Source: an uncultured Bacillales bacterium (GTDB lineage: Bacteria > Bacillota_I > Bacilli_A > RFN20 > CAG-826). Taken from it: DNA of 64,000 nucleotides. The position numbers were made by a program, and so were the translations under genes. Of this stretch, positions 1 to 64,000 are shown one piece after another. The stretch spans positions 9,555 to 73,554 of the forward strand of contig CAJJXG010000006.1 of assembly GCA_905197045.1 (NCBI GenBank). The letters run 5' to 3'. The notes under the pieces are model-generated. The model was given only the letters and a program-made list of their open reading frames with translations, did not search any database and was not told the origin of the DNA. Position 1 is the first letter of the stretch. Each line of letters opens with the position of its first letter.

Positions 1-174
1 TTCTAGACCAGACATAATTAAAGCTTTTGAAGCAAAATTAGGAGAAGAAATATAAAAAGCATCGTTTTTAAAATAATAAGTTATTCGATTGCTCCTTAAG
101 CCCTTGTATTTAATATAGACATTGTATCTTTTCCCTTCTATTTCATAATAACAAAACAAAGAATATTTCTGCAT
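1..174 (-). CDS. partial CDS (N-terminal part only, runs off the left edge); hypothetical, possibly a DUF45/YgjP-like metallopeptidase N-terminus
   Basis: Manual minus-strand translation from the ATG at ~172-174 is open for 58 codons to the window edge: MQKYSLFCYYEIEGKRYNVYIKYKGLRSNRITYYFKNDAFYISSPNFASKALIMSGLE. The pattern of alternating beta-strand residues followed by 'ISSP' resembles DUF45 N-termini. No clear SD. Absent from the ORF track because it is truncated. Confidence 0.35.
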   Translation of the reverse strand, partial: MQKYSLFCYYEIEGKRYNVYIKYKGLRSNRITYYFKNDAFYISSPNFASKALIMSGLE

Positions 175-228
175 ATTTAAAATTATCGTACGAAGAAAAA
201 GAAATGTGTATAAAAATTATTCCTTTTT

Positions 229-2907
229 CTATTCAATTGTTTTTAAAGCTTCAATTGGCTTTTTATTACTTGCTTTATAAGCAGGTATTAAACTAGCTAA
301 AATTACTAAAACTAAACTTATCGCAATAACAATGAAAGCGTTAATAAAATCAATATTAACTATGTTTGACATTACTAAAAGGCCTAAATAATCACTAATT
401 GAATTATTAATAGAAATAGAGACAATAAAGCTTAAAAGTAAACCAATTATACTAGATAAAAGCGCTATGAAAACTGAGTCAATAATTACTAACTTTCCAA
501 TATCAGTTTTCTTAGCGCCTAAACTTCTTAAAACACCAAATTCATAAGTTCTTTCATTTGTCGAATTAAAAGTTAATACAAAAATCATAATTAAAGCAAT
601 TAATAAACTTATGCTGGTAAGAGATATTAAAATAAATGAAAGAAAATTAATGACATCTTTTACAAAAAGCATCACATCATTACTTAAATCAAGAAAAATT
701 ATTTTATCTTCTTCATCTAAGTTTAGATTGTATTGATTTAAATAATCGCGAATTTTTGTTTTGCTTTCATAGTCTTTTGGATAAATCAAAATATTTGTTA
801 CATATTTATCTAATCCAAAAATTTGTCGATTATTAATATAACTTGTATAGTCATTGCTGATTTCGTTATTTCCAATGATATTTAAAACATTAAAGTTTAA
901 TCTTCCATCAAAGTTTAAATAAAAAGCTTTCTCGTATTCTTTACTTACTTTGTTACGCCTATCATCCAAACAGTTAATGACACCATCTTGATTGATGTCA
1001 CTAACCTCGATTTTATTAAAAGTCTTTAAATAATCATCAAGTTCTTCTAAATAATAAACACCTGGAGAGAAAGATGAAATAAAACTATCTCTATTAGGAC
1101 GAGCAATACCAACAATTTTAAGTTCTTCGCCCTTATTAGAATCAAAATATAACTCTTCTAATTTTTCCTTACTAGGTTCATAAAAATAAGTTGTTTCCTT
1201 TATTTGATGTAAACTTGAAATAAAGTTAAAAATCTGATCTTCATCGTTAAAATCTACTTTATCGATATCAACATTAACACCACTTGGAACATCAACATAC
1301 TTAATGATTCTTTTTAATAATTCTTTTAAGTTTTCAAAATCATCCTTATTGTAAGATTCATTAAGTTTAATTAAATCGTTATATAAATCATAGATATTAA
1401 GATTTTCTTCTTTTAAAACATAACTTTCCTTTAGAAAAATCCCGTTAATCTCATTTGTTTTATTAGAATCTTCATAAAAGTCATCGTTATTAATAATCTT
1501 ATATGTTTTATTTAAAATCTTATCAAAGCCTATTGTGTTTTCATTAACACTTATTCCTATATTTTCTAAAACATCACTAGAAATATTATTATTACGATCA
1601 ACAAAAAGCATTAATTCATTTTTATTTTCAGGAAGTCTACCACTTATAACATCAACATCTTTAATTGCACTCTGATAGTTTCTAATAGGTCGAAAATAAG
1701 AAGAATTTAATAAAATTTGAGATGTAAAGTTAGCTGGTGTATTAAGAAAACTTTTAACTTCCTCGTTATCTAAAGTTAATAGATTCATACTTATTTTTTG
1801 ATTATAGCTGATGGATTCATATAAAGAAGAGTCCATTTGCTTAATATAAGAAAGGTAAGCATTATCTATTTTATTAAGATGAATTAAAGATGAAGTATCA
1901 ACATTTAAGTAGTTATAATCAGGATAAGCACCATCTTCTACTTCAATATAATTATTAAGGTTAATATTTGATAAAATTGAATCCTCAATACTTATTGGGT
2001 ATTTAATTAAAGTGTTATTTTCAATTTCATCAATATAAGAATTGGCCCCGAAATTTAATGCTAAAGATAAGCTTAATCCACCAAGTCCAAGAGCAAAACT
2101 TAGCGAAATAAAAAGTAATTTAAACTTTTGTTTTAAGGCTCTAAATAACTCTAAACCAAATAATGTCTTGTGCTTTAAAGATTTTTTATTCTCATCATTT
2201 TTATTAAAATCCTTGCAAATCTCATTTATTTTTTCATTTAGCAAAACATCATTAATTATTTTCCCATCTTCTAAAGTGATAATACGATCACTATAAATTC
2301 GAGCAAACTCTTCATTATGAGTTACCATAATAACTAAATAATCTTTAGCTAACTCTTTTAATAATCCTAATATTTCATGTGAATTTTTCTTATCTAATTG
2401 ACCAGTTGGTTCATCAGCTAAAATAATTGAAGGAGAATTAATTAAAGCGCGCGCTATAACCACTCTTTGCTTTTCACCTCCACTTAATTCTTTAGGAAAT
2501 TTATTCTTTTTATCAACTAAATTGACTCTTTTTAATATATTTAAAATAATTTCTTTTTCGTTATATTTATCACTTTTAAAATCTAGCGCTAATTTAATGT
2601 TTTGATAAACGTTTAAATAAGAAATTAAACTAAAGTTTTGAAAAACAAAACCGACATTATTTTTACGATACATCGTTAATTTTAAATCTGAATAATTAAC
2701 AATGTTTTCATTATTAAAATAAATTTCACCACTTGTTGGTTTATCGAGCCCTCCAATCAAGTTTAAAAGAGTCGTTTTTCCACTTCCACTATCCCCTAAA
2801 ATCGATATAAAGCCAACATCAGGCAACGTTAAATTGACGCCACTAATGGCGTCAAATTTAACATTACTATCTTGATAATTTTTATTTAACTTTATTAACT
2901 TAAGCAT
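229..2907 (-). CDS. fused ABC transporter ATP-binding/permease protein, MacB/FtsX type
   Basis: 892-aa ORF. N-terminal NBD motifs: Walker A GDSGSGKTT, Q-loop FVFQNF, signature LSGGEKQR, Walker B ILADEPTG, H-motif VTHN. This is followed by a TM helix, a large extracytoplasmic region and a C-terminal FtsX-like bundle (YEFGVLRSLGAKKTDIG...). Overlaps the upstream lipoprotein gene by 8 nt. Confidence 0.9.
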   Translation of the reverse strand: MLKLIKLNKNYQDSNVKFDAISGVNLTLPDVGFISILGDSGSGKTTLLNLIGGLDKPTSGEIYFNNENIVNYSDLKLTMYRKNNVGFVFQNFSLISYLNVYQNIKLALDFKSDKYNEKEIILNILKRVNLVDKKNKFPKELSGGEKQRVVIARALINSPSIILADEPTGQLDKKNSHEILGLLKELAKDYLVIMVTHNEEFARIYSDRIITLEDGKIINDVLLNEKINEICKDFNKNDENKKSLKHKTLFGLELFRALKQKFKLLFISLSFALGLGGLSLSLALNFGANSYIDEIENNTLIKYPISIEDSILSNINLNNYIEVEDGAYPDYNYLNVDTSSLIHLNKIDNAYLSYIKQMDSSLYESISYNQKISMNLLTLDNEEVKSFLNTPANFTSQILLNSSYFRPIRNYQSAIKDVDVISGRLPENKNELMLFVDRNNNISSDVLENIGISVNENTIGFDKILNKTYKIINNDDFYEDSNKTNEINGIFLKESYVLKEENLNIYDLYNDLIKLNESYNKDDFENLKELLKRIIKYVDVPSGVNVDIDKVDFNDEDQIFNFISSLHQIKETTYFYEPSKEKLEELYFDSNKGEELKIVGIARPNRDSFISSFSPGVYYLEELDDYLKTFNKIEVSDINQDGVINCLDDRRNKVSKEYEKAFYLNFDGRLNFNVLNIIGNNEISNDYTSYINNRQIFGLDKYVTNILIYPKDYESKTKIRDYLNQYNLNLDEEDKIIFLDLSNDVMLFVKDVINFLSFILISLTSISLLIALIMIFVLTFNSTNERTYEFGVLRSLGAKKTDIGKLVIIDSVFIALLSSIIGLLLSFIVSISINNSISDYLGLLVMSNIVNIDFINAFIVIAISLVLVILASLIPAYKASNKKPIEALKTIE

Positions 2908-5900
2908 CTAATTTATCTAAAGGTATTTCTGCTTCATAACCTCTACGTATACTGTCAAACTCAAAATAATATCGCACTGTAATAGATGTATAGCCTTCAT
3001 CAACACTTTCGATTGTAACAGGACAATTGTAAATGTTCAAAGTAAGGAAGCTCCAGTGAGATACATATCCAGAATCATAAGTCACAGAAAAATATAATTC
3101 AGCAGAATTTAAATGCACTACATTACCGGTTTTAAAGTCTTTACGAGAATTTTCCACAAATTGTTCACTTGGTATGGCATCACGTAAATCAAAGTCGCTT
3201 GTATAATAAACGAACAAAGAAATCTCTTCGCTAGAATTATTCTCAATATTTTGGACCTTTAATTTTAATTCTTGTCTTTCAGAAGAAAATCTATCAATCT
3301 CGTCTCCGTTTAAAACTTCTAAAATTGAATAAGTAGATATAACTTTCTCTCTATATCCTTTACTAGTTTCAATTCGTTGAACTTTATAAACACTATTACC
3401 AATTAAATACTCAGGTAAAACTGCAGAAGGAAAATAATTATAATCAGTCGCTCTTTCAATCGAAAACTCTTCTGTTATTGTAGGTTTTCCAAAATCTAAG
3501 GTGACTTCTTTTGATACCTTATTATGATTATCATCAACAAGATTAAGAGTGAGAGTATGTTCACCTTCTATAGATGCCATCTCTTCAAATTCTTCCTTAG
3601 TAAGATTTGTGCTTTCAACAAGATAATTAACTTCACCTAGATTCTCTCGACTAGTTATATCGTTACTATATCCAGGGCATGTATAGTTTTGATATGAAGT
3701 AATACGAACTGTTGATTCTAAAAATTCTTCATAACTCATTCCTTGATAAGTAAGACCTTCAAAACGGATTTCTTCATAAACCGGTCCATCTTTTTCAAAT
3801 ACTCGGTAACTAAAAGCGTGATAATTATTATTTACTTTATAGTAAGCAATAAATTCACCACTTTCTTCGGTTGAAAAATTAATAAGATCTTTAGTGGTTA
3901 TAGTTGTTTCGTTGTAATCATAATCTACAATAGTAACCTCTTCATAAACGTTGCCTTTTATTAAATTACTCCAGTTCACATGCAAATAATAATAATCGTG
4001 CTCTTTATCGCAAACATAATATTTAAAAGCAAAATCAAGATTATTATATGTAAAAGTAGCAATTCTTGTGCCATATGTAGAAGTATCAAAGCCTTCGATG
4101 TTTAACTTATCAAAAGCGACCCTTTCCATACTATTTCCATCATTAATTTCTAAATAAAAATTATTATAGTTATCATTTAAATTAAATTTAAAATCTTTAT
4201 TTCCACTAATGAAATATTGAATAACCTGGTTAGGCTCTTCAGGAGCTAGTTCTTGTAGGAATTTTTGGATATGATCTGCTTCTTCTAAACTAATATTATT
4301 GGCATCTAATTTACTAGCATATTCAAGCTCTGCGACAACATCTTTAGCAGGTAAGCCAAATTCAGGTAGCATTTCTGAATAATAGTTATGGTAAGAACTT
4401 AAAGTAAGACAGTATATTGCTTTGTCATTATTAACAAAGAAATCCATAAAATTAGTAACGTCTTCTTTTATGTCACTAGCATTATTTCCAAAAAGAGTAA
4501 ATGTAGATACAAGCTTTTTTGAAAAAACAACAAAAGTTTTTACAGAATTATCCCCACCACTTTGATTTTTAAATAAATCAAGGAAGTTCTTATATTCTTC
4601 TTCGGTTAAGCTTTTTGCTAAAGTTGCAAAATAGCGTATCGCTGCATAAACTTCTTTATAATACTTTTTCGCCTCATTAATTACTTCTTTGTATTCTGAA
4701 TCAATAAATAAAGTCATTTCAGGTTCTGCAAAAAAGGCATTGTAATTAAGAATAAACTCATAATTTTCTTCAACAAAATCTAAATAAAATAAGTAAAACT
4801 CCTTAAAAGCATCAAAACTTATAAAACTATCAGCAAGATAATTTCCTAACTTAACAATCGATCTTGTCATTAATTCGCTATCATTATAGCTTCCTTTATT
4901 AAAACTTGTGATTATATAAATAAAATCATAGATTGTATCTTTACCATATTCTTTTGAAATCTCAGTTTCAATCAAACTATAAAGAATTTGAGCAATATAA
5001 GTGGAAAGTTTGGAAAATCCTTTAGTAAAAGAACTCCCATCTAATTTAACTGAATTATCTTTAAGATTTTGATAGAAATTTTTAATATCTTGATTAGGTG
5101 AATTTTCGATTATGTTATCAAAATTTGTAATGCTTAATGAGCCATAGTTTGCGCCAAATATGTTATATCGCGTATTTGATAAACCCATTTCCATGGAAAA
5201 GCTATATAAACTTGAATAGGTAGCACTTACTATTTCAATAAATTCATCTTTATTAAAGGTTTCGTAAACTCCCATAGCCATTGAATAGACAAGTCTACTA
5301 AATCTTTCAGCATTCATTGAATCAGAATTCTTAAAAAGTTCTTCAAAAAAAGCTAATATCTTTTCATTTCGACTTCCTTCTCTTACAACTTTTTCAAATG
5401 TTTCTTTTTGTAAGCCGTTTCCAATGAATAAATTTATAAGCATTTGCGCCGTTTTATCATTTTTAAACTTGCTTTTTACTTTGCCATTTTCGTCAAAAAA
5501 GTCTTTAGCATATTCTGCATTTTTTACGTCTTCTGCTAGATTATCTTCAATAATTTGGACAAAATCATTAAATGAAAAATCAGCATCGACTACAGGATTA
5601 TAAGGGACAAAATTAAAGCCGCCTTTTAAATATTCAGGTGCTTCACAAACGGTTCCTTTACTTTTTACAGTGATTGTTAATTTATTTGATTCTTTGTCAT
5701 CAAGTTTAGCGCTAATTGTAGTTGTTCCTTCTTTTAAAGCTAAAACAACTCCATCATTAGAAACGCTAGCAACACTAGAATCGCTACTTACAAAAGTTAC
5801 TTTTGTTTTGTCTCCATTTGTTTTTAACTCAATTGTTAAACTTTCACCAACTGCTAATTCACTTTTGCTCGCCGAAATTTCTAACGTTAAATTTTGATCG

Positions 5901-6004
5901 TTATTATCGTAAGTTGGATTATCGCTATTTCCACAAGCGCTAATTGAGCCAAATGTTAAAATTCCTGCTAAAGCTAATGCAATATAACCTCTTCTTCTTT
6001 TCAC
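2900..6004 (-). CDS. large surface lipoprotein with an N-terminal Big_2-like Ig domain
   Basis: 1034-aa ORF with a signal peptide and lipobox (LTFGSISA-C-GN). Residues ~40-115 resemble bacterial Ig-like group 2 (LTLEISASKSELAVGESLTIEL...VTFVSSDSSVASVSNDGVVLALKEGTTTISAKL). I do not recognise the remainder. SD-like GGAGG lies just upstream (cctcc at ~6011-6015 on the + strand). Confidence 0.85.
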   Translation of the reverse strand: MKRRRGYIALALAGILTFGSISACGNSDNPTYDNNDQNLTLEISASKSELAVGESLTIELKTNGDKTKVTFVSSDSSVASVSNDGVVLALKEGTTTISAKLDDKESNKLTITVKSKGTVCEAPEYLKGGFNFVPYNPVVDADFSFNDFVQIIEDNLAEDVKNAEYAKDFFDENGKVKSKFKNDKTAQMLINLFIGNGLQKETFEKVVREGSRNEKILAFFEELFKNSDSMNAERFSRLVYSMAMGVYETFNKDEFIEIVSATYSSLYSFSMEMGLSNTRYNIFGANYGSLSITNFDNIIENSPNQDIKNFYQNLKDNSVKLDGSSFTKGFSKLSTYIAQILYSLIETEISKEYGKDTIYDFIYIITSFNKGSYNDSELMTRSIVKLGNYLADSFISFDAFKEFYLFYLDFVEENYEFILNYNAFFAEPEMTLFIDSEYKEVINEAKKYYKEVYAAIRYFATLAKSLTEEEYKNFLDLFKNQSGGDNSVKTFVVFSKKLVSTFTLFGNNASDIKEDVTNFMDFFVNNDKAIYCLTLSSYHNYYSEMLPEFGLPAKDVVAELEYASKLDANNISLEEADHIQKFLQELAPEEPNQVIQYFISGNKDFKFNLNDNYNNFYLEINDGNSMERVAFDKLNIEGFDTSTYGTRIATFTYNNLDFAFKYYVCDKEHDYYYLHVNWSNLIKGNVYEEVTIVDYDYNETTITTKDLINFSTEESGEFIAYYKVNNNYHAFSYRVFEKDGPVYEEIRFEGLTYQGMSYEEFLESTVRITSYQNYTCPGYSNDITSRENLGEVNYLVESTNLTKEEFEEMASIEGEHTLTLNLVDDNHNKVSKEVTLDFGKPTITEEFSIERATDYNYFPSAVLPEYLIGNSVYKVQRIETSKGYREKVISTYSILEVLNGDEIDRFSSERQELKLKVQNIENNSSEEISLFVYYTSDFDLRDAIPSEQFVENSRKDFKTGNVVHLNSAELYFSVTYDSGYVSHWSFLTLNIYNCPVTIESVDEGYTSITVRYYFEFDSIRRGYEAEIPLDKLDA

Positions 6005-6224
6005 AATGATTCCTCCGATATTTTTTACTTTTCTTAAATCTTATTGCTTCATATAGACAAAGTCAATTTTTAGCCATCATTTGTCACTATTTGATAAAAT
6101 CATTTCCTAAAATAGAAAACAAAGGAAAAAATCTCGATAATCTTCAACATATCAAGAATATTAAGTAGCGCCTTAAACTAATTAAAAGTATAATATTGAG
6201 GTTAGAAAAAGGAGAGAGTAAGTT

Positions 6225-6656
6225 ATGGAAACGATTATTGTTAGCGCATGTCTTTTAGGAGAAAATACTAAATATAATGGCGGAAATAACTATGACGCTC
6301 GAATTGAAAAATTGAAAGAAAAATATAATATTGTTCCAATTTGTCCTGAATCTTTTGGTGGATTAAAAATCCCTAGAGAACCTAGTGAAATTCAAGGATC
6401 TTTTGTTGTTTCAAAAAATGGGAAAGATGTGACCAATCAATTTAATGAAGGCGCTCATAAAGTAATTAATATAGTTAACTTTATGCATGTTAAAAAAGCT
6501 GTTTTAATGGATCGCTCACCAAGTTGTGGAGTAAACAAAATTTATAATGGTAAATTTAACCACACTTTAATTGATGGGCAAGGCTACACTGCTCGCTTAT
6601 TAAAAGAAAAAGGCGTCGAACTTTATACAATCGATGATATCGACAAATTATTATGA
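6225..6656 (+). CDS. DUF523 (YbbK/TudS-like) family protein
   Basis: 143 aa. Shows the characteristic DUF523 cysteine pattern: VSACLLGENTKYNGG, PICPE..GGL, DRSPSCG. Strong SD AAAGGAGAG upstream. The stop overlaps the next start (ATGA). Confidence 0.85.
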   Translation: METIIVSACLLGENTKYNGGNNYDARIEKLKEKYNIVPICPESFGGLKIPREPSEIQGSFVVSKNGKDVTNQFNEGAHKVINIVNFMHVKKAVLMDRSPSCGVNKIYNGKFNHTLIDGQGYTARLLKEKGVELYTIDDIDKLL

Positions 6657-7201
6657 GATCAAAAACTAGTGTTATTATTTTAAAAATATCTTTTATTGCT
6701 CTTTTTAGTGCCTTGATTTTTGTTTGTGGAGCTTTTTTAGCTATTCCTTATGCTGGAGGAGCTGGATACTTTAATTTTTCAGATATTTTAATATTATTTT
6801 CTTCTGCTTATTTAGGCCCTGAAATAGGATTGATTTCTGGAATAATTGGAGCATCAATGAGTGATTTATATGCCGGATTTGCTAGCTGCATTCCATTTAC
6901 AATAATTGCAAAAAGCTTAGAATCAATTGTATTTTCATTAATTTTCTTTATTTTCAGAAAACATAAATACCTGAAAAATATTGCTTTTTTAATTGCACCA
7001 CTTTTTATGGTTGCTTCTTATATTCCATATTATCTTTTATATGATAATGGTGCTGGAGTTATGGCTTTAATATCGTCTTGTTATGATTTATTACAAGGAG
7101 CTATTTCTACTGTTGTTGCTATCTTTTTATATTATCTATTTATTAGATTAAAACTACCTTTTAATGTATATAATCTATTAAACTGGCCTAATAAAAATTA
7201 G
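6653..7201 (+). CDS. ECF-transporter S-component-like membrane protein (substrate unknown)
   Basis: 182 aa with ~5-6 TM helices. Size and hydrophobicity pattern are typical of ECF substrate-capture subunits. Translationally coupled to the DUF523 gene. Confidence 0.6.
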   Translation: MRSKTSVIILKISFIALFSALIFVCGAFLAIPYAGGAGYFNFSDILILFSSAYLGPEIGLISGIIGASMSDLYAGFASCIPFTIIAKSLESIVFSLIFFIFRKHKYLKNIAFLIAPLFMVASYIPYYLLYDNGAGVMALISSCYDLLQGAISTVVAIFLYYLFIRLKLPFNVYNLLNWPNKN

Positions 7202-7211
7202 TTTTTAATCA

Positions 7212-7739
7212 TTAATACTTATAAAAGTAGATATCATATTTACCAGCTTGTTTAGTTTTTTCGTATGTTTTTGTATCTAATCCACCAATTTCAAAGCCAC
7301 AAGATAAATAAAATAAACAAGCATCTAAATTATTATCTTGAGCAATGGTATATAAGCCAGGATAATTATGATTAAGTGCATATTGATAAGAGAATTCAAT
7401 TAATTTTTTACCAATTCCTTTTCTTCTAAAACTTTTATTAACCTTTAAATCATATAAGAAAAGGGAAGAATTAAAAGTTTCAGTTAAAATTGCAAGTCCA
7501 ACACAAATATTATTTTCATAAGCTCCAATAAAAACATAATCATCCATCTTTTCAAAATTATAGTTTTCGTTAGGAAAGGTCATTTCCTTAACTTGATTTT
7601 CTTTAAAAACTTCCTCTCTATATTCCCACTTGTTATTAACAAAAGACACTAAAAGTCTTCCTCTAATTTTAAAAGGTTGATTAGGAATATTTATATCTTT
7701 TTCGAAGTCTTCATTAATAATTCTAATTTCCAAATACAC
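7212..7739 (-). CDS. GNAT family N-acetyltransferase
   Basis: 175 aa. Acetyl-CoA binding motif VNKSFRRKGIGKKLIE (R/Q-x-x-G-x-G/A). GTG start preceded by GAGAGG. Confidence 0.85.
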   Translation of the reverse strand: MYLEIRIINEDFEKDINIPNQPFKIRGRLLVSFVNNKWEYREEVFKENQVKEMTFPNENYNFEKMDDYVFIGAYENNICVGLAILTETFNSSLFLYDLKVNKSFRRKGIGKKLIEFSYQYALNHNYPGLYTIAQDNNLDACLFYLSCGFEIGGLDTKTYEKTKQAGKYDIYFYKY

Positions 7740-7777
7740 TACCTCTCTTTTTAATTAGTTTATCATCAATTTGCTAG

Positions 7778-7810
7778 TAAACAAAAAGCCAGATATATTT
7801 CAATCTGGCT
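7778..7810 (-). terminator. rho-independent terminator downstream of the small ORF
   Basis: 8-bp stem AGCCAGAT / ATCTGGCT (~7787-7794 / 7803-7810) with an 8-nt loop. On the minus strand it is followed by TTTTTGTTT. Confidence 0.6.
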
Positions 7811-7838
7811 CATATTAATAATTAATTCTTGAAGCGAA

Positions 7839-7979
7839 TTAATACTTAACAACTTTGAAAATTGGTGCGGATACTGTTTGACCGAATTCGTTATTCATTG
7901 CATAAATCGTGTAAACACTTTCAACCTTAGCTTCTTTTCTTAATTGTCTTCTTAACATTAATCTTCTTAAAAACATCAT
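7839..7979 (-). CDS. small basic protein, 46 aa, unknown function (below the ORF-track cutoff)
   Basis: Manual translation: MMFLRRLMLRRQLRKEAKVESVYTIYAMNNEFGQTVSAPIFKVVKY*. A perfect SD AAGGAGG lies 9 nt upstream of the ATG at ~7979 (an in-frame ATG at ~7988 abuts the SD and is unlikely). Its own terminator hairpin lies ~29 nt after the stop. Confidence 0.55.
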   Translation of the reverse strand: MMFLRRLMLRRQLRKEAKVESVYTIYAMNNEFGQTVSAPIFKVVKY

Positions 7980-8288
7980 ATTGAGCATCCTCCTTACGCC
8001 TTATATATTAAGGTAGTTTTTAAAAGATACAACAGAAATTACAAGCTCAAAAATAGTCTGAAAACGCTTACTTTTTTTCTTTATTTTCAAAAATCACGAT
8101 AATAATCGACATATTTCATACGTAAGTATTTTTTTATGAAAGTGTTTTCATATAAAAGGAATTTTTTAATAAATAAATTGACTTTTGATAAATTAACTTA
8201 ACTTTTACAAGGTTTTCTTAAAAAATCAAAAATAAGAATAATATGTTTTTCTTTCATTCAAAAATAGAATAAATTTTAATTTCTTGTA

Positions 8289-8705
8289 TTATCCTTTATT
8301 TAAAAAAGTTTCAATGTCTTCATTCCATTTATTTGTATCAACACTACTTATTGAAACATAATTTGTCGATTTTTCTAAATCTCTAATATATAGGTTTCCT
8401 AAAGTAGTTGAAGAAACTCCTAAAGGAATTTTTCTATCTTGATACCAAAGTGAAACTGAAGAAACAGAAAACAAAATAGTATCAGTTTCTAAAAAAGTTG
8501 TATCCTTTAAATACGTCGAATAAAAATAATCAAAATCATCCTCTGAAAGAGTTATAAGAGCAATCCCATCATTAAGAATTTCAATTTTATCTGGTTTTTC
8601 TAGACTCATTTTGTTGCCTTCATATGGAAATTCTTCTTTTCCACAAGATGATAATAAAACTAAAGGCAAAATCATAAATGGTATAAGTAATTTCTTTTTC
8701 ATCAT
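8289..8705 (-). CDS. small lipoprotein, unknown function
   Basis: 138 aa with signal peptide and lipobox LLSS-C-G. Paralogous to the next gene (shared ...LSE[DE]...[FY]Y.TYLK...F segment). SD AAGGAG upstream. Confidence 0.7.
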   Translation of the reverse strand: MMKKKLLIPFMILPLVLLSSCGKEEFPYEGNKMSLEKPDKIEILNDGIALITLSEDDFDYFYSTYLKDTTFLETDTILFSVSSVSLWYQDRKIPLGVSSTTLGNLYIRDLEKSTNYVSISSVDTNKWNEDIETFLNKG

Positions 8706-8720
8706 TAAACTCCTTACTAA

Positions 8721-9146
8721 TTAATCAGAGTTTTCAAGTAAAAACTCATGCATCTCAATGTAAGGAACTTCTTCATTACATAAAAATTCATGAGTTATAT
8801 TGTCTCGAACAAGTCTAAAAGAAATCATGTTAAAGTTTGCTAAAAATAGCTGAATAGGTTTATCACCATTTGGATATTGATCAAAATGATAACTATATTC
8901 AATTTCAGTTCCACCAATAAATGAGTTTTTAAAACGTTCAAACTTAAGCGATTTTAGATAAGTGTTGTAAAATTCAAGCGATTTCTCTTCACTTAGTGTT
9001 TTTATGTTGTCACCATTACTTTTAAACGATATTTCAGTTGGAGCTGGTAAATAAACAACATCTTCAAAAACATCAAAATTATTACTATTTGAGCATCCAG
9101 TCAAAAGCATTGAAAAAATAATTCCAGCAAATATTTTTTTCTTCAT
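8721..9146 (-). CDS. small lipoprotein, unknown function (tandem paralog)
   Basis: 141 aa with lipobox LLTG-C-S. SD AAGGAGAG upstream. Confidence 0.7.
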   Translation of the reverse strand: MKKKIFAGIIFSMLLTGCSNSNNFDVFEDVVYLPAPTEISFKSNGDNIKTLSEEKSLEFYNTYLKSLKFERFKNSFIGGTEIEYSYHFDQYPNGDKPIQLFLANFNMISFRLVRDNITHEFLCNEEVPYIEMHEFLLENSD

Positions 9147-9193
9147 AACTCTCCTTTATATGGGAACTTTTAGAATTGCAATATTTCCGTGGA

Positions 9194-9225
9194 TTAAAAA
9201 AGATGCCTATTAAAATAGGCATCTT
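9194..9225 (-). terminator. rho-independent terminator ending the maltodextrin operon
   Basis: 10-bp perfect stem AGATGCCTAT / ATAGGCATCT (~9201-9210 / 9215-9224) with a 4-nt loop. Followed on the minus strand by TTTTTTAAT. Lies 12 nt after the ATPase stop. Confidence 0.8.
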
Positions 9226-9236
9226 GCATTTCATAA

Positions 9237-11783
9237 TTAGTAAAGTCTAATATCAAATCTGCTTTCAAATAATCTTGCTTTACTTAAATCAATACCAAGC
9301 TTGATTTCAGTACCTTTAGCAATCTTTTCTTCAGTCTTTACGTAAATGATATTACCTAAAACATTACAGACAAGATATCTTGAGCTTTCATAATTAAGTT
9401 CATCAATTACAACTGCTCCAATACCATATTCTTGAATAGAATATGCATCATGAGGAACTTCAAGTCTAAACAAAGAAGTAAATGTTCTTGTTCCTAAAGC
9501 TTGAATTATCTTACCTTCGATTTCTTCATTAACTTTAAGATAATAACCATTAACCATTAAATATCCTTGTCTTAAAGCAAAGTTATATTTATCGTTTTTA
9601 GCCTCATAATCTTTTTCAGTTTCATTTGGCTCTAATAATTTAACTTGATTAACATCTTCTTTTTTAGCTTTAGCTGCATTAATTAATTCTTTATTCTTTG
9701 CTAATCTTTGTTTTCTTGCTTCAAGTCCAGCAGCCTTCACAGATTGTAAATCTGCTAATGTAGAAGAAACATCGTTTTTGCTATCAGCTTTTAACCATGC
9801 ATCATTTGCAGAAAGGATTGATACATAAGCATTGAAGTAATCTTGAGCTTCTTTAATCATTGCTTCATATTTACTTCTAACTTCAGCTTCACGTTTTTCG
9901 TCGCTCGCTTTTTGTTCAGCACTTCTTTCATTTAATTTCTTGACCATTGCTTCATAATCTGCAAGACCTTTTTCATAGGTTTCTTTAGAAGCGGCTAGAT
10001 CTTTTGTGAGTTGTTCTTTGATCTTCTTTTTGCCATCTTTTCCTAAATCGCCTTTTTCTAAATTAAATGTTGCTTCTGCTCTATATTTAGAATTACGAGC
10101 TTTAAATTCTTTCTTTAATGCTGCTGGAATTGTCGTATCAATTGCAACGCCTTTAAGTTCTTCTCTTTCTTTAGCTTTTACATTCTCAATGTACTTGTCA
10201 ACTATTTCAGAAACACTACGTTTTAAGGTTTTCTTACTTTCGTTTAAAGTGAATGCACTTGCAAAACCAGCAGTATATTTATCAAAAGCAGCAAGTGGTT
10301 TCAAAATGACTTTTTCGTCTTTTTGAATTTCAATCATTGTGTAATCTAAAGCAATCTTAACTTTATCACCAACTTTATGAGAATCATCATGAAGTTTTGT
10401 AAAGAAAACTCTATCTTTAGCTTTTAAATAGCAAAGTTTAACACCATTAATATCTTCAATATTAACGATTTCAGCTGGTACATCACCTCCAAATGAAATA
10501 GCATCGCTTGGTACTAATAAACTTAAATTGTCACCATCTTCGACTTTAATTGCTTCTGGTAATTTTAAGTTAATATCAAGGAATGATAAGACGTTATCTT
10601 TAACACTTGCATCGAATAAGTTCATTTCTGGAACTCTTGGCATAATGCTATCTTCAGTTTTGGAATCAAAGAAATGAATATGCGAAACATCAAAGGCTGC
10701 ATCTATAATTTCACCTGGTTTAATTCCTAAATAGCCTTTTGCATTTTTAATGATTACACGAGTCGAGGATTCAACATAACCATCACCTTGCATGTTAAGG
10801 TCACCATAAATTAATGTTTCACTTCCTAATTCTTCAAAGTGAGAAACCTTAACTTTGACAATATTCTTACTCTTTTTGACAACTTCTGGTTCAACAGAAA
10901 TATTTTCACATCTTAAGCCAACGATAACTTTAGTTTTACCATTGAAGTAAGCTGGTTGAACTTTAATTAAGTCATTGAATGGAACATATAAAACATCATC
11001 ACAATAGTCAAATTTGATTTCGACCATATCTTTATTACGTTTTAATGTTGCTTCAAAAAAGTTCATTTGAGGAGTTCCAATAAATCCTGCAACAAACTTA
11101 TTAATTGGATAATTATATAAGTTTTTAGGAGTATCGATTTGTTGAACTCTTCCTAATTTCATAACAACAATTCTAGTACCCATTGTCATAGCTTCTGTTT
11201 GATCGTGGGTAACATAAATAAATGTTGTTCCAAGTTGACTATGTAACTTTGAAATTTCAGCTCTCATTTGAGTTCTGAGTTTAGCGTCAAGGTTAGATAA
11301 AGGCTCGTCAAGCAAGAATACTTTAGGATTTCTTAAAATAGCTCTACCTAAAGCAACTCTTTGTCTTTGACCACCAGACATAGCTCTTGGTTTTCTATCA
11401 AGATATTCTTTAATGCCTAAGATATCTGCTGCCCACATAATTTTTTCATGAATTTGAGCAGCTGGAATATGTCTTAATTTGAGGCCAAAAGCCATATTAT
11501 CATAAACAGTCATGTGAGGATATAAAGCATAATTTTGGAAAACCATTGCAATATCTCTATCCTTTGGCTCAACGTTATTGACTAATCTTCCGCCAATAAA
11601 TAATTCACCAGCAGAAATATCTTCAAGGCCTGCAATCATTCTTAAAGTTGTTGATTTACCACAACCTGATGGGCCAACAAAAACAATAAATTCCTTATCC
11701 TTGATTTCCATATTGAAATCGCTAACAGCTTTTGTGCCGTTTGGATAAACTTTATAAATATGTCGTAAACTTAAATCAGCCAT
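9237..11783 (-). CDS. msmK: sugar ABC transporter ATP-binding protein, MsmK/MalK-like, with a ~470-aa C-terminal extension
   Basis: 848 aa. Residues 1-~375 form a canonical MalK-type NBD plus TOBE domain (GPSGCGKST, FQNYALYPHMTV, MSGGQRQR, FLLDEPLSNLD, VTHDQ). The extra ~470 aa comprise a second OB/TOBE-like segment, a K/E/A-rich coiled-coil region and a third OB-like segment. Confidence 0.9.
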   Translation of the reverse strand: MADLSLRHIYKVYPNGTKAVSDFNMEIKDKEFIVFVGPSGCGKSTTLRMIAGLEDISAGELFIGGRLVNNVEPKDRDIAMVFQNYALYPHMTVYDNMAFGLKLRHIPAAQIHEKIMWAADILGIKEYLDRKPRAMSGGQRQRVALGRAILRNPKVFLLDEPLSNLDAKLRTQMRAEISKLHSQLGTTFIYVTHDQTEAMTMGTRIVVMKLGRVQQIDTPKNLYNYPINKFVAGFIGTPQMNFFEATLKRNKDMVEIKFDYCDDVLYVPFNDLIKVQPAYFNGKTKVIVGLRCENISVEPEVVKKSKNIVKVKVSHFEELGSETLIYGDLNMQGDGYVESSTRVIIKNAKGYLGIKPGEIIDAAFDVSHIHFFDSKTEDSIMPRVPEMNLFDASVKDNVLSFLDINLKLPEAIKVEDGDNLSLLVPSDAISFGGDVPAEIVNIEDINGVKLCYLKAKDRVFFTKLHDDSHKVGDKVKIALDYTMIEIQKDEKVILKPLAAFDKYTAGFASAFTLNESKKTLKRSVSEIVDKYIENVKAKEREELKGVAIDTTIPAALKKEFKARNSKYRAEATFNLEKGDLGKDGKKKIKEQLTKDLAASKETYEKGLADYEAMVKKLNERSAEQKASDEKREAEVRSKYEAMIKEAQDYFNAYVSILSANDAWLKADSKNDVSSTLADLQSVKAAGLEARKQRLAKNKELINAAKAKKEDVNQVKLLEPNETEKDYEAKNDKYNFALRQGYLMVNGYYLKVNEEIEGKIIQALGTRTFTSLFRLEVPHDAYSIQEYGIGAVVIDELNYESSRYLVCNVLGNIIYVKTEEKIAKGTEIKLGIDLSKARLFESRFDIRLY

Positions 11784-11794
11784 ATTTTTCTCCC

Positions 11795-13333
11795 TTATTT
11801 ATTATTCATAATAACAATTCCACATGGAGGAATCGTTATCTTATTACCTTCAATTGAAACTTTATCTTCATTAATATCTACAAGCAAACTTTCATAACCA
11901 TTACTATCTAGATTCAGAGTAGATAAATCATAAGTCTTATTTTCAACACCGAAATTAATTATTAAATGAGTTGTTTCTTCATTATAAGTTTTTTTAATAA
12001 CTTGAAGCTCATTATCACCGGTATCGATTTTTTCAACGCTACCCTTTCGAATAGATTCGTAACTATTTCGAATATAATTTGCTTTTTTATAGTAATTTAG
12101 AATTGAGTTTTGATCTCCAAGTTGTTCTTTTACAGATGGATATATTTTTTCATCTGCAGTTGCACCACTTGGATTGTTGCAAGTTCCGTCTTCTTCTCCC
12201 CAATACATTGCTGTACGAACATTTTCATCTGGAGGATTAACACCAATCATTCCGATTTCATCCCCATAATATGTAAAAGTTGTACCACTCATCATTTGCA
12301 TGAGGCCTTGCCCAAATTTTAGGTATTTATCGTTATTTCTTGCTTGCAAGATATTTGCTGCTCTTGGATTATCATGATTTGTGATAAATGGAGCAGGAAT
12401 ATGATCACCTGCCTGCTCTACTAAGAAGGACATTTTATCTGTATAGTTATGACCTCTTCCAGTAGCAATTGCAGATGATATATCTTTTCCTAAACAATCA
12501 GTATCGTAAGCAAAGAAACTATCGATACCAGATTCATAATATCTTGTTATAAATCCAGCGCTTTCCCATGCTTCAGCTACAATATAAGCATTTTCATTAT
12601 AGCTTTTAGTTACTTCATTAATCCGTGATAAGAATTCTATATTCTTAACATCGTTTCCTTTAAAATACCAAGGTACAGCGTCTAATCTAAATCCATCAAT
12701 TCCTATATCTTCCATATAGAATCTAATGATTTCTTTAATCTCATTTTTAACATTCTCGCTATCAAGATTTAAATCAGGCATTGAACCTCCGCCAAATCCT
12801 GATTCATAATAAACTCCATTAGATATATAAGGATGAACTGAATCAGAAGTTAAAGAGAAGTTATAATAATCGGAATATTTTCCGCCTTTTCCTTCTTTAA
12901 ATGCTTTAGCTCCTTCAACAAACCACGGATTAGATGTCGATGTATGATTAAGAACTAGATCTAAAATTACATTAATACCTTTATTGTGTGCTTCTTTAAC
13001 TAAATTACGATAATCATCCATTGTACCAAGATTAGGATTTATCGAAAGGTAATCGTCAACATCATATCCATGATATGAAGGAGATTCATGAATAGGTGTA
13101 AGCCAAATTCCATTAAATCCTAAATCTTGAATATAAGATAATTTTTCGGTGATTCCATTTAAATCGCCATAACCATCACCATCAGAATCATAATATGTTC
13201 CAGGAAAAATCTCGTAATATGTACGATATTTTTCTTCTTGAGGTAAGGTTGGCGATTTAAAATCACCATTATTTGAACAAGAAGTAGTTAGCAATATTAA
13301 AGGAAATATAACTAATAACTTGCTTTTTTTCAT
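11795..13333 (-). CDS. GH13 alpha-amylase-family glycosidase, lipoprotein (extracellular alpha-glucan/maltodextrin hydrolase)
   Basis: 512 aa with lipobox LTTS-C-S. GH13 regions: GDGYGDLNGI..LSYIQDLGFNGIWLTPI, VILDLVLNHTS, GFRLDAV, VAEAW, FITNHDN. Confidence 0.9.
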   Translation of the reverse strand: MKKSKLLVIFPLILLTTSCSNNGDFKSPTLPQEEKYRTYYEIFPGTYYDSDGDGYGDLNGITEKLSYIQDLGFNGIWLTPIHESPSYHGYDVDDYLSINPNLGTMDDYRNLVKEAHNKGINVILDLVLNHTSTSNPWFVEGAKAFKEGKGGKYSDYYNFSLTSDSVHPYISNGVYYESGFGGGSMPDLNLDSENVKNEIKEIIRFYMEDIGIDGFRLDAVPWYFKGNDVKNIEFLSRINEVTKSYNENAYIVAEAWESAGFITRYYESGIDSFFAYDTDCLGKDISSAIATGRGHNYTDKMSFLVEQAGDHIPAPFITNHDNPRAANILQARNNDKYLKFGQGLMQMMSGTTFTYYGDEIGMIGVNPPDENVRTAMYWGEEDGTCNNPSGATADEKIYPSVKEQLGDQNSILNYYKKANYIRNSYESIRKGSVEKIDTGDNELQVIKKTYNEETTHLIINFGVENKTYDLSTLNLDSNGYESLLVDINEDKVSIEGNKITIPPCGIVIMNNK

Positions 13334-13338
13334 ATTGA

Positions 13339-14226
13339 TTAGCCTTTAACAGCTCCTCCAGTTACACCTTCAACATAATATCTTTGTAAGCAGAAGAAGA
13401 ATATAACAATTGGAATTGATGTAAACACAGCACCAGCACAGAATCTAGTAAAATAAAGTGTCAAGTTTTGACCATTATTACCAGTTAACCAGTTTTGTAA
13501 ACCAACTGCTACTGTCCAGTTATCTGGGCTAGTACCAAGTAAATAGCTACTCATCATGAAGTCGCCCCAAGGAGCAACAAAACTTGTTAAGATTGTGTAA
13601 ATAACAATTGGTTTTGATAAAGGTAAAATAACCTTCCAGAAAATAGTATTTCTAGTTGCGCCATCTATCATTGCAGCTTCATCAAGCGACTTTGGAATCG
13701 TATCAAAGAAACCTTTAACAACATAGTAACTCATGGCCGATCCTGCAATATAAACAAGGACTAAACCAAATGGATTACCAATCATATTGACTTGTTTTAA
13801 AACGTAATAAATTGCAATAAGAGAAAGGAAGCCTGGGAACATACCAATGACCAAAATCATCTTCATGATTCCTTGTCTGCCCTTAAATCTCATTCTTGAT
13901 AATGCATAAGATACCATTAAAACAAGTACGGTTTGAATAACACAAGTAATTACTGCAATCATTAAAGTTGTAAGATACCACTTAATGAAAGGATAAGTAT
14001 CGTTAAAATTAAATAATGCGATGTAATTATCAAAAGTCCACTCTTCTGGAATTAAATATCCAACAACACCAGTTGATTCCCCTCTAAATGATTGCAAAAT
14101 CAAATAAACAAAAGGGAAAATCCATATAATTGAAATAATAACTAAAATAACATAAGTAATTGTATTAGAAATAATACGATTACGACGTTGATGTCCTTCT
14201 TGCTTGTTTGTAAGATTCATTCTCAT
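13339..14226 (-). CDS. malG: maltodextrin/sugar ABC transporter permease (MalG-like)
   Basis: 295 aa with 6 TM helices. EAA loop: LDEAAMIDGATRNTIFWKVILP. Confidence 0.9.
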   Translation of the reverse strand: MRMNLTNKQEGHQRRNRIISNTITYVILVIISIIWIFPFVYLILQSFRGESTGVVGYLIPEEWTFDNYIALFNFNDTYPFIKWYLTTLMIAVITCVIQTVLVLMVSYALSRMRFKGRQGIMKMILVIGMFPGFLSLIAIYYVLKQVNMIGNPFGLVLVYIAGSAMSYYVVKGFFDTIPKSLDEAAMIDGATRNTIFWKVILPLSKPIVIYTILTSFVAPWGDFMMSSYLLGTSPDNWTVAVGLQNWLTGNNGQNLTLYFTRFCAGAVFTSIPIVIFFFCLQRYYVEGVTGGAVKG

Positions 14227-15728
14227 TATTGGAAATCCTCCTCGTTCTTAACTGCTTTACTTCTTGAATAGAAGATTAAGGAAATAACAGCAACAATAAC
14301 GAAGACAACAATACCAATGACAGAAGCCATCTTATAGTTGTTTTCATTGACAGTTAATTTATATAACCATGTAACAAGTAAATCAGTATCACCAGCAACG
14401 AATTTATTCGAATTAACTGGGACTCCTCCTGTTAAAAGGAAGATAACGTTAAAGTTATTAATGTTACCAACAAATGCAGAAATTAAGCTTGGACCCATAA
14501 CAAACATCATATATGGCAATGTTATATTGGCATACATTCTAAATGGATTTGCTCCATCAATTTTTGCTGATTCATATAAATCTTCAGGAATATTCATTAA
14601 AATACCAGTACAGGATAAAACGGTATATGGAATACCAACCCACACGTTGATGATAATAACGAATATTCTTGCCCAAACTGTATTAAGAGAATATGTTAAT
14701 GGTTCAAGACCAAATATAGCTAAAACACTATTAAATATACCTGTTGATTGAAACATTTGAGAAATTAAAAGTAATGAAACAAATTGAGGAACAGCAATTG
14801 TAGTAATTAAAATTGTTCTCCAGAATTTCTTAAATTTAATTCCTTTTTTATTAATCAAAAGGGCTACTACCATTCCTAAGAAAAAATTTGTAAAAGTAGC
14901 AAAAACTGCCCAAACCATTGTCCAAACAAGAGCATCAGCAAATGTATAGGCAAATTTTGAGTTTTGACCTAAAGATCCACCACCCAATAAAGTATCAAAG
15001 TTTTGGAATCCAACCCAAGTAAATAGATTTTCAGGTGGCATATGTGGTTTATCGTAATTTGTAAACGCAATAAAAATCATGAATATGAGAGGAACAATTG
15101 TAAAAACAACCAATCCTAACATAGGTAAAGCTAAAAGAGTTTTGTGATATGATCTATCAGCTAAAGCTTTAATATCATCTTTGACTCCATTAATTTTTCC
15201 GTTAATTGAAGTAATTTGTTGTAATTCAAACACTTGTTTGATACTTGAATAATAAGTATAAATAAATCCTATTATTACTAAAATACAGATTGTGCCATAA
15301 AGCAAAATCAATAGCGAATTATCTCCAGGAATAGTAACATAAACTCCCTGAGTTTCATCCCAAATTTCAGTTGGTGTTTGAGTTCCTAAACTACCAAATT
15401 TTGCTAAATAAGCCCAGCCCCACAAACCAATAAATAGTGCAAAAACTATTTCAAAAATTAAATATAAGAATCCCCTTACATATTGTTTTCTGGCGATTAA
15501 TCCAAAACCCATAACTAAGAATGAAAGTCTTGTCTTCCAATCACCAAAACTCATAGCATCGGCCAATGTTTGAAAAGGAGCTGCAACCTTTTTCAAAACC
15601 TTCATCAAATTCCCAGGTAATCTTTTGAAAAACCCGCAAAACTTTGACGGAATGTTCATAAACCAATTAGTTGTTTTATATAAAATTCGACGTGGTTTTG
15701 AAAATCCTAAGTATGATAAATCTTCCAT
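14226..15728 (-). CDS. malF: maltodextrin/sugar ABC transporter permease (MalF-like, extended N-terminus)
   Basis: 500 aa with 8 predicted TM helices. EAA loop: LYESAKIDGANPFRMYANITLP. 1-nt overlap with malG. Confidence 0.9.
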   Translation of the reverse strand: MEDLSYLGFSKPRRILYKTTNWFMNIPSKFCGFFKRLPGNLMKVLKKVAAPFQTLADAMSFGDWKTRLSFLVMGFGLIARKQYVRGFLYLIFEIVFALFIGLWGWAYLAKFGSLGTQTPTEIWDETQGVYVTIPGDNSLLILLYGTICILVIIGFIYTYYSSIKQVFELQQITSINGKINGVKDDIKALADRSYHKTLLALPMLGLVVFTIVPLIFMIFIAFTNYDKPHMPPENLFTWVGFQNFDTLLGGGSLGQNSKFAYTFADALVWTMVWAVFATFTNFFLGMVVALLINKKGIKFKKFWRTILITTIAVPQFVSLLLISQMFQSTGIFNSVLAIFGLEPLTYSLNTVWARIFVIIINVWVGIPYTVLSCTGILMNIPEDLYESAKIDGANPFRMYANITLPYMMFVMGPSLISAFVGNINNFNVIFLLTGGVPVNSNKFVAGDTDLLVTWLYKLTVNENNYKMASVIGIVVFVIVAVISLIFYSRSKAVKNEEDFQ

Positions 15729-15756
15729 AATTTAGTATTTCTCCTCCATTATAAAA

Positions 15757-15789
15757 CAGCAAAAACTTCCCGACTAAACAGTCGGGAAG
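15757..15789 (-). terminator. intra-operon hairpin/attenuator after the binding-protein gene
   Basis: 10-bp perfect stem CTTCCCGACT / AGTCGGGAAG (~15766-15775 / 15780-15789) with a 4-nt loop. Followed on the minus strand by TTTTTGCTGTTTT. Its position between the SBP and permease genes is typical for differential SBP expression. Confidence 0.65.
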
Positions 15790-15803
15790 TAAAATTTTAT
15801 TTA

Positions 15804-17090
15804 TTAAGCAATAGTTGTCATATCTTCAACTAAAGAATCAAGACTTGCTTGTAAGTTTTCTTTATTAATCTCTTTTTTATGACCAATGGAGCATCCAAAG
15901 TTTTGAACTGCTGTCCAGAAAGTTGATGGAACGTTGATTTGAGGATCTGAAGCAGCTGCAAATTGCTTATTTAAACCGACCAATGCGACATCAGATTTTA
16001 CAGCTTCGTTTTCAGCAGCCTTAATATTTGATGGTCCATAATTATAGTTCTTATATCTTAATAATTGAACTTCTTCGCTTGTAATATATTGGGCGAATTT
16101 ATGTGCTAAAACTAAATTTTTAGATTGTTTGTTGACACCAACCATCTTCATGCCAAGGAATGTTCTCATTCTCTTGGTTGTATCATTTTCTTTCATTAAT
16201 GGAAGGACATCACAACGAACATTAGCATCGTCCCAGGCGTCTTTATCAAGAACATAAGTTTTGACAGCACCAGGATAAGAAATGAAAGCGCCAATCTTAG
16301 ACATATTAGTATCTAAATAAGCATTAAGCTTAAGTCCTTCTTCACCGGCTGCTCCACCATCAACATAGGCAAAACCTTCAGTATTTGCTAAATCAATTAA
16401 GAAGTTGCCTGTATCAATTCCAGGTTGTTTATTATAATTGCATGTAATCTTGCTTTCTTTGCCATCAGCACCATATTCAACGCTATATTCACCGCCGAAA
16501 CCTGCAAAGAAGCCATAATCATACCATGAATCGCCCATTGGTACTACAAATTCTTTTCCAGCTTCTGCACATTGTTTAGCAACATCAAAGAAAGTTGTGG
16601 TTTCATCATAATCTTTTACAACACTTGCATCGTAAGTTAACATATAACCATTATCAAGTGTCATTGGATATGCATAAATTCCACCATCTGTGCCTTTACT
16701 TGCATCAACTGCAGCTTTACTGTTATTTGTTTCGACAAATGTTTTGTAGTCGCCTCCAAGTTGAGCTAAAGCACCAATATTAATTAAGTTATAAAGTTGG
16801 TCATTAGCCATTGTGAAAACATCAGCAGCACCTGTAACATCCTTTGAAACTTGGTTGTAAGCTTCTGCTTCAGAACAAGCGCCAAATTCAAATTTCATAT
16901 CAGCATATTCTGGATTAGCTGCCTTGAAATCAGTGAAAATTTGTTCATACATTGCCTTATGTTCAATAGGTGCCCAAACTTTAAATGTATTTGAGTTATC
17001 TGTTGTACTAGTTCCGTCACCACAACTGACTGCACCAACTAATGCCATAGCGCCGATAGCGGCTAAACTAAAGAGTTTAATCTTTTTCAT
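15804..17090 (-). CDS. malE: maltose/maltodextrin-binding lipoprotein (family-1 solute-binding protein)
   Basis: 428 aa with lipobox GAVS-C-G. The size, the operon context with MalF/G-like permeases, and aromatic-rich segments are typical of MalE/cyclodextrin-binding proteins. Confidence 0.85.
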   Translation of the reverse strand: MKKIKLFSLAAIGAMALVGAVSCGDGTSTTDNSNTFKVWAPIEHKAMYEQIFTDFKAANPEYADMKFEFGACSEAEAYNQVSKDVTGAADVFTMANDQLYNLINIGALAQLGGDYKTFVETNNSKAAVDASKGTDGGIYAYPMTLDNGYMLTYDASVVKDYDETTTFFDVAKQCAEAGKEFVVPMGDSWYDYGFFAGFGGEYSVEYGADGKESKITCNYNKQPGIDTGNFLIDLANTEGFAYVDGGAAGEEGLKLNAYLDTNMSKIGAFISYPGAVKTYVLDKDAWDDANVRCDVLPLMKENDTTKRMRTFLGMKMVGVNKQSKNLVLAHKFAQYITSEEVQLLRYKNYNYGPSNIKAAENEAVKSDVALVGLNKQFAAASDPQINVPSTFWTAVQNFGCSIGHKKEINKENLQASLDSLVEDMTTIA

Positions 17091-17153
17091 TAAATTTATC
17101 CTCCTATAAATTAAACTTCTTATTTATTATTAACTCTTACGAGTTTAATAAAC

Positions 17154-18665
17154 TTAATTTCTTTGGTAATTATCTACCCAACGCACAAGAACTTCCGATT
17201 TTTCTTTTGCGTGTTCTTTAAATAAGTTCTCATCCATTCTCCAAGACCAATTATCATCAGATAAAGTAGATGGAAAATTAATACGAGCTTCTTTACCTAA
17301 AGCAAATAAATCCATAATTGGGATTATTGCTGATTTCGCCTTACTTGCAAAATTTAATTCGCAAATAATAGCAGTTAACTTTTCATTAGAGAGTTTTCTA
17401 GCAAAAGGTACGCCAAACTTTTTGCACTCATCTTCCAAAATATCAAGCATCAACTTCTTTTCTTTTTCACTCAAATCATCAATAAATTGACGTGTAGTTT
17501 TTGAATCATGAGTTCCGGTATAAGAAAAGAAATTATATGTATAATTTGAAGGTCTCCAAATATTTTTTGGATCGGCATCTTCAAAAGCTTGATCTACAAT
17601 TTTCATTCCTGGATAACCAGTTTGCTTCATAAGAGTTAAGAATTTATCATCAATCATTCCTAAATCTTCAGCAACGATTGGATATTCCAATTTATCTTTA
17701 AATAAATCGAATCCTGGGCCATCAACCCAAACTCCATTACGAGCTGTTTTATCACCGTATGGAATTGAAAAATAACGACTGAATCCTCTAAAATGGTCAA
17801 TTCTAATTAAGTCATAAAGTTTTAAAGCGTTATCGATTCTTTCATTCCACCACTTATAACCACTCTTTTTATGATATGACCAATCATATAAAGGATTGCC
17901 CCATAATTGCCCATCTTCACTAAAGCAATCTGGTGGTACGCCAGCAACTTTTTTTGGAACTAAATTTTCATCCAAATCAAAAAGATAAGGATATTTCCAA
18001 ACTTCTACAGAATCATAAGCAACATAAATAGGTAAATCGCCCATTATTTGGATTCCATTTTTATTTGCGTATTCTTTTAAGGAATTATATTCATTTAAAA
18101 ATTCAAATTGAGTCCACATATAAAACAAATAATCGTTTTTATATGTAGTTTTAACCTCTTTTTCTAAAGAAAGAGAATATTTACTCCATTTATCATTCCA
18201 TTCATACCAAGGTTTTAAAGAATGTAAATCTTTTAAAACCATGAAAATAGCAAAATCATTAAAATTTTGTCCTTCTTCCAAGAATTTTTTAAATGTTTCA
18301 TCTGTTAGGTCAAAACGTGAAAAAGCTAATCTCAATACCTTCAATTTATTGTTAAAGATTGCTCCATAGTCAACTCTTGAAGAATTTTCACCCCAAAATT
18401 CGCTTTCTACTTCTTCTTTCTTCAATAAACCTTTTTCAATTAATTTATCAAAATCAATAAAATAATAATTTAATGCATAGTTTGAAGGCGATTGATAAGG
18501 TGAATTCCCAAAGCTTGTAACATTTAAAGGTAAAATTTGCCAAATAGAGAATTCAGACTCTTTCAAAAAATCTACCAATTCATAGGCAGCTTTACCCAAA
18601 GTTCCAATCCCATATTTCCCCCAAAGAGAAGATATTGGAAACAACAATCCCGCATTTCTTTTCAT
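17154..18665 (-). CDS. malQ: 4-alpha-glucanotransferase (amylomaltase, GH77)
   Basis: 503 aa. GH77 hallmarks: GIGTLG near the N-terminus, IRIDHFRGF, PIVAEDLG, YTGTHDS. Confidence 0.92.
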   Translation of the reverse strand: MKRNAGLLFPISSLWGKYGIGTLGKAAYELVDFLKESEFSIWQILPLNVTSFGNSPYQSPSNYALNYYFIDFDKLIEKGLLKKEEVESEFWGENSSRVDYGAIFNNKLKVLRLAFSRFDLTDETFKKFLEEGQNFNDFAIFMVLKDLHSLKPWYEWNDKWSKYSLSLEKEVKTTYKNDYLFYMWTQFEFLNEYNSLKEYANKNGIQIMGDLPIYVAYDSVEVWKYPYLFDLDENLVPKKVAGVPPDCFSEDGQLWGNPLYDWSYHKKSGYKWWNERIDNALKLYDLIRIDHFRGFSRYFSIPYGDKTARNGVWVDGPGFDLFKDKLEYPIVAEDLGMIDDKFLTLMKQTGYPGMKIVDQAFEDADPKNIWRPSNYTYNFFSYTGTHDSKTTRQFIDDLSEKEKKLMLDILEDECKKFGVPFARKLSNEKLTAIICELNFASKAKSAIIPIMDLFALGKEARINFPSTLSDDNWSWRMDENLFKEHAKEKSEVLVRWVDNYQRN

Positions 18666-18687
18666 AAAAATTTACTTCCCTAAAATA

Positions 18688-18729
18688 TGTAAGCGCTTAC
18701 ATTATAATAGGTCAAATTTTGCATGTCAA
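18688..18729 (-). promoter_or_regulatory. consensus sigma-A promoter with an abutting perfect cre (CcpA) box for the mal operon
   Basis: Minus strand reads TTGACA-(17 nt)-TATAAT (+ strand ~18724-18729 and ~18701-18706). The 14-bp palindrome TGTAAGCGCTTACA (~18688-18701) starts at the last base of the -10 and matches the cre consensus WTGNAANCGNWNNCW. It lies ~25 nt upstream of the malQ start. Confidence 0.75.
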
Positions 18730-18928
18730 ACATAAAAAGTATGATAAATATCGCATACTTTTAAATGTTGTGAATTAATTATTTAAAATGATGATAATTT
18801 TTTCAGATTTTTTACAATGAATCAAAAAAATATCGATAATTATCGTATTTTTAACGATTATTTTAAAATAAAAAATTAAATGATAAGTATCGCATTTTTA
18901 ACAAAAATCAAAATTAGTTAATTATTTT

Positions 18929-20443
18929 CTATTTTTTTGCACGATGATATTTAATTATTAAATTTTTTAGTGATTGTTCAATCTCTTTACTTAAATCGTG
19001 CCATAAAAAACGGTATGTCCAGTTCTCTTCGTTCACTGTTCCAGGCTCATTCATTCTAGACTCTTTCCCTTGAAACAAAATATCTTGCATCGTTAAAGTA
19101 ACATGATCAGCTTTACTAGCAAAAGCAAGTTCAAAAAGGAATCTAGTTTTTTCAAATAAAGACATACCTTCCTTTAATTCAACGCCCATTTTTTTGGCTT
19201 CTTCAACAATTCTTTTTTCACCTAATTTTCTTTCTTCATCAGTTAAAACATCAAGCAAACCTTTAATAGGCAAATTATCATGATTGCCCAAATAAAGATA
19301 AGTATTTTCATTAATATTTGAAGGCAAAAAAGAATCTGAATAAAATTTTGTAGCAAAAAAATTGCCACAAACAACGCTTAAACTAGGTAGTCCTGTTTTT
19401 TCAACGAAATTAGAAACATCTTTAGAATAAGTACCTAAATTGTTAGCAATTAATGGATATTCCTTTTTTATATCGTTAACAAATTCGAGTCCAGGTCCAT
19501 TAAGATAAATCCCTTTTCTACCATTTTTGCTTCTAAAGTTAACGGCATATATCTGATAAAAACCTCTAAAATGATTTAATTTTATGCGATCATAGAAACC
19601 TTTTGCTACATTAAGACGATATCTCCACCATTTATAATTACTCATCTTCATATAATCCCAATCGTATAGAGGATAACCCCGTTTTTGGCCTTCTTTTCTA
19701 AAATTATCAGGCGGGAATCCTACAACATATGTTGGCATATTTCTTTTATCGATAATAAAAAGTTCTGGTGACATGTACATCGTGTCAGAGTCATAGCTTA
19801 AAAAGTGTGGCACTTCTCCGACAATATCAATACCTTTTTTCTTAGCGTAGTTATGCAGTTTATTCCATTGTTTTACAAACAAAAAAGATAAAAATAAATA
19901 GTAATCAATTTCACTAGAATATTTTTTCTGATATTCTTCGCGAATTTCGCTTCCAAAATATCGATCCTCAAGTCTAAAATCAAACCAACTCTTGTCTTGA
20001 TTTTTCGACTTAATAGTCTCATAAAGGGCATATTGGTATCGAAATGGATTATTTTTGAATTCAATAAAATCAGGATTTGTTTTGTCAAATCGTTTAAAAG
20101 CTTGTTTTAGAATTTGCGTCTTGCTTTCTTTAAGTTTTATATAATCAATTTTTCTAGGATTTTGTCCAAAATCAATTCCAGTAAAGTCTCGGCTCGTCAA
20201 TAAACCATCCTTTATTAACTCTTCAAAATCAATGAAAAGATAGTTCAGACTATAAGCACTAGGAATGTCGTAAGGTGAATTACCTTTACCAACATCTTCA
20301 ATTGGCAATATTTCCCAATATGAAAAACCACATTCACTTAAAAAATCAATGAATTTATAGGCATTTTCACCAAGCGTACCTATTCCATATTTACCTGGCA
20401 AAGATGAAATATGTAATAAAACACCACATTCTTTTTTTCTCAT
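18929..20443 (-). CDS. malQ: 4-alpha-glucanotransferase paralog (GH77)
   Basis: 504 aa, collinear with the neighbouring malQ (GIGTLG, IKLNHFRGF, PLIANNLG, YLGNHDN) but clearly diverged. It sits upstream of the cre-controlled promoter. Confidence 0.9.
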   Translation of the reverse strand: MRKKECGVLLHISSLPGKYGIGTLGENAYKFIDFLSECGFSYWEILPIEDVGKGNSPYDIPSAYSLNYLFIDFEELIKDGLLTSRDFTGIDFGQNPRKIDYIKLKESKTQILKQAFKRFDKTNPDFIEFKNNPFRYQYALYETIKSKNQDKSWFDFRLEDRYFGSEIREEYQKKYSSEIDYYLFLSFLFVKQWNKLHNYAKKKGIDIVGEVPHFLSYDSDTMYMSPELFIIDKRNMPTYVVGFPPDNFRKEGQKRGYPLYDWDYMKMSNYKWWRYRLNVAKGFYDRIKLNHFRGFYQIYAVNFRSKNGRKGIYLNGPGLEFVNDIKKEYPLIANNLGTYSKDVSNFVEKTGLPSLSVVCGNFFATKFYSDSFLPSNINENTYLYLGNHDNLPIKGLLDVLTDEERKLGEKRIVEEAKKMGVELKEGMSLFEKTRFLFELAFASKADHVTLTMQDILFQGKESRMNEPGTVNEENWTYRFLWHDLSKEIEQSLKNLIIKYHRAKK

Positions 20444-20600
20444 AGCAAAATTATTTTAACTTTTAATTTGAATTATTGAAAGTAGATAAGGCAGATTTAA
20501 AGCTTTTTTCGTTTTAGACTACAATAGCTTAAACAAAATAATTAATTGAGGTTTAGATTTTAATTTGCTTTTGATTTTTTTCTTCACTACTATATTAAGT

Positions 20601-21890
20601 ATGAAAAAATATTTAAAAAACCAAATTATATATCAGGTATACGTTAGAAATTTTACAAAAGAAGGCACATTTAAAGGGTTATTAAATAAAATTGACTATA
20701 TTAAATCTTTAAATGTCGACATCGTTTATTTACTTCCAATTTCTCCAATTGGGCAATTAAATAGAAAAGGAACGCTTGGTTCGCCATATTCGATTAAGGA
20801 TTATACAAAAATTAATGAAGAATTAGGGAATGAAGAAGACTTTAAAAATGTTATTGCGTCTTGTCACAAGAGAAACATGAAAGTAATGATTGATATTGTT
20901 TATAATCACACATCAAGAGATTCATGGATTAAAGAAAATCATCCTGAATGGATGTTTCACGATAAAAAAGGCAATATTTCAAACAAAGTTGAAGATTGGT
21001 CTGATGTTTATGATTTAGATTATAACAACAAAGATTTAATTGACTATTTAGTTAAAGTTATCGAATACTACTCGTCTTTAGGCGTTGATGGGTATCGTTT
21101 TGATGTCGCAAGTTTAATTGATAAAGAATTTTTTATTGCGTTAAAGAAAATGTTGAACGAAAAATATCCAGAAACAATTCTTCTTGCTGAGAGTGTTCAC
21201 CCTGGATTTGTCGATTCTTTAAGAGCACAAAACTACAATTGTTTAAGTGATGGTGAACTTATTGAGTATGCTTTCGATTTACTCTACCCATATAATTCTT
21301 ACGAAAATTTAAGAAATTATTTAGATATTAAAGATGAAAGATGGCTTGATTATTATAAATATTCCTTACTTCTTGAAGACAGCATGACTCCAAATACTTC
21401 TTTAAGAATTAGAGGTTTAGAAAATCATGATCAAAGAAGACTTTATCAATTCAGTCATGATTTCACTTTATTAAGAAATCTTGCTGCCTTAGCTCCTTAT
21501 ATGAAAGGACCAATGTTTATTTATAATGGTTTAGAAACCAAAGCTGACCATTTAGAAAGCTTGTTCGATAAAGATGATATGAGTTGGGAAATCGATCAAG
21601 ACTGGTTTGACTTTATTAAAAAGTTAATATCTTATAAAAAGGATGAAAAGAATCTTGATTTGAACACCACCGCTCCTCTTTTAACAAAAGGCGCCAATTT
21701 AGCTTTTAAAAACACTTATAAAGATGGAACTTTCACTTATGGCTTATTTTCACTAAGCGGTAAAGACGAGTTAATTGAAGATTCTGGATTAATTGATGGT
21801 GAATATACCGACTATTTAACAGGTAAAACTTACACCATAAATAACCACTCAATTAGTGTTAAGGAACCACTTTTCTTGTTTAAAAAATAA
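20601..21890 (+). CDS. cytoplasmic GH13 alpha-amylase-family enzyme
   Basis: The ORF track starts at a TTG (20565). The in-frame ATG (MKKYLKNQIIYQVYVRNF...) is the likelier start. GH13 regions: VMIDIVYNHTS, GYRFDVA, LLAESV, LENHDQ. No signal peptide. Confidence 0.85.
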   Translation: MKKYLKNQIIYQVYVRNFTKEGTFKGLLNKIDYIKSLNVDIVYLLPISPIGQLNRKGTLGSPYSIKDYTKINEELGNEEDFKNVIASCHKRNMKVMIDIVYNHTSRDSWIKENHPEWMFHDKKGNISNKVEDWSDVYDLDYNNKDLIDYLVKVIEYYSSLGVDGYRFDVASLIDKEFFIALKKMLNEKYPETILLAESVHPGFVDSLRAQNYNCLSDGELIEYAFDLLYPYNSYENLRNYLDIKDERWLDYYKYSLLLEDSMTPNTSLRIRGLENHDQRRLYQFSHDFTLLRNLAALAPYMKGPMFIYNGLETKADHLESLFDKDDMSWEIDQDWFDFIKKLISYKKDEKNLDLNTTAPLLTKGANLAFKNTYKDGTFTYGLFSLSGKDELIEDSGLIDGEYTDYLTGKTYTINNHSISVKEPLFLFKK

Positions 21891-21892
21891 TT

Positions 21893-22321
21893 ATGCGCTT
21901 AAAAATCTTTAGAATTTCTTGTCTAATACTTTATGTTATTTCTTTATTAGTATCGATTGGTCTATTTGTTCTATCGATTATCTTTACAACAAGTACTGAT
22001 TTTTATTTAACGCCAATTGCTTGTGGGGCTAGTTGTGTTATTTCTTTGCTTCTTCTTATAATGAGTATTAAAAATTTTAATAAGAATACTTGTGCGCTTG
22101 TAGATTTAGCATATGAAAAAAACATGTCAATCAATAAGGCTGCTTTTATCGGATCAATTGTTGTTTTTAGTTTCGGAATTATTTCTTTAATAGGCGGAAT
22201 CTTGCTAATTGTATTATTAAGTTATTTTACTTTAGGTTTAGCTTTACTTGCTTTAGCAAATTTCATCATTATTAACTTGATTCTTTATTACATTTATATG
22301 TATGTTGAAATTCATTATTAA
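21893..22321 (+). CDS. small integral membrane protein (4 TM), unknown function
   Basis: 142-aa ORF. The ATG lies 2 nt after the GH13 stop. It is followed by a terminator. Confidence 0.55.
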   Translation: MRLKIFRISCLILYVISLLVSIGLFVLSIIFTTSTDFYLTPIACGASCVISLLLLIMSIKNFNKNTCALVDLAYEKNMSINKAAFIGSIVVFSFGIISLIGGILLIVLLSYFTLGLALLALANFIIINLILYYIYMYVEIHY

Positions 22322-22343
22322 TGAGTTTACATCTATAAAAATT

Positions 22344-22374
22344 GAGCGGTTAAAAACCGCTCTTTTATTTTTTT
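22344..22374. terminator. bidirectional rho-independent terminator between convergent genes
   Basis: Stem GAGCGGT / ACCGCTC (~22344-22350 / 22356-22362) with a 5-nt loop. A T-run TTTTATTTTTTT lies downstream and an A-rich run upstream. Confidence 0.75.
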
Positions 22375-22407
22375 ACCTTAGATTTGCAGGGTTTTTGGCT
22401 AAAAAGC

Positions 22408-22992
22408 TTAGTTTATGTATTTAATAATTTTTGCTGGATTACCTGCAACAATAGCATTATCTGGTACATCTTTTGTAACCACACTTCCTGCTCCAATAAT
22501 TGCATTTTCTCCTATTGTTACACCTGGTAAAATAACACTTTTTGAGCCAATCCAAGCGTAATCTTTAATAACGATTTTTTTAGGAATTAAATCATATCTT
22601 TCTTCTTTTTTAAATCCATGATTTAAAGAAGCAAAAATACATTCGTGTCCAATATTTACATAATTACCAATTTCAATTCCGCCTTGATCTTGAAAAGCAC
22701 ATCCTGCGTTTATAAAAACATGTTTCCCTATTCTTAAGTTTTTTCCAAAATCAATATAAATTGGTGGAAATAAAGAAAAGTTATCATCTAAGTTTTTCCC
22801 AGTAATTTCTTCCATTAATTTTATTAATTCTTTTTCATCGTGATATTTAGTATTGATTTCAAAAGTTAACTTACGTGTCTCACCACTAATTTTATGCATT
22901 AACTCTTTATATTCATTACCTTGTTTTAAAGTTTTTCCTTCATTTAAATAGTTTAATAAATCATTTAAAGATACTTCTTTCATCTTAATCAA
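22408..22992 (-). CDS. maa: sugar O-acetyltransferase, hexapeptide-repeat family (Maa/LacA-like)
   Basis: 194 aa with an N-terminal Mac domain. Left-handed beta-helix hexapeptide repeats are present ([29 protein letters not shown]). Confidence 0.85.
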
Positions 22993-23908
22993 TCCTTTCT
23001 TTTATTACATCATCCGCCATTAATCTACCAATTAATAAGGATGAATCATCACTATGTTTTAAATAGTTATTTTTAACTTCTTCTTCATTAAAGTTTGCAT
23101 AGCAATAGCGACAAAGCGACTTACAAGAATTATATGCTCCAATATCAACAGTTTGGACACAATTACAATTTTCATTATCTCGATGAGTTCTTCTTTTAAA
23201 TTTAACAGTTTTATTAAGCTCATTCATTAAAGAAGAAGCAAATTCTTTTGTTAAACAACTTCCTTTAATAAAACCATATTGTGTTAGATTTTCTTTTTCT
23301 CCACAAGTAAAAATTTTAAGGTTATTTTCACTAGCAATCTTAAAAAATTCTTCTCCTATTAATTTATAATCTTCTTCTTTAAATTTCTCTAAATGTAGAT
23401 ATTTATCGTTATTATTTAAAACGTTTTTATATAAATCAATAAATGAAATCACCACATTATCAGCGCTTCCACTTATTTCACTTGCTAACTTTTTAAAAGC
23501 TTTTATGTGATAAGAGATAGTGTATTCCTTACTTTTTAAAATTGGATCAAAGCGAATAAAAATACGTTCCTTTCCATAGCGCTTTCCTAAATAACGAACT
23601 GCTTTAATTATTTCTTTTTTATCTTTAGCAATTTTAGGTTCAATATCTTCCTTATATGGTGTTATTGTAATATGAAAAATCAAAGGAACATTTTTTAAAA
23701 GTGAATCTAATTCATCAAGATATGGTAAAAATGGTATTGGATTTTTAGTACAAAACATAATAATATCGACCATATCAAAATAAATTCGTGATACAAGTTT
23801 TGGATTATAAGGATTTCTTGTATCAACATAGCCTTCTTTTACTCGATTTATAAACCATTTTGGATAGTAGGTTAAAATATCACTTCTTCCGCTTACAAAT
23901 AAAACCAT
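22985..23908 (-). CDS. DUF1848 domain-containing protein
   Basis: 307 aa. The N-terminus [33 protein letters not shown]... and [15 protein letters not shown] match the DUF1848 pattern. C-terminal cysteine cluster [15 protein letters not shown]. Confidence 0.75.
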
Positions 23909-23962
23909 AATTTGTATTTTATAAGTTTCTCTAGTGTTGATAAAGAATTAAGCGCAATCTGA

Positions 23963-24141
23963 TTGCATATTTTTATAGCGACTTTTTGAATGATTTGCAT
24001 TTTTTTCAAGCGAGTTTTTAAGAACTTTGCATATTTTTATAGCGACTTTTTAAGTTATTTGCATATTTTTATAGCGACTTTTTGAATGATTTGCATTTTT
24101 TTCAAGCGAGTTTTTAAGACTTTTACATATTTTTGTAGTGC
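23963..24141. repeat. tandem array of six 31-33-bp units (pattern A-B-A'-A-B-A'')
   Basis: Unit A is TTGCATATTTTTATAGCGACTTTTTGAATGA and unit B is TTTGCATTTTTTTCAAGCGAGTTTTTAAGAAC. The A+B pair (~62 bp) recurs almost exactly 96 bp later (23963-24025 vs 24059-24120). The last unit is degenerate. Confidence 0.85.
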
Positions 24142-24585
24142 AAAATGAGGATTCTAAGAATTATACTGTTGAAGCATGTCTGAAAACATTAAGTAGAATT
24201 GAGGCAACAAGGAATCCTTCAACCAATGAATACAACGTATTGTATGAATTAACTAAACACCAAAAAGAGATATTAAATTGCCTTGGATTAACTCAAAAAA
24301 TAGTTAATAAAACATATAAATACTGATTTAGTTATCAAAATCCTAAAAGTTTAGGACATAAATAACCTCACTTTTTAGCCACGATACCACGATAAATTTT
24401 AAAGTATCTAAAAATGTTGTTAACTGTTTCGGATATAAAAAATACGATGGTTATCGCATGTTTGCCTGTACGTATTTTCAAGGCTCTAAGGATTAATCGT
24501 GGCTTTTTCTAAACAAGGGACTGACATTCCCCCAAAAGTATTATAAATTAATATGAGATACGTCAAAACAAGGGAGGTAAGACCT

Positions 24586-25614
24586 ATGAATCCGTATTTT
24601 ATCATCAGCAATGCAAAGACCTTTGCTTTTTCCGCAGAAAATCCCACAGGAACCAGAGCAGGCGGTTCCAGAGGAGGGGATTGCACCAAGCTTCGTCCAA
24701 CCGTGACGATTCACGCAGGGGAGACTGTGACACTGGTGGACACCAATGGGCCAGGAATAATCCAGAGCATCTGGTTTACCGGCTACGTTGGACACAGCTT
24801 TGTGCTCCGCATTTACTGGGACAACTGCGAATATCCTTCTGTGGAAGCTCCCATTTCCGCATTTTTCGGGACAGCATACGATGAGAATTTTGTGGACAGG
24901 GATGGAAAATATGCGGTGCTCAATTCTGCAAAGATCCTAGTGGCTCCCGGACGAGGACTGAGCTGTTACTGGGAGATGCCTTTCAAAAAGCACTGCCGAA
25001 TCACCATGGAAAACCGCGGTGAAAAGGATCAGGACCTGTACTATATCATCACCGGCTGCCACTGTGAGGTGCCCGACGAGATCGGGTATTTCCATGCTTC
25101 CTACCGTCAGGAGCATCCCGTTCAGAAGGGACGTTCCTACACCATCATCGACGGCATTCAGGGAAAAGGCCAGTTCGTGGGCGTAACCCTGGCCACCGGA
25201 ATAAACGGAAACAACACCTGTTGGGTGGAGGGAGAAGCCAGAATGTACATAGACGATGACAAATATCCTTCCATTCACTATACAGGCACAGAGGATTATT
25301 TCGGCGGCTCCTACGGCTTTGGAAATGATGTTCAAATCAAATCCTATCAGACTTACAGCGGCCTTTACAGCGGAATGTACGCCATCTACGGTAATAACCG
25401 TGAATTTTACAACGGCCAGCAGAGATTTCTGCTATACCGCTTCCACATCGCTGACCCGATTCATTTTGAGACCAAATTCCGCATGACCCTGGACAATCTG
25501 GGATGGACCGGGCCACGATACGATGACTATACTTCCTGCGCATACTGGTATCAGACGCTGCCATCCGCACCACTGAAACCACTGCCGTCTGACAAAGAGA
25601 TGATTATGAAGTGA
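24586..25614 (+). CDS. DUF2961 / glycoside hydrolase family 172-like protein on a GC-rich foreign cassette
   Basis: The track ORF starts at 24553. The ATG at 24586 (MNPYFIISN...) has SD GGGAGG 7 nt upstream. DUF2961 hallmarks: GPGIIQSIWFT, WEMPFKKHCRITMEN, EGEARMYIDDDKYPSIHYTGTEDYFGG. G+C is visibly above 50%, against below 30% in the flanks. Confidence 0.85.
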   Translation: MNPYFIISNAKTFAFSAENPTGTRAGGSRGGDCTKLRPTVTIHAGETVTLVDTNGPGIIQSIWFTGYVGHSFVLRIYWDNCEYPSVEAPISAFFGTAYDENFVDRDGKYAVLNSAKILVAPGRGLSCYWEMPFKKHCRITMENRGEKDQDLYYIITGCHCEVPDEIGYFHASYRQEHPVQKGRSYTIIDGIQGKGQFVGVTLATGINGNNTCWVEGEARMYIDDDKYPSIHYTGTEDYFGGSYGFGNDVQIKSYQTYSGLYSGMYAIYGNNREFYNGQQRFLLYRFHIADPIHFETKFRMTLDNLGWTGPRYDDYTSCAYWYQTLPSAPLKPLPSDKEMIMK

Positions 25615-25653
25615 CCGCCACAGGCGAATGGGTAAAAAACATTACAAAAAATT

Positions 25654-25688
25654 GGGATGTCAAGCAAAAATACTTGACCCCTTTTTTT
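25654..25688 (+). terminator. rho-independent terminator of the GH172 cassette
   Basis: Stem GTCAAG / CTTGAC (~25659-25664 / 25673-25678), extendable by GGG/CCC. Followed by TTTTTTT (~25682-25688). Confidence 0.55.
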
Positions 25689-25744
25689 ATATAATCTTCG
25701 TTGGCTGACGGCAGCAGACTGCCTTATTTTTGACCGTAAAGAAA

Positions 25745-27013
25745 TCAAGGTTTTAAGCAGCCTAATGGGACTACATAAACGTCATCATCTCTTTTGTAGG
25801 CATATTTATTTTTTGTAATAACCATTAAGTATGCTGGCTGCTCAATTAAATCGTCTTTAATCTTTTTTAAATTACTGGCAGCTTCTTCTATATCGTCATC
25901 ATCGCCAAGTTTTATTTCTATTAATCCAAATTCACCATCACGATAGACAATAACTGCATCACATTCTCTACCTAAACTATCACGATAATGGTAAATAGAA
26001 GCATCGATAACCGAAGCGTAAATCTTTAAATCTCTAATTGCAAGCGATTCAAAAAGAAATCCAAATAATTTCATATCTTTAAATATTGATTGAGGCGTAA
26101 GGCCTAAAGAAGCTACAGCAATCGATGAATCAATAAAATATCTGGTATTTTTCGTTCTAATCGCTGTTTTACTTCTTAAATTTGTATTCCGAGCTAAAAC
26201 CTCATCAATTACAAACAATCTTTGAAGTGCTGAAAAATACTTTTCAAACGTTTTTACATCAATATTTGCGTCATTAATAATTGTAGAATCTGGACACTGA
26301 GTACCAATATTTCTTGCATACGAGCGTAATATTTTCTGCGATGTTAAAATATTTTTTCTAATTGCTAAATCTTTAAAAGTAAATAAATCATCTTGGTATA
26401 ATATCTCAAAATAATAATAAGCTTGCGCAAGAGCAACTTTTTCGCTTTCTCCTATAGATAATGGCCGGCCACCTCTACAAATATAAAATGCATAGTCAAA
26501 AATATTTTTCTCACAAGCGCCAAAATTAAAATTTCCATTTTTTAAAGAAGAAAGAGAAATTGTTCCATTACTTTCGCCGCTTTCATAAAGAGAGAGTGTT
26601 CTCATCATTTTTCGACAAATTCGACCATTTCCAGTATGTTCGTCTAATCCGTCTGCACTAATACTTGATGATAATTTATTAGTTACACTTCCTGTTAAAA
26701 TGTATTCGCCAAATTCACAATTTTTGTCAACTTGAATTTTAATTTCATTCCAAATAAAAGGTATAAGTTGCCATTCATCAATTAAAATTGGTTTCTCTCC
26801 TTGATTTAAAAATAAATCAGGAGCATTTTTAGCAAATTCAATAATTTGAGATCTCGTTTTTAAAGGCAGAAGTTCTATTATTGTTTTAGCATGTCTTGCA
26901 CATGTTGTTGTTTTACCACACCATTTTGGGCCAACTACCAATACAGCGCCTTTACTTTCTAAAGCAAATCGTAAAATTTCATCAAATAATCTTGGAATAT
27001 AGGTCTTTTTCAT
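25745..27013 (-). CDS. AAA+ ATPase with C-terminal DUF4143 (COG1373 family)
   Basis: 422 aa. Walker A VVGPKWCGKTT, Walker B ILIDEWQ. The DUF4143-type C-terminus (YHYRDSLGRECDAVIVYRDGEFGLIEIKLG) looks like a PD-(D/E)xK fold. Paralog of 43677..44972. Confidence 0.85.
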   Translation of the reverse strand: MKKTYIPRLFDEILRFALESKGAVLVVGPKWCGKTTTCARHAKTIIELLPLKTRSQIIEFAKNAPDLFLNQGEKPILIDEWQLIPFIWNEIKIQVDKNCEFGEYILTGSVTNKLSSSISADGLDEHTGNGRICRKMMRTLSLYESGESNGTISLSSLKNGNFNFGACEKNIFDYAFYICRGGRPLSIGESEKVALAQAYYYFEILYQDDLFTFKDLAIRKNILTSQKILRSYARNIGTQCPDSTIINDANIDVKTFEKYFSALQRLFVIDEVLARNTNLRSKTAIRTKNTRYFIDSSIAVASLGLTPQSIFKDMKLFGFLFESLAIRDLKIYASVIDASIYHYRDSLGRECDAVIVYRDGEFGLIEIKLGDDDDIEEAASNLKKIKDDLIEQPAYLMVITKNKYAYKRDDDVYVVPLGCLKP

Positions 27014-27052
27014 ATTGCTAGTTTATCATTTAAAAAAACAATTAACAATAAA

Positions 27053-27167
27053 AATCCCAAAAATATTAGTAAAATAATCCCAAATTTATGAGTAAATTAA
27101 TCCCATAAATATTATTAAATTAATCCCAGAAATGTTAGTAAAATAATCCCAAAAATATTAGTAAAAA
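27053..27167. repeat. five tandem 23-bp direct repeats (iteron-like) upstream of the COG1373 ATPase
   Basis: AATCCCAAAAATATTAGTAAAAT / AATCCCAAATTTATGAGTAAATT / AATCCCATAAATATTATTAAATT / AATCCCAGAAATGTTAGTAAAAT / AATCCCAAAAATATTAGTAAAAA. The period is exactly 23 bp and the array starts ~40 bp upstream of the ATPase start codon. Confidence 0.9.
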
Positions 27168-27333
27168 ATCAAAAGTAGTTAGTTCTTAAAGGTAATTCAA
27201 CAATGATCGTTTTCGATATAAAATTCACTTAGTTAAAATAGTAAAACTAATAGATAGCTATTTAAATTAGCCTAATATAGCGCCTAGATTATAATCGTGT
27301 TTTACTTAAAAAGCCTGCAAATCAAAAAGTTTT

Positions 27334-28731
27334 TCATTCGTTTTTAGGTTTTAATTGCTCTTCGACTTCTTTAGCTCTTTTATTAATTACTCTAGGGAAA
27401 GTAATAAAAATTACTATACCAGTGATTACTCCTGCAACTAAATCAGCAATTCCTTCTGACATATATACGCCTTGAAAGCCAACGGTATAGGTCAATAAAA
27501 AGCATAAAGGAATTAAAATAATAACCTTTCTTAAGGTCGCTAAAAAGACAGCGGTTTTTCCTTGCCCTAAAGCTACATTTATATTCTGTAAAGTCATTTG
27601 AATAGCAAACATAATTGTTCCCATTAAAAATAGAGGTGTATAAGCTTTAATTAAACTCATAACTTCTTCATCTGCACTAAAAACATAGCCATAAATTTGT
27701 GGAGCCGACATTGAGATAGTGTAAATTATTACATCAAAGACTAAGCCAATAATAAAAGTATAAATAATTCCTTTCTTTAATCTTTTAGCATCTCCTCTTC
27801 CATAGTTATAACTTACAAAAGGGGCTATTCCATAACCAAGTCCATTTAAAGGTAAAGATATTAATTGTAATGCACTAAGCATAATAGTTAATGCTGCCGT
27901 ATAAGCGCTACTTGTTCCTCCAGTTGCAATTTTAAGACAAACATTAAAAACAATTTGTATAATGCTTTCTGTTAAAGTCATGATAAAAGGTGATAAACCT
28001 AAAAACAAAATTGACCCAATTATTAAAAAATCAAATTTCATTTCTTTAAGCTTAAAAGTAAAAGTTGATCCTTTCATAAAGAAAAGAATTATAATCCAAA
28101 CAAAGGAAGCAAATTGAGAAAGAATGGTAGCAAGCGCCGCTCCTTCTACTCCCATATTAAAGGTAAAAATAAATAAAGGGTCGAGCGCTACATTTAATAT
28201 AGCGCCTAAAAGTGTTGTTCCCATCGCCAAAATTGAATGACCTTGAGCACTAATAAATGGATTTAATCCTTGAACCAATATTATAAAAACACTACCTAAA
28301 GCATAAATTTTTAAATAATTAGTAGCATAAACTATCGAATTATCTGGACAGCCAAATAAAACAATAATTGGTTCAGCAAAGAAAAATAAAATTAAAGTTA
28401 AAATAATCCCAATAATTACTAGTAAAAGAGTCGAAATATTAAAAATACGATTAGCTTTTTCTTTATTATTTTCTCCTAAAGCCATGCTGGCTTTTGGAGA
28501 AGCACCTAGTCCAATTAAATTAGCAAAGGCTTGAACAATTATGGTAATTGGTAAAACTATACCTAAAGCCGCTAATGCTTCAGTTTTAATATCTTGAATA
28601 TTAGAAACATACATTCTATCAACAAGGTTATAAAGAAATGTAATAAGTTGAGCTATAACTGCTGGAATAGTTAATTTAAAAACTAAAGGTAATATCTTTC
28701 CACTTCCAAATTCACTTGTAATATCTTTCAT
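27334..28731 (-). CDS. MATE family efflux transporter
   Basis: 465 aa with 12 TM helices. The N-terminus (ILPLVFKLTIPAVIAQLITFLYNLVDRMYVS) is typical of MATE/NorM-like proteins. Confidence 0.9.
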   Translation of the reverse strand: MKDITSEFGSGKILPLVFKLTIPAVIAQLITFLYNLVDRMYVSNIQDIKTEALAALGIVLPITIIVQAFANLIGLGASPKASMALGENNKEKANRIFNISTLLLVIIGIILTLILFFFAEPIIVLFGCPDNSIVYATNYLKIYALGSVFIILVQGLNPFISAQGHSILAMGTTLLGAILNVALDPLFIFTFNMGVEGAALATILSQFASFVWIIILFFMKGSTFTFKLKEMKFDFLIIGSILFLGLSPFIMTLTESIIQIVFNVCLKIATGGTSSAYTAALTIMLSALQLISLPLNGLGYGIAPFVSYNYGRGDAKRLKKGIIYTFIIGLVFDVIIYTISMSAPQIYGYVFSADEEVMSLIKAYTPLFLMGTIMFAIQMTLQNINVALGQGKTAVFLATLRKVIILIPLCFLLTYTVGFQGVYMSEGIADLVAGVITGIVIFITFPRVINKRAKEVEEQLKPKNE

Positions 28732-28821
28732 ATTTTTCCCTTCAAACCTTAGAGATTATAAATGATTTATAATGCCTAAACAAGATTATCGACTATTATC
28801 AATTGGGTTAGATAGAAAAGA

Positions 28822-28837
28822 TATTATCGCGATAATA
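28822..28837. promoter_or_regulatory. perfect 16-bp palindrome upstream of the MATE gene (candidate operator)
   Basis: TATTATCGCGATAATA lies ~90 bp upstream of the MATE start. A related half-site pair ATTATCGACTATTATC lies at ~28785-28800. Confidence 0.4.
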
Positions 28838-29095
28838 GTGTGCCTCTAGCTAAAAGGAAATTACTAAATTTTAAATTGATTCAATTGTATTCTTTTATGA
28901 CGCTTATACTTTTATCAAACTTAATTACTTGTGCTTTAAAATTTGTATCTCTTCAAATAAATAAGAATAAATTAAGTTAGGTAATAGGTTTCTTAATAAG
29001 CTGCTTAACTCTTTTATATTAAATAAAACTATTTTCAAAATAGCGCTCTTGTTATATAATTTAATTCGCTTTCAGGAAGAAATGAAAGAAAAAAA

Positions 29096-29172
29096 CTCCT
29101 AGTAGCTCAACTGGATAGAGTGTTTGGCTACGAACCAAGAGGTTGCGGGTTCGACTCCTGCCTAGGAGGCCA
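29096..29172 (+). tRNA. tRNA-Arg (anticodon ACG), CCA encoded
   Basis: Hand-folded cloverleaf. Acceptor CTCCTAG/CTAGGAG; D-arm GCTC..GAGT; anticodon stem TTTGG/CCAAG with loop CTACGAA (ACG); T-arm GCGGG TTCGACT CCTGC; discriminator G, then CCA. Confidence 0.9.
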
Positions 29173-29185
29173 CTTTTAAAAAATA

Positions 29186-29220
29186 AAGCTTAGCATGAAT
29201 AAACGTGTTAAGCTTTTTTT
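29186..29220 (+). terminator. rho-independent terminator after the tRNA
   Basis: 10-bp stem AAGCTTAGCA / TGTTAAGCTT (one G-U pair) with a 10-nt loop. The downstream run of T bases extends to ~29220. Confidence 0.6.
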
Positions 29221-29388
29221 CTGCACTTTATTAAGCTTTATTTGAAATTTTCGTCTGAGTTTTGCAGGGATTTTAATAAATTTTGCATATAAAACTCTAA
29301 TTCATTTTCTGTTTTGATATTCAAAAAGTCAATAAAAAATAACTTGTGTGCTTCAATAAGTATTAAAATATTTTTGAGGTAAATCGAG

Positions 29389-29589
29389 ATGAAAAAACTT
29401 TATTACTTTATTGCTTTAATTGTTATTTTAATTATCAATTTTATTTTGTTTTTCTTTATAGAAAACGTTGCTTATATTATCGCCATTGAACTACCTATAT
29501 TTACGGCATGTATCATCTTTGAAATAATTAATGTGCAAAATAAGTTAAAGAATAATGATGACGATAAAAATAACGAAAATCTAGATTAA
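29389..29589 (+). CDS. small membrane protein (2 TM, acidic tail), unknown function
   Basis: 66-aa ORF. SD GAGG lies ~9 nt upstream of the ATG. It has two hydrophobic helices. Confidence 0.4.
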   Translation: MKKLYYFIALIVILIINFILFFFIENVAYIIAIELPIFTACIIFEIINVQNKLKNNDDDKNNENLD

Positions 29590-29698
29590 ACAGCAAAATA
29601 TTTGAGATTTGCAATGTTTTTAAATAATTTATATCTTTTTCTTAAAAATTTTAGATTTTAAATCGAATATTTATATCAAAAATTAATATGGTGTAGTC

Positions 29699-30589
29699 TT
29701 AGACACTAGTTAAGAAATATTTAAAACGTCCCTTAAAAAATAGCTTCTTGGAAGGCAAGATTAAATAACTTTTATATTTACTTACGTTTAATTCATCAAT
29801 TTTACCTTCACCATCTATAACCGTAATTATTGAAGCTTTAGAAATTTCAACTTCTTTTTCTTCATTTACTACATCACCTTTAACAACAAAATATTCAGTT
29901 TTAATCTCCTTCTCTTCTTTTAAATTTTTGACTTCTAATCGAGAAAAATTTAAAACATCCATTGCTTTATTAACATGCAGTTCTCTTTTATTTCCACTAT
30001 TATCGACTCTATTAAAATCATAAACTCTATAAGTCAATTTACTGCTTTCTTGAATCTCTAACAAAGTGATTCCTTTTCCTATTGCATGAATTGTACCTGG
30101 TTTTATTAAATATACATCACCTGGTTTAACATAAATTTTATTTAAACACTTTAAAATCGAATCATCTTTTATTAGCTCTGGAAAATTGCTTTTTGAAACA
30201 TCTTTATTAAAGCCAAGATTAATATACGAGTTCTCTTCAGCTTCTAAAATGATCCACATTTCAGTTTTACCAAGCGAATTTTCATATTTTAAAGCATATT
30301 CATCACTAGGATGAACTTGAATTGAAAGAGATTGACTTGAATCAATAAGTTTAACTAAAAGATTTTTAAGTTTTGGATTAATATATTTTTTTATTTCTTC
30401 TTTTTCTATAAATTCACTTATTGTTATTTCTTGATTGTCATATATTAACTTTGTCTCATCACCTTTTAAAAAAGAAAGTTCCCAGCTCTCAGATATTTTC
30501 CCTAGCTCGGTCTTTTTATATTTTTTAAGATTCTCTCCAGCCCAAACATATTCTTTTAATGGCGGAATTAATTCATATATCTTTTTCAT
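29699..30589 (-). CDS. manA: mannose-6-phosphate isomerase, class I (Firmicutes short type)
   Basis: 296 aa. Motifs: LLVKLIDSSQSLSIQVHPSDEYA, GKTEMWIIL, GTIHAIG, YRVYDFNR. 4-nt overlap (ATGA) with pgm. Confidence 0.85.
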   Translation of the reverse strand: MKKIYELIPPLKEYVWAGENLKKYKKTELGKISESWELSFLKGDETKLIYDNQEITISEFIEKEEIKKYINPKLKNLLVKLIDSSQSLSIQVHPSDEYALKYENSLGKTEMWIILEAEENSYINLGFNKDVSKSNFPELIKDDSILKCLNKIYVKPGDVYLIKPGTIHAIGKGITLLEIQESSKLTYRVYDFNRVDNSGNKRELHVNKAMDVLNFSRLEVKNLKEEKEIKTEYFVVKGDVVNEEKEVEISKASIITVIDGEGKIDELNVSKYKSYLILPSKKLFFKGRFKYFLTSV

Positions 30590-32295
30590 AACTCATCAAC
30601 CACTTTCTTGAAGAGCTTTGAATATCTTTTTAATTTTTCACTACATTTTTCTTCATCTTTATCATTAACTTCGATGTAACACTTTATTTTTGGTTCAGTT
30701 CCACTAGGTCTTATCATAAAACGTGTCTCATCTTCGAACTTAAAAATAAGAACATTACTTTTAGGTAATAAAATCTCGGTTGTGCTTTCTTTATAAAAAC
30801 ACTTTGATATTAAATAATCTTCTTTAGACAAAACATTTTCAGAAAATAATTCAGAAAGTTTTTCAAAAGACATTTCTCTTAAATTTTGAACAATTTTATC
30901 AATGCGTATTAAGCCACTTTCACCATCTAATTCTTCAGTAAGTAAAATTGTTTTGTTGTAGCCAAATTTAGTATATATATTTTTTAATTCATCAATTAAA
31001 GAATGTCCATTACGACGATAATATTCGCTCATTTCAGCAATAAACAAAGAAGCATTAACTGCGTCTTTATCGCGAACTTCTTTATTAGTTAAATATCCAT
31101 AACTTTCTTCAAAACCAAAAAGATAATTATCTAATTTATTATTTCTTTCTAGGCGATTCATTTCTTCGCCAATATATTTAAAGCCAGTTAAAACTTCTTT
31201 TACTTTGATATTATTTGCTTTAGCTAATTTATCAACAAAGGAAGTTGAAACTATGCTTCTTACGATTTCTTTATCGCTTAAATTGCCTTTAACTTTAATT
31301 AAATAATAAAGCATTAATATTGCTACTTCATTTCCATTTAAAAGAATAAAGTCATCATTATAACGCACTCCAACCCCACATCTATCACAATCAGGATCAG
31401 TAGCGATTAAAAGATCGCTATTAGAAGATTTAGCAAGTTTTATGCCAAGTTCCATTGCTTCTTTTAGTTCAGGATTTGGTTTAGGACAGGTTGGAAAATT
31501 TCCATCAGGACTTGCTTGCTCTTTAACAACTAGTAAATTTTTAAAACCACACTCTTTTAAAACTTGTGGTACTAATTTATAACCTGCTCCGTTTAAAGGA
31601 GTATAGACAATTTTGATTCTTTTTTCTGAAAAAGTCTCTAAAAGTGAGGTTTTTTTCGTCGATTTAATAAAATCTTCAATAAGAGTTTCTTCTATTTCGT
31701 TAATGAGAAAAGAGCTGTCTTTGCTTAAAGATGTAAATTTTAAATATTCATCAAGAGGGTCAATTTCACTAACTTTAGCAATAATTGCATTTGCTTCTTC
31801 TAAAGTAATTTGATTCCCTCCATCATTATAAACTTTATAGCCATTGTATTCTTTTGGGTTATGGCTTGCCGTTAAAATTACTCCTGCACTAGCTTTTAAA
31901 TAACGAATTGAAAAACTAACAACAGGAGTTGGTATAAGTTCATTAAATATAAAAACTTTAATTCCTAAATTAGCAAAAACGTTTGCACTAATATAAGCAT
32001 ATTCTCTTGAATGATTTCTAGAATCATAGCCAATTACAACGCTTGGTTTATTGAATTTAGTTTTTAAATATAAACCAACTCCTCTTGTTGCTTTATAAAT
32101 TGTAAATTGATTTATACGATTAGTTCCTAAACCCATCTTTCCTCTTAGTCCACCAGTGCCAAAGGAAAGATCTTTATAAAATGAATCGTTGATGTTATCT
32201 TCATTCATTTTTAAAAGTTCTTGATAGTCTGTTTTAGAGATATCATTAAGTTTATTTTTCCAAACATTAAAGTTATTTAAAGCATTAATATTCAT
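30586..32295 (-). CDS. pgcA: phosphoglucomutase/phosphomannomutase (PgcA-type alpha-D-phosphohexomutase)
   Basis: The track ORF begins at a TTG (32310). The ATG at 32295 (MNINALNNF...) is the likelier start. Active-site loop TASHNPKEYNGYKVY, metal loop ATDPDCDRCG, sugar loop GFEESYG, phosphate loop RPSGTEPKIK. Confidence 0.9.
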   Translation of the reverse strand: MNINALNNFNVWKNKLNDISKTDYQELLKMNEDNINDSFYKDLSFGTGGLRGKMGLGTNRINQFTIYKATRGVGLYLKTKFNKPSVVIGYDSRNHSREYAYISANVFANLGIKVFIFNELIPTPVVSFSIRYLKASAGVILTASHNPKEYNGYKVYNDGGNQITLEEANAIIAKVSEIDPLDEYLKFTSLSKDSSFLINEIEETLIEDFIKSTKKTSLLETFSEKRIKIVYTPLNGAGYKLVPQVLKECGFKNLLVVKEQASPDGNFPTCPKPNPELKEAMELGIKLAKSSNSDLLIATDPDCDRCGVGVRYNDDFILLNGNEVAILMLYYLIKVKGNLSDKEIVRSIVSTSFVDKLAKANNIKVKEVLTGFKYIGEEMNRLERNNKLDNYLFGFEESYGYLTNKEVRDKDAVNASLFIAEMSEYYRRNGHSLIDELKNIYTKFGYNKTILLTEELDGESGLIRIDKIVQNLREMSFEKLSELFSENVLSKEDYLISKCFYKESTTEILLPKSNVLIFKFEDETRFMIRPSGTEPKIKCYIEVNDKDEEKCSEKLKRYSKLFKKVVDEL

Positions 32296-32321
32296 GTAAA
32301 AACCCCGCAAAAATCAATAAT

Positions 32322-32353
32322 TTTTATAAAAGGGGCGTGTTTTAACGCCCCTT
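32322..32353 (-). terminator. rho-independent terminator after the ABC importer operon
   Basis: Stem GGGGCGT / ACGCCCC (~32332-32338 / 32345-32351) with a 6-nt loop. The minus strand continues TTTTAT. It lies 9 nt after the ATPase stop. Confidence 0.7.
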
Positions 32354-32361
32354 AAAGAATT

Positions 32362-34365
32362 TTATTCTAATCCGCCTTGAGCGATTAATTTGCCACTCTT
32401 TCTATCAAAAAGTAAAATTTCTTTTCCGACAAAATCAAAGCGACAAATACTTCCGACTTTATAATCGACTCCGCCAAATATAACACTTGTTAATAAGAAT
32501 TCACCAACTCTAATTTTAACAATTGTTTCCATACCTGAAGGAAGTGCACTATAAATTTCACCTTCCACTTTTCCTTCATCAGATAAACGAATAAATTCAG
32601 GTCTAATGCCAATAATATATTCATTATCTTTGATTTCTTTTTCCTCATCTGAACTCATTGTTTCAGTGACTTTTTGGATAGCGAAAACAAAATCTTTGTC
32701 TTTATTTCCTTTTTCGACGAATTTCTTATTGTCTTTGAGTTTAGCTTTTTCTTCTTCCTCTTTCTTAAATTCTTCGTCTCTTTCTTTTCTTAATTCTTCA
32801 AGATTAACATCACTTAAAGGATTAAATTCAAAATGTAGGTTATTTAAGAAGGAAAGTTTAATACGTTTATCAGCTCCTTGTTCTACAAAGCATTCAACAA
32901 AGTTAATAGCAGGAGAGCCAACAAAGTCAGCAACGAAGATATTCTTAGGTTTTTTATAAACATCAAGAGGTGCATCGTATTGTTGTAAAACGCCATTATT
33001 AATAAGACAAATCTTTGTAGCAAGAGTCATAGCTTCAAGTTGATCATGAGTAACGTAAATGAAAGTTGATCCTGTTTCAAGATGCAAACGTTTAAGTTCA
33101 CTTCTCATTTCAAGACGTAACTTAGCATCAAGATTAGAGAGTGGTTCATCCATAAATAATACTTTTGGTCCTGGAGCAAGGGTACGAGCAATTGCAACTC
33201 TTTGTTGTTGTCCACCACTTAATTCACTAGGATAACGATCCATGAATTCGCCAATTTTAACAACACGGGAAACATGTCTTACTTTAAGATCAATTTCTTC
33301 TTTTGATAAGCCTCTTAATTTAATTAAGTGAACTTTTTTACCATCCCATGATTTATTTTCATAATCAATAGTTGGAATTTTTTCGCCTTTTTCATTAAGA
33401 TGGAAACCATTATTTAAATAATAACTTTTAACTCTTTCAATTTCGTTACTATAAAATTTAAGTTCTCTTTGTACTTCTTCTTCTTTTTCCTCATCATTTT
33501 TTGAAACAATAGAAGTTGCAAAGTCTAATAACGTTTTTGCTGTTTTATATGAGACATTTGTTTTTCTCATAATATATTTAACAGGCTTTACATTTTCTTC
33601 TTTTGCTTTATCAAGATAAGTTAATAGAGTCTTATAATCTTTAATAATATCGTAAATTAATTTAACTGATATATAATCTTCAGCCAGTTCAGAATCAGCT
33701 AAAACATAACCATCTAAATTAAGATCAATACCTTTTTCTTCACATTTTTTAACAATATTATCAATTTTTTCATTAGTTTCTTTAATCTTGTTTTCACAAA
33801 TTTTTTTAACTTCTTCTGGAGTTTTTTCCTCAAGATTTAAGTCAAAGATTTTCTTTGCAGAAAACATTGAAACCTTGAAATTATCAATAATTGCAATTAA
33901 AGCTCTTCTCTTATCGACTTTGCCTTTTTTATCGATATTTTCTTTAATAATTTCAACAACTTTAGAAGCGTTATTAAATAAGATTAAATCATTTTTATAT
34001 TGAGTATAATCACTATCAATTACAGGCATATACTCTTTTAAATTTTGAAGACCAAATTCAATATTTTTTTGTACGGTCATATGTGGCCAAAGAGCATAGT
34101 TTTGGAACAAGAACCCAACATGTCTTTTGCTAGCTGGAATATTAATTCCAAGTTCGCTATCAAAAACGGGTACACCATTGATATAAATTTTTCCACTTGT
34201 TGGAGTTTCAAGACCAGCAATCATTCTTAATGTAGTTGTTTTACCACATCCAGAAGGACCAAGAAGTGTAATAAAAGAATAATCATCAATATGGAGATTT
34301 AAATTATCTACAGCATAGAAATCTCCCCATCTTTTTGTAACATTTACTAAATCTATTGTAGGCAT
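32362..34365 (-). CDS. ABC transporter ATP-binding protein (MalK/UgpC/PotA-like) with a ~240-aa insertion inside the NBD
   Basis: 667 aa. Walker A GPSGCGKTT and Q-loop FLFQNYALWPHMTV lie in residues 1-~108. The signature LSGGQQQRVA, Walker B LFMDEPLSNLD and YVTHDQ only resume after residue ~350. The C-terminal TOBE-like domain also carries a K/E-rich insert. Confidence 0.9.
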   Translation of the reverse strand: MPTIDLVNVTKRWGDFYAVDNLNLHIDDYSFITLLGPSGCGKTTTLRMIAGLETPTSGKIYINGVPVFDSELGINIPASKRHVGFLFQNYALWPHMTVQKNIEFGLQNLKEYMPVIDSDYTQYKNDLILFNNASKVVEIIKENIDKKGKVDKRRALIAIIDNFKVSMFSAKKIFDLNLEEKTPEEVKKICENKIKETNEKIDNIVKKCEEKGIDLNLDGYVLADSELAEDYISVKLIYDIIKDYKTLLTYLDKAKEENVKPVKYIMRKTNVSYKTAKTLLDFATSIVSKNDEEKEEEVQRELKFYSNEIERVKSYYLNNGFHLNEKGEKIPTIDYENKSWDGKKVHLIKLRGLSKEEIDLKVRHVSRVVKIGEFMDRYPSELSGGQQQRVAIARTLAPGPKVLFMDEPLSNLDAKLRLEMRSELKRLHLETGSTFIYVTHDQLEAMTLATKICLINNGVLQQYDAPLDVYKKPKNIFVADFVGSPAINFVECFVEQGADKRIKLSFLNNLHFEFNPLSDVNLEELRKERDEEFKKEEEEKAKLKDNKKFVEKGNKDKDFVFAIQKVTETMSSDEEKEIKDNEYIIGIRPEFIRLSDEGKVEGEIYSALPSGMETIVKIRVGEFLLTSVIFGGVDYKVGSICRFDFVGKEILLFDRKSGKLIAQGGLE

Positions 34366-34369
34366 TTAA

Positions 34370-36196
34370 TTAACCTCCTATACCTTTATCTAAGCTAGCA
34401 CCAGTAATCTTGTTGATTAACCAGTTAAAGATCAAAATAACAACAACAAGAATTAAGTTAGCTGCATTTTCAAGTGCTGGTAAACCAGTTTCTTCAAGTT
34501 GGAACATAAGTGTTGTAAGAAGCATTCCAGTTGGAGCTATAAGAACAAATAGTGAAAGTTCTCTCATACAACTAATAAATGGTAATAAGTAGCCACTTAA
34601 GAAACTTGATTTTTGAATTGGGAAGACAATTCGAACCATTCTCTTCCACCATGGAATGTTTTGAATCATTGCTGCTTCTTCAATTTCATTACTAAGTTGA
34701 AGCATTGCATTTAAACTACTTCTACTTGCAAATGGTATATATTTAACAACACCAACAATTGCACAAAGTAAGAAAGGAGTTGCATATAACCACTTGATAT
34801 TTAAACCAACCATAAAGAAGATTGCAGAAAGAGAAATTGAAGGCAATAAATAAGGTAAGAAAGCTAAACTATTAACACCTTGAGCAAGTGTACTCTTTCT
34901 CTTTTTACTAACTGCATAACCAATAAGTAAACCAAATGTTCCAGCAAATAGTGAGCAAACAAGAGACAAAGCAATTGATCCACCAAGTGCAGACCAAATT
35001 TCTGGAGAGTAGAATACACCTTTATATCCATTTCTTAATACTTCTTGAGAAGTCCACCATTTAGTTGTAAAGCCAATTGAGTAATCACCCGAATTTGGTA
35101 ATAATGATTCAAAAATAAACGAAACCATTGGACCAATGCAGAAGAATAAAACGATAATTGCTAAAATAACTGCTACGACCCATTTTCCAACTTTTCCAAG
35201 ATTATTCTTACTGACTTGACCACTCTTTCCACTAACCGTTGTATATTGTTTACGGCTTCCAGTAGTTGCATTATTAAGTAAAAGAATAACAACACCAATT
35301 GCAATTAAAACAAGAGAAATAATAGCTCCCATTCCAGCTTCACCAGAATATCGTCCACCTTGTAGCATGACATTAAGTTGAGTAGCTAAAACTTGATAAT
35401 TAATTGGCTTACCTAAAGTCGTTGCAACAGGATAAGAGCTCATTGCGCTTGAAAAAACAAGCAAAATCGTACTTAAAATTGCAGGTTTTAAAATTGGAAC
35501 TGTAATATGAGTGAATATTTTATGACGTGGAATATTTAAAATTGTTGCTGCTTCTTCTAAGTTAGCATCCATATTTCTTAAAATTCCACCAATTAAAATA
35601 TAAGCAAATGGTGCATAGTGTAATCCTAAAACAAGTGAAATAGGAAATGCACCATAAACTAACCATTCAGGTGAAGCAAACCCAGTTAAGGCTTGCAATT
35701 CGCCAACATATCCACCAGCACAATTTGTTGAAATGAAAAAGTTTTTCCAGAAAAGTGCTAATGTCCATTGAGGCATGATGTAAGGAAAAATAAAAACACT
35801 AGAAACAAACTTTTTAAAAGGCATATTAGTTCTAGTTACTAAATATGCAACCGCTCCACCAAAAAGAATGGCAAAAATACAAGATAAAACAGAAACAAGA
35901 AGTGAATTCCCAAGTGGTTCCCAGAAATAACTTATGCTGTTTTTCCCAGCAAATACCTCTTGCCAATGCGCAAAGGTAAAACTACCTGCAGCAAGTCCAA
36001 GAGATGGAGCTTCCATGACATGTACTGTAAATGAATCGATTACAACATATATCAATGGGACAAAGGTTAAAATTAAAAGCAAAACACCAAAAATAACTAA
36101 AATGGAATTAGCAGGTAAACCAAAAAAGCTTAAGCCTCTATTCATTGCTTTTTTTGCTTTTAATTTCATGGAATCTAAATTAAACGTATTTTCCAT
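34370..36196 (-). CDS. ABC transporter permease, fused double BPD_transp_1 (FbpB/AfuB/ThiP-type)
   Basis: 608 aa with ~12 TM helices. Two EAA-like loops: LEEAATILNIPRHKIFTHITVP and IEEAAMIQNIPWWKRMVRIVFP. Confidence 0.9.
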   Translation of the reverse strand: MENTFNLDSMKLKAKKAMNRGLSFFGLPANSILVIFGVLLLILTFVPLIYVVIDSFTVHVMEAPSLGLAAGSFTFAHWQEVFAGKNSISYFWEPLGNSLLVSVLSCIFAILFGGAVAYLVTRTNMPFKKFVSSVFIFPYIMPQWTLALFWKNFFISTNCAGGYVGELQALTGFASPEWLVYGAFPISLVLGLHYAPFAYILIGGILRNMDANLEEAATILNIPRHKIFTHITVPILKPAILSTILLVFSSAMSSYPVATTLGKPINYQVLATQLNVMLQGGRYSGEAGMGAIISLVLIAIGVVILLLNNATTGSRKQYTTVSGKSGQVSKNNLGKVGKWVVAVILAIIVLFFCIGPMVSFIFESLLPNSGDYSIGFTTKWWTSQEVLRNGYKGVFYSPEIWSALGGSIALSLVCSLFAGTFGLLIGYAVSKKRKSTLAQGVNSLAFLPYLLPSISLSAIFFMVGLNIKWLYATPFLLCAIVGVVKYIPFASRSSLNAMLQLSNEIEEAAMIQNIPWWKRMVRIVFPIQKSSFLSGYLLPFISCMRELSLFVLIAPTGMLLTTLMFQLEETGLPALENAANLILVVVILIFNWLINKITGASLDKGIGG

Positions 36197-36211
36197 AAGT
36201 TAACTCCAATA

Positions 36212-36248
36212 ATATAAAACTTTGCGGGTAAATTTTTTACCCGCAAAG
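36212..36248 (-). terminator. intra-operon hairpin/attenuator after the binding-protein gene
   Basis: 13-bp perfect stem CTTTGCGGGTAAA / TTTACCCGCAAAG (~36220-36232 / 36236-36248) with a 3-nt loop. The minus strand continues TTTTAT. It lies between the SBP and permease genes. Confidence 0.65.
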
Positions 36249-36253
36249 TACGT

Positions 36254-37633
36254 CTATAAATGTAAATTACTTTTGCTTGCGATAACGTCTTTAATGAAAG
36301 CATTGACGTTTGTGTATTCTGTAACGATAAAAGCAGGATCTTCTACTACAACATTTGCTTTATCTTCCCACCAACTTGAAGCTGGGTCATTTAAGCAAGG
36401 GAAGACGTTTTCGCCATCATCTTTTTGTGTGAATTCATAGTTTTCTAATGTACCATGACCAAACTTTGTTCTATCAACATTAATTGATGGCATTGATGGA
36501 TAATCACCAATATCTTTACCCCAAGCAGCATATCCTTCTTTAGTTGTACTTAAGTAATTGATGAATGCACAGGATGTCCATGGATGTTGTGTATATGGCA
36601 TAATTTGCAAATAATGTTTATACATAAATCCACCAAAACCAGCGATTTTTGAATCACCAGGATTTGCTCCATCACTAATATCTTTACCTAAAGCGGCAAT
36701 TGTAATGTTTTTCTTTGTAATACTGGCAGTTTCTTGAATGGAAGCAATCTTAGAATAAACAATCCAGCCAAGTCCACCTTCATCTTTCATGAATGCATCA
36801 CGTGCAGCGCCATCATCACCATAAAATACTGCATTATTTAAATAGTTTTCGATAAAAGCATAAGCATATTTTTGGTCGCCATATTTATCATATTTTGCCA
36901 TGTCTAATGACTTATTATCATTAGTTGAAGCATTGAATGCATCTTCAAGAGCATCACACCATTCATCTTTTGTTAACATGATAAGCCAATCTCTATTAAC
37001 ATTTTCATTATTTGGATCCATGGTATGGATATGGTTTTTAAATTTAGCTTGTGTAATATCCCAAATATTATCAATTACAACATCTGCTCCTTTTCCACCA
37101 TTATTGACCATCCAAGTTTTCATATTATATTGAAGTGAGAATGGGTTAGCGTTTTTGGTCTTATCGGTATCTTTAGCATCACTCCATTCTTTTGGAATGT
37201 AGTTTAAGAATTTTCCAGTACTAATACCTAAAGCTTGTAATTGATAACCATCTTGGACAAGGGCTGCATCGTAACCTGTTGTTAAACCATTATCAATTTC
37301 GCCACATAATTTAGCATAAATTTCACCATCAACTGCTGTATCAGTAGTAATTGACATATTAGCGCAAGCAGCATTATATTTTGTTAATTCAGCTTTAAAT
37401 CCTTCGATAGCATTTTTAAATCTGGATGAAGTTCCGATGAATTTTAATTGGCCGCCGCCAATTTCTTCAGCAGCTTTTTTGAAAAGATCATCTCTTGATA
37501 ATGTTTGAGCTTCACTAATGATATCTTTATTTGTATTTTTAATTTCGTCATTAGCATTACCACCACATGCTGTCATTGTACATGCACAGATTATGGCAGC
37601 GCTTAACGTAAATAAACCTTTTGATTTTTTCAT
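36254..37633 (-). CDS. ABC transporter substrate-binding lipoprotein (substrate unknown)
   Basis: 459 aa with lipobox CTMTA-C-GG. First gene of the SBP-permease-ATPase operon. SD GAAGGAGG upstream. Confidence 0.8.
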   Translation of the reverse strand: MKKSKGLFTLSAAIICACTMTACGGNANDEIKNTNKDIISEAQTLSRDDLFKKAAEEIGGGQLKFIGTSSRFKNAIEGFKAELTKYNAACANMSITTDTAVDGEIYAKLCGEIDNGLTTGYDAALVQDGYQLQALGISTGKFLNYIPKEWSDAKDTDKTKNANPFSLQYNMKTWMVNNGGKGADVVIDNIWDITQAKFKNHIHTMDPNNENVNRDWLIMLTKDEWCDALEDAFNASTNDNKSLDMAKYDKYGDQKYAYAFIENYLNNAVFYGDDGAARDAFMKDEGGLGWIVYSKIASIQETASITKKNITIAALGKDISDGANPGDSKIAGFGGFMYKHYLQIMPYTQHPWTSCAFINYLSTTKEGYAAWGKDIGDYPSMPSINVDRTKFGHGTLENYEFTQKDDGENVFPCLNDPASSWWEDKANVVVEDPAFIVTEYTNVNAFIKDVIASKSNLHL

Positions 37634-37670
37634 TATAAATCCTCCTTCAAAAAGTTTTTAAGATACTTTA

Positions 37671-37698
37671 ATTATAAATGTAAGCGCTTACAATTCAA
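37671..37698 (-). promoter_or_regulatory. sigma-A promoter with a perfect cre box filling the spacer
   Basis: Minus strand reads TTGAAT-(16 nt)-TATAAT (+ strand ~37693-37698 and ~37671-37676). The spacer contains TGTAAGCGCTTACA (~37679-37692), identical to the cre box at 18688-18701. Confidence 0.7.
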
Positions 37699-37793
37699 GC
37701 AAAAAAATTTACAATTAAAAATATTTTGAAACCGAAACAACTAATTATCACGATATTTATCGTATTTATTTTATTTTTTAAAATGTAAAGAAA

Positions 37794-39452
37794 TTAATAG
37801 GTAATTGTAAATTCGGAACCTTTTCCTAAACTACTTTTAACATCAATCTTATATTCATAATAATTACAAATATATTTAACAATTGATAAGCCTAGACCAG
37901 TGCCACCATTTTCCCTACTTCTTGCTTTGTCGACTCTAAAAAATCTTTCAAAAATACGGGATTTGTTTTCATCACTTACCCCAATTCCACTATCTTTAAT
38001 TGAAATTTTATGGTTTGTTGTATCAATTGTAATTACGATTTCGCCATTGACTTTGTTGTATCTAATCGCATTTTCGATAATATTTTTAAAAAGATTATAA
38101 AAATCTTCATTGTTAATCTTTAAGATTAGTTTTTGGTAATTTTTGATCACTTTTATATGTTTTGCCTTAATTTGCTCTTCAAGCATAAGCAAAATATGAT
38201 CAAGTTCTTTCATGACATCAATTTTTTCAATTGGTCTTAAATTATTATTTTCAAGCGAAGAAAGTTCAAGCATTTCCATAATAAGCTTATTCATTCTTTC
38301 GCTCTCTTTAATTGTCTTTTCATTAGCAGTTTTAATTTCTTCATTACTTGTTAATACCCCATCTTTGATTAATTCTTGATAACCTAAAATAGTCGTTAAA
38401 GGCGATTTTAATTCATGAGCGGCATTAGCAAAAAAGTCTCTTTTCATCTTTTCACTATTAAATTTATCAGTAATATCAACAATTAAAATTGAAACACTGC
38501 TTACATTTGAGTTTTCATTAAAAGAATCATCTATATTATTAATATTAAATTCAAAGATTTTTCCATCGATTTCTTTATTAAATAAGAGTGGTCGGTTTAA
38601 CGAAGAAACAACTTTAACATTAACTAAAATATCATGAGTTAAAGGATTATCGATAATTTTTTTATCATTTCTTTCTATGTGAATTATGTCTCTTCCTTTT
38701 TTATTAGAAAGAATAATTAATCCATCTAAATTAACAACTAAAATACCTTGTTCAATTGAATCCAAAATGAAGTTTAACTTCTTTTCACTTAAAAAATTAT
38801 TCTTTAACTGTCTATCAAGTTCTCGTCTTGTATCTTTTAATATATTTGCTAAATTTTCAACATCATTATCGTATTCAACCATGGTTTGAATATTAACAAT
38901 ATTGCGTAATTTTCTGACTTGGTATTTTAAATAAGCCGCTTCTTTTTTTGACTTAACATATTCAAAAACCACGCAAAAAGCACCTAAAATTAATAAAATT
39001 ATTGGAATTACTATCACAAGTATCCTAAAAATAATAAAACTTGAATCATAATAAACAATATATAAATTATAAGAATTATTATTTAAGTTATAAGAACAAG
39101 TGGCTAGACCAGTTCCTCCATTTTTATTGGAAAAAGAAATAATATGATCTAAATTGCTTTTTAATTTAAATAGATAATTTGAATCAAAAGCGATTTCGCT
39201 TGTAGATTTAACAACATTTCCACTTCCATTAAAAATAACTATATCTTTTTCTTTATCGTTACTATAAAAAGCAATAATATCATCTTCATTTTCACTATTT
39301 AAAACTTCGTTTATATTAAAAGAGAAGGTTGTTAAAGTTTCTTTATAAGAATTTTCTAAAATAAAATACGGAACTAAAAGTCCAACAAGAGAAATTCCTA
39401 TAAAAGCAAAGGTAAATAAAAAAATTATAAAAGTTCGTTTAAGTCGCATCAT
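37794..39452 (-). CDS. sensor histidine kinase (two TM, extracytoplasmic loop, PAS-like, HisKA-HATPase_c)
   Basis: 552 aa. H-box FFANAAHELKSPLT, N-box NAIRYN, G-boxes DSGIGV and GGTGLGLSIV. 4-nt overlap with the response regulator gene. Confidence 0.9.
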   Translation of the reverse strand: MMRLKRTFIIFLFTFAFIGISLVGLLVPYFILENSYKETLTTFSFNINEVLNSENEDDIIAFYSNDKEKDIVIFNGSGNVVKSTSEIAFDSNYLFKLKSNLDHIISFSNKNGGTGLATCSYNLNNNSYNLYIVYYDSSFIIFRILVIVIPIILLILGAFCVVFEYVKSKKEAAYLKYQVRKLRNIVNIQTMVEYDNDVENLANILKDTRRELDRQLKNNFLSEKKLNFILDSIEQGILVVNLDGLIILSNKKGRDIIHIERNDKKIIDNPLTHDILVNVKVVSSLNRPLLFNKEIDGKIFEFNINNIDDSFNENSNVSSVSILIVDITDKFNSEKMKRDFFANAAHELKSPLTTILGYQELIKDGVLTSNEEIKTANEKTIKESERMNKLIMEMLELSSLENNNLRPIEKIDVMKELDHILLMLEEQIKAKHIKVIKNYQKLILKINNEDFYNLFKNIIENAIRYNKVNGEIVITIDTTNHKISIKDSGIGVSDENKSRIFERFFRVDKARSRENGGTGLGLSIVKYICNYYEYKIDVKSSLGKGSEFTITY

Positions 39453-40126
39453 TTCTCAATAATATAGCCACCACCATAAATTGATTTAATAAAATTCTTA
39501 TTCTCATCACCAATTTTTGCTCGTATTGATTTAATGTGCATATCAACACTACGTGAATTATTTTTATTATTAGTGCCCCAAATTTGATTATACAATTCGT
39601 CTCGAGAAACAACATTGCCTTGCTTTAAGAACAAGTATTTCAAAATCTTAAATTCATTTGAAGTTAAATCAATAAGATTATCAAATTTATAAAATTTTTC
39701 GTTTTTAATGTCTAATGTGAACTCTTTGAGTTTAATTATGAATTTATCTTTTAAAAATTTACGATAATGTACGTTAATTCGACTAATTAGTTCTTTGATA
39801 TTAAAAGGTTTAACAAGATAATCATCTGCACCATTATTAAGTCCGCTTATTCTATCTTCTAAAAGCGATTTAGCGCTTAAAATAATTATTGGTATCTTGT
39901 CATTATCGATATCTTTACGAATAATGTTTAAAATTTCATTGCCTTGAATACCTGGAAGCATTAAATCAAGAAGTATTAAATTAGGTTTTTTAATTTCAAA
40001 TGTCTTTAAGAAAGATTCACCATCATCAAAACAGCGAACATCAAAATCGCTCTTCTTTAATGCAATTCTAATTAAATTTGCAATTTCATGATCATCTTCA
40101 ACCGAATAAATTAAAAAATCATTCAT
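39449..40126 (-). CDS. OmpR/PhoB-family response regulator
   Basis: 225 aa. Receiver domain (DD...LILLDLMLPG...K) plus a winged-helix output domain (LTSNEFKILKYL...RSVDMHIKSIRAKIG). Confidence 0.9.
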   Translation of the reverse strand: MNDFLIYSVEDDHEIANLIRIALKKSDFDVRCFDDGESFLKTFEIKKPNLILLDLMLPGIQGNEILNIIRKDIDNDKIPIIILSAKSLLEDRISGLNNGADDYLVKPFNIKELISRINVHYRKFLKDKFIIKLKEFTLDIKNEKFYKFDNLIDLTSNEFKILKYLFLKQGNVVSRDELYNQIWGTNNKNNSRSVDMHIKSIRAKIGDENKNFIKSIYGGGYIIEK

Positions 40127-40363
40127 GAATTAATTTTACAATTTAAAATGATTAAATTCATTATTAAATTATCACTATTAACGATAATGATGGTATTTAA
40201 GTTGTGTAATTTTTAAAATTCATTATATAAAAGAAGAAGATTGTAAAGAAAAAATCGACAGAATATTAAATATTTTCGCGTTTTTTGATTTTAATTTCAA
40301 ATTGTAAAGAAAAGTCTAGTTTAAGGTAAAAATCCCGCAAAAGTTGTATATTTAACAGCATTT

Positions 40364-40954
40364 TTAATCTTTACTATTTGATTTAAAATATTCAATCAGC
40401 TCTTTAGTCATTAAAATATAGCCTTCTTTGTTTGGATGAATGCCATCAGACATTATCTTTTTAAAGGTGGCGTTTCTCATATTTGCATCATTATAAAAAT
40501 CAATAACATCAAAATGATAAATAACAGCTAATGATTTTAATCTTTCTATCATGCTTTCATATTTCTTATTTATCTTTGTAAAACATGTATAGAAAACAAT
40601 TTTAGCTTCTGAGTTCTTTCTTAAATATTCGATTATATTAACAATTGCTCCAAAAGTTGTTCTTTCATTATCTAAATCGTACTTATTATTAAATAAGTGT
40701 AAGTCATTTGTAGAAAGTTGAATCAAAGCATAATTAAAAGTTTTTAAGATATTTAGATCTATCTTTTTAACTCTTGCTAGATAAGAGTCAGCTTTTCGAT
40801 TAGCTAAACAAGTTCCGTTAACTGCCTCTTTATAGACTTCAAATTTAACCGTTTCATCATTATATTCATTTAACATTTCTACATAAGAAACATTAAAATT
40901 ACCATAACCTTTAGTAATACTACTACCTAAAGCTAATATATTAATCTTTTTCAT
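40364..40954 (-). CDS. SGNH/GDSL-family hydrolase
   Basis: The track ORF starts at a TTG (40978). The ATG giving MKKINILALGSSITKGYG is the likelier start. Block I GSSIT, block V DGIHPN. Confidence 0.8.
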   Translation of the reverse strand: MKKINILALGSSITKGYGNFNVSYVEMLNEYNDETVKFEVYKEAVNGTCLANRKADSYLARVKKIDLNILKTFNYALIQLSTNDLHLFNNKYDLDNERTTFGAIVNIIEYLRKNSEAKIVFYTCFTKINKKYESMIERLKSLAVIYHFDVIDFYNDANMRNATFKKIMSDGIHPNKEGYILMTKELIEYFKSNSKD

Positions 40955-40955
40955 A

Positions 40956-41366
40956 CTAATTTTTCTCGATAAGTTCAAATAACTCTAAAAAATCATCAGA
41001 CAATTTATAGTTATTAATCTCACTTTTATTTATCCAAAAGACTTTTCCTTCTTCACTACTTTTAATTTCACCACTAAAATCATCACTTTTATAAAGTAAG
41101 CCTAAATAGCGAACGTTATCACCCCAGTCCCGCTCTTTAATAGCGCAAAATTTAACTGAGTGAAGAGTTAAACCAGTTTCTTCTTTAATTTCACGAATTA
41201 CACTTTCTTCAAGTGTTTCTCCTTTTTCAACATGTCCTCCTGGAAAAGAAAGACCTGGCCAATCAGATTTAACTCGATCAATAACCAAAATCCTCTCACC
41301 TTTATAAACCATACACATGTTTGAAAGGATGCATTTTGTAATTTTATCGTTCATATCAATCAACAA
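40956..41366 (-). CDS. Nudix hydrolase (MutT-like)
   Basis: 136 aa. Nudix box GGHVEKGETLEESVIREIKEETGL. An alternative ATG start lies at ~41354, 1 nt after the upstream stop. Confidence 0.85.
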   Translation of the reverse strand: MLIDMNDKITKCILSNMCMVYKGERILVIDRVKSDWPGLSFPGGHVEKGETLEESVIREIKEETGLTLHSVKFCAIKERDWGDNVRYLGLLYKSDDFSGEIKSSEEGKVFWINKSEINNYKLSDDFLELFELIEKN

Positions 41367-41841
41367 CTACATCTCTATTTTTATCAATAAAATAGCTCTT
41401 TAACACTCTTTGGTCCATTCTTAAACAATTGTCAAAATCAATTTTATCAAATGGAACGAACTTAATTTCTTTACTTTCACCATCTTGAGATGAAATTTTA
41501 ACTTTTGTTGAATCTACTCTTCCAAGAAAAATAACATCAGTATAATAAGTTACATCTTGATTAGGATATTCCATTCTTCCTTCTTCTCCAGAAAAAATAC
41601 CGAGTAAACTTATTTCATCTTCATTAAATTTTATTCCAGTTTCTTCATAAGTCTCTCTTATAGCGCCAGTCTTAACCTTTTCGCCCATATTTAAAGCTCC
41701 ACCTGGAAAAGAATATTTTCCATTATCACTTCTTGTTTCTAGAAGAACCTCATCTTTCTCATTCAATACTAAAATAGCTACTCCTATAGCCATGATTTCC
41801 TTATGACCAACTATATTTCTAATATATTTTATATAATCCAT
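41356..41841 (-). CDS. Nudix hydrolase
   Basis: 161 aa. Nudix box GGALNMGEKVKTGAIRETYEETGI. Confidence 0.85.
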   Translation of the reverse strand: MDYIKYIRNIVGHKEIMAIGVAILVLNEKDEVLLETRSDNGKYSFPGGALNMGEKVKTGAIRETYEETGIKFNEDEISLLGIFSGEEGRMEYPNQDVTYYTDVIFLGRVDSTKVKISSQDGESKEIKFVPFDKIDFDNCLRMDQRVLKSYFIDKNRDVVVD

Positions 41842-42002
41842 ATTTTCTTTCCTTTACCTAAACTATTTTAATAACTTTTCTTAAATAATTAAAGTTAACG
41901 GAATTTTTTAAGTTAAATACACTAACAAAATTGAAATAATAATTTAATAAGATCAAATAATAAACTTTTTTTACTTATTTTGAATCGCTAAATAAATTGA
42001 TA

Positions 42003-42111
42003 CTTAAAAATACGCATTTAATCGTAATTTTTGCCATTAATTCTTACCTCTAGGACATGGTCATGGACATAAATAATGTCTAAGACATTTTTGAAAATGT
42101 CCTTGACATTT
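42003..42111. repeat. left copy (R1) of a ~110-bp direct repeat bracketing the COG2865 gene
   Basis: CTTAAAAATACGCATTTAATCGTAATTTTTGCCATTA...CTCTAGGACATGGTCATGGACATAAATAATGTCTAAGACATTTTTGAAAATGTCCTTGACATT. About 90% identical by eye to 43542-43653. Contains the palindrome AATGTCTAAGACATT (~42075-42089) and seven GACAT/ATGTC half-sites. Confidence 0.85.
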
Positions 42112-42132
42112 CTCTTTATTATTTTCTATTAA
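42103..42132 (+). promoter_or_regulatory. candidate promoter of the COG2865 gene, embedded in the end of R1
   Basis: TTGACA (~42103-42108)-(18 nt)-TATTAA (~42127-42132), ~30 nt upstream of the ATG. The -35 forms part of an ATGTCC/TTGACAT inverted pair. Confidence 0.4.
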
Positions 42133-42161
42133 AATCTTATATTTATTTAAAGGAAATTTTT

Positions 42162-43511
42162 ATGATTATTGGAAGAGAAACAGAAACCATCGAATTCAAA
42201 AAAAGTACCAGCGAATTAAAAGAGGCGCTTCAATCCATATCTGCTATTTTAAACAAGCATCAACATGGCGTTATTTATTTTGGTGTAAAAGACAATGGCG
42301 AAGTCGTAGGACAAAAAATTGAAAAAGATACATTAAGAGATATCTCAAATAAAATAAGAGAACAAATCAAACCAGAGTGTTTCTATAACGTTGAAAAGAG
42401 AAACGACGATGAGAATAACACTTTTATAGAAGTATCTTTTAGTGGAGAAAGAATTCCATATTCAGCTAATGGTAAATTTTATTTAAGATTTTCAGATCAA
42501 GATCGATTAATGACAAATGAGGAACTTGAAAAATTTTTTCTTAATATTCAAAAAAATTATTCTATATGGGAGAACGAAGATTCTTTTACTAGTATAAACG
42601 ATATAGATGAAGCTTTACTTGAAAAGATGATTAATAAAGGTTACGAAAACAAACGACTTCATTTTAAATATACTAATTCCTATGAAGTTTTAAAAAAGTT
42701 AGGATTAATTGCTAAAGGTAACCAAAACCTCAATAATGCAGGTAACGTATTATTTTCATCCTTAAATCCAATAACTCTTAAATTAGCCACTTTTGCGTCA
42801 GAAACAAAAGAAACATTTTTAAAACTTGAATATTTTGAAGGTAATATCTTCACTTGTATTGAAAAAGGAATTTCTTATGTTTTAAACGCAATAAATTGGA
42901 ACGTAACTTTAGATGGTTCACCTTTGAGAAAAGAAACTCCAGAGATTCCTAAAGAAGCATTAAGAGAGATTATAGTTAACGCTTTTAGTCATGCTCGTTA
43001 TAGAAGTTCGACTACTTTTGAAATTGATGTTTTTAAAGACCGTGTAACAATATATAGTCCTGGCTACTTTCCATTAGGATACACTCCTGAAGATTTTGCA
43101 TACAACCATGAAGAACCAATTATGTTGAATCCTAAGATTATTCACGTTTTATTTAAAACGTGTCAGATTGAATCTTTTGGTTATGGATTTGAAACAACTT
43201 TTAAATTATGTAAAGAATTTTCGGTACCATATAAGTACGAGAACACAAAATCAGGCTTTAAATTTATTTTTTATAGACCTTTATCATTAAAATATTCAAC
43301 TTTTGATTTAAACGATACTGAAACCAAAGTTTTAAGGCAAATTATAAAAAATTCAACAATTAAAATTAAAGAAATAGCCGCTAATATCAATAAAAGTGAG
43401 AAAACAGTATCACGTGCTCTTAAAAAATTAAAAGAAGAAAACTTTATATATCGTGAAGGCGATGATTTTAGAGGTGAATGGATTGTTAATAAGGATTTAT
43501 ATAAAAAATAA
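42162..43511 (+). CDS. AlbA_2 (Schlafen-like) + HATPase_c_4 + C-terminal wHTH protein (COG2865 family, often annotated as a 'RecG-like putative DNA-binding protein')
   Basis: 449 aa. The N-terminus GRETETIEFKKSTSELKEALQSISAILNKHQHGVIYFGVKDNGEVVGQ is the AlbA_2 signature. The central REIIVNAFSHARY motif matches HATPase_c_4. The C-terminus is an HTH (TIKIKEIAANINKSEKTVSRALKKLKEENFI). Confidence 0.8.
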   Translation: MIIGRETETIEFKKSTSELKEALQSISAILNKHQHGVIYFGVKDNGEVVGQKIEKDTLRDISNKIREQIKPECFYNVEKRNDDENNTFIEVSFSGERIPYSANGKFYLRFSDQDRLMTNEELEKFFLNIQKNYSIWENEDSFTSINDIDEALLEKMINKGYENKRLHFKYTNSYEVLKKLGLIAKGNQNLNNAGNVLFSSLNPITLKLATFASETKETFLKLEYFEGNIFTCIEKGISYVLNAINWNVTLDGSPLRKETPEIPKEALREIIVNAFSHARYRSSTTFEIDVFKDRVTIYSPGYFPLGYTPEDFAYNHEEPIMLNPKIIHVLFKTCQIESFGYGFETTFKLCKEFSVPYKYENTKSGFKFIFYRPLSLKYSTFDLNDTETKVLRQIIKNSTIKIKEIAANINKSEKTVSRALKKLKEENFIYREGDDFRGEWIVNKDLYKK

Positions 43512-43541
43512 TCACATTTAATTTAACTGTTTATAAATATT

Positions 43542-43653
43542 CTTAAAAAAATACGCATTTAATCGTAATTTTTGACATTACTACTTACCTCTAGGACATG
43601 GTCATGGACATAATTAATGTCTTAGACATATTTGAAAATGTCTAAGACATTTT
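43542..43653. repeat. right copy (R2) of the ~110-bp direct repeat
   Basis: CTTAAAAAAATACGCATTTAATCGTAATTTTTGACATTA...CTCTAGGACATGGTCATGGACATAATTAATGTCTTAGACATATTTGAAAATGTCTAAGACATTTT. It lies between two convergent genes. The TTGACA -35 of R1 is replaced here by TAAGACA. Confidence 0.85.
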
Positions 43654-43676
43654 AATGTTAAATTAAGATGCTAAAT

Positions 43677-44972
43677 TCAAGGTCTTAAACAATTAATTGG
43701 AATAATAAAGATACCTTCTTCGTTTTTATAGCAAGCTCCACTTGAAGTAATAATTGCTTTAAATTTAGGAAGTTTTGCTTTTGCTCGAACTAATTTGTCT
43801 TCAAATCTAGTAAGAGATCTAATTCCATCTTGAATATTTTCAGGACTATTAATTTTAACTTCTATCGCACCGAATTCACCATTTGGTAATTGAACAATTA
43901 TGTCGACTTCTTGACCGCTGCTATCCCTATAATGTTTTAAACTAGCGCCAATACTTTCAGCATAAACTGAGACATCTCTTACAACAAAGTCTTCAAAGAA
44001 AAGACCAAAAGATTTAATATCATTTAATAAATCATCAGGTTTAATATTAAGTGCTTCGCAAGCAATAGATGTATCAATAAAATGTCTAGTCGGAGCACAC
44101 CTTACTGCTACCGAAGATCTTAAATTGATGTTATATGAAGGCATATCATATATTAAAAATAACTTTTTCAATATAGTCTCATAATCATTAAAAGTGTTTT
44201 CGTCTAATTTGCTTCTTTCGCCAGATTCTAAAATATCATTTATCATGGTAGTTTTTTTGGCTTGTGTAGATATGTTACGAGCATAGGATTTTAAAATCAG
44301 TTTTAATAAATCTATATTTTTATTCTTGTAAAAGTCATTATATTCGTTATTCTCTCTAAATAAACCTGAATAATAATTGTCTGTAATTATCAAAGAAATG
44401 CTTTTTTCTGAACAAACGGATAAAGGCCAACCGCCACGGCAAATTAAAAAGGCAATATCAAATAAAGTAATTGGATTATCGTTTTCAAGCAAAGTTTTGA
44501 AATTATCTCCACCATGAAACAAATCTTCTATTGATACAATGCCAAAAGATTCTTCTGACTCATAAAGAGTGAATGGCTTTATATTTAAATCGACTATTCT
44601 TCCAGCACCAGAATGTAATATCTCTGAACTATTAAGTGGCATGGTGCTACCTGTTGTTAAATACTTTCCAAAAACATATTCATCATCCAAATCTTTTTTA
44701 ATTTGATTCCACACATCTGGACACCTTTGCCATTCATCAATTAAATGTGGTTTATCGCCTTCTATAGCCAATCTAGGATTTCCTTTGATAACCATTAATG
44801 TATTATTATCGCTTAAATAAGTTATCGATTTAGCATATCTTTTGCATAATGTTGTTTTGCCTGAAAATTTTGGACCATTAACTAACACACATCCAGAAGT
44901 TTTCATTTTAAGTTCAAGAACTTTTTCAATAATTCTATTTTTATATAAGCCATCTTTAATCATCATATCCAT
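43677..44972 (-). CDS. AAA+ ATPase with C-terminal DUF4143 (COG1373 family), paralog 2
   Basis: The track ORF (442 aa) starts at a TTG at 45005. The in-frame ATG at 44972 (MDMMIKDGLYKNR...) aligns better with paralog 1. Walker A VNGPKFSGKTT, Walker B HLIDEWQ. C-terminus HYRDSSGQEVDIIVQLPNGEFGAIEVK. Both paralogs end in a ...P[LI][GN]CL[KR]P tail. Confidence 0.85.
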   Translation of the reverse strand: MDMMIKDGLYKNRIIEKVLELKMKTSGCVLVNGPKFSGKTTLCKRYAKSITYLSDNNTLMVIKGNPRLAIEGDKPHLIDEWQRCPDVWNQIKKDLDDEYVFGKYLTTGSTMPLNSSEILHSGAGRIVDLNIKPFTLYESEESFGIVSIEDLFHGGDNFKTLLENDNPITLFDIAFLICRGGWPLSVCSEKSISLIITDNYYSGLFRENNEYNDFYKNKNIDLLKLILKSYARNISTQAKKTTMINDILESGERSKLDENTFNDYETILKKLFLIYDMPSYNINLRSSVAVRCAPTRHFIDTSIACEALNIKPDDLLNDIKSFGLFFEDFVVRDVSVYAESIGASLKHYRDSSGQEVDIIVQLPNGEFGAIEVKINSPENIQDGIRSLTRFEDKLVRAKAKLPKFKAIITSSGACYKNEEGIFIIPINCLRP

Positions 44973-45005
44973 ATTATAAATATCTATTTGCTTAAAAACA
45001 ATCAA

Positions 45006-45073
45006 ATTCAGTGTTTTGAAAGTTTTAATTCAGTGTTTTGAAAGATTATGATTCAGTGTTTTGAAAAGTAATA
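45006..45073. repeat. three tandem 22-23-bp direct repeats, proximal cluster upstream of COG1373 paralog 2
   Basis: ATTCAGTGTTTTGAAAGTTTTA / ATTCAGTGTTTTGAAAGATTATG / ATTCAGTGTTTTGAAAAGTAAT. The core TTCAGTGTTTTGAA contains the inverted half-sites TTCA-N6-TGAA. Confidence 0.9.
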
Positions 45074-45192
45074 ACAAGTACTAAAAATTTGGGATTAAAC
45101 TATAAAAATATTGTAAAAAAGTAGATTTTATAACGATTTTACTATCTTTGATAAAGCAAATACTTAATTTTCTGAATTAAATGCTTATTCAT

Positions 45193-45261
45193 TTTCAGTG
45201 TTTTGAAATGTTTTGTTTCAGTGTTTTGAAAGGTTTTAATTCAGTGTTTTGAAAATTATTA
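45193..45261. repeat. three further tandem copies of the same 23-bp repeat, distal cluster
   Basis: TTTCAGTGTTTTGAAATGTTTTG / TTTCAGTGTTTTGAAAGGTTTTA / ATTCAGTGTTTTGAAAATTATTA. Separated from the proximal cluster by ~120 bp of unique AT-rich DNA. Confidence 0.9.
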
Positions 45262-45427
45262 TTTCTAGATCTTAAATTAGACTAAACCGCTTTTAATTAG
45301 TATCATTTATAAATGTTCATTTTAATTATGGCTATAATCTTCTGATTCTATTTCTCATTATTTTTCTATAAAAATTTACAATTCATTCTTTTACAAGAGA
45401 GAAGGTAATTTATAAAATAATAAAGAT

Positions 45428-47515
45428 ATGGAAAAAGCAGCAAAAAGAAAAAGAATTATTATTAAATTAAATGAATCTAATTACGTTGAAAGAGATATTT
45501 CATGGTGTTATTTTAACTACCGTATTTTAAAAGAAGCTCAAAATAATAATGTCCCACTTTATGAAAGACTTTCATTTTTAGGAATATATTCAAGCAACCT
45601 CGACGAGTTTTATAAAGTTAGAGTTGCTACCTTAAAACGTATTGCAGAAAACACTTCAAAAGACTTTAAAAAAGAGAAAAACCTTGCAAAATCCACTTTA
45701 AAAAAGATTTATTCTCTTGTTTCTGACTACTCAAAAGAATATAACGAAGCAAGTAAAAAAGTCTTTGAAGAACTTAAAAATAAGGATGTTATCTTGCTTG
45801 ATGATTTAACAGTTAATGAAGAGCAAAAAGAATATTTAAGAAGTTATTTTGTTAAAAATATTTCTTTAGATATCAATCCTCTAATTCTTTCTAAAAAAGC
45901 TGATTTTTCTAGCGTCAACGATACACACATCTATTTAGCGATTAAAATGAGTGAGCCACTTAACAATAAGGAAGACAAAAATTGCTATGCTCTTATCGCT
46001 CTTCCTACTTCTCATTGTGGACGTTTTATTGCTCTACCTAGTAAAGACAATAAACACTACTATATCTATCTTGATGATGTTGTTCGTTTAAATCTTGATT
46101 ATATTTTTAAAAACTTACCATATCTAAAATTTGAAGCTTACGCTTTTAAATTTTCAAAAGATGCTGAAATGGAAATTGAATCAGATCCTGAAGAAGGCGT
46201 CTTAAAAAGTATTTCTTTAGCTGTTAAAGAAAGAAAAAAAGGTATCCCAGTCCGTGTAGTTTTTGGTGAAGGAATGCCAAAAGATCTTCAAGAAAAATTA
46301 ATTAAAAAACTTGAAATTGATGATACTGACATTATTACAAAAGGTGGAAAATATCATAACAATAAAGATTTAATGAAATTTCCACGTTTAAACATTGCCG
46401 GTTTATCATATCCAGAATGGCCTCAATCTTTTGAAAAAGCTTTTAAGGTCACTCCTTCTTTAATAGATATAATTTCCAAAAAAGATATTTTAGTTCATGT
46501 TCCTTATGAATCTTTTAATGCCTTCATTAATGTTTTACAAGAAGCCGCAATTTCACCAAATGTAAATGAAATTAAAGCCTCAATTTATCGAGCAGCAAAA
46601 GATAGTAAAGTCATTCAAGCTTTAATTAACGCTTCTAAAAATGGCAAAAAAGTAACCTGTATGGTTGAACTTTTAGCTCGCTTTGATGAATCAAGTAACA
46701 TTTTAATCTCACAAACTTTAAAAGATGCTGGTGTTGATGTTTTAACAGGTAAAGAAGGCTTTAAGGTTCATGGAAAAATTGTTTATATAAGAGTTAAAAA
46801 TGGAAAAGATATTGCAATTATTTCAACAGGCAACTTCCATGAAGGAAACGCTAAAACCTATACTGATTGTCTACTTTTCACTTCTAACCCTAAAATTGTT
46901 AATGAAGTTAAAGAAATTTTTAGTTATATCGCAAATCCTTATGAAAAGCATAATTTTAAAAACTTGCTCGTTTCCCCTTTACACATGCAATCTGTTTTTG
47001 AACGCTTAATAAAAAATGAAATTAAAAATCATAATGCTGGCTTACCAAGTGGTATTAAAATCAAAATTAATCATATTACTGATAAAGCCATGGTTAAATT
47101 GCTTTATGAAGCCAGTAGTAAAGGCGTAAAAGTTGATTTACTTATAAGAGGTAATTCTTCTCTTGTCCCTAATCTTCCTGTAGTTAGCGAAAATATATCA
47201 ATTCACGCTATAATTGATCGTTATCTTGAACATTCTCGTATTTTTGTTTTTGAAAACGCTGGAAATCCACTCGTTTATATGGGTTCAGCCGATTGGATGC
47301 CACGTAATTTATATAACCGTATTGAAGTTATTACTCCTGTTTATGATGAAGACATCAAAAAAGAACTTATTATGATTGTAAATAGAGGTTTAAAAGATAA
47401 TGTAAAAGGCGTTATTGCTAATGGCAAAGATGAATATGAAAGATATATTAATGATGATAAGCCTTTCCGCTCTCAAGAAGAGTTGTATAATTATTACAGC
47501 AAAACAAATAAATGA
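45428..47515 (+). CDS. ppk: polyphosphate kinase 1
   Basis: 695 aa. The N-terminus ERDISWCYFNYRILKEAQNNNVPLYERLSFLGIYSSNLDEFYKVRV is typical of PPK1. Two PLD-like HKD-type domains are present (HGKIVYIR..., HSRIFVFE...GSADWMPRNLYNRIEV). Confidence 0.95.
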   Translation: MEKAAKRKRIIIKLNESNYVERDISWCYFNYRILKEAQNNNVPLYERLSFLGIYSSNLDEFYKVRVATLKRIAENTSKDFKKEKNLAKSTLKKIYSLVSDYSKEYNEASKKVFEELKNKDVILLDDLTVNEEQKEYLRSYFVKNISLDINPLILSKKADFSSVNDTHIYLAIKMSEPLNNKEDKNCYALIALPTSHCGRFIALPSKDNKHYYIYLDDVVRLNLDYIFKNLPYLKFEAYAFKFSKDAEMEIESDPEEGVLKSISLAVKERKKGIPVRVVFGEGMPKDLQEKLIKKLEIDDTDIITKGGKYHNNKDLMKFPRLNIAGLSYPEWPQSFEKAFKVTPSLIDIISKKDILVHVPYESFNAFINVLQEAAISPNVNEIKASIYRAAKDSKVIQALINASKNGKKVTCMVELLARFDESSNILISQTLKDAGVDVLTGKEGFKVHGKIVYIRVKNGKDIAIISTGNFHEGNAKTYTDCLLFTSNPKIVNEVKEIFSYIANPYEKHNFKNLLVSPLHMQSVFERLIKNEIKNHNAGLPSGIKIKINHITDKAMVKLLYEASSKGVKVDLLIRGNSSLVPNLPVVSENISIHAIIDRYLEHSRIFVFENAGNPLVYMGSADWMPRNLYNRIEVITPVYDEDIKKELIMIVNRGLKDNVKGVIANGKDEYERYINDDKPFRSQEELYNYYSKTNK

Positions 47516-47525
47516 GGTTTAATAA

Positions 47526-48431
47526 ATGAAGAGTGGTTATTATGCTGGTATTGATATTGGTACAAATGGAGCTCGTCTTGTAATTAAAGACGCTTTTTAT
47601 AATGAAAATCGTGAACTTGAGGCGGTTGAAGTTAATAAAGTTCGTGTTCCTTTAAGACTTGGAGTCGATGTTTATTCTATCGGCGAACTTTCAGAAAGAA
47701 AAATTCATCAACTTTCATTATGTATTTCTTCTTTTAGAGATTTAATGAATATATATGATGTTGTTTCTTATTCTTGTCTTGCAACAAGCGCTATGAGAGA
47801 AGCAAAAAATGGTACTGAAGTAATTGAAAGAATTAGAAAAGAAACTGGCGTTCAAATTTCTATAATTGATGGAGAAACCGAAGCAAAAACAATCTCTAAA
47901 ATCGCTAAAGATTTTAAACTTGACGATGATAAATATGTTTTTATTGATGTTGGAGGAGGCTCAACCGAAGTTACTTTAGTTTCTAAAGGAAAAGCCATTG
48001 AAAGCACTTCTTTCGAACTTGGTACTCTTAGAATTTTAGCTCACAAAGATAAAAAAGAAACTTGGGGACGCTATGAAGATCTTCTTGATTCATATCATGA
48101 TAAATATGGGGCTTTAGATATTGTCGGAACTGGCGGAAATATTAACCGCTATTGGAAAATGAGCAAGAAAAAATCAAACAAAAAAGATTTAAACTATTTA
48201 ACAGTTGATGATCTTAACTCTTTATATAATGAATTAAGTAAATACACTCCTTCTCAAAGAATGGCTAGATATGATATGAAGCCTGATCGAGCTGACGTTA
48301 TAATTCCAGCCGGAAACATCTTTAAAAAAGCTAGCGAGATTTTAAAATCAAAAATAATTTATGTACCAATGATTGGTTTAAGTGATTCAATTGTTGATAC
48401 TTTAATTGAAAATTATATTAACGTAATTTAA
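47526..48431 (+). CDS. ppx: exopolyphosphatase, Ppx/GppA family (short, two-domain form)
   Basis: 301 aa. ASKHA phosphate-1 motif GIDIGTNGARLVI and phosphate-2 motif IDVGGGSTEV. Lies directly downstream of ppk. Confidence 0.85.
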   Translation: MKSGYYAGIDIGTNGARLVIKDAFYNENRELEAVEVNKVRVPLRLGVDVYSIGELSERKIHQLSLCISSFRDLMNIYDVVSYSCLATSAMREAKNGTEVIERIRKETGVQISIIDGETEAKTISKIAKDFKLDDDKYVFIDVGGGSTEVTLVSKGKAIESTSFELGTLRILAHKDKKETWGRYEDLLDSYHDKYGALDIVGTGGNINRYWKMSKKKSNKKDLNYLTVDDLNSLYNELSKYTPSQRMARYDMKPDRADVIIPAGNIFKKASEILKSKIIYVPMIGLSDSIVDTLIENYINVI

Positions 48432-48455
48432 TAAGATTTAAGTAAAAATTAACCC

Positions 48456-48488
48456 AAAAAATATCTAACGATTATGTTAGATATTTTT
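48456..48488. terminator. bidirectional rho-independent terminator (ppx on + strand, large operon on - strand)
   Basis: Stem ATATCTAAC / GTTAGATAT (~48461-48469 / 48476-48484) with a 6-nt loop, flanked by AAAAA on the left and TTTTT on the right. Confidence 0.8.
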
Positions 48489-48520
48489 TGATTTTTATTT
48501 AAAAAGCCTGCAAAACTTAA

Positions 48521-48976
48521 CTATTTGGCCAAAAATAAGTATTTTTCAAGAAATAAATCTAAATTAACAAAATCACTTTCGTTTGGTCTATTTTTATTAA
48601 CGCCACCAAAAAGTTTTAAAGGACCAAATGTTGTAAAACCTTTAGTGTGATATACTCCAATTATTTTATTATTAAATCTCAATAACTCTTTTTTAATGCT
48701 ACTTGCAAAACTTGCTTTATCAAGGCAAGAAGTAAAAATTAAAAAGACTTTTTTGTTATTGATATTTCTTTTACTTATCAAAGAAATAATATCTTTATGG
48801 AATTCAAAGCCATAAATTCCACTAGCAAGTCCAATATAATCGTATTTAGATAAATCTAAGTTATTATCTATCTCGTCTACATTTAAAAGTTCAAAATTAT
48901 ACTTATCTTTTAAATGTTTTATTAATCGATAAGTATTTTGATGATGATATGATTTATAAATTATTAACGTTTTCAT
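48521..48976 (-). CDS. flavodoxin-like fold protein
   Basis: 151 aa. MKTLIIYKSYHHQNTYRLIK...IGLASGIYGF resembles the short flavodoxin-family (Flavodoxin_4/5) layout. It is the last gene of the operon and overlaps the upstream gene by 23 nt. Confidence 0.6.
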   Translation of the reverse strand: MKTLIIYKSYHHQNTYRLIKHLKDKYNFELLNVDEIDNNLDLSKYDYIGLASGIYGFEFHKDIISLISKRNINNKKVFLIFTSCLDKASFASSIKKELLRFNNKIIGVYHTKGFTTFGPLKLFGGVNKNRPNESDFVNLDLFLEKYLFLAK

Positions 48977-51494
48977 AATTTTTTAAATAATCCAGAGATG
49001 GTGCTTCATTAAACCACTTAGCTTTTGAGGAGTCTAATCCATAGAATTTATAGTTATTAAATCCAATTACGTTAAATGATGCTCTTAGCATTGCTACTTT
49101 CATAGTTTCATATTTTGCTTTTGGATCACGATTAAAATCATTACTATGATAAGCTTTTAAATCAAGAGAATAAGTAAATGGATCAACTTCAAGAAGAGGC
49201 GTTAAATACGATTTTAACTCTTCATTTAATACTAATTCGCTTTCATTATAACCTCCTCCTTCAATATAAAAAGGAAGATTAATCTTATTGTCTTTAAGTA
49301 ATGAATTTGAATAATTATCTAAAAGAAGTTTTTTAAGAGGTAAATAATCTTCTTCAGTTATATTAACTTCAAAATCACTTCCTAATCCACCATGAGAAAC
49401 AATTAAGGTTTCAATATCTTGACCAACTAAAGATTCATAAGTTAATTGATTTACGTCTTTCCAATCATAAAAATTAACGCCTTCTCCTATTTCAACTTTA
49501 GTTGGGAAAGAAGTTAATGCCATCTTTTCTGGATAAGCATCAGACATATAAACTCCAAGTAACATTTTAAAGACACTGGTAATGTTTGTTTCTAAAAAAC
49601 TACCTTGAGGGAGAGTATCAAGAGAAATTGCGCTTATTCCACTACTTGCAAAATTTGTATGACCAATTTTTGTTGTACCAGCATAAACTTTATTGTTATT
49701 TTCATCTACAAAACCATTTCGATTAGTTAAAGCATTAATCAAGGTATCTTTAAAGGTTATATATTCTTCTTTAGTATAATTTGGTCCGCTGATATTTAAA
49801 AATTCACCGGCTTGAGTATTCAAAATCGCTGAAAAAGTAAGCATTGAATCAGCTTTATAAGTTTTTTGAGAATAATTAGAAGTAATTGGCTCTAGATAAG
49901 AAGATTTAGTTGAAGAAAGACGTTGACCATTTTCTCCACTATATTCAACTCTTTCATCATAATTTACATGATTAAATTCATTGCTTCCGCTTCTAAAAAG
50001 AAATTCCATCGCATTTTGAATAAGTGAATTTTCAATTAAAAGATTTTTAGATGAATAACTTCTAATAACATTTTTACCATTTTCAATAATAGAATTTTTA
50101 ATAGTTACATTGTCAGCATTAATATCTAGAGTTGAACCAACGTATTCTAAATTTGATAAGTTATTTCCAAAATCACAATTTTTAAAATGAACATCATTAA
50201 TAGTGACATTATCTGAATCAATATAAACTCCACTATTATCTTGTCCATATAAAGTAAACATTGGTAAAGTATCACTCATTGAATAATTTGGATTACCAAG
50301 TGTTACAAAAGGAAGTGGACCTCGATATAAATCGTCTTTTTCTAAATAAGGAACGAGGTAAGTTTCTCCATCGATTGTGACATTTTGTCTTCCACTAGGA
50401 TATGTAAGTTCATGTAAATTAATCGTAAAACCGTTCCCATAAAAATCATCTTGAATATGAAGTCCGGCATAACGCATGATACTAGTTTTTTCTTCTCCTT
50501 CATGCTCGCCTTTATCAATTTCAGCATTCCACTTGTTTAAAAAATCATGATTATATGTTGTTTCAAAAGTGTATAAATCATCTTTAAAATCACTTATTTC
50601 ATTATTTTCATCAATTCGACCAAATAAAGCTGTATTTTTACTTTTAGCTCCTATGATATTGCCATCTTCATCAAAATTATAAGTATTTGCATAAGATTCT
50701 AAGTTTGTTCTTAAAACAATTTTATAAGGTTTATTTGCTTTGTTAGTTAAAGAAATTAAACCATCATAACTATAAGCGTTAACTCCTTCAACTAAAGTAA
50801 AATTAAAACTTGCTCCTCCAGTTGAACTATATGGATGAATGAAATTAATATAAGCTTCTCCACTTCCTAAAAATGAAGCTGTTTTACTTGTTTTATCAAA
50901 ACTTACATTACTTGAAGTTTCAATATTAATTCCATCAAGAGTTAAATTAGTTCCAATTATATCAATATTAAATTCAAGTTTAGCATCAGAGTTAACTCTT
51001 CCTTCACTTCTTGAATCGTAAGCTTCTTTAGAATCATATAAGCCCACATAATTTCTATTTTCAATATGACTTTGAGAAAAAGGAATAATTGGATTAACAA
51101 TAATTCCTCCACTATCACCAAAAATTTTGGCAGTAAATGAAGCAGGAGAGGTTGATCCTTTAACAGTTGAACAAGTAATTATCGATTCACCTTCTTTTTT
51201 AGGAACAAGATAATAATCTTCTCCTTCTTTTAAAATCTCCGCAACACTTTCATCACTACTTGACCAAACAAGTAAATTGCCTTCACTTAAAGGATAATTT
51301 TTATCATAAATTGCTTCTGCTTTTAATAATTGCTTTCCATCGCGTAAAAGAAAGCCAACTTCACCATCATATGGTAAAAGAATGCTAGTGATATTTACTT
51401 CAACCGAACGAATTACATAACTTGCTGTAACAAAAGCAAGAATTGCAATTACAAAAGGTAAAAGTAATAAAAAGAGAAAGGCTTTCTTTTTCAT
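48954..51494 (-). CDS. large secreted/anchored protein: Big_2-like domain plus right-handed parallel beta-helix repeats
   Basis: 846 aa. N-terminal signal/anchor MKKKAFLFLLLLPFVIAILAFVTASYVIRS. An Ig-like segment (LVWSSSDESVAEILKEGEDYYLVPKKEGESIITCS). PbH1-like repeats (NVTINDVHFKNCDFG..., DNVTIKNSIIENGKNVIRSYSSKNLLIENSLIQNA). Confidence 0.75.
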   Translation of the reverse strand: MKKKAFLFLLLLPFVIAILAFVTASYVIRSVEVNITSILLPYDGEVGFLLRDGKQLLKAEAIYDKNYPLSEGNLLVWSSSDESVAEILKEGEDYYLVPKKEGESIITCSTVKGSTSPASFTAKIFGDSGGIIVNPIIPFSQSHIENRNYVGLYDSKEAYDSRSEGRVNSDAKLEFNIDIIGTNLTLDGINIETSSNVSFDKTSKTASFLGSGEAYINFIHPYSSTGGASFNFTLVEGVNAYSYDGLISLTNKANKPYKIVLRTNLESYANTYNFDEDGNIIGAKSKNTALFGRIDENNEISDFKDDLYTFETTYNHDFLNKWNAEIDKGEHEGEEKTSIMRYAGLHIQDDFYGNGFTINLHELTYPSGRQNVTIDGETYLVPYLEKDDLYRGPLPFVTLGNPNYSMSDTLPMFTLYGQDNSGVYIDSDNVTINDVHFKNCDFGNNLSNLEYVGSTLDINADNVTIKNSIIENGKNVIRSYSSKNLLIENSLIQNAMEFLFRSGSNEFNHVNYDERVEYSGENGQRLSSTKSSYLEPITSNYSQKTYKADSMLTFSAILNTQAGEFLNISGPNYTKEEYITFKDTLINALTNRNGFVDENNNKVYAGTTKIGHTNFASSGISAISLDTLPQGSFLETNITSVFKMLLGVYMSDAYPEKMALTSFPTKVEIGEGVNFYDWKDVNQLTYESLVGQDIETLIVSHGGLGSDFEVNITEEDYLPLKKLLLDNYSNSLLKDNKINLPFYIEGGGYNESELVLNEELKSYLTPLLEVDPFTYSLDLKAYHSNDFNRDPKAKYETMKVAMLRASFNVIGFNNYKFYGLDSSKAKWFNEAPSLDYLKNYENVNNL

Positions 51495-53101
51495 CTGGCT
51501 TCTCCTTCATATTTCATAAAAAGTTTAGTAACGCGTGATTTAATTTTGATAATGAAAAATGAAATAACAATAAGTTCTAAAACAATTATTGATAAAAAGA
51601 AAATTACTGTTTCTAAATAAGCTTCAACAAGTAGAGATAAAAGAGCGCCTAAACTAACAGCAAAAAGAGGAAAAACAAAACTTATTAAAACGGTTAATAA
51701 ACTTGATTTATTCTTGCTTTTTAAATCGCTATATAAAGCAATAATGTTAAGTAAAATAATTGATAGCCCTCCTACTAAAATTAAAAAGGCAAAATCAATT
51801 AAACTTATTTCATTAAAAATAACTAAAGCAAGTATGGAAATAAAAAAGGAAATAAAAGATAAAATAGTTGGAACAGATATCTTGATTAAAAGTTGTTTAA
51901 AATAACTTACAGGCAAAGTTTTCATAATAATTAAAGTATTCTTCTCTTTAATTAAAGACATTGAACTAGTGGTATTAATAATAGCAATAAAAAGCATTAT
52001 TAAAATTACATCAACTGTTAAAAATATTGATGGAAAAAGAGTTGATATGTAATTTAAATTCCCTGTTCCAAATATTAAATTCACTGCAGAAATCACACTA
52101 AATACTAAAAATGGTTCTAAAATAATTAAAGATATATAAGAAAAAATTCCATCACTATTACTTAAAGCAAGATTAAATTCTTTTCTAATTAAAGCTCCTT
52201 CAATTGAAGATAATCTAATTGAAAAGATCTTATGTTTTTTTCTACTTATAAAATCATTAGCCCCTTGATAATAATTTAATAAATACTTATTAAAAGTAAA
52301 TAAAGCGATAACAAAAGAAAAGATAATAAAGCTTATAAATATTACAAAGTTAAGATTAACCTCATTTACTTTTGATAGTTCAATTATATTTTTAATTGGG
52401 TAAAGAAAACTAGAAACAGTTTTCATCACTTCAACATTATCAACTGTAAATAAAGAACCTATATCATCGTTTCTAATTAAACTAACAAATAAATTTAAAA
52501 CTCCGCCATATAGTAAAGCTAGAAGAATTAAAAAGATCATCATGACAATAAAAGAGATAATTCGATAGCGTGATACAATCTTTCTAATTTCTCTAAAAGG
52601 AATTACTAGTAAAAAAGCAAATGTTTCAATTAAAACTCCTACTCCTAAAAAAGTAAAAAACATTAAAACAAAGAAAACAAAATCTGTTTCGCTTTTAATG
52701 CCATATGCCATCATTAAAGGAAACATAGTTGAAAAAACAAAAAGTAAAGATTTAAAAAAGATATTTAAGGCTTTAGCAAAAATAATATCAAAAGAACTTG
52801 CTGGAGATGTTCCTAAAATGATTCTTTCTTTTTGGTTTTTAAAGAAAGCATTATAAGTAATTGGAACAAGCGAAAATATACCAACAATAAATAAAGCAAA
52901 CTCAATAATAATAAATAAAGCATCATTAAAATCAGTATAGACATTAACCTTATCAAAAATATTGATATATAAAAGCACTTCTAGAGTTATAAAAAGAGCA
53001 AGTAAAACAAGAGAAGATAATAAAGTAAAAATCTTCTTCATTCCTTTTTTTGCTAAAAAGGAACTCTCTTTAAATTCTTTTAAAAATAAACGAGCAATCA
53101 T
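51491..53101 (-). CDS. polytopic membrane protein, putative ABC exporter permease partner
   Basis: 536 aa with ~12-14 TM helices and no recognisable soluble domain. 4-nt overlaps with the ABC ATPase gene upstream and the beta-helix protein gene downstream. Confidence 0.6.
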   Translation of the reverse strand: MIARLFLKEFKESSFLAKKGMKKIFTLLSSLVLLALFITLEVLLYINIFDKVNVYTDFNDALFIIIEFALFIVGIFSLVPITYNAFFKNQKERIILGTSPASSFDIIFAKALNIFFKSLLFVFSTMFPLMMAYGIKSETDFVFFVLMFFTFLGVGVLIETFAFLLVIPFREIRKIVSRYRIISFIVMMIFLILLALLYGGVLNLFVSLIRNDDIGSLFTVDNVEVMKTVSSFLYPIKNIIELSKVNEVNLNFVIFISFIIFSFVIALFTFNKYLLNYYQGANDFISRKKHKIFSIRLSSIEGALIRKEFNLALSNSDGIFSYISLIILEPFLVFSVISAVNLIFGTGNLNYISTLFPSIFLTVDVILIMLFIAIINTTSSMSLIKEKNTLIIMKTLPVSYFKQLLIKISVPTILSFISFFISILALVIFNEISLIDFAFLILVGGLSIILLNIIALYSDLKSKNKSSLLTVLISFVFPLFAVSLGALLSLLVEAYLETVIFFLSIIVLELIVISFFIIKIKSRVTKLFMKYEGEAR

Positions 53102-53841
53102 TCTTCCTTCTCTTGATATAGTTTTAAGAATATCTTTTCAATACGATTTCTTAAACTTGGTTCATGTTTTAAATCATATACCTCATATATTCTTCCATCT
53201 TTAATAATCGCCACTCGATCACAAAGTTTAGAAATAAGGTCAATATTATGACTTGCTACAAAACAAGTATTACCATGTTTTACATAATCTTTCATAAGTA
53301 AAGAAAGTTCATTAGCACTCATTGCATCAAGTCCAACTGTTGGTTCATCCAAAATCCAAATTCTTGGGTTATGAATTAAAGAAGCAATTAAGCATACTTT
53401 TTGTTTCATACCATGAGAATATTCTCTAATCTCACGATATAAATCTTCTTCATTAAATTCAAACTTCTTTAATAGATAAGTTAAATTTTTAAAGAAGATT
53501 TGCGGATTTATTTGATAAATTGATGATACAAATTGAAGATATTGAATACCACTCATATCTTCATAGCATGTTGGCTCACTTGCTACATAACCAATTATCT
53601 TTTTAACTTCAATTGGCTTATCTTTAATATCTAATCCTTCAACAAATATTTCTCCACTATCAAAAAGTTTTGAACCTAAAATACATTCAATGGTTGTTGA
53701 TTTACCAACACCATTTTTACCAATAAAACCAAAAAGTTCTCCTTCATAAATCTCTAGATTAATATCAAAAAGAACCTGCTTCTTATTGTAGCTTTTATTA
53801 AGATTAACAAGTTTTATAGAGGAATTTAATGTTTCTGACAT
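53098..53841 (-). CDS. ABC transporter ATP-binding protein (ABC-2/drug-exporter type)
   Basis: The track ORF starts at a TTG (53856). The ATG at 53841 has GGAGG 9 nt upstream and overlaps the upstream TAA by 1 nt. Walker A GKNGVGKST, signature YSHGMKQK, Walker B WILDEPTVGLD, H-loop ASHN. Confidence 0.9.
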   Translation of the reverse strand: MSETLNSSIKLVNLNKSYNKKQVLFDINLEIYEGELFGFIGKNGVGKSTTIECILGSKLFDSGEIFVEGLDIKDKPIEVKKIIGYVASEPTCYEDMSGIQYLQFVSSIYQINPQIFFKNLTYLLKKFEFNEEDLYREIREYSHGMKQKVCLIASLIHNPRIWILDEPTVGLDAMSANELSLLMKDYVKHGNTCFVASHNIDLISKLCDRVAIIKDGRIYEVYDLKHEPSLRNRIEKIFLKLYQEKEE

Positions 53842-56504
53842 TATGAAAGCCTCCAAGCTGGATGGGTGTAATATGAATCACCACTTGAAACAAACTTAGC
53901 AGTTTTATTTTCGTCAACAACACTTCCATTATAAGACTTGAATCTTTTTAAATTAATAGTCATGTCTGTTGTATTAATTTTTGCAAATACACCTCGATAA
54001 AATGCAAAATTTTGTGAATTAAATTGTGCTCTGCTATCTACTACTGTAGCAATACCGGTTGATGAATTATAATTCACCCTATAAAATGTTCCATCCAGAT
54101 CATTAATACCCCTATAAAAATCTGAAATTGAACTATATTGTGCTTTATTTACATGCAGTAATTCACTGTCTAGATAATTATTAGAACTATCTGAAGGAAA
54201 ATAACCATAATAAGCATTACCAACTTGAATAATTCCGAGTCCAAAGTCATAAGTGATTTTTGAAGTTAAGTAATCATCTCTAATTCTCGTCAAATAATTG
54301 TTTCTAATATCAAATAAAACATTACCATTACTAACTAGCGGCAAGAAGAAATAATCTGTAACATTAAATCTATAGCTCGCCCCACTGTAATAAGTAATTC
54401 CAAGAATTTTATAGGCTTCTGTTAATCTATTTGGACCAGATTTAAAGGCTTTACTATAAAGCAGCACTTTATCATTCGCATTATCAATTTTATTTTTAAA
54501 ATCCTCTAAATCATAAATATTTATAGTTCCGCCTAAACTATATTTCAAGCTATCATTATTATAGTTTTGTAATTTATCTGAATCATCGAAATCATCAAAA
54601 ACGAATTTACCATAAAAATCAAAATATGCAGGTGTTTTATTAACATATGTCCAAAAGTCGGACATACCACTATATACGGTACACATTCCAGAGGAATAAC
54701 TTCCTTTAAAATCTGAATTATCAATATATTTACCAGCATCTCCAAAATCGTATAACTCATTAATAAATGTAAGCCCTGCAATTCCTACAAAAGACTGTGC
54801 TGGCACTTTTAATCCAAGACTTCCAAAACCGCTAATGCTTTGCTCATTTGTATATGAAAATCTAATTGTTGAATTTTGATCTCCATACATTGAAGACCCT
54901 GGCATGAAATTCAACTGATTAAGAATTGTTACGCTCGTTGATAAAAGATGAAAATCAAAGTATGGTGGTATAAACCAAGGGCATTTATTCATATTTACGC
55001 TTATTTCACCAAGACTCATCTTTACATTCAAATTATTCGGTAATTGAACTTCAATATCACAATTATAAGCAGTATAGATTATCTTTTGATACATCACGTT
55101 ATTGTAAGCAGTTTTACTTGAGGATTTTGATAAGGCTTCTTTCAAACTACCTTCACCAGTGTTATAAAACACATTTCTTAAAATATAAGAATCATCAGGC
55201 GAATTGCAAGTATTAATTAAATATTTTTCTTTGCCGTTAAGGTCGCTACTGCCAATCAAATTAATTTTGTTTAATGAATAATTTGAATTGTCAGCGCCCC
55301 AATCAAGTTTCATATTTCCAATAAATTTAGACCCTTTCTCGAATATAATTGGTACGTTTATATATGGGCATCGATACATTTTAAAAAAAGAATCGCTATA
55401 GTTATAATTCATAGGTGCTCCACTTTCGTGATGGTGATCTTCAACAACAAAAGTGGCAATTAAGGTTGCTCCGTTTTTCATTATAATTTTGCCAGTTTTA
55501 TTTGGTGAAGAATCAGTAATGGTACCATATACTTCGATAGTACTATTTTCAGAAACGATTAATGTGTTACCATTTAAATCTAACTCGGAATAAGGCCCGG
55601 TTATAAACCCTTGCCAATTATATTGTGAATACCCATCATTTGATCCATAAAAAGAAGTAAGGGCTCCAATTGACAACACACTAGTATTGCTAAGAATAGT
55701 ATCTCGCCCTAAAACTACTTTGCTTATGCAGTAATTTCTGCCGTTCGAACCATTTCCTGCTGTTGGCTTAAAATCGCTCACGGAACTTGTTGGATCTTCT
55801 AAGGAAATCGTTGTATCATCATTAGCTTGGTATTTTCTATAATTAGAACCAAACAATGGTTTATCGAAATTAGGAAGGTCAGCAACATACTCATCATCAT
55901 CAGATTTGAAGTTAAAAGATAAATTCAAATCGTTATAAAAGCCATTATTTAATTCTACAACTGCAGCTGGACTTGTACTTGTGTTCCCGTTTTCACAATT
56001 TTGATTGGTTTCATTAAAATTATAGGTATTGCCATTACCTTCGATAGACACACGACTATCATTAATAGTTGAATTTCCTATTGATTGATTAAAGTCATTC
56101 CCTTGAGGGGTTTGAACATAACGTGCTTCAGGTTCTAAAATAAGTTCTTTGTTTACCGTAATTTCTTTTTTAAGCGCATTATTATCATTTGGATCGTTAG
56201 GGTTGAAATAAATAGTATCTTGATCATCTTTCCAAACGTAATAATTCCCTGCGTTGTCAAACAAAAATGGTACTTCTTCAATCGATAATTTGTCATTGTT
56301 TTTGACATATATTTTCTTGATGGAATTTCCATTTGTATCGTAAAACTCAACTTTTTTGTAATTAGGGTCTTGGTTTTCACCACCAATGTTTAAATCGCCA
56401 TTAAGTCCTGTAATATTAAAATTAGCGATTATATAGTTGCCATATCCAACCCATAAAATTGAAGAGAATAAAATAAATATTAACAACAATATTCTTTTTT
56501 TCAT
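53841..56504 (-). CDS. large N/S/Y-rich secreted protein, unknown fold (probably beta-rich)
   Basis: 887 aa. N-terminal signal/anchor MKKRILLLIFILFSSILWVGYGNYIIANF. I recognise no family. Contains an HHHE run (VVEDHHHESGAP). Confidence 0.7.
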   Translation of the reverse strand: MKKRILLLIFILFSSILWVGYGNYIIANFNITGLNGDLNIGGENQDPNYKKVEFYDTNGNSIKKIYVKNNDKLSIEEVPFLFDNAGNYYVWKDDQDTIYFNPNDPNDNNALKKEITVNKELILEPEARYVQTPQGNDFNQSIGNSTINDSRVSIEGNGNTYNFNETNQNCENGNTSTSPAAVVELNNGFYNDLNLSFNFKSDDDEYVADLPNFDKPLFGSNYRKYQANDDTTISLEDPTSSVSDFKPTAGNGSNGRNYCISKVVLGRDTILSNTSVLSIGALTSFYGSNDGYSQYNWQGFITGPYSELDLNGNTLIVSENSTIEVYGTITDSSPNKTGKIIMKNGATLIATFVVEDHHHESGAPMNYNYSDSFFKMYRCPYINVPIIFEKGSKFIGNMKLDWGADNSNYSLNKINLIGSSDLNGKEKYLINTCNSPDDSYILRNVFYNTGEGSLKEALSKSSSKTAYNNVMYQKIIYTAYNCDIEVQLPNNLNVKMSLGEISVNMNKCPWFIPPYFDFHLLSTSVTILNQLNFMPGSSMYGDQNSTIRFSYTNEQSISGFGSLGLKVPAQSFVGIAGLTFINELYDFGDAGKYIDNSDFKGSYSSGMCTVYSGMSDFWTYVNKTPAYFDFYGKFVFDDFDDSDKLQNYNNDSLKYSLGGTINIYDLEDFKNKIDNANDKVLLYSKAFKSGPNRLTEAYKILGITYYSGASYRFNVTDYFFLPLVSNGNVLFDIRNNYLTRIRDDYLTSKITYDFGLGIIQVGNAYYGYFPSDSSNNYLDSELLHVNKAQYSSISDFYRGINDLDGTFYRVNYNSSTGIATVVDSRAQFNSQNFAFYRGVFAKINTTDMTINLKRFKSYNGSVVDENKTAKFVSSGDSYYTHPAWRLS

Positions 56505-56510
56505 CTTTTG

Positions 56511-57230
56511 CTACCTGTAGTCTTCAAAAATAAGTTCAACGTTTACGTTTCCAAAAGTTAAAACATTATATTCTTTTGAATAGCCAATAGATTTATCGAT
56601 TATTTCAAAATTAAAATTTAGGTTGAAATTCCAAGCAAAATCCATTTCAACTCCTCCGACGACCGTTGAATATCGGTTATCAAAATCATTATCTTCTGCG
56701 ATTCTTTGAATATAGAAGTCACCTCCTGCACTATCAGAAGAAAATGATATATGCGAATAACATGTTAAATTGTCACTATCAAACTCTAAACAATTATTTC
56801 CGCCTGATGAATATTTTTCCCCGTATTTCATTGTTAAAGAATAATCACTTCCATAACTCAAGCTTATGAAGTCATTTTTAACGTTTTCTTTTACATGATT
56901 GAATAAAGACGAAGACGTAAAAGTAAGTTTGACGCCAAGTCCAGAATTTATACTAATATTGTTAGTGTTCTCATGATATTTTTTCTGATTTATTTGAAAA
57001 ATTATTGAAAAAGTATCATTTACTATATCGCTATCATAAGTACCAATGCTTTTATTCCCATAATATGTTAAGAAATTTTGCCCTTCGCTTGAAATAGTAA
57101 TGTCATCAGGATTGATTTCAACAATTTTATCTTTATCACCATCAAAAATGTAAGCAGAAAAGCCGATGCCGATTACAGATAAAACAGCAAAAATAAAGGA
57201 AAAAACTATAAAAATTTTCTTATTCTTCAC
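56511..57230 (-). CDS. secreted protein, unknown function, SipW-type signal-like N-terminus
   Basis: 239 aa. N-terminus MKNKKIFIVFSFIFAVLSVIGIGFSAYIFDGD. 4-nt overlap with the upstream gene. Confidence 0.7.
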   Translation of the reverse strand: MKNKKIFIVFSFIFAVLSVIGIGFSAYIFDGDKDKIVEINPDDITISSEGQNFLTYYGNKSIGTYDSDIVNDTFSIIFQINQKKYHENTNNISINSGLGVKLTFTSSSLFNHVKENVKNDFISLSYGSDYSLTMKYGEKYSSGGNNCLEFDSDNLTCYSHISFSSDSAGGDFYIQRIAEDNDFDNRYSTVVGGVEMDFAWNFNLNFNFEIIDKSIGYSKEYNVLTFGNVNVELIFEDYR

Positions 57231-58363
57231 GATAAGACCTCATAATAGGCATAAAACGTTGTATCTTCAAAAATAGGCGTAAGGTCTGTAAGTCTTCCTG
57301 ATAAAGGGTTTGCAGGCCCTTCTGGGGTAGTATAATAACCTTCAAATGAATAACCTTCCATCGTGCACAATGGTATACTCGCAATATTAATAGTGCTGCC
57401 TGCTTCAACAACGATTTTCCCAATTGTTTCGCTTACAAATTTGCCACCATTAGTGTCAAAAGTTACTATACATTTTTCTGTTTTTTTGTTGTTTTCGGTT
57501 AAATTTATAACCTCAACAAAATTCGTACCATCAAAAAAATAAATTATAAAATTCTCTTGATCAAAATAATAATCGCCTTCTACCGCTTCGCTTTTAATAA
57601 TACTATTTGCAGGACCTAAACCGTAATGCCGCTTAGTTGCACGTGGCAAGCTTATAGGCTCTAAGTCCTGTGTAGTACCATCTGTATAATTAATAGTTAT
57701 ATAGTAATAATTATCAATCTGTGTACTAGTAATCGAAATAATGCCTCTTCCATCTTCACCATTTTTATATGGAATTGTAATTACAGTTTTTCCGTTATTA
57801 CCCATACTAGGATCAGAATATGTAATTGTTATAATAATATTTCCTTCATTATCTACATCTTTGTCAACACTTGAAATCCCAATTCCATCTTTTGGTTTAT
57901 CAAAAGTATTTGTTCTAATCGTATCACCATTACTAAGAGTAAAAACAAATTGATATTGTTCAGTATCTGGATCAACAACCAAAGTCGATTCAACAACACT
58001 CACCCCATTAGGAACAGTAATTGTTTCAGGAGGTACTTCATCACTTGTAAAAGTAATTGTTAAGATAGTTGAAAGTCCATCACTTGATTGAGTTGCACTA
58101 ATGTCTTTTATACCTAAGCCAGCTACACCTACTGGACCAGTTTCACCAACTGCTCCTTTAGGAATCTCAAAAGTTAAGGGTTCAACATCTGTGTCAGTAA
58201 AATACATCGTAACTAAAGTCGATCCATTTGCACTTGTTGAAGATTCTACACGGTCAATCATTAAGCCTTCACTTGTTCCGCCAAATAGTGAACACGAAGA
58301 AAGCGTTAAAGATAAAAAGAGAAATAAAGAAGAAATTATACGTTTAAATTTCATAATCATCAC
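57227..58363 (-). CDS. modular lipoprotein: short collagen-like G-X-Y run, four ~40-aa beta modules, C-terminal Listeria/Bacteroides (Flg_new) repeat
   Basis: 378 aa with lipobox LTLSS-C-S. G-X-Y run GAVGETGPVGVAGLG. Repeated modules begin G[LI]GI.[DS][IV]. The C-terminus VTFDTNGGKFVSE...EGYSFEGYYTTPEG is the Flg_new/TIGR02543 pattern. Confidence 0.75.
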   Translation of the reverse strand: MMIMKFKRIISSLFLFLSLTLSSCSLFGGTSEGLMIDRVESSTSANGSTLVTMYFTDTDVEPLTFEIPKGAVGETGPVGVAGLGIKDISATQSSDGLSTILTITFTSDEVPPETITVPNGVSVVESTLVVDPDTEQYQFVFTLSNGDTIRTNTFDKPKDGIGISSVDKDVDNEGNIIITITYSDPSMGNNGKTVITIPYKNGEDGRGIISITSTQIDNYYYITINYTDGTTQDLEPISLPRATKRHYGLGPANSIIKSEAVEGDYYFDQENFIIYFFDGTNFVEVINLTENNKKTEKCIVTFDTNGGKFVSETIGKIVVEAGSTINIASIPLCTMEGYSFEGYYTTPEGPANPLSGRLTDLTPIFEDTTFYAYYEVLS

Positions 58364-59471
58364 CTTCTAAATTAACTGCAAATATATTAAAAATCCATGC
58401 AAAAGTCCCTTCTTTTTTCTTAATTAAGGTATAGTCAGCTAAACAGAAAGGACAAGATTCATTTTCATTATCTTTTTTACAAAGTGGACAAATATTTTCT
58501 TTACTTCTTAATACAGTTTTTAAAGAATAGATAATCTCAACGATGTCTTTTATTTCTTTTATAAAGATAGAATAATCTTTATCATCGTAAGTTAAGATTA
58601 AAGCTTTTGAAAATAGATTAACTTTTAAATCAAAAATATAATCTTTTTTAAGATTAATATCTTTATTTAAAAGAGATAAGAATAACTTTCCTTCTTTTTT
58701 AAAAGAGAAAACAAAATTCTCTTTTAAAAAAGAGAGATAATTACTCTTATTAAAGATAACTACATTATCTTTATCTTTACTTAAAATTAAATATAAATCA
58801 TTAAAGATTTCATTTTTTAAATTTTCACTACTTTCTTTATGTTTACGGTAGTAAAAATAAAGATAAGAATAATCTTTATCGTTAAGTAAAATATTTGTTC
58901 CATAGACTTCATTAAAGCTTACTTTTTTAATGTATCTAAAAAAGTCTAACTTTAATAGATTAACAACTTTTCTTAAATAAATTTCTAAATTCTCTTTATA
59001 AGCGTTTTCCTCTTTAATTAAGTCGACTTCACTATTAATATAGCTTTTTAATAAAGAATATGTTCCAAACTTTCCATAACTAATTCCACTTTTTAAAAAC
59101 GGAATCTTTTCTTTTTGAAGAAGTGATAAGCCATTTTTTAAATCTTCCTCGAGTGTTAAAAGAAGGAATAATATAAAACGATTTTCATAAGTATCAATAT
59201 TTTCATCATAGCTATATTGATATAACTTTTTAGGGAAAATATTATTTCCTTCCTTTGTAAATAAACGAGCATCTTTTGTTGTTTTATTAATTAAAGATTT
59301 ATCATAGCGATGAAACTCTTCAATTCGAGTAATTTCTTCTACTCTTTTTAAATCAACTTTATAAGTAAGCGTAATATTATAAACATGCTCTAAAAGAAGA
59401 CTTATTTCATTAAATAAGTTTAGCGTTAAAGTTGAGATATTTTCTTTTTTATTTGCTCGCACTTCTTTCAC
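58344..59471 (-). CDS. DUF2357/McrC-like partner protein with a C-terminal CxxC-N10-CxxC zinc ribbon
   Basis: 375 aa. The motif IDTYENRFILFLL resembles the (D)TxENRF signature I associate with DUF2357 McrC-type proteins. A possible degenerate PD-(D/E)xK is NKDINLKKDYIFDLKV. Zinc ribbon CPLCKKDNENESCPFC (~58445-58490). The start overlaps the stop of the AAA+ gene by 1 nt. Confidence 0.55.
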   Translation of the reverse strand: MKEVRANKKENISTLTLNLFNEISLLLEHVYNITLTYKVDLKRVEEITRIEEFHRYDKSLINKTTKDARLFTKEGNNIFPKKLYQYSYDENIDTYENRFILFLLLTLEEDLKNGLSLLQKEKIPFLKSGISYGKFGTYSLLKSYINSEVDLIKEENAYKENLEIYLRKVVNLLKLDFFRYIKKVSFNEVYGTNILLNDKDYSYLYFYYRKHKESSENLKNEIFNDLYLILSKDKDNVVIFNKSNYLSFLKENFVFSFKKEGKLFLSLLNKDINLKKDYIFDLKVNLFSKALILTYDDKDYSIFIKEIKDIVEIIYSLKTVLRSKENICPLCKKDNENESCPFCLADYTLIKKKEGTFAWIFNIFAVNLEGDDYEI

Positions 59472-61288
59472 TAAATTGATCTCCTTAAGTATTTATTAAT
59501 TAAAGCTTTGGAGTATTTAAAAGAATCTAGACCAAATTCGGTGTCTAAAACTTTAATTAAGCGAGTTAAACCATTTCTTAAACTTGAATTATAGCGTGAT
59601 TCAAGTTTTCTTAAAATCTTACTTGTAAATAAAGCATCTAAACAATCAAGACTTGTTAAACCCATTGCTTCATAAATTGGAACCATTTCATCAAGTTGAC
59701 GAATAATACGATTACCAATTGTGATATCAAGTTCGTTAGAGATAAAATCTAAAACTTTTAAGAATTTATTACGTTCACTCTCTTTGAATTTATATTCTTT
59801 TTCAGCGTTTTTAAAAAGTTCATGAAGTTTTTCATAACTTAAAGAAATAGCAGTAAACTCTTTATCAAATTTAATTTCTTTTTGAGTGTTTTCAAAATCA
59901 ATAACAATTGCTCTATCAATAACTTTATCTGTAATTGTAAAAGTAGAATCATCTTTATTAGCTGTCCCAATAAAATAGGTATTAGGAGTAATAATAAGTT
60001 GACCTTTTTCTAAGTTTTCAGGAGCATCATAATCATCTGGAAGAAGCATTAAAGAAATACGACGATCTTCTTCTGGAAATTCCATAACACTTAAAAAATC
60101 AGCAAAATAATATTCAACACGGCTAATATTCATTTCATCAAGAACTACAAGATTAATACGCCCAACTTCATAACTTGCCTTATATAGATTCTCTAAAAAT
60201 GGAGTTTCATTATATTTACCAGTTAATTCATTATAAAATCCTAATAAATCTGATTTTTCTTTATATGTTACTTGAATTGCTTCAAAATAAGCTTCTTCAC
60301 CAATAAATTTAGCAAAATAACGTGGAAGCGAAGATTTACCAGTTCCACTAACACCTTCTAAAATAATGAATTTAGAAGCGTTAAGCCCTGCAATAAATTG
60401 AGCAAGTTCATGCTTGTTATAATAAAGTTTTAAAGATGTTGCAAGATAGCCTTGAAGATTATCGAGAAGATCTTTTAAAGTAATGTTTTCAGTATCGCTT
60501 ATTCTCCCACTACTTAAGTTTTGATTATCTATTGCTACTAAATTTTTAAAGACTTCTTCTTTTTTAGCTAATTCTTTTGAAAGTAAGCCACCTCCGCTAG
60601 CTCCAATTGAAGAAGCATTAACTCCATTAATAAATTGAGGAACCTTATTTAAAGAATTTACATCGCTAAAAGAGTTAGCAAGATCAGCTTTTTCTTCTTC
60701 CTCTTTCTTTTTAAGTTCTTCTTTTAATTTTTCTTTTTCTTCATCTTCCTCATTAATGCTTTTTGGTTTTCTTCTTAAGCAATAATTTAAAACTCCAATT
60801 ATTGCCCAAAATAGACCAAGTAAAACAGCGTATACTAAAAGAGCAAGTAAAAGAGCACTAAATACAAAACCAAATGTTGTATCAAGATGAGCAATTCCAC
60901 CAACCTCTCCTTGTTCGCCAAGCTGAAATAAAATCCCTAAGCCAATTGCAAGCGCGAAGCAACTTGCAAAGCTTGCACTATAATAAGCAAAAGCTTTAAT
61001 AGAATAAGTTTTTCCATTATGTTTTATTAAAAAACGACGCAAAAATAAAACTAAAACAGCAAAAATAATAATAAAAACAAGAATAAAAATAAGTAATATC
61101 CATATGCCTGAATAAGTTTCTATGCTTGGCATATTTAAAAGTTCAGCAAGACCAGCAAAAATATTATTTTTGTTCATGGCGGTGTGACTACCATCCATCC
61201 CTAAAGCTGTTAATAAAGCAACAATTACATAAAAGATGGTAAGACCTATAGCCAGCCATTCTCCACTAGATAACTTCTTTTTCATCAT
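59471..61288 (-). CDS. membrane-anchored McrB-like AAA+ (AAA_5) NTPase
   Basis: 605 aa. Residues 1-~175 contain 4-5 TM helices, followed by an E/K coiled coil. The AAA+ core has Walker A LEGVSGTGKSS, Walker B plus McrB-type continuation LVVLDEMNISRVEYYFADFLSVME, and FIGTANKDDSTFTITDKVIDRAIVIDF (compare the McrB GTMNTADRS...RRF region). Confidence 0.7.
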   Translation of the reverse strand: MMKKKLSSGEWLAIGLTIFYVIVALLTALGMDGSHTAMNKNNIFAGLAELLNMPSIETYSGIWILLIFILVFIIIFAVLVLFLRRFLIKHNGKTYSIKAFAYYSASFASCFALAIGLGILFQLGEQGEVGGIAHLDTTFGFVFSALLLALLVYAVLLGLFWAIIGVLNYCLRRKPKSINEEDEEKEKLKEELKKKEEEEKADLANSFSDVNSLNKVPQFINGVNASSIGASGGGLLSKELAKKEEVFKNLVAIDNQNLSSGRISDTENITLKDLLDNLQGYLATSLKLYYNKHELAQFIAGLNASKFIILEGVSGTGKSSLPRYFAKFIGEEAYFEAIQVTYKEKSDLLGFYNELTGKYNETPFLENLYKASYEVGRINLVVLDEMNISRVEYYFADFLSVMEFPEEDRRISLMLLPDDYDAPENLEKGQLIITPNTYFIGTANKDDSTFTITDKVIDRAIVIDFENTQKEIKFDKEFTAISLSYEKLHELFKNAEKEYKFKESERNKFLKVLDFISNELDITIGNRIIRQLDEMVPIYEAMGLTSLDCLDALFTSKILRKLESRYNSSLRNGLTRLIKVLDTEFGLDSFKYSKALINKYLRRSI

Positions 61289-62193
61289 TATTTTTCCTTT
61301 TTTAGTTCTTTAGTTAACTTCTCAGTTTTAATTAAAGAGTTTATATCATTTTCTTCTCTATTTTCATTAAATATATAGACGTTTTCTTTAACAGTTAATG
61401 TTCCTGAAGAAGAAATTAATTCATATGTTTCATTTTCACTAACTACAGATTTAATTTCTTCTTTTAAATATGTAATGCGTTTGTCTTCTACTTTTTCAAT
61501 TGATGATTTAACAAAATAATAAACTATAGAAAGAAGAAGAATGAAGCTAATTGTTGAAATACCATAATCACTTGAAAGAAAGAAAGTAAATGCGCCAATT
61601 CCAGGAATTTTCACTCCGTTATATTTACCAACAATATCATCAAGTCTTATTTGAATATTATCATTAGCGTTATTTGCATCGCCTCTTGTGATTAGATAAT
61701 TTTCATTAACTTCAACAACACGATGAACAATTCTTAAATTTTCATCATTTTCATAACAGATAATATCGTATAGCTCTACTTCATCTAATGAAGTAACTCT
61801 ATCTAAAAATATTAGATCATTAACTTGAATCTGATTATCTAAATGATTTTCAAATAAATAATCATTTTCTTCATTTTTTTCTGACATTGAACCAGTTGCA
61901 ATAACTACGCTTTTAATAGGAAGAGAAGATATATTAATAGTTTTATCAACAATACCAACTAAAAATAATAAACCTAATAAAGCAATTAAAACATCAAGTC
62001 CAATATCTAAGCTTTTTTTAAATATCTTATGCTTTTTATTTTTAACTTCTCTTAGATGGTCTTCATATATTAATTCTGAGTCAAGATAACCTTCTTTAAT
62101 TTCTTTAACACTACTTTGTCTTTCATATATTAAGAAAGAGATTACTCCTATTGCAAAAACAATTAAGATTACAAGAACAATATAGAAGACCAT
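61288..62193 (-). CDS. sipW: signal peptidase I, SipW-like (ER/archaeal S26B type)
   Basis: 301 aa. Catalytic Ser box ATGSMSE, His box IVHRVVEV, and the conserved GD-NN box TRGDANNANDN. TM helices lie on both sides of the catalytic domain, with an ~80-aa charged C-terminal tail. Confidence 0.75.
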   Translation of the reverse strand: MVFYIVLVILIVFAIGVISFLIYERQSSVKEIKEGYLDSELIYEDHLREVKNKKHKIFKKSLDIGLDVLIALLGLLFLVGIVDKTINISSLPIKSVVIATGSMSEKNEENDYLFENHLDNQIQVNDLIFLDRVTSLDEVELYDIICYENDENLRIVHRVVEVNENYLITRGDANNANDNIQIRLDDIVGKYNGVKIPGIGAFTFFLSSDYGISTISFILLLSIVYYFVKSSIEKVEDKRITYLKEEIKSVVSENETYELISSSGTLTVKENVYIFNENREENDINSLIKTEKLTKELKKEK

Positions 62194-62219
62194 TAGAAGT
62201 TAATTTGTTAGTTTAAAGA

Positions 62220-62864
62220 TTATGCGCCTGCTCCAGCATCAACTTGAGTAATTGTAACAACAAAAGTTGTACCATTAACTGCTGTTGCAAATGCATTTAA
62301 TTCATTAAGTACAACGTTAACATCAGTACCTTCTTCGATTTTAGAATTATAAAAAGCTGCAGGATCCGTTGGATTCGTTTCTCCAAATGCACTTCCCCAA
62401 GACCAAGTTAATGGTAGATTATAGGTAAACCCAGTTTCGGTATTTCCAGATGTAAATTTATCTTTTGTTACTGTAGTTGTCTCTGGCAGTTTAATATAAT
62501 TAATAGGACTTGTAACGCCTTTACCTTCTTCTGTAACAGCAACATTATAATTAGGGATACTATCTCGATCTTTTGCCTTTACAGTAAGAGGAATATTAAT
62601 AGTTAGATTTCCATTTCCGCTAGTAGTAATTGCTCCTTTGGCAACTGGAGTAGTAGGTTGAAATAAAAGTTCTTCACTAACAGTTCCAACTGTTAAATCT
62701 ACTACCTTGTTATCAATTTCAACTGGACTTGGGTCAACATTTGCTTCGCCTTTATTTTTCCCACCAGTAATGATATAGGCCGCAAGAGCGCTACTTGTAA
62801 TAGCTGCAATGCCTAATACGATCGTACTAGCTAATACGATTTTTTTGTTTTTGTTCCTTTTCAT
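62220..62864 (-). CDS. small secreted beta-rich protein, candidate TasA/camelysin-like SipW substrate
   Basis: 214 aa. N-terminus MKRNKNKKIVLASTIVLGIAAITSSALAAYIITGG. The mature part is T/G/N/V-rich. Strong SD GGAGGGAAG. It is visibly more GC-rich than its neighbours (a weak hint of high expression) and is the first gene of the operon, directly upstream of sipW. Confidence 0.6.
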   Translation of the reverse strand: MKRNKNKKIVLASTIVLGIAAITSSALAAYIITGGKNKGEANVDPSPVEIDNKVVDLTVGTVSEELLFQPTTPVAKGAITTSGNGNLTINIPLTVKAKDRDSIPNYNVAVTEEGKGVTSPINYIKLPETTTVTKDKFTSGNTETGFTYNLPLTWSWGSAFGETNPTDPAAFYNSKIEEGTDVNVVLNELNAFATAVNGTTFVVTITQVDAGAGA

Positions 62865-62965
62865 ACTTCCCTCCGCTAGATATTATTCCTAGCCAATTTT
62901 TCAAAGAAAAAAACGATTTTCTTACTTCAATTTTCCTCTAAAAACTACTTTTTTACAAGATAAAT

Positions 62966-64000: not shown

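Follow-up and report, generated by a model that had tools for sequence, protein, structure and literature searches.

The DNA stretch analyzed here (the window, 64 kb in length) contains a short GC-rich segment lying amid AT-rich DNA, which raises the question of whether it was acquired by horizontal transfer and, if so, how it reached this position. A previous sequence-only reading had left two alternatives, acquisition from a donor of higher G+C content or a misassembled or contaminating block of reads. The G+C content of the whole window is 28.9% (300-bp windows: mean 0.289, sd 0.047), and the only 300-bp windows with at least 40% G+C are those starting at positions 24501–25501, with values of 0.44–0.54. 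Change-point analysis delimits a core from 24631 to 25632 with 51.3% G+C, against 28% in each 5-kb flank. The tetranucleotide distance, computed in 1.2-kb windows, peaks at the block (z = 11) and comes nowhere near this value in the rest of the window. GC3 of the ORF contained in the block is 57.7%, compared with 17.3 ± 3.3% (maximum 24.2%) in 42 further ORFs with 150 aa or more, a distance of about 12 sd. The abrupt GC-rich segment of about 1.3 kb described at first sight is hence confirmed by G+C, GC3 and tetranucleotides, and the sliding-window analyses then proposed single it out as the sole outlier. The pile of spurious overlapping ORFs reported at 24486–25748 is also found: the two strands together contain eight that reach 60 aa or more. 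Comparison by blastn with the homologous loci L002–L006 and with 80 metagenome loci, together with composition, sets the limits of the block (plus strand, about 50% G+C) at 24516 and 25721. The fall in G+C had been placed exactly at the stop codon of the neighboring ATPase gene (25745); it does occur near that codon, but homology ends at 25721, about 24 nt short of it. The GC-rich block is foreign DNA within an AT-rich genome.

The explanation that we consider very probable is that the block represents a single gene truly acquired by horizontal transfer, inserted by illegitimate or IS-associated recombination and then spread among related hosts. The gene (24586..25614, plus strand) is an intact GH172 (DUF2961) gene encoding 342 aa. 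Counted from the first ATG, GTG or TTG, the ORF runs from 24553 to 25614 (353 aa); the actual start is, as in all homologues, the ATG at 24586. The ATG upstream of it arose by a substitution common to the window and to locus L100, and is missing from the Clostridial copies. A Shine-Dalgarno sequence, AAGGGAGG (24570..24577, plus strand), lies 8 nt before the start codon and is kept in all copies. It is preceded by a promoter-like site that matches the consensus and may function as such (CTGACA, 17 nt, TAAATT; 24521..24549, plus strand). The left junction of the block falls on the initial C of this −35 hexamer; L100 and the donors have TTGACA instead. Downstream of the gene, an intrinsic-terminator-like structure (25654..25688, plus strand) consists of a hairpin at 25654–25681 followed by a U-run (dG −10.3 kcal/mol, z = −3.2), and is kept in most copies. 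The description of a self-contained unit with its own SD, one 342-aa ORF and its own terminator was accurate, all three being located in the block. As the block brings its own expression signals, the gene should be able to work in any Firmicute host.

To recognize the insertion, pre-insertion sites were located by means of the native DUF1848 gene (22985..23908, minus strand; assigned by Pfam). Two loci, L089 and L090, which represent the closest relatives of the host and whose flanks are 83–85% identical to the window at the nucleotide level, consist of DUF1848, a 32-bp array and the ATPase stop, and carry no GH172 gene. The native 32-bp tandem array (23963..24138, 5.5 copies by TRF) abuts the ATPase stop in these insert-free relatives and thereby defines where the insertion starts on the left. 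At the right junction (25722..25744), comparison with the relatives shows that native sequence resumes 3′ of the convergent, native AAA_14/DUF4143 ATPase gene (25745..27013, minus strand, Pfam; stop codon at 25745–25747). The ATPase gene is 83–84% identical to its L089 and L090 orthologues and encodes the same C-terminus, the insertion having left the position of the stop codon unchanged. Relative to both loci, the inserted DNA is a whole module (24139–25721) made up of an IS remnant, a 151-bp spacer and the block. The earlier view of the GC-rich segment as the transferred unit thus stands for the foreign block, but the insertion is wider than the GC-rich part alone. Of the tandem-repeat arrays and COG1373 ATPase said to flank the block, the left array is native and outside the import.

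Locus L100, an independent Logan assembly from another run and lineage, has flanks 89.4% identical to those of the window by BLAST. It contains the array directly adjoining the IS remnant, followed by the spacer and the block, and its left junction is identical to that of the window. Between window and L100 the module is 97% identical, significantly above the flanks (10 mismatches in 367 nt, about 39 being expected), and the 5′ UTR of the L100 copy is intermediate between those of the donors and the window. After its insertion, the whole module would have spread among related AT-rich lineages by homologous recombination via the flanks.

The first component of the module had escaped the sequence-only reading, in which no transposase was seen. 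Nucleotides 24138..24364 (plus strand) correspond to a remnant of an IS1634-family element, comprising the last ~62 transposase codons (orf62, 24138–24326) and ~38 bp of its right end, and cut off on its 5′ side against the tandem array. The orf62 product matches positions 433–482 of the 483 of NCBIfam NF033559 (E = 2.7e-4); the assignment to this family is backed by P0242, a protein of 103 aa that is 85% identical to orf62 and aligns with positions 392–481 of the same profile (E = 1.2e-10). The same 225 bp (24140–24364; 90% nucleotide identity) occur at an unrelated locus in L093–L099, which places the right end of the IS at about 24364. We speak of a remnant and not of an element, as a DDE transposase of the 480–600 aa or so typical of the IS1634 family is not encoded. 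Its left end is deleted, and neither matching inverted or direct repeats nor a target duplication were found for it. The AT-rich spacer between IS end and block (24365..24515, 151 bp) is part of the inserted module: it is 97.2% identical in L100, absent from L089 and L090, and has no match in any other locus.

These data bear on the alternative that the block was carried in from another AT-rich genome by an IS1634-based composite or one-ended transposition unit, most of the IS being deleted later. Such IS-adjacent gene capture is known from composite transposons and from ISEcp1-type one-ended units. The locus resembles these systems in that a transposase remnant lies 151 bp upstream of the block in the same orientation, and IS, spacer and block behave as one inserted module, absent jointly from L089 and L090 and equally conserved (97%) between window and L100. 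Moreover, IS21, IS4/5 and IS3 elements lie beside other copies of the block, and in L002 the block brings AT-rich flanking DNA into a contig of ~50% G+C. Unlike those systems, however, there is a single remnant: a second IS copy bracketing the cargo is absent both from the 64-kb window and from all block-bearing loci, and there is no alternative right end, the IS right end at ~24364 having no counterpart at the right end of the block. Neither inverted repeats nor a target duplication were found, the same IS remnant occurs in L093–L099 without the block, and the types of IS vary between contexts. IS1634-family elements are not known to mobilize flanking DNA. We regard delivery by the IS as unlikely, and any role of the remnant, separated as it is from the block by the spacer, as putative.

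The ends of the block in other genomes give information about its origin. In L122, a complete GH32 gene (462 aa) lies upstream of GH172, and most of the other copies retain 3′ remnants of GH32 at this position; in the window, no GH32 gene is found beside GH172. In L122 coordinates, the left ends relative to the ATG are at −869, −501, −424, −335, −184, −162, −70, −62, −59 (the window), −39 and −15; the right ends, on the scale of L003, range from +15 to +403. One candidate for the terminus of a larger mobile element, a segment of ~190 bp shared upstream of the gene, was rejected, as it is the 3′ end of GH32 in nested lengths. Judged from these remnants, the block is derived from a GH32-GH172 operon. 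How much of the GH32 3′ end remains varies from copy to copy in a nested fashion, so that the block lacks fixed element ends. This, along with the nested lengths and the absence of mobility genes, makes illegitimate recombination the most likely mode of integration, a mechanism that we infer from the absence of a recombinase, of a target-site duplication and of fixed ends. The following course of events would fit. A segment of ~1.2 kb, including promoter, SD, GH172 ORF and terminator, would have come from a pool of Clostridia-type gut genomes of ~48–60% G+C, in which GH172 originally stood behind a GH32 gene. In an AT-rich bacterium of the human gut (29% G+C), it would then have entered the intergenic space just 3′ of the DUF4143 ATPase gene, a variable hot spot visited by ISs; illegitimate recombination is the most likely route, perhaps helped by homology or an IS.

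A different reading takes the block for a specialized, expression-ready mini-cassette, actively mobilized in trans by an unrecognized mechanism among gut Firmicutes that differ widely in G+C. A recombinase acting on a palindrome at the stop codon could be responsible, or an IS1634-type capture of downstream DNA; if true, the spread of the block would not reflect repeated chance illegitimate recombination. We consider this reading very improbable. An integron-like or trans-mobilized cassette with the 3′ palindrome as recombination site appears highly improbable. It would account for a single gene of ~1.2–1.4 kb present in many unrelated contexts. There is also an imperfect palindrome of ~135 nt, a long-range inverted repeat around stop codon and terminator (25582..25714, plus strand; arms 25582–25598 and 25698–25714), which folds better than shuffled sequences (z of −3.7 in the window and −5.0 in L003). 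The repeat is, however, restricted to L003-type copies: its right arm is absent from the L006 clade and from other contexts, several of which end before it (+15 to +78), and the ends of the block are nested, not fixed. Its GTTGGCT box is one base off the GTTRRRY core and has no RYYYAAC partner, and no attC site is found at a fixed boundary. The upstream GH32 fragments, in addition, show the block to be a piece of an operon and not a unit with its own termini.

Within 10 kb on either side of the block there is neither an integrase nor any other recombinase, no integron cassette array lies nearby, and members of recombinase families were found neither among the called genes of 14.6–35.6 kb nor among the other large ORFs scanned. 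Searched for terminal inverted repeats, target duplications and attC-like sites, the locus yielded short repeats of chance level and the 3′ palindrome, the latter not present in all clades. Even at a permissive E-value, Rfam gave no match in the window region and nothing above chance level in L003. The features of a classical genomic island are also lacking, there being no integrase and no flanking direct repeats; a tRNA scan returned a single tRNA gene (Arg, 29096–29172), situated 3.4 kb from the block, and none at the junctions. A hairpin spanning the right junction (25710–25723), followed by a T-run, folds no better than shuffled sequences.

The block (1.2–1.4 kb, 91–97% nucleotide identity) is present in at least 13 species-representative gut genomes, in each case with unrelated flanks; at the protein level, at least 13 GTDB species representatives hold GH172 copies of at least 94% identity, in loci of 32–62% G+C. 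Nucleotide identity of the block to the window is 96.7% for L002, 96.1% for L003, 93% for both L004 and L005 and 91% for L006. The matches of 96–97% belong to an Oscillospiraceae MAG and to another MAG, and those of 91–93% to Lachnospiraceae, Clostridiales and Faecalibacterium contigs, which bears out the predicted near-identity to Clostridia or Lachnospiraceae; MAG labels of these copies are unreliable, as the repeat causes contigs to break. By megablast the block had no match in the plasmid and phage collections, nor did orf62 have one in the plasmids by tblastn, and no known vector was identified. The single IMG/VR match (L101), a candidate GH172-bearing phage, was rejected, being a prophage that encodes a large serine recombinase and has itself inserted into a copy of GH172. 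The acquisition had been called very recent. Recent it is, but "very" has to be tempered, as the window copy carries 23 private substitutions and its dS to L002, the closest known copy, is 0.05. Seventeen of the 23 are changes from GC to AT. This bias was considered as proof of residence in the AT-rich host and rejected, as GC-to-AT private substitutions are also in excess in L004 (19 vs 4), in a context of 48% G+C; it is suggestive only, and weak evidence of host residence.

Could the assembler have spliced a high-coverage Clostridial fragment into the AT-rich contig? The block is a repeat between genomes that disturbs assemblies, since 10 GTDB matches are contigs starting or ending inside the GH172 gene and 13 of 80 metagenome contigs stop 36–67 nt beyond the block boundary. 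Furthermore, L001 matches the window at 100% identity across 21 kb and is perhaps not independent of it. Several results speak against a chimera. In L089 and L090 the two flanks adjoin each other, which shows that the contig does not combine two genomes, and the left junction is reproduced in L100. The exact GH172 and ATPase proteins occur together, in unchanged gene order, on at least four contigs of differing lengths, and the contig sizes are distributed alike for both proteins; the right junction is known solely from contigs with an identical ATPase, which may represent closely related strains or overlapping samples. Finally, had the fragment been spliced in from an abundant donor, agreement with the donor sequence would be expected, whereas the window copy has its private substitutions. 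The physical continuity of the window is deduced from assembly replicates and from synteny with relatives, and a chimera seems to us extremely improbable. Of the two original alternatives, acquisition from a higher-GC donor is upheld and the misassembled or contaminating block is discarded on the strength of the empty sites, the L100 junction and these contigs; the block is real biology and the contig can be trusted. That the gene is native, never transferred and of unusual composition (e.g., through constrained codon use), is virtually untenable: nothing favors this beyond the gene being intact and lying among carbohydrate genes, whereas it is refuted by the empty sites of L089 and L090. A GC3 12 sd from the host mean also speaks against it, as does 97% nucleotide identity to genomes of 48–62% G+C, while native genes differ by 11–15% even between relatives.

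Transfers of CAZyme genes between gut species have mostly been reported for ICEs, plasmids, phages or whole polysaccharide-utilization loci. The present case shares with them near-identical DNA in many co-resident species, a composition in mismatch with the recipient and a CAZyme cargo, and differs in that the unit is one expression-ready gene with nested ends and no mobility genes. GH172 transfer is an ordinary kind of gut gene transfer and will not surprise specialists. It provides a clean, datable case of one CAZyme gene moved, without mobile-element machinery, between gut bacteria that differ strongly in base composition, with pre-insertion sites, shared junction and ancestral operon all recovered. 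In practical terms, a 1.2-kb repeat shared between genomes breaks metagenome assemblies and undermines the binning and the taxonomic labels of the contigs that bear it.

The assignment of the DUF2961 protein to GH172 proved correct. This family is characterized by retaining alpha-D-furanosidase activity and by assembly into hexamers or dodecamers. The 342-aa protein matches Pfam DUF2961/PF11175 over profile positions 3–235 of 235 (E = 1.8e-79, 267 bits, cut-off 27), and the precomputed Pfam trio is PF28588, PF28589 and PF11175. By inspection of the N-terminus, no signal peptide is apparent. The best solved relative is ExoMA1 (MIAR_33200, PDB 8IC8), a GH172 exo-alpha-D-arabinofuranosidase of Microbacterium arabinogalactanolyticum (PMC10509167), aligned over residues 8–339 (E = 4e-57). 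Both proteins are of the same length class, lack a signal peptide and have the W-x-E-G-E and GTEDYF motifs; ExoMA1 is an intracellular, exo-acting retaining enzyme, the class also predicted for the window protein. They differ in context, ExoMA1 belonging to an actinobacterial D-arabinan utilization locus and the window clade descending from a GH32-linked operon of gut Clostridia. alphaFFase1 (BBDE_2040, PDB 7V1V), a DFA I synthase/hydrolase encoded in a LacI-GH32-GH172-ABC operon of Bifidobacterium dentium (PMC8605356), is of the same family and much more distant in sequence (E = 2e-28, in three alignment pieces, with W267 opposite Cys). The alphaFFase1 set was defined by >47% identity and >79% coverage (PMC8605356), and ExoMA1 is clearly the closer relative; the difructose-dianhydride-type enzymes first pointed to are therefore not the closest solved match. 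GH32 lies immediately upstream of GH172 both in L122 and in B. dentium, and the window gene left behind this partner and any dedicated transporter.

The catalytic Glu/Glu/Asp are kept in the window protein. In alphaFFase1, E291 is the nucleophile, D292 the adjacent Asp and E270 the acid/base (PMC8605356), and the phmmer alignment to 7V1V sets WVEGE on E270 and GTEDYF on E291/D292. The gene probably encodes an intracellular retaining exo-alpha-D-furanosidase with alpha-D-fructofuranosyl and/or alpha-D-arabinofuranosyl sugars as substrates, which would add one sugar-salvage step to a neighborhood of carbohydrate genes. The transfer suggests selection for the salvage of alpha-D-furanosides (caramel- or inulin-derived difructose anhydrides, or D-arabinofuranosides) across many gut Firmicutes. 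Compared with the L003 allele, the window protein has N126S and C96T among its specific variants. On the window branch of GH172, dN/dS is 0.32, compared with 0.04–0.11 for deeper pairs; this raised value is compatible with a relaxed constraint, and the host may accordingly gain little from the gene.

The window has an overall G+C content of 28.9%, and the only 300-bp windows reaching at least 40% are those starting at 24501-25501, which read 44-54%. The GC-rich DNA at 24516-25721 (hereafter, the block) includes a single gene, located at 24586-25614, which starts 8 nt after the SD sequence AAGGGAGG and encodes a 342-aa protein matching the Pfam family DUF2961/GH172 (E = 1.8e-79). It is followed by a terminator-like hairpin with a U-run (25654-25688; dG -10.3 kcal/mol, z -3.2). 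The GC3 of this ORF is 57.7%, vs 17.3 ± 3.3% in 42 other ORFs, and tetranucleotide distance, calculated in 1.2-kb windows, is maximal at the block (z = 11). The GC-rich, single-gene DUF2961 cassette described in the sequence-only reading is hence confirmed by the sliding-window analyses proposed there. The eight ORFs of 60 aa or more that overlap one another on the two strands of the GC-rich stretch are an expected by-product of its high G+C. A longer ORF of 353 aa begins at 24553, upstream of the real GH172 start, and results solely from a C-to-G change common to the window and the AT-rich relative L100 and missing from the Clostridial copies.

The same reading left two alternatives for the block, recent transfer or assembly chimera. 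Related AT-rich contigs were located via homologues of the left neighbour, a DUF1848 gene. Two of them, L089 and L090 (flanks 83-85% identical to the window at the nucleotide level), contain the DUF1848 gene, a 32-bp tandem array and the stop codon of the right neighbour, a DUF4143 ATPase gene; neither GH172 nor GC-rich DNA is present between both genes. This gene order shows that both flanks belong together and that relatives have an empty site here. L100, an independent Logan assembly of a different run, shares 89.4% identity with the window in its flanks. It carries the array, the IS remnant described below, a spacer and 70 nt from the left end of the block, and stops at the position equivalent to window 24585. 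As the flanks are adjacent in L089 and L090 and the left junction in L100 is identical to that of the window, a chimera is rejected. Recent transfer is supported by the empty sites, by near-identical copies in distant genomes and by a dS of 0.051 between the window copy and its closest relative (L002). Over the inserted DNA shared with L100, identity is 97% (10 mismatches in 367 nt, when about 39 would be expected at flank divergence); the insertion is therefore either younger than the lineage split, or recombination through the flanks has moved it between the lineages. Of the 23 substitutions private to the window copy, 17 are GC to AT and 4 AT to GC, and the 5′ UTR of L100 is intermediate between that of the window and those of the donors.

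Comparison with the empty sites shows an insertion that spans 24139-25721 and is wider than its GC-rich part. Its left end includes orf62 (24138-24326), which matches the extreme C-terminus of an IS1634-family transposase (model positions 433-482 of 483, E = 2.7e-4); a 103-aa version found elsewhere, 85% identical, covers positions 392-481 (E = 1.2e-10). The 225 bp at 24140-24364 have a 90% identical counterpart in L093-L099, at an unrelated locus close to rpsD and ezrA, which places the right end of the IS at about 24364. A 151-bp spacer (24365-24515) follows, matched only in L100. In that contig the spacer has about 26 nt extra (~2994-3027 vs window ~24371-24378) that look locally duplicated in tandem (TTTTTAGCCACGATAC... 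/ TTTTTAGTCACGATACC); the window has a single copy. The left junction of the block is the first base of its -35 hexamer, which reads TTGACA in the donors and L100 and CTGACA in the window. At the right junction, native sequence resumes after GGCAGCAGACTG, about 24 nt short of the stop codon of the ATPase gene, and that codon is at the same position with or without the insertion. The earlier reading, in which no integrase or transposase was seen, stands for genes within ±10 kb of the block, where none was found, but overlooked the transposase remnant orf62 directly upstream. The only tRNA is 3.4 kb distant.

The exact GH172 protein is encoded on at least four other contigs with unchanged neighbours, one of which, L001, matches the window at 100% identity across 21 kb. 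Scanning one genome per species, copies with at least 94% amino acid identity were found in at least 13 species representatives, labelled Oscillospiraceae, Lachnospiraceae, Clostridiales, Faecalibacterium sp. CAG:74, Eubacteriales, Firmicutes and 'Bacilli'. As anticipated from the sequence, near-identical DNA occurs elsewhere: nucleotide identity to the block is 96.7% in L002, 96.1% in L003, 93% in both L004 and L005, and 91% in L006. Sharing is confined to 24516-25721, flanks differ in every locus, and the G+C of the block-bearing loci ranges from 32% to 62%. Plasmid and phage collections gave no match to the block. Ten contigs from the species-representative scan start or stop within the GH172 gene, and 13 of 80 human-gut metagenome contigs stop 36-67 nt beyond the block boundary, the signature of a repeat common to co-resident genomes. 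The block breaks assemblies, and the bin assignments of MAG and metagenome contigs carrying it are suspect; contigs with 48-60% G+C labelled 'Bacilli' are an example. Contigs breaking inside or at the edge of the block are L015, L035, L042, L071, L072, L074, L077-L080, L115, L145, L146, L149, L153, L156, L163, L167, L176, L179 and L181. Among these, L074 (1-250) has the 3′ end of the block and comes from a further AT-rich genome, with 31.6% G+C and the label uncultured Bacilli. Its right junction is different, at about +35 from the stop codon, and its flanks are unrelated; another low-GC lineage has here acquired the block independently.

In most copies the 3′ end of another gene lies upstream of GH172. 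This gene is complete in the ancestral-type locus L122, where it encodes a 462-aa GH32 protein with both N and C domains and ends 64 nt before GH172. Relative to L122, the left ends of the copies fall at -869, -501, -424, -335, -184, -162, -70, -62, -59 (window), -39 and -15; on the L003 scale, the right ends vary between +15 and +403. These scattered ends, together with the GH32 remnants, indicate that the block is a fragment of a GH32-GH172 operon cut variously in about 13 contexts. A palindrome of about 135 nt spans the GH172 stop codon (fold z -3.7 in the window, -5.0 in L003), with no match in Rfam. Its right arm is missing in the abundant Faecalibacterium-type clade and in other contexts, and it can therefore not be a general recombination site. 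The block is without termini of its own, and active mobilisation of a GH172 mini-cassette in trans is highly improbable. Repeated integration would rather have occurred by illegitimate recombination at variable, IS-rich spots, possibly assisted by IS or homology; IS elements neighbour other copies (IS21 in L110, IS3 in L111, IS4/5 in L114). Selection for the GH172 gene, along with the promoter, SD and terminator of the fragment itself, may have favoured its spread. In L002 (9000-11900) the block lies in an AT-rich islet (~30-35% G+C) within a contig of ~50% G+C and truncates an AT-rich ORF (...GSVTRGCFRKYAFCVNKK joined to the GH32 remnant). Bits of flanking DNA hence move along with the block, and this copy, the closest to that of the window, suggests that the block also passes from AT-rich into GC-richer genomes. 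Separately, the predicted viral contig L101 (IMGVR_UViG_3300029713_000383; 4431-6441) carries a large serine recombinase gene (Resolvase and Recombinase domains) that stops 35 nt before a GH172 copy beginning at codon ~197, which suggests a prophage or integrative element with the GH172 gene as attachment site.

The window GH172 copy is intact. Its closest solved structure is that of the exo-alpha-D-arabinofuranosidase ExoMA1 (8IC8, E = 4e-57), alphaFFase1 (7V1V) being more distant (E = 2e-28). The alignment shows conserved equivalents of alphaFFase1 E270 (acid/base), E291 (nucleophile) and D292, so that both profile and catalytic residues place the protein in GH172. Inspection of the N-terminus revealed no signal peptide; both characterised enzymes likewise lack one. 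The ancestral GH32 partner resembles the B. dentium LacI-GH32-GH172-ABC operon, which handles DFA I and inulobiose, and this partnership favours alpha-D-fructofuranosides as the probable substrates. The window copy has four residues that are rare among 115 homologues, C96T, N126S, I249V and V318C; N126 is invariant among these homologues, and Ser occupies that position in alphaFFase1 and 4KQ7. dN/dS is 0.32 on the window branch vs 0.04-0.11 in deeper pairs, consistent with relaxed constraint or simply with a young branch.

The DNA unit lacks the defining features of an integron cassette, a composite transposon and a classical genomic island, and its most fitting description is that of a small, horizontally acquired islet beside a decayed IS. 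We found no report of GH172/DUF2961 transfer in the literature searched; that gut bacteria have recently exchanged genes for carbohydrate-active enzymes is already well known.

Other features of the window were also recorded. The 32-bp array (23963-24138; 5.5 copies, consensus TTGCATATTTTTATAGCGACTTTTTAATGAT), shared with L089, L090 and L100, always lies directly 3′ of the stop codon of a DUF4143 ATPase gene, with one of two tandem ATPase paralogues on either side of it in L090, and could be a regulatory or recombination-prone site. Directly in front of the start codons of both AAA_14/DUF4143 ATPase paralogues of the window (25745-27013 and 43677-45005) lie 23-bp tandem arrays (27053-27170, 45005-45074 and 45193-45265), with different units (AATCCCAAAAATATTAGTAAAAT vs AATTCAGTGTTTTGAAAGATTAT). 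A second variable region of about 11 kb (29180-40380) lies beside the only tRNA of the window (tRNA-Arg, 29096-29172) and is missing in L089, where the matching flanks are ~400 bp apart; it encodes PMI-like and phosphoglucomutase proteins, two proteins that look like an ABC exporter pair, and a histidine kinase and its response regulator. Finally, a Schlafen AlbA_2 / HATPase_c_4 / wHTH protein (42162-43511) adjoins the second DUF4143 ATPase, with which it may form a defence-type or regulatory pair.

Follow-up and report, generated by a model that had tools for sequence, protein, structure and literature searches.

The locus described here raises a simple question: do the five tandem repeats that lie just upstream of an ATPase-nuclease gene form part of that gene's system, and, if so, what do they do there? 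The gene, W1, is found on the minus strand at positions 25745..27013 of the window, i.e., the 64,000-nucleotide stretch of DNA from an uncultured Bacillales bacterium that was analysed. W1 and a paralog in the same window, W2 (43677..44972, minus strand), are full-length members of the PDC-S01/COG1373/AAA_14-DUF4143 family as judged by Pfam and PADLOC. Published descriptions present PDC-S01 as an ATPase joined to a PD-(D/E)XK domain and place it among the commonest candidate defence genes; it is reported to be the fourth commonest defence candidate in prokaryotes and, in rumen genomes, the single locus met most often, and its profile gathers 13,635 clusters at 50% identity. Its anti-phage validation is called "pending" in the literature, and a preprint on PADLOC candidates, which holds 145 untested ones, does not discuss the COG1373/DUF4143 family. 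For the genes studied here, the link to phage defence is an inference. The papers searched treat PDC-S01 as a single-gene system and mention no cis element, DNA specificity or autoregulation. Our literature searches found no binding, footprint or expression data for any member of the COG1373/DUF4143 family and no description of upstream repeats in publications on DUF4143, COG1373 or PDC-S01; those on AAA_14 gave unrelated matches only.

The product of W1 comprises 422 amino acids. It matches AAA_14 (1.5e-11, above the curated cut-off) and DUF4143 (3.8e-28) in Pfam and, over its full length, the PADLOC PDC-S01 profile PDLC04790 (6.7e-53). The respective values for the 431-residue product of W2, which has the same domain architecture and is 38% identical to W1, are 1.1e-13 (again above the curated cut-off), 9.7e-27 and 5.9e-58 (also full length). 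An AlphaFold2 model of W1 (pLDDT 90.6), taken together with Foldseek searches and the alignment, delineates an AAA+ module (residues ~1-170), a lid (171-207), a winged helix (222-293, with its recognition helix at 253-265) and a PD-(D/E)XK nuclease domain (296-422); the literature places DUF4143 in the PD-(D/E)XK superfamily. The Walker A motif, GPKxxGK, is invariant in the aligned family, as are D352, E366 and K368 of the PD-(D/E)XK motif (80 sequences). Foldseek relates the AAA+/lid/winged-helix portion to the Orc1/Cdc6-DNA structure 2qby (2qby_A; probability 0.99) and the C-terminal domain to the Card1/Cdn1 nucleases. The TM-scores for the former match are low (0.2-0.3; 0.27-0.29 for 2qby_A); thus, the likeness to Orc1/Cdc6 is architectural and not a demonstrated relationship. 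A sequence search of the PDB returned only noise and no related chain.

The repeats occupy positions 27053..27167. On the plus strand they read, in order, AATCCCAAAAATATTAGTAAAAT, AATCCCAAATTTATGAGTAAATT, AATCCCATAAATATTATTAAATT, AATCCCAGAAATGTTAGTAAAAT and AATCCCAAAAATATTAGTAAAAA, i.e., five units of exactly 23 bp. TRF reports the same feature at 27053-27170 (period 23, 5.2 copies, 83% matches, score 166). A first-pass annotation of this DNA had described five head-to-tail copies with an exact 23-bp period that start about 40 bp upstream of the ATPase start codon, and both statements are borne out by the sequence and by TRF; with the ATG of W1 at 27013, the measured distance is 39 bp. Its count of differences was right for the outermost copies, which diverge at the last base only, and wrong for the inner ones, which differ from the first copy at four, three and two positions rather than at four to six. 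It had also placed all sites on the same face of the helix. A 23-bp pitch corresponds to 2.19 helical turns, and neighbouring sites are therefore rotated by about 70 degrees and do not lie strictly on one face. Read on the coding (minus) strand, in the register given by a family-wide alignment of units, each unit begins with a 12-bp box (consensus ATTTTTGGGATT) and ends with an 11-bp spacer rich in A/T. The boxes lie, in plus-strand coordinates, at 27053-27064 (the promoter-proximal one), 27076-27087, 27099-27110, 27122-27133 and 27145-27156. When up to three mismatches are allowed, the W1 word occurs four times in the window, all within the array, against an expectation of 0.03 from shuffled sequence.

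The array persists in orthologs. One that is 97% identical in amino-acid sequence (L002) has five units, with the variant units in a different order, and one that is 87% identical (L001) has four units and a changed word; the word thus drifts in concert across the units of an array that is itself retained. Strain-level variation in copy number, which the first-pass annotation had proposed to look for, was compared with these two orthologs only. The exact W1 protein was found only in human-gut assemblies and in the same neighbourhood; the one contig compared was identical over the stretch. The surroundings are chromosomal, with housekeeping neighbours (MatE, DUF1848, ppk), and are syntenic across strains.

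Between the array and the gene, a putative sigma-70-type promoter can be read from the sequence on the minus strand (27020..27048). It would consist of a -35 element, TTGTTA (27048-27043), which starts 4 nt after the last box, a 17-nt spacer and a TG-extended -10 element, TAAACT (27025-20), that ends 6 nt before the ATG. This short distance implies a leaderless or nearly leaderless mRNA. The promoter is predicted, not mapped. A generic promoter scan did not list it, since only 8 of 12 positions match. The scan was uninformative in this AT-rich DNA, and we relied on conservation of the register instead. The motif is kept in both orthologs, and a -35-like TTG lies 3-5 nt after the last box in 31 of the 47 homologous loci that have such a motif; in Bacteroidota, a TAnnTTTG element is found 13-16 nt after the last box or one unit later. 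The promoter-proximal unit differs from the others in a manner that concerns one of its ends: its box is kept in 87 of 111 cases, and its positions 21-23 in only 28 of 111, versus 263 of 352 internal units. Sites that abut their own predicted promoter, a feature of autoregulatory tandem operators, are present at W1 and, by register, at these loci.

W2 carries repeats of its own. Upstream of its ATG (44972), TTCAGTGTTTTGAAA occurs at 45007, 45029 and 45052, with spacings of 22 and 23 bp and a start 35 bp from the ATG; on the coding strand, these form a promoter-proximal sub-array of three units (45005..45074, minus strand; TRF and pattern scan) with the box AAACACTGAAT[TC]. A distal sub-array of three units with the same word and 23-bp spacing (45193..45265, minus strand; copies at 45194, 45217 and 45240) lies beyond a gap of 128 bp. 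The arrangement is identical in a 98% ortholog (L084). The earlier claim that the second paralog has an equivalent array at the same distance holds approximately (35 versus 39 bp), and its claim of a completely different repeat word does not: on the coding strand, the words of W1 and W2 both fit the template A-[A/T]-N4-[C/G][C/G]G-A-[A/T]-T, followed by an A/T-rich spacer. The repeat words could also have proved to be scattered over unrelated sites. They are absent elsewhere in the window save for a single W1-type box, which falls within the control region of W2, and extra copies are rare in related loci. A further array in the window (23963..24138, minus strand; TRF) has a 32-bp period, 5.5 copies and a 96-bp super-period. 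The same array directly follows the W1 ortholog in L001 and L002, and in L001 it is succeeded by an 89-residue ORF that represents a C-terminal DUF4143/NERD fragment (...EIDFI...LIEVKARSG...). Judged from these sequences, a decayed DUF4143 paralog from a longer-period clade has most likely left it behind as an orphan array.

The arrays at W1 and W2 are instances of a deeply conserved, family-wide architecture. We sampled 198 homologous genes from Firmicutes, Bacteroidota, Spirochaetes, Actinobacteria, Fibrobacteres and proteobacterial plasmids; no archaeal locus was included. At least three boxes at constant spacing were present in the last 250 bp upstream of 158 of these genes, as against one of 200 shuffled controls, which answers in the affirmative whether other COG1373/DUF4143 genes have upstream arrays. 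The period among the 158 is 23 bp (148 genes) or 22 bp (10 genes) and no other, in phyla whose GC content spans 28% to >60%. In 82 loci, 61 of 70 tandem repeats within 350 bp upstream of the gene have a period of 23, versus 6 of 47 in the remaining 509 kb, and neighbouring units are spaced by exactly 23 bp in 192 of 200 cases. The period is a property of the clade: proteobacterial plasmid homologs (24-29% identity) have boxes spaced by 22 bp in 10 of 14 cases, and a remote DUF4143 clade has GTTGGAAAA boxes spaced by 33 bp in five of six. The promoter stands in fixed register to the array, and the orientation of the array relative to the gene is constant in 43 of 46 independent arrays. With the detectors used, about 20% of the 198 genes showed no array, and one distant homolog (L167) has a palindrome in its place.

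All 23-bp units fit one template in fixed orientation, with a variable core that is conserved within an array and differs between genes. Positions 3-9 of the unit carry merely 0.05-0.7 bit between arrays, yet within an array their conservation is 86-96%, compared with only 67-85% for the spacer. There are 97 distinct cores among 149 arrays. The family has several paralogs per genome, and even per locus. The retrieved loci include six pairs of paralogs from one genome or one locus; in all of them the boxes differ, with 5-8 of 12 positions matching (random pairs: 6.1), and the boxes of W1 and W2 differ likewise. Copy number reaches seven identical copies in one locus (L017) and eleven copies in another (L045). 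We considered and rejected the idea that gene and repeats form a mobile cassette: flanking repeat copies occur only in a few rearranged loci (L034, L082, L007), and no consistent second end, integrase or transposase gene flanks the arrays across loci.

If each array is read by the product of the adjacent gene, its word should be mirrored in that protein. We scanned 411 protein columns against 23 DNA positions (9,453 pairs) in 144 non-redundant protein-array pairs. The five top-ranking pairs join residue 254 with positions 8, 7 and 9 and residue 346 with positions 22 and 21 (z 9-15). K254 of W1 (codon 26252..26254, minus strand), in the first turn of the winged helix's recognition helix, is the site of the strongest covariation of all (z ~15). 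Asp at this position accompanies CCG at bases 7-9 in 34 of 40 cases, Lys accompanies GGN in 26 of 28, and Glu accompanies CGG in 16 of 32; W1, with K254 and GGG, obeys the rule. S346 (codon 25976..25978, minus strand) lies in the beta1-beta2 hairpin of the nuclease domain, near D345, E350 and D352, and is the site of the second strongest covariation (z ~14): Lys accompanies GCC at bases 21-23 in 65 of 78 cases, and Ser, Ala, Gly and Asn accompany other triplets. W1 conforms here as well, having a non-Lys residue (S346) and a non-GCC triplet (AAT). Residue 344 of the same hairpin also co-varies with bases 21-23. The winged helix, with 47 of 412 columns, held 10 of the top 16 pairs in a first run (N=109) and 10 of the top 25 in the larger run (N=144). 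Its wing can be ruled out as the specificity element, being near-invariant across loci with different words.

As putative contacts, the pairings of Lys with G and of Asp/Glu with C are chemically sensible. Shared ancestry can inflate mutual information, and our controls are limited to the average-product correction, a parsimony count and the inspection of close pairs. The residue class changes at least 38 times on the tree, and protein pairs that are 82-87% identical have switched residue and word together; the covariation is thus not a clade artefact. In the absence of binding data, it provides strong indirect support for the reading of the DNA by the array's own protein. Since the word changes together with two residues of that protein, the array is most likely where the protein docks. 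The first-pass annotation had inferred cooperative binding of a sequence-specific protein and paralog-specific recognition by the ATPases; none of the three conditions that it set for refutation is fulfilled, and its reading is supported, if only indirectly as regards binding.

These results bear upon two rival accounts of the repeats. The first is that a different host factor, encoded in trans, binds them, or that they are merely generic intergenic repeats or slippage minisatellites without a partner. Short tandem repeats are indeed abundant in AT-rich genomes (TRF lists 62 rows in the window), and the lack of binding data leaves room for such an account. It does not explain a period of 22 or 23 in all 158 positives regardless of GC content, the fixed orientation and distance to the gene, the near-absence of the words elsewhere in the window, an ATPase gene that is the only constant neighbour or private words that co-vary with two residues of the adjacent protein. 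We regard it as close to refuted and give it very little weight. The second is that the array acts as RNA, i.e., as a repeated leader, a small RNA or a guide. Some defence systems do use repeat-derived RNAs, but nothing specific favours this account here. The window has no Rfam match beyond one tRNA, the array folds no better than its shuffles (z = -1.0), the inferred promoter, downstream of the array, is directed away from it, there are no unique spacers among the repeats, and the covariation falls in the DNA-binding elements of the protein; we find it barely credible. The resemblance to CRISPR arrays is confined to a short repeat array beside a defence-type gene, for the units here are contiguous, without unique spacers, Cas genes or an RNA signal.

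We propose instead that the array is a private DNA docking and assembly site for the ORC/Cdc6-like ATPase-nuclease of the adjacent gene, coupled to autoregulation. We consider this account probable, with the caveat that binding itself is inferred. One protomer would occupy each 23-bp unit. Residue 254, on the first turn of the recognition helix, would read bases 7-9 of the 12-bp box, and the nuclease-domain hairpin (344-346) would read bases 21-23, situated about one helical turn (9-10 bp) upstream of the box core. We assume, without recourse to model coordinates, that residues 254 and 346 can bridge this distance of 9-10 bp. The conserved basic wing would probably rest on the A-tract, which is likewise conserved. 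A fixed pitch of 23 bp (22 or 33 in other clades) between head-to-tail sites could juxtapose the AAA+ modules of neighbouring protomers, and we suggest that the array thereby serves as the template on which 3-6 (up to 12) subunits form an oligomer on the DNA, as Orc1/Cdc6 does on ORB elements, DnaA on DnaA boxes and Rep on iterons. With the promoter in fixed register after or under the last box, occupancy may feed back on the gene's own transcription. In Firmicutes, the box lies upstream of the -35 element and not over it, which is the classical position of an activator, and the sign of regulation is therefore open; we lean toward repression. Reading residues and word that change together, and often, would keep co-resident paralogs from cross-talk. 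Autoregulation alone leaves two facts unexplained, namely the intact nuclease domain that appears to read the array and the presence of 3-12 sites at a rigid pitch.

Known systems offer partial precedents. Type II partition systems (ParR-parC) have a direct-repeat array upstream of the operon that is bound cooperatively by the operon's product. They and other tandem-operator autoregulators resemble the present loci in having direct repeats immediately upstream of the gene, overlapping the promoter, with system-specific words. ParR, however, is a small ribbon-helix-helix protein that works with an actin-like motor on repeats of 10-20 bp, whereas here the array appears to be read by two domains of a single 420-residue ATPase-nuclease. 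Archaeal Orc1/Cdc6 and its ORB elements (PDB 2qby) provide the best fold match to the AAA+/lid/winged-helix portion of W1; there, too, the initiator gene adjoins repeated boxes, and the winged helix and a second module of one protomer read the DNA. ORBs are few and inverted around an unwinding element, whereas the units here are direct, contiguous and fixed in orientation, and Orc1/Cdc6 has no nuclease domain and is present in one to few copies per genome.

The iteron/Rep systems of plasmids such as pSC101, F, R6K, P1 and RK2 are similar in more respects. Iterons are direct repeats (17-22 bp) at a pitch of ~22 bp beside the gene for their binding protein, a geometry matched by five 23-bp units 39 bp from W1. 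Rep uses winged-helix contacts to read them, the site also serves in autoregulation, and word and protein co-diversify, as in incompatibility groups. Gene and array might then be a minimal replicon or partition module, with an iteron origin or a mobile element's centromere and an ORC-like initiator. Besides the geometry and the diversification of the words after the fashion of incompatibility determinants, the occurrence of the family on plasmids and its reported place among horizontally co-shared genes would fit such a module. The loci themselves do not. They are chromosomal and syntenic across strains with their housekeeping neighbours (MatE, DUF1848, ppk), and several paralogs may share a genome or even a locus, with two in this window alone. 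The neighbouring genes do not consistently include a relaxase, an integrase or another replication gene, nor are there adjacent DnaA boxes, an unwinding element or replicon genes; all repeats are direct, unlike the inverted ORBs of archaea; and the array abuts a promoter in fixed register. The protein is an AAA+ ATPase fused to a nuclease rather than a WH1-WH2 Rep, neither Pfam nor PDB sequence matches assign W1 to a Rep family, and the family is rare in viral contigs (26 matches in 2.9 million). We thus deem a replicon module very unlikely. Of the first-pass annotation's suggestions, iterons or centromeres in the replicon sense find no support, and an operator or assembly array does, though not from binding data.

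A different role for the nuclease domain must also be weighed. The array could be a programmed substrate of its own nuclease, instead of or in addition to an operator; nicking or cutting at GCC/AA junctions would make it either a cis-acting kill switch in abortive infection or a hot spot of recombination, at which the array is homogenised, lengthened, shortened and diversified and DNA is captured. The covariation of hairpin residues 346 and 344 with bases 21-23 is compatible with this notion, as are the invariance of the catalytic D352, E366 and K368, the concerted changes of word and the dynamic appearance of some arrays: identical or numerous copies (L017, L045), reordered units in the 97% ortholog, and arrays that are split or duplicated, whether by 128 bp (W2), by a whole foreign paralog cassette (L007), by interleaving (L034) or by placement on both sides of the gene (L082). 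Ordinary slippage and unequal exchange, however, homogenise tandem repeats without a dedicated nuclease, an IS256 fragment could explain the rearrangement in L034, and orthologs that are 87-97% identical keep both their arrays and the synteny around them. No direct evidence points to cleavage, and we consider the notion unlikely.

A docking and assembly site coupled to autoregulation thus remains our preferred account. A bolder version is possible, if doubtful: PDC-S01 could be a natural family of "re-addressable" ATPase-nucleases in which one or both of residues 254 and 346 set a private address and each gene carries that address in tandem copies. The AAA+ oligomer would be assembled and held on its own array and then released or activated upon infection, or else would cut the array itself, as a built-in site of suicide or recombination. 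One of the commonest defence candidates of prokaryotes, at present counted as a single gene, would in that case have the array as its integral second component.

We could not find a prior description of an upstream-array rule in which private words track two protein residues. The mechanism of PDC-S01 is unknown, and if the array is part of the system, it gives a first mechanistic handle on where the protein is located, what it recognises and how it is controlled. The system would have an obligatory cis element with a readable protein-DNA code, and heterologous tests of clones that carry only the ORF could fail on that account. A simple annotation rule would also follow: an array with a period of 22, 23 or 33 bp would point to a live gene, and an orphan array to a lost one. 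If confirmed, the correspondences of Asp with CCG, Lys with GGN and K346 with GCC would constitute a compact natural set of orthogonal DNA-binding specificities.

The array upstream of these COG1373/DUF4143 genes is best supported as a private docking and assembly site for the adjacent ORC/Cdc6-like ATPase-nuclease, with a part in autoregulation; binding itself is inferred. W1, a minus-strand gene (25745-27013) for a 422-aa AAA_14 + DUF4143 protein, is preceded by five contiguous 23-bp units at 27053-27167, read from the sequence and recovered by TRF (period 23, 5.2 copies, score 166). The array lies 39 bp from the ATG, so the five head-to-tail copies that the first-pass annotation placed about 40 bp upstream are borne out; its 4-6 differences between the inner copies and the first were an overcount, the actual number being 2-4 positions. 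The W1 unit reads ATTTTTGGGATT and then ATTTTACTAAT on the coding strand. A window search for the W1 word, i.e., the sequence of its repeat box, with up to 3 mismatches gave 4 matches, all within the array, against 0.03 expected.

The paralog W2 (43677-44972, minus strand; 38% identity to W1) had been credited with an equivalent array at the same distance. An array is indeed present, its first copy 35 bp from the ATG, but the three exact TTCAGTGTTTTGAAA copies are spaced by 22 and 23 bp and the array is split in two, with three further copies beyond a 128-bp gap. Its coding-strand unit is AAAACACTGAAT followed by TAAAACCTTTC. The same 3 + 3 split (insert region 45075-45192) occurs in L084, a 98% ortholog.

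Such arrays are widespread in the family. We fetched 80 genome loci, 80 metagenome loci, 26 loci on viral contigs and 14 plasmid loci of distant homologs, together with orthologs of W1 and W2. By TRF, about 60 of the first 82 loci have a period-23 array whose end lies some 20-60 bp short of the start codon. In the 350 bp upstream of these genes, 61 of 70 tandem repeats had period 23, versus only 6 of 47 in the remaining 509 kb, and several of those six precede a second paralog. A detector requiring three evenly spaced 10-mers that agree at 7 or more of their 10 positions was positive for 158 of 198 genes (period 23 in 148, 22 in 10) and for 1 of 200 shuffled upstream regions; other COG1373 genes thus do have upstream arrays, as the idea of paralog-specific recognition had led one to expect. 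The hosts include Bacilli, Clostridia, Bacteroidales, Treponema, Coriobacteriia, Atopobium and Hallerella.

More distant relatives keep the arrangement at other periods. Boxes are spaced by exactly 22 bp at 10 of the 14 loci of proteobacterial plasmid homologs (24-29% identity; shuffle p <= 0.02), namely L166, L168, L170-L174 and L176-L178 from Agrobacterium, Rhizobium, Sphingomonad and Roseobacter plasmids, each with three boxes of the TTCCAAT or TTTCAATNGG types. Several of these loci adjoin genes for strawberry-notch-like helicases or methylase-helicases and DUF1173. In a very distant DUF4143 clade, first spotted as a neighbor gene in locus L007, GTTGGAAAA boxes recur at 33 bp in 5 of 6 loci (L007 1053-1130, L209, L211, L213, L215), with three to four GTTGGAAAA[G/T]GT boxes at exactly that spacing upstream of genes for proteins of about 450 aa that are BLASTP-insignificant against W1. 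The repeat period is therefore clade-specific (22, 23 or 33 bp), and the principle is general. One distant homolog, L167 of Treponema succinifaciens pTRESU01, has instead of direct repeats a 31-bp perfect palindrome, GACTAATTTGGAGTTAAACTCCAAATTAGTC, upstream (about 560-640).

When units were circularly aligned on the coding strand, one template fitted all 23-bp units. Positions 1-12 form a box, A-[A/T]-N4-[C/G][C/G]-G-A-[A/T]-T; positions 13-20 are A/T-rich, and 21-23 are often GCC. Positions 3-9 hold only 0.05-0.7 bit between arrays and agree in 86-96% of copies within an array, compared with 67-77% within-array agreement at spacer positions 17-21. As far as sequence alone can tell, this conserved-within, variable-between pattern is the signature of a binding site with locus-specific specificity. 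Neighboring units are exactly 23 apart in 192 of 200 cases, arrays have 3-7 units (once 12; median 4), and in 43 of 46 arrays kept out of template building the units point the same way relative to the gene. That the array acts as RNA found no support, there being neither an Rfam match nor a structure.

The words are private. We counted 97 distinct 7-base cores among 149 arrays, and in all six same-genome or same-locus paralog pairs the boxes differ, matching at 5-8 of 12 positions (random pairs, 6.1); the W1 and W2 words differ as well. Such words would insulate paralogs from each other. Outside their arrays, neither word occurs in the 64 kb, save for one W1-type box, which speaks, within this window, against repeat words scattered at unrelated loci. 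That box, AAATTTGGGATT at 45085-45096 (+), lies in antisense orientation in the gap between the W2 sub-arrays; it is identical to W1 unit 4 and roughly conserved in L084, and 0.5 matches are expected per whole window. It could reflect cross-regulation between the paralogs or chance.

Both proteins match the PADLOC profile PDC-S01 over their full length (W1, 6.7e-53; W2, 5.9e-58). In the AlphaFold2 model of W1 (pLDDT 90.6, pTM 0.90), an AAA+ domain (residues about 1-170) and a helical lid (171-207) precede a winged helix (222-293; third helix 253-265, wing 269-293) and a C-terminal alpha/beta nuclease domain (296-422). DUF4143 has been placed in the PD-(D/E)XK nuclease superfamily, and D352, E366 and K368 of the nuclease domain are invariant in 80 sequences. 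A sequence search of the PDB found no relative. By Foldseek, at low global TM-scores, the N-terminal part resembles archaeal Orc1/Cdc6 on origin DNA (2qby, prob 0.99) as well as eukaryotic ORC subunits, and the C-terminal part resembles Card1/Cdn1 nucleases.

Protein and array are linked by covariation. Winged-helix segments viewed beside the boxes hinted that the box core follows the residue that precedes a conserved Thr where helix 3 begins. This prompted an unbiased scan by mutual information with average-product correction (411 alignment columns x 23 DNA positions, or 9,453 pairs), with 109 gene/array pairs in a first run and 144 non-redundant pairs in a second. The top five pairs join residue 254 to positions 8, 7 and 9 and residue 346 to positions 22 and 21 (z-scores 15, 14, 13, 12 and 9, with a sharp drop beyond), values never approached by permutations. 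Winged-helix pairs, from a domain with 47 of 412 columns, make up 10 of the top 16 in the first run and 10 of the top 25 in the larger; position 23 also pairs with R344 and Y292. D254 goes with CCG in 34 of 40 cases, K254 with GGN in 26 of 28, E254 with CGG in 16 of 32, and N254 with CAC-type cores; K346 accompanies GCC in 65 of 78, and S, A, G or N at 346 accompany other triplets. These tables read like a putative recognition code, and Lys-guanine and Asp/Glu-cytosine are classical major-groove pairings. W1 fits both rules, having K254 together with GGG and S346 with a non-GCC triplet.

The residue-254 class switches at least 38 times over a tree from which these regions were left out, and proteins 82-87% identical outside the winged helix have switched both residue and word (L048, D with CCG, vs L099, E with CGG; L124 vs L156; L085 vs L012). 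Judged from these comparisons, the signal is not owed to one or two clades. A factor encoded in trans as the array's binder, or a neutral minisatellite in its place, is effectively excluded by this residue-base covariation and by a period constant across phyla. From positions 21-23 of one unit it is 9-10 bp downstream to positions 7-9 of the next box, so that the likely footprint of one protomer is GCC-AA-N4-CCG-AAT, followed by an 8-bp A/T linker. One protomer would sit on each unit, its nuclease hairpin and winged helix reading two adjacent major grooves. The wing is basic and nearly invariant, and we infer that it may rest on the linker.

The array is also in register with the predicted promoter. 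In W1, the last box is followed by 4 nt, TTGTTA, a 17-nt spacer, a TG-extended TAAACT, 6 nt and the ATG, a stretch conserved in its 87% and 97% orthologs (L001 and L002). Of the 47 loci with a TTGnnn-16..18-TAnnnT motif, 31 have it start 3-5 nt past the last box (21 at exactly 4 nt), and the Bacteroidota TAnnTTTG element starts 13-16 nt past that box, or one unit further if the box is degenerate. In the proximal unit the box is retained in 87 of 111 cases, and the family triplet at positions 21-23 in 28 of 111, versus 263 of 352 internal units; TTG stands at positions 16-18 in 34 of 111, versus 30 of 352. Since the last unit incorporates the predicted promoter, occupancy must affect how the gene is transcribed. 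We lean toward repression, since the segment contacted by the nuclease hairpin would be the -35 in Firmicutes and the box would cover the -33 region in Bacteroidota; activation remains possible. The position of TAAACT implies a leaderless W1 mRNA. Neither the W1 (27013) nor the W2 (44972) start has a recognizable Shine-Dalgarno sequence, and their -10-like elements come within 4-6 nt of the ATG, a sign of probably leaderless mRNAs for both genes in this low-GC Bacilli lineage; many Firmicutes homologs have a GGAGG leader.

In Rep-iteron, Orc1/Cdc6-ORB, DnaA-box and ParR-parC systems, a protein binds repeats that adjoin its own gene and serve in addition as a control region. The ATPase-nuclease array would be functionally alike but belongs to none of them. 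The evidence speaks against a true iteron origin or centromere: synteny is chromosomal, genomes have multiple paralogs, replicon genes are absent, and the array keeps a promoter register.

Arrays change in concert, as seen in L001, where three of four units share the same four substitutions (TTTTACTCACATTTTCAGGATT vs TTTTACTAATATTTTTGGGATT), and in L002, whose five units include the variants in a different order. It is attractive to suppose that the nuclease has the array as its substrate too, which would make it a kill switch or a hot spot for recombination; the nuclease domain that would read the DNA is catalytically intact, and arrays are dynamic, at times split or duplicated, but there is no sign of cleavage. 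Beyond the split W2 array, an entire foreign DUF4143 cassette separates two parts of one array in L007, the arrays of L034 are interleaved (A'-B-A-B') and accompanied by an IS256 fragment, and L082 has a same-word array on either side of the gene. Repeat arrays may be insertion or recombination hot spots.

The surroundings of both genes hold further elements. A 32-bp-period array at 23963-24138 (5.5 copies; super-period of 96 bp, 95% identity) precedes a DUF1848 gene by 55 bp and is kept in L001 and L002 directly after the W1 ortholog. Next to it in L001 comes an 89-aa ORF, a C-terminal DUF4143/NERD fragment like the last 85 residues of a DUF4143 nuclease domain. The array was probably orphaned when a paralog from a longer-period clade decayed or was lost. 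Between this array and W1, a GH172/DUF2961 gene (24553-25614, +; surroundings 24001-26000) stands out at 41% GC in a window of about 28% and is missing from the syntenic L001 and L002; on both counts a recent horizontal insertion is likely. Upstream of this gene, 24330-24550 is unannotated. Tail-to-tail with W2 is a COG2865-type gene (42162-43511, +) with Schlafen AlbA_2, HATPase_c_4 and a MarR-like winged helix, likewise from a defence-island-type family. The 165-bp gap between the convergent 3' ends contains three tandem hairpin-forming palindromes of the GACAT-N-ATGTC type (43607-43658; TRF period 21), which could be a bidirectional terminator or another protein site.

The COG1373/DUF4143 family is already known, and the papers searched describe a single gene of unknown mechanism. 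As PDC-S01 it is a "phage defence candidate" of untested activity, reportedly the fourth most common defence-type locus in prokaryotes and the most frequent in rumen genomes. The upstream repeats are not mentioned in the open-access full text searched, and an account in a subscription journal is not excluded. Should the system turn out to depend on the array as an obligatory part, the array would gain considerably in importance.

What the first reader, a model, noticed from the sequence alone, without database searches (positions are those of the whole stretch)
42003..43653. A ~110-bp direct repeat packed with ATGTCT/AGACAT palindromes brackets the COG2865 gene
Seen in sequence:
- 42003-42111 (R1) and 43542-43653 (R2) are ~90% identical direct repeats that enclose exactly one gene (42162..43511).
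- Each copy holds GGACATGGTCATGGACAT followed by two palindromes ~21 bp apart. R1 has AATGTCTAAGACATT and ATGTCCTTGACAT. R2 has AATGTCTTAGACAT and AAAATGTCTAAGACATTTT.
- In R1 the last half-site doubles as a TTGACA -35 box for the gene. In R2 that box is mutated.

Inference: there are three possibilities. The repeats may be operator sites for the wHTH at the C-terminus of the encoded protein (autoregulation). The repeat pair may mark the gene as a cassette that was inserted or can be excised by recombination between R1 and R2. R2 may also act as a terminator or roadblock between the convergent genes.
Basis: partly seen in the sequence, partly recalled or inferred. Interest (0 to 1): 0.6.

Follow-up and report, generated by a model that had tools for sequence, protein, structure and literature searches.

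The report
Twin operator repeats bracketing a Schlafen gene
A probable antiviral Schlafen-type nuclease gene in a human-gut bacterium sits between two copies of its own control region; these copies are most likely the protein's own binding sites, and recombination between them has deleted the gene in sister strains.

Summary
R1 (42006-42111) and R2 (43547-43652) are 97/106 identical, occur nowhere else in the 1.41-Mb genome, and enclose one gene. That gene encodes a Schlafen/AlbA_2 + HATPase_c_4 + winged-helix protein (COG2865; the 'pSlfn HisKinase-HTH' class) with an intact E-x4-E-x-K RNase motif.

The GACAT/ATGTC half-sites in R are this clade's private 'word'. The same word overlaps the promoters of orthologs down to 55% identity, including one in a 53%-GC Clostridia genome. 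Other clades carry other words, and the winged-helix reading helix changes with the word.

In 21 of 33 relatives the promoter word recurs at a second, distal place: in frame in the linker before the winged helix (14 genes), or just past the stop codon (7 genes, including this one). R2 is this lineage's distal cluster. It also forms the only terminator-like hairpin in the region.

R1 and R2 evolve in concert (85-89% identical within a lineage, 64-72% between lineages). In the sister lineage, nine sampled contigs carry a single R between the same flanks, with at least two different exchange points.

All three first-reader ideas hold in part. Protein binding, DNA looping and termination remain untested.

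The parts
41872..45369 (.). 3.5-kb inserted island: R1, Schlafen gene, R2, AAA_14/DUF4143 gene and its repeat arrays
   Evidence: Homology to the island-free outgroup G001 ends at 41871 and resumes at 45370, with only ~23 nt between these flanks in G001. NUDIX1 and ppk1 are directly adjacent in G001, G026 and G074.
42006..42111 (+). R1, the upstream copy of the repeat (weak similarity extends to 41992)
   Evidence: 106 nt, 97/106 identical to R2.
42053..42070 (+). Three direct hexamers GGACAT-GGTCAT-GGACAT, preceded by CCTCTA (long half-site CTCTAGGACAT)
   Evidence: Exact in both copies; 0 expected by chance. The long half-site matches CTCTTGGACAT / TCTAAGACAT at the promoters of the 63-64% orthologs.
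42076..42088 (.). R1 palindrome 1, ATGTCTAAGACAT
42097..42109 (.). R1 palindrome 2, ATGTCCTTGACAT (imperfect); it contains the putative -35 TTGACA at 42103-42108
   Evidence: The -35 is not conserved: TAGACA in L022.
42127..42132 (+). Putative -10 TATTAA, 18 nt after TTGACA (inferred)
   Evidence: Read from the sequence; not called by the consensus scan. The sister lineage has TTGTTA-17-TATAAT at the equivalent place.
42162..43511 (+). Gene for the 449-aa Schlafen/AlbA_2 + HATPase_c_4 + wHTH protein (COG2865; pSlfn HisKinase-HTH composition)
   Evidence: Pfam PF04326 1.3e-18, PF13749 3.4e-10, PF13412 6e-10. E6-x4-E11-x-K13 motif present.
43547..43652 (+). R2, the downstream copy of the repeat (weak similarity extends to 43533)
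   Evidence: It lies between the stop codons of two convergent genes.
43616..43651 (+). R2 double palindrome (two perfect ATGTCTWAGACAT sites); also a 14-bp hairpin with tail TTAATGTTAA
   Evidence: The only terminator-like site in 41800-43800. RNA fold -17.9 kcal/mol, z -5.6, against -11.5 for R1's version.
43677..45005 (-). Convergent AAA_14 + DUF4143 ATPase gene (PADLOC candidate PDC-S01), part of the same island
   Evidence: Pfam; PADLOC PDC-S01 3.2e-58.

Best explanation
R1 and R2 are two copies of the control region of a self-regulated Schlafen-type (COG2865) gene.

Shown:
- The cores of both copies are arrays of the half-site GACAT/ATGTC. Two 13-bp palindromes lie exactly 21 bp apart, with further half-sites upstream.
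- This word is private to the gene's clade and overlaps the promoter in orthologs.
- A second, distal cluster of the promoter word is the norm in this family, either in the linker before the winged helix or just past the stop codon. R2 is that distal cluster in this lineage.
- R1 and R2 exchange sequence (concerted evolution).
- R1xR2 recombination has removed the gene in sister strains, leaving a solo R.

Inferred:
- Dimers of the protein's C-terminal winged helix bind the palindromes. At R1 this covers the -35 region and represses the gene, keeping a potentially toxic RNase at a low level.
- The R2 cluster is bound as well. It either cooperates with R1 through a ~1.5-kb DNA loop (as in lac O1/O2, gal OE/OI, or lambda OL/OR), or docks the protein.
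- As an RNA hairpin, R2 also terminates the gene's transcript between the two convergent genes.

Gene loss is a by-product of the direct orientation of the two copies. It is not a dedicated excision mechanism.
For: Uniqueness:
- Only two R copies exist in the genome, and all four ATGTCNNNGACAT sites in the genome lie in them.

The word belongs to the gene:
- GACAT-N5/6-ATGTC straddles the -10, with a third ATGTC at the RBS, in 64, 63, 57 and 55% orthologs in unrelated contexts.
- ATGTCTTAGACAT-ATTGACAGA-ATGTCATAGACAT-gcTATAAT lies upstream of an ortholog in a 53%-GC Clostridia MAG.
- All 7 substitutions between the window and the 95% relative, within the two 57-bp cores, avoid the pentamers.

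Family rule:
- The longest exact repeat in the 140 nt upstream has a median of 12 nt, against 8 downstream and 7.7 in shuffles. 23 of 32 genes are individually significant; Mann-Whitney p = 9e-5.
- Each clade has its own word, and the recognition helix differs by word class.

Distal cluster:
- Promoter 8-mers recur in a sharp peak in 21 of 33 genes: 14 at nt 1100-1199 (linker, in frame) and 7 at nt 1300-1499.
- Within the GACAT clade, the 63-64% orthologs carry it in the linker. The window lineage lacks it there and has R2 instead.
- Independent brackets occur in other clades, with convergent downstream genes.

Recombination:
- R1-R2 identity is 0.85-0.89 within lineages and 0.64-0.72 between orthologous copies across lineages.
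- Solo-R alleles with an intact AAA_14 gene: L094, L097, L098, L100-L103. With an AAA_14 remnant: L095 and G067. Gene-plus alleles: L061, L096 (plus 7 similar places), L099.
- The solo-R alleles show two different R1/R2 mosaic structures.

Polarity:
- Outgroups lack the whole island.
- G067 has no GACAT-class paralog; its best hit is 44% identical.

Hairpin:
-. R2 is more stable than R1 in all three genomes that have both. The palindrome centres are complementary in all 7 copies and swapped together between the window's R2 and L022's R2.
Against: - No binding, expression or RNA-end data exist.
- The link between word and recognition helix is confounded with phylogeny.
- The promoter is weak by consensus and its -35 is not conserved.
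- 12 of 33 relatives show no distal cluster by the exact 8-mer test, so the distal cluster is not obligatory.
- Conservation of R2's half-sites could be maintained by gene conversion from R1 rather than by selection on R2.
- In the sister lineage, R2's hairpin is weaker (-13 kcal/mol) and lacks a clear U tract.
- The complementary palindrome centres fit a symmetric protein site as well as an RNA hairpin.
Confidence: 0.7

Rival explanations
1. R1 and R2 are the ends of a minimal single-gene mobile cassette. The encoded protein recognises both ends, synapses them, and promotes excision as a 1541-bp circle and re-integration (site-specific or protein-assisted).
For: - Clean presence/absence of exactly the R-to-R unit in sister strains.
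- Brackets recur around family members in other clades.
- Earlier scan notes report similar brackets and clean losses elsewhere (unverified leads).
- The distal cluster always adjoins the wHTH-coding segment.
Against: - No recombinase, transposase or integrase domain in the protein or the island.
- Only one locus holds R in this genome, and it is the same locus in both lineages.
- Outgroups lack R together with the whole 3.5-kb island; there is no R-only empty site.
- Solo-R alleles have exchange points in different parts of R, as expected of homologous rather than site-specific recombination.
- In most relatives the distal cluster is inside the coding sequence, and in several it is inverted relative to the promoter array, which cannot support excision.
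Confidence: 0.08
2. R2 is a functionless relic: the promoter region of a lost second tandem copy, or another accidental duplication. It persists only through occasional gene conversion from R1.
For: - Tandem arrays of COG2865 paralogs exist in other genomes (L028-L030).
- R2 has lost the -35 and lacks a -10.
- R as a whole diverges between lineages at least as fast as flanking DNA.
- Some solo-R copies already carry half-site mutations (L103, L095), which shows how quickly unconstrained copies change.
Against: - A distal copy of the promoter word is found in 21 of 33 relatives, at two preferred positions.
- It arose independently as a post-stop bracket in at least two other clades with convergent neighbours.
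- Within the GACAT clade, the linker cluster is lost in exactly the lineage that has R2.
- R2's palindromes are more perfect than R1's in both lineage-A genomes.
- All pentamers are kept in R2 across ~20% flank divergence.
Confidence: 0.14
3. R2 exists mainly as a bidirectional transcription terminator or roadblock between the convergent Schlafen and AAA_14 genes. Its similarity to R1 simply reflects re-use of a palindromic sequence.
For: - It is the only terminator-like site in the 2-kb region.
- Strong hairpins on both strands: -17.9 and -19.8 kcal/mol, z -5.6 and -6.9.
- R2 is more stable than R1 in all genomes that have both.
- There is a compensatory swap of the two palindrome centres.
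- The solo R keeps this position next to the AAA_14 3' end.
Against: - The repeat covers 106-120 nt, including about 65 nt that are not part of the hairpin.
- There is no U tract on the AAA_14 strand.
- The sister lineage's R2 hairpin is weaker and has no clear U tract.
- This reading does not explain the intragenic linker clusters in relatives.
Confidence: 0.08

Closest known systems
Prokaryotic Schlafen proteins, 'HisKinase-HTH' composition (Perez Taboada et al., Nat Microbiol 2026, PMC13056530); COG2865
   Same: Same domain order: Slfn/AlbA_2, then HATPase_c_4, then a winged HTH. Same E-x4-(E/D)-x-K active-site motif. Defence-island setting, next to a PDC-S01 candidate defence ATPase.
   Different: The paper reports defence only for DUF262- and Ig-like fusions. 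The HisKinase fusions it tested did not score, and HisKinase-HTH was not tested. It does not mention operators, autoregulation or flanking repeats; there are no occurrences of these terms.
Auxiliary distal operators and repression loops: lac O1/O2 (O2 inside lacZ), gal OE/OI (OI inside galE), lambda CI at OL/OR flanking the immunity region (my own knowledge of these systems)
   Same: There is a cluster of palindromic sites over the promoter, plus a second cluster of the same sites 1.1-1.5 kb away. The second cluster lies inside or just beyond the transcribed gene. As with lambda OL/OR, the two arrays flank the regulator's own gene and each holds several sites.
   Different: Binding, oligomerisation and looping are not shown here. 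The regulator is fused to a nuclease and an ATPase-like domain. The two clusters are copies of a 106-nt segment that recombine and delete the gene.
Direct-repeat-mediated deletion and concerted evolution by homologous recombination (general RecA-dependent process; my own knowledge)
   Same: The deletion leaves one hybrid repeat between the original flanks. Exchange points fall in the longest identical tracts (19-39 nt in the sister lineage; 28 and 30 nt here). Paralogous copies are homogenised within lineages.
   Different: Here the repeats are probably functional regulatory DNA of the deleted gene rather than IS elements, rRNA operons or REP sequences.
Private repeat arrays at promoters of PDC-S01 (COG1373, AAA_14/DUF4143) genes, noted earlier in this scan (e1-3236661, e1-3236660)
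   Same: A defence-island gene family in which each member carries its own repeated word at its promoter. One such gene is the convergent neighbour in this island, with a 3+3 TTCAGTGTTTTGAAA array.
   Different: A different protein family and a different word layout (same-strand 22-23-bp iteron-like repeats). No bracket around the gene is reported.

Membership tests
pSlfn HisKinase-HTH / COG2865 | N-terminal Schlafen/AlbA_2 domain | tested here: met
   PF04326, E 1.3e-18, residues 6-117.
pSlfn HisKinase-HTH / COG2865 | Catalytic E-x4-(E/D)-x-K motif (PMC13056530) | tested here: met
   E6-TETI-E11-F-K13 in the window's protein. The motif is present in 30 of 30 aligned relatives.
pSlfn HisKinase-HTH / COG2865 | Central GHKL-like HATPase_c_4 domain and C-terminal winged HTH | tested here: met
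   PF13749 3.4e-10 (residues 287-368); PF13412 6e-10 (residues 383-429).
pSlfn HisKinase-HTH / COG2865 | tRNA cleavage / anti-phage activity | not testable with these tools
   Needs expression and phage challenge. The HisKinase-HTH class was not tested in the paper.
Autoregulated repressor with auxiliary distal operator (lac/gal/lambda type) | Cognate sites overlapping the regulator's own promoter | tested here: inconclusive
   The palindromes overlap the putative -35 here, and overlap the -10 in the 55-64% orthologs. Promoter activity and binding are not measured.
Autoregulated repressor with auxiliary distal operator (lac/gal/lambda type) | A second cluster of the same sites at a distance, in cis | tested here: met
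   R2 lies 1541 bp from R1. A distal cluster is present in 21 of 33 relatives.
Autoregulated repressor with auxiliary distal operator (lac/gal/lambda type) | Protein oligomer bridges both clusters; the distal site enhances repression | not testable with these tools
   Needs EMSA, AFM or 3C, and reporter assays.
Site-specific mobile gene cassette (integron cassette, small integrative element) | A dedicated recombinase encoded in or next to the element | tested here: not met
   No integrase, transposase or resolvase domain in either island gene.
Site-specific mobile gene cassette (integron cassette, small integrative element) | Fixed crossover point within the repeats | tested here: not met
   Solo-R alleles switch from R1-like to R2-like either in the 5' 19-nt tract or in the 39-nt core.
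Site-specific mobile gene cassette (integron cassette, small integrative element) | Copies at several genomic sites | tested here: not met
   There is one locus in this genome. It is the same NUDIX1-ppk1 locus in every genome that has R.
Dispersed intergenic repeat (REP/MITE-like) | Many copies per genome, unrelated to the neighbouring gene | tested here: not met
   Two copies in 1.41 Mb. The signature is absent from 58 of 60 genomes of the genus.
Intrinsic terminator | Stable stem-loop followed by a U-rich tail at the 3' end of a gene | tested here: met
   43616-43651: 14-bp stem, tail TTAATGTTAA; -17.9 kcal/mol, z -5.6.
Intrinsic terminator | RNA 3' ends at the site | not testable with these tools
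Known RNA family (Rfam) | Match to a covariance model | tested here: not met
   Only a chance-level snoRNA hit, E 0.7.

The most novel reading that the evidence does not exclude
The commonest class of bacterial Schlafen defence proteins (Slfn-HisKinase-HTH) is, as a rule, tethered to its own gene. Each protein reads a private DNA word that is written twice, at the promoter and beside the wHTH-coding segment. Under this reading the two bound arrays are more than an autorepression device. They would form a protein-DNA synapse that stores the nuclease in an inactive, DNA-docked state, or lets the gene leave and re-enter the chromosome as a one-gene unit. Presence/absence switching of the defence gene would then be a built-in property.
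Probability: 0.12. Interest if true: 0.85.

Novelty: new variant of a known kind. Interest (0 to 1): 0.55.

Why it matters
Bacterial Schlafens were shown only in 2026 to be antiviral tRNases. Their most common DNA-binding class (about 19% of them) has no known role for its winged helix.

This locus, with its relatives, gives a concrete and testable prediction:
- The winged helix reads a private word at the gene's own promoter.
- It also reads a second cluster of that word 1.1-1.5 kb away.

The prediction supplies the binding sequences needed for EMSA, reporter and looping experiments.

The locus also shows, in natural human-gut populations, how the regulatory architecture of a defence gene doubles as the substrate for its recurrent clean loss. 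This is one simple mechanism behind the rapid turnover of defence islands.

Tried and rejected
- Dispersed repeat: rejected. There are two copies in the genome, and the signature occurs in only 2 of 60 genomes of the genus.
- Partial hits to the first ~30 nt of R in relatives: these proved to be generic AT-rich hairpins unrelated to this locus.
- Known RNA family: none.
- The 5' part of R as a terminator hairpin: too weak (-3.3 kcal/mol, z -1.7).
- L034/G067 as a pre-insertion 'empty site': rejected. Outgroups lack R and the whole island, R carries the gene's own word, and G067 also holds a decayed AAA_14 remnant.
- PADLOC assignment of the Schlafen gene to a named system: only weak domain-level hits.
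- A repeat statistic based on 8-mers with one mismatch was uninformative in AT-rich DNA, because shuffles score as high. It was replaced by the longest exact repeat and by shared exact 8-mers.
- Pattern hits in Aquabacterium (downstream of glmS) and in a Bacteroidales MAG (long tandem arrays) have no COG2865 gene nearby and were set aside.
- The metagenome scan returned only one relevant locus, L061.
- I could not resolve how R2 arose: tandem gene duplication followed by loss of the second copy, or a templated copy of the promoter region.
Full report
OBSERVATION

- R1 (42006-42111) and R2 (43547-43652) align without gaps over 106 nt with 97 identities. With two small gaps the similarity reaches back to 41992 / 43533.
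- They enclose one ORF, 42162-43511 on the + strand.
- This is not chance and not a dispersed repeat. The 18-mer is expected 0.00 times in shuffles. The whole repeat has only these two copies in the 1.41-Mb, 29.8%-GC genome. ATGTCNNNGACAT occurs four times in the entire genome, all four inside R1 and R2.
- No Rfam family matches.

THE GENES

- The enclosed gene encodes a 449-aa protein with Schlafen/AlbA_2, HATPase_c_4 and winged-HTH domains. This is COG2865.
- The same composition is called 'HisKinase-HTH' in the 2026 survey of prokaryotic Schlafens, where it makes up 19.2% of them (PMC13056530).
- The catalytic E-x4-(E/D)-x-K motif defined in that paper is present (E6...E11.K13), and in all 30 aligned relatives.
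- The convergent neighbour (43677-45005, - strand) is an AAA_14 + DUF4143 ATPase that matches PADLOC's defence candidate PDC-S01 at 3e-58.

THE LOCUS IS AN INSERTED ISLAND

- In three outgroup species of the genus (G001, G026, G074), the flanking NUDIX1 and ppk1 genes are directly adjacent and divergent.
- Against G001, homology ends at 41871 and resumes at 45370, with about 23 nt between the flanks in G001.
- The 3.5-kb island therefore comprises R1, the Schlafen gene, R2, the AAA_14 gene and that gene's own repeat arrays.
- Among 60 genomes of the genus, the double-palindrome signature exists only in the window's genome and in G067, titled 'uncultured Mollicutes bacterium UMGS238'.

R CARRIES THE GENE'S OWN 'WORD'

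- Orthologs at 64, 63, 57 and 55% identity lie in unrelated contexts. Each has GACAT-N5/6-ATGTC straddling a TATAAT-like -10, plus a third ATGTC at the ribosome-binding site. The extended half-sites are CTCTTGGACAT / TCTAAGACAT, which match CCTCTAGGACAT in R.
- A 53%-GC Clostridia MAG has ATGTCTTAGACAT-ATTGACAGA-ATGTCATAGACAT-gcTATAAT in front of an ortholog whose N-terminus is 76% identical.
- Between the window and a 95% relative (L022), all seven substitutions in the two 57-bp cores fall outside the pentamers.
- Other clades of the family carry other words: ATGGCATAGTAAA, GATACAATAAAT, AAATGTATCGAT, GGTGACAT, TTACGACA and TGAYAATGTAAA.
- Across 32 genes, the longest exact repeat in the 140 nt upstream has a median of 12 nt, against 8 downstream and 7.7 in shuffles. 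It is individually significant in 23 genes; Mann-Whitney p = 9e-5.
- The wHTH recognition helix differs by word class. For example, it is x-S-[EDQ]-K-T-x-[SYA]-R in the GACAT class and x-S-[IV]-R-T-x-Q-R in the ATGGCATAGTAAA class. This fits self-recognition, but it is confounded with phylogeny.

A SECOND, DISTAL WORD CLUSTER IS THE FAMILY NORM

- I counted exact 8-mers shared between each promoter (-140 to -1) and 100-nt bins along the gene and 300 nt beyond it. This gives a sharp second peak in 21 of 33 genes, against a background of 0-5 per bin.
- In 14 genes the peak is at nt 1100-1199. This is the linker before the wHTH, where the word array is written in frame and encodes repetitive peptides such as NDTINDTINDTT, NVSINVPINVSIN and VVNSVVNNVVN.
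- In 7 genes the peak is at nt 1300-1499, just past the stop codon: the window, L022, L061, L086, L087, L089 and L090.
- In L087, L089 and L090 the downstream neighbour is convergent, so this cluster is not the promoter of a next gene.
- Formal direct repeats bracket those genes: L089 132 nt at 70%, L086 82 nt at 74%, L090 40 nt at 93%, L087 54 nt at 65-76%.
- Within the GACAT clade, the 63-64% orthologs have the distal cluster in the linker. L028's linker reads cctcttgGACAaaaatATGTCcaagagaaatTGTCcaaGACA and mirrors its promoter. The window's lineage has no such words in its linker and has R2 instead.
- The linker arrays are inverted relative to the promoter arrays in several clades (L082, L084, L085, L091). 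This argues that what is conserved is a second binding cluster, not a substrate for excision.
- I found this rule, before reading earlier notes of this scan that describe the same design in other genomes. Those notes are unverified leads, and they pointed me to the 2026 paper.

CONCERTED EVOLUTION

- The sister lineage B (L061, a 72.7-kb human-gut contig) is 95% identical in DNA to G067's locus. It has the same arrangement: NUDIX1, R1, an 81% ortholog, R2 and an intact AAA_14 gene.
- R1 and R2 are 85-89% identical within a lineage. Orthologous copies between lineages are only 64-72% identical, while flanking DNA is about 78-82%.
- Lineage-specific changes are shared by both copies: GGTCAT in lineage A, TGTCTA in lineage B.
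- The most parsimonious reading is one ancestral bracket that is homogenised by gene conversion. Independent duplications at the same place cannot be strictly excluded.

RECOMBINATIONAL LOSS OF THE GENE

- G067 has a single R. Its left flank is R1's left flank and its right flank is R2's right flank (the AAA_14 3' end). It also has an internally deleted AAA_14 remnant.
- I looked up contigs that encode the identical NUDIX1 protein of lineage B. This gave three allelic states:
  - Gene-plus: L096 (plus 7 similar places), L099 and L061.
  - Clean solo R next to an intact AAA_14 gene: L094, L097, L098, L100, L101, L102 and L103.
  - Solo R plus an AAA_14 remnant: L095, as in G067.
- The solo-R copies are R1/R2 mosaics of at least two kinds:
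  - L098 is R1-like up to ATATCCTC and R2-like from GACATTTTT onward, so the exchange lies in the 39-nt identical core.
  - L094, L095, L097, L101 and L102 switch in the 19-nt 5' tract.
  - This fits homologous rather than site-specific recombination. Exchange between strains could also have produced one of the two mosaics.
- G067 has no GACAT-class paralog; its best hit is 44% identical. Some solo copies carry half-site mutations (L103, L095).
- In the window, the longest identical R1/R2 tracts are 30 and 28 nt.
- Lineage A contigs (L022, L093) are all gene-plus.

R2 AS A HAIRPIN

- R2's two perfect palindromes form the only terminator-like site in 41800-43800.
- The fold energy is -17.9 kcal/mol (z -5.6) with a U-rich tail on the gene's strand. 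On the other strand it is -19.8 kcal/mol without a U tract.
- R2's hairpin is more stable than R1's in all three genomes that have both copies: -17.9 vs -11.5, -20.1 vs -15.5, and -13.0 vs -9.0.
- The centre bases of the two palindromes are complementary in all seven R copies. They swapped together between the window's R2 (T/A) and L022's R2 (A/T).
- This last point fits either an RNA hairpin or a globally dyad-symmetric protein site.
- The 5' part of R folds only weakly.

VERDICT

- The repeat is the duplicated control region of a probably self-regulated Schlafen defence gene.
- Shown by sequence comparison:
  - The word is private to the clade and sits at promoters.
  - A distal copy is a recurrent family feature.
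  - The two copies here exchange sequence.
  - Recombination between them has deleted the gene in natural strains.
- Inferred: wHTH binding, autorepression, loop formation or docking at R2, and termination at R2.
- The mobile-cassette reading is not supported. There is no recombinase, there is a single locus, the exchange points vary, and the distal clusters in relatives are intragenic or inverted.
- I found no published description of operators or flanking repeats for this protein class.
- The regulatory logic resembles lac O1/O2, gal OE/OI and lambda OL/OR. I therefore rate it a new variant of a known kind.

Noticed in passing
window 45006-45261: Two clusters of three ~22-bp direct repeats (TTCAGTGTTTTGAAAG...) lie between the AAA_14/DUF4143 gene start and ppk1. 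G067 has 4+4 copies at the same place. Earlier scan notes (e1-3236661) already treat this as the PDC-S01 gene's own repeat operator.
   Followed up: partly
L079, L074, L077, L082, L085, L091 (nt ~1100-1170 of each COG2865 gene): The promoter word is written in frame, as a 12-nt tandem array, inside the linker before the wHTH. It forces repetitive peptides (NDTI, NVSI, VVNx). The orientation relative to the promoter array differs between clades.
   Followed up: yes
L035:4900-5196 and L039:190-560 (Bacteroidales MAG Cd354_bin6): There are long tandem arrays (13-20 units of 22-23 bp) at contig ends. Each unit holds an ATGTCNNNGACAT-type palindrome followed by an A or T run. No COG2865 gene is nearby and the function is unknown.
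   Followed up: partly
L032, L037, L038 (three Aquabacterium genomes): A conserved pair of adjacent ATGTCTCAGACAT / ATGTCTCGGACAT sites lies just downstream of a glmS-like gene (the classical Tn7 attachment region) and next to a small HNH-like ORF. It is unrelated to COG2865.
   Followed up: no
L028:4340-4775 and L029:1490-1712: These loci hold tandem COG2865 paralogs. Between them lie two further private word arrays: GGGTGTTCAAA x3-4 right after the first gene, and CCATACAAGTAA x3 abutting the second gene's -35. ASCH and AAA_14/DUF4143 or ATPase_2/DUF234 genes follow.
   Followed up: no
L024:2700-2790: The 64% ortholog sits immediately downstream of a tRNA gene. This is a typical island integration site and a different context from the window's locus.
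   Followed up: no
window 40956-41841: Two adjacent, overlapping NUDIX hydrolase genes and a GDSL esterase gene are conserved next to ppk1/ppx across the genus. ppk1 itself is present in only 12 of 60 genomes of the genus.
   Followed up: no
G000 contigs C4, C6, C14: There are five further AAA_14/DUF4143 paralogs (23-40% identical) in this 1.4-Mb genome, and one partial COG2865 paralog on C30 (40% identity over residues 215-444).
   Followed up: no
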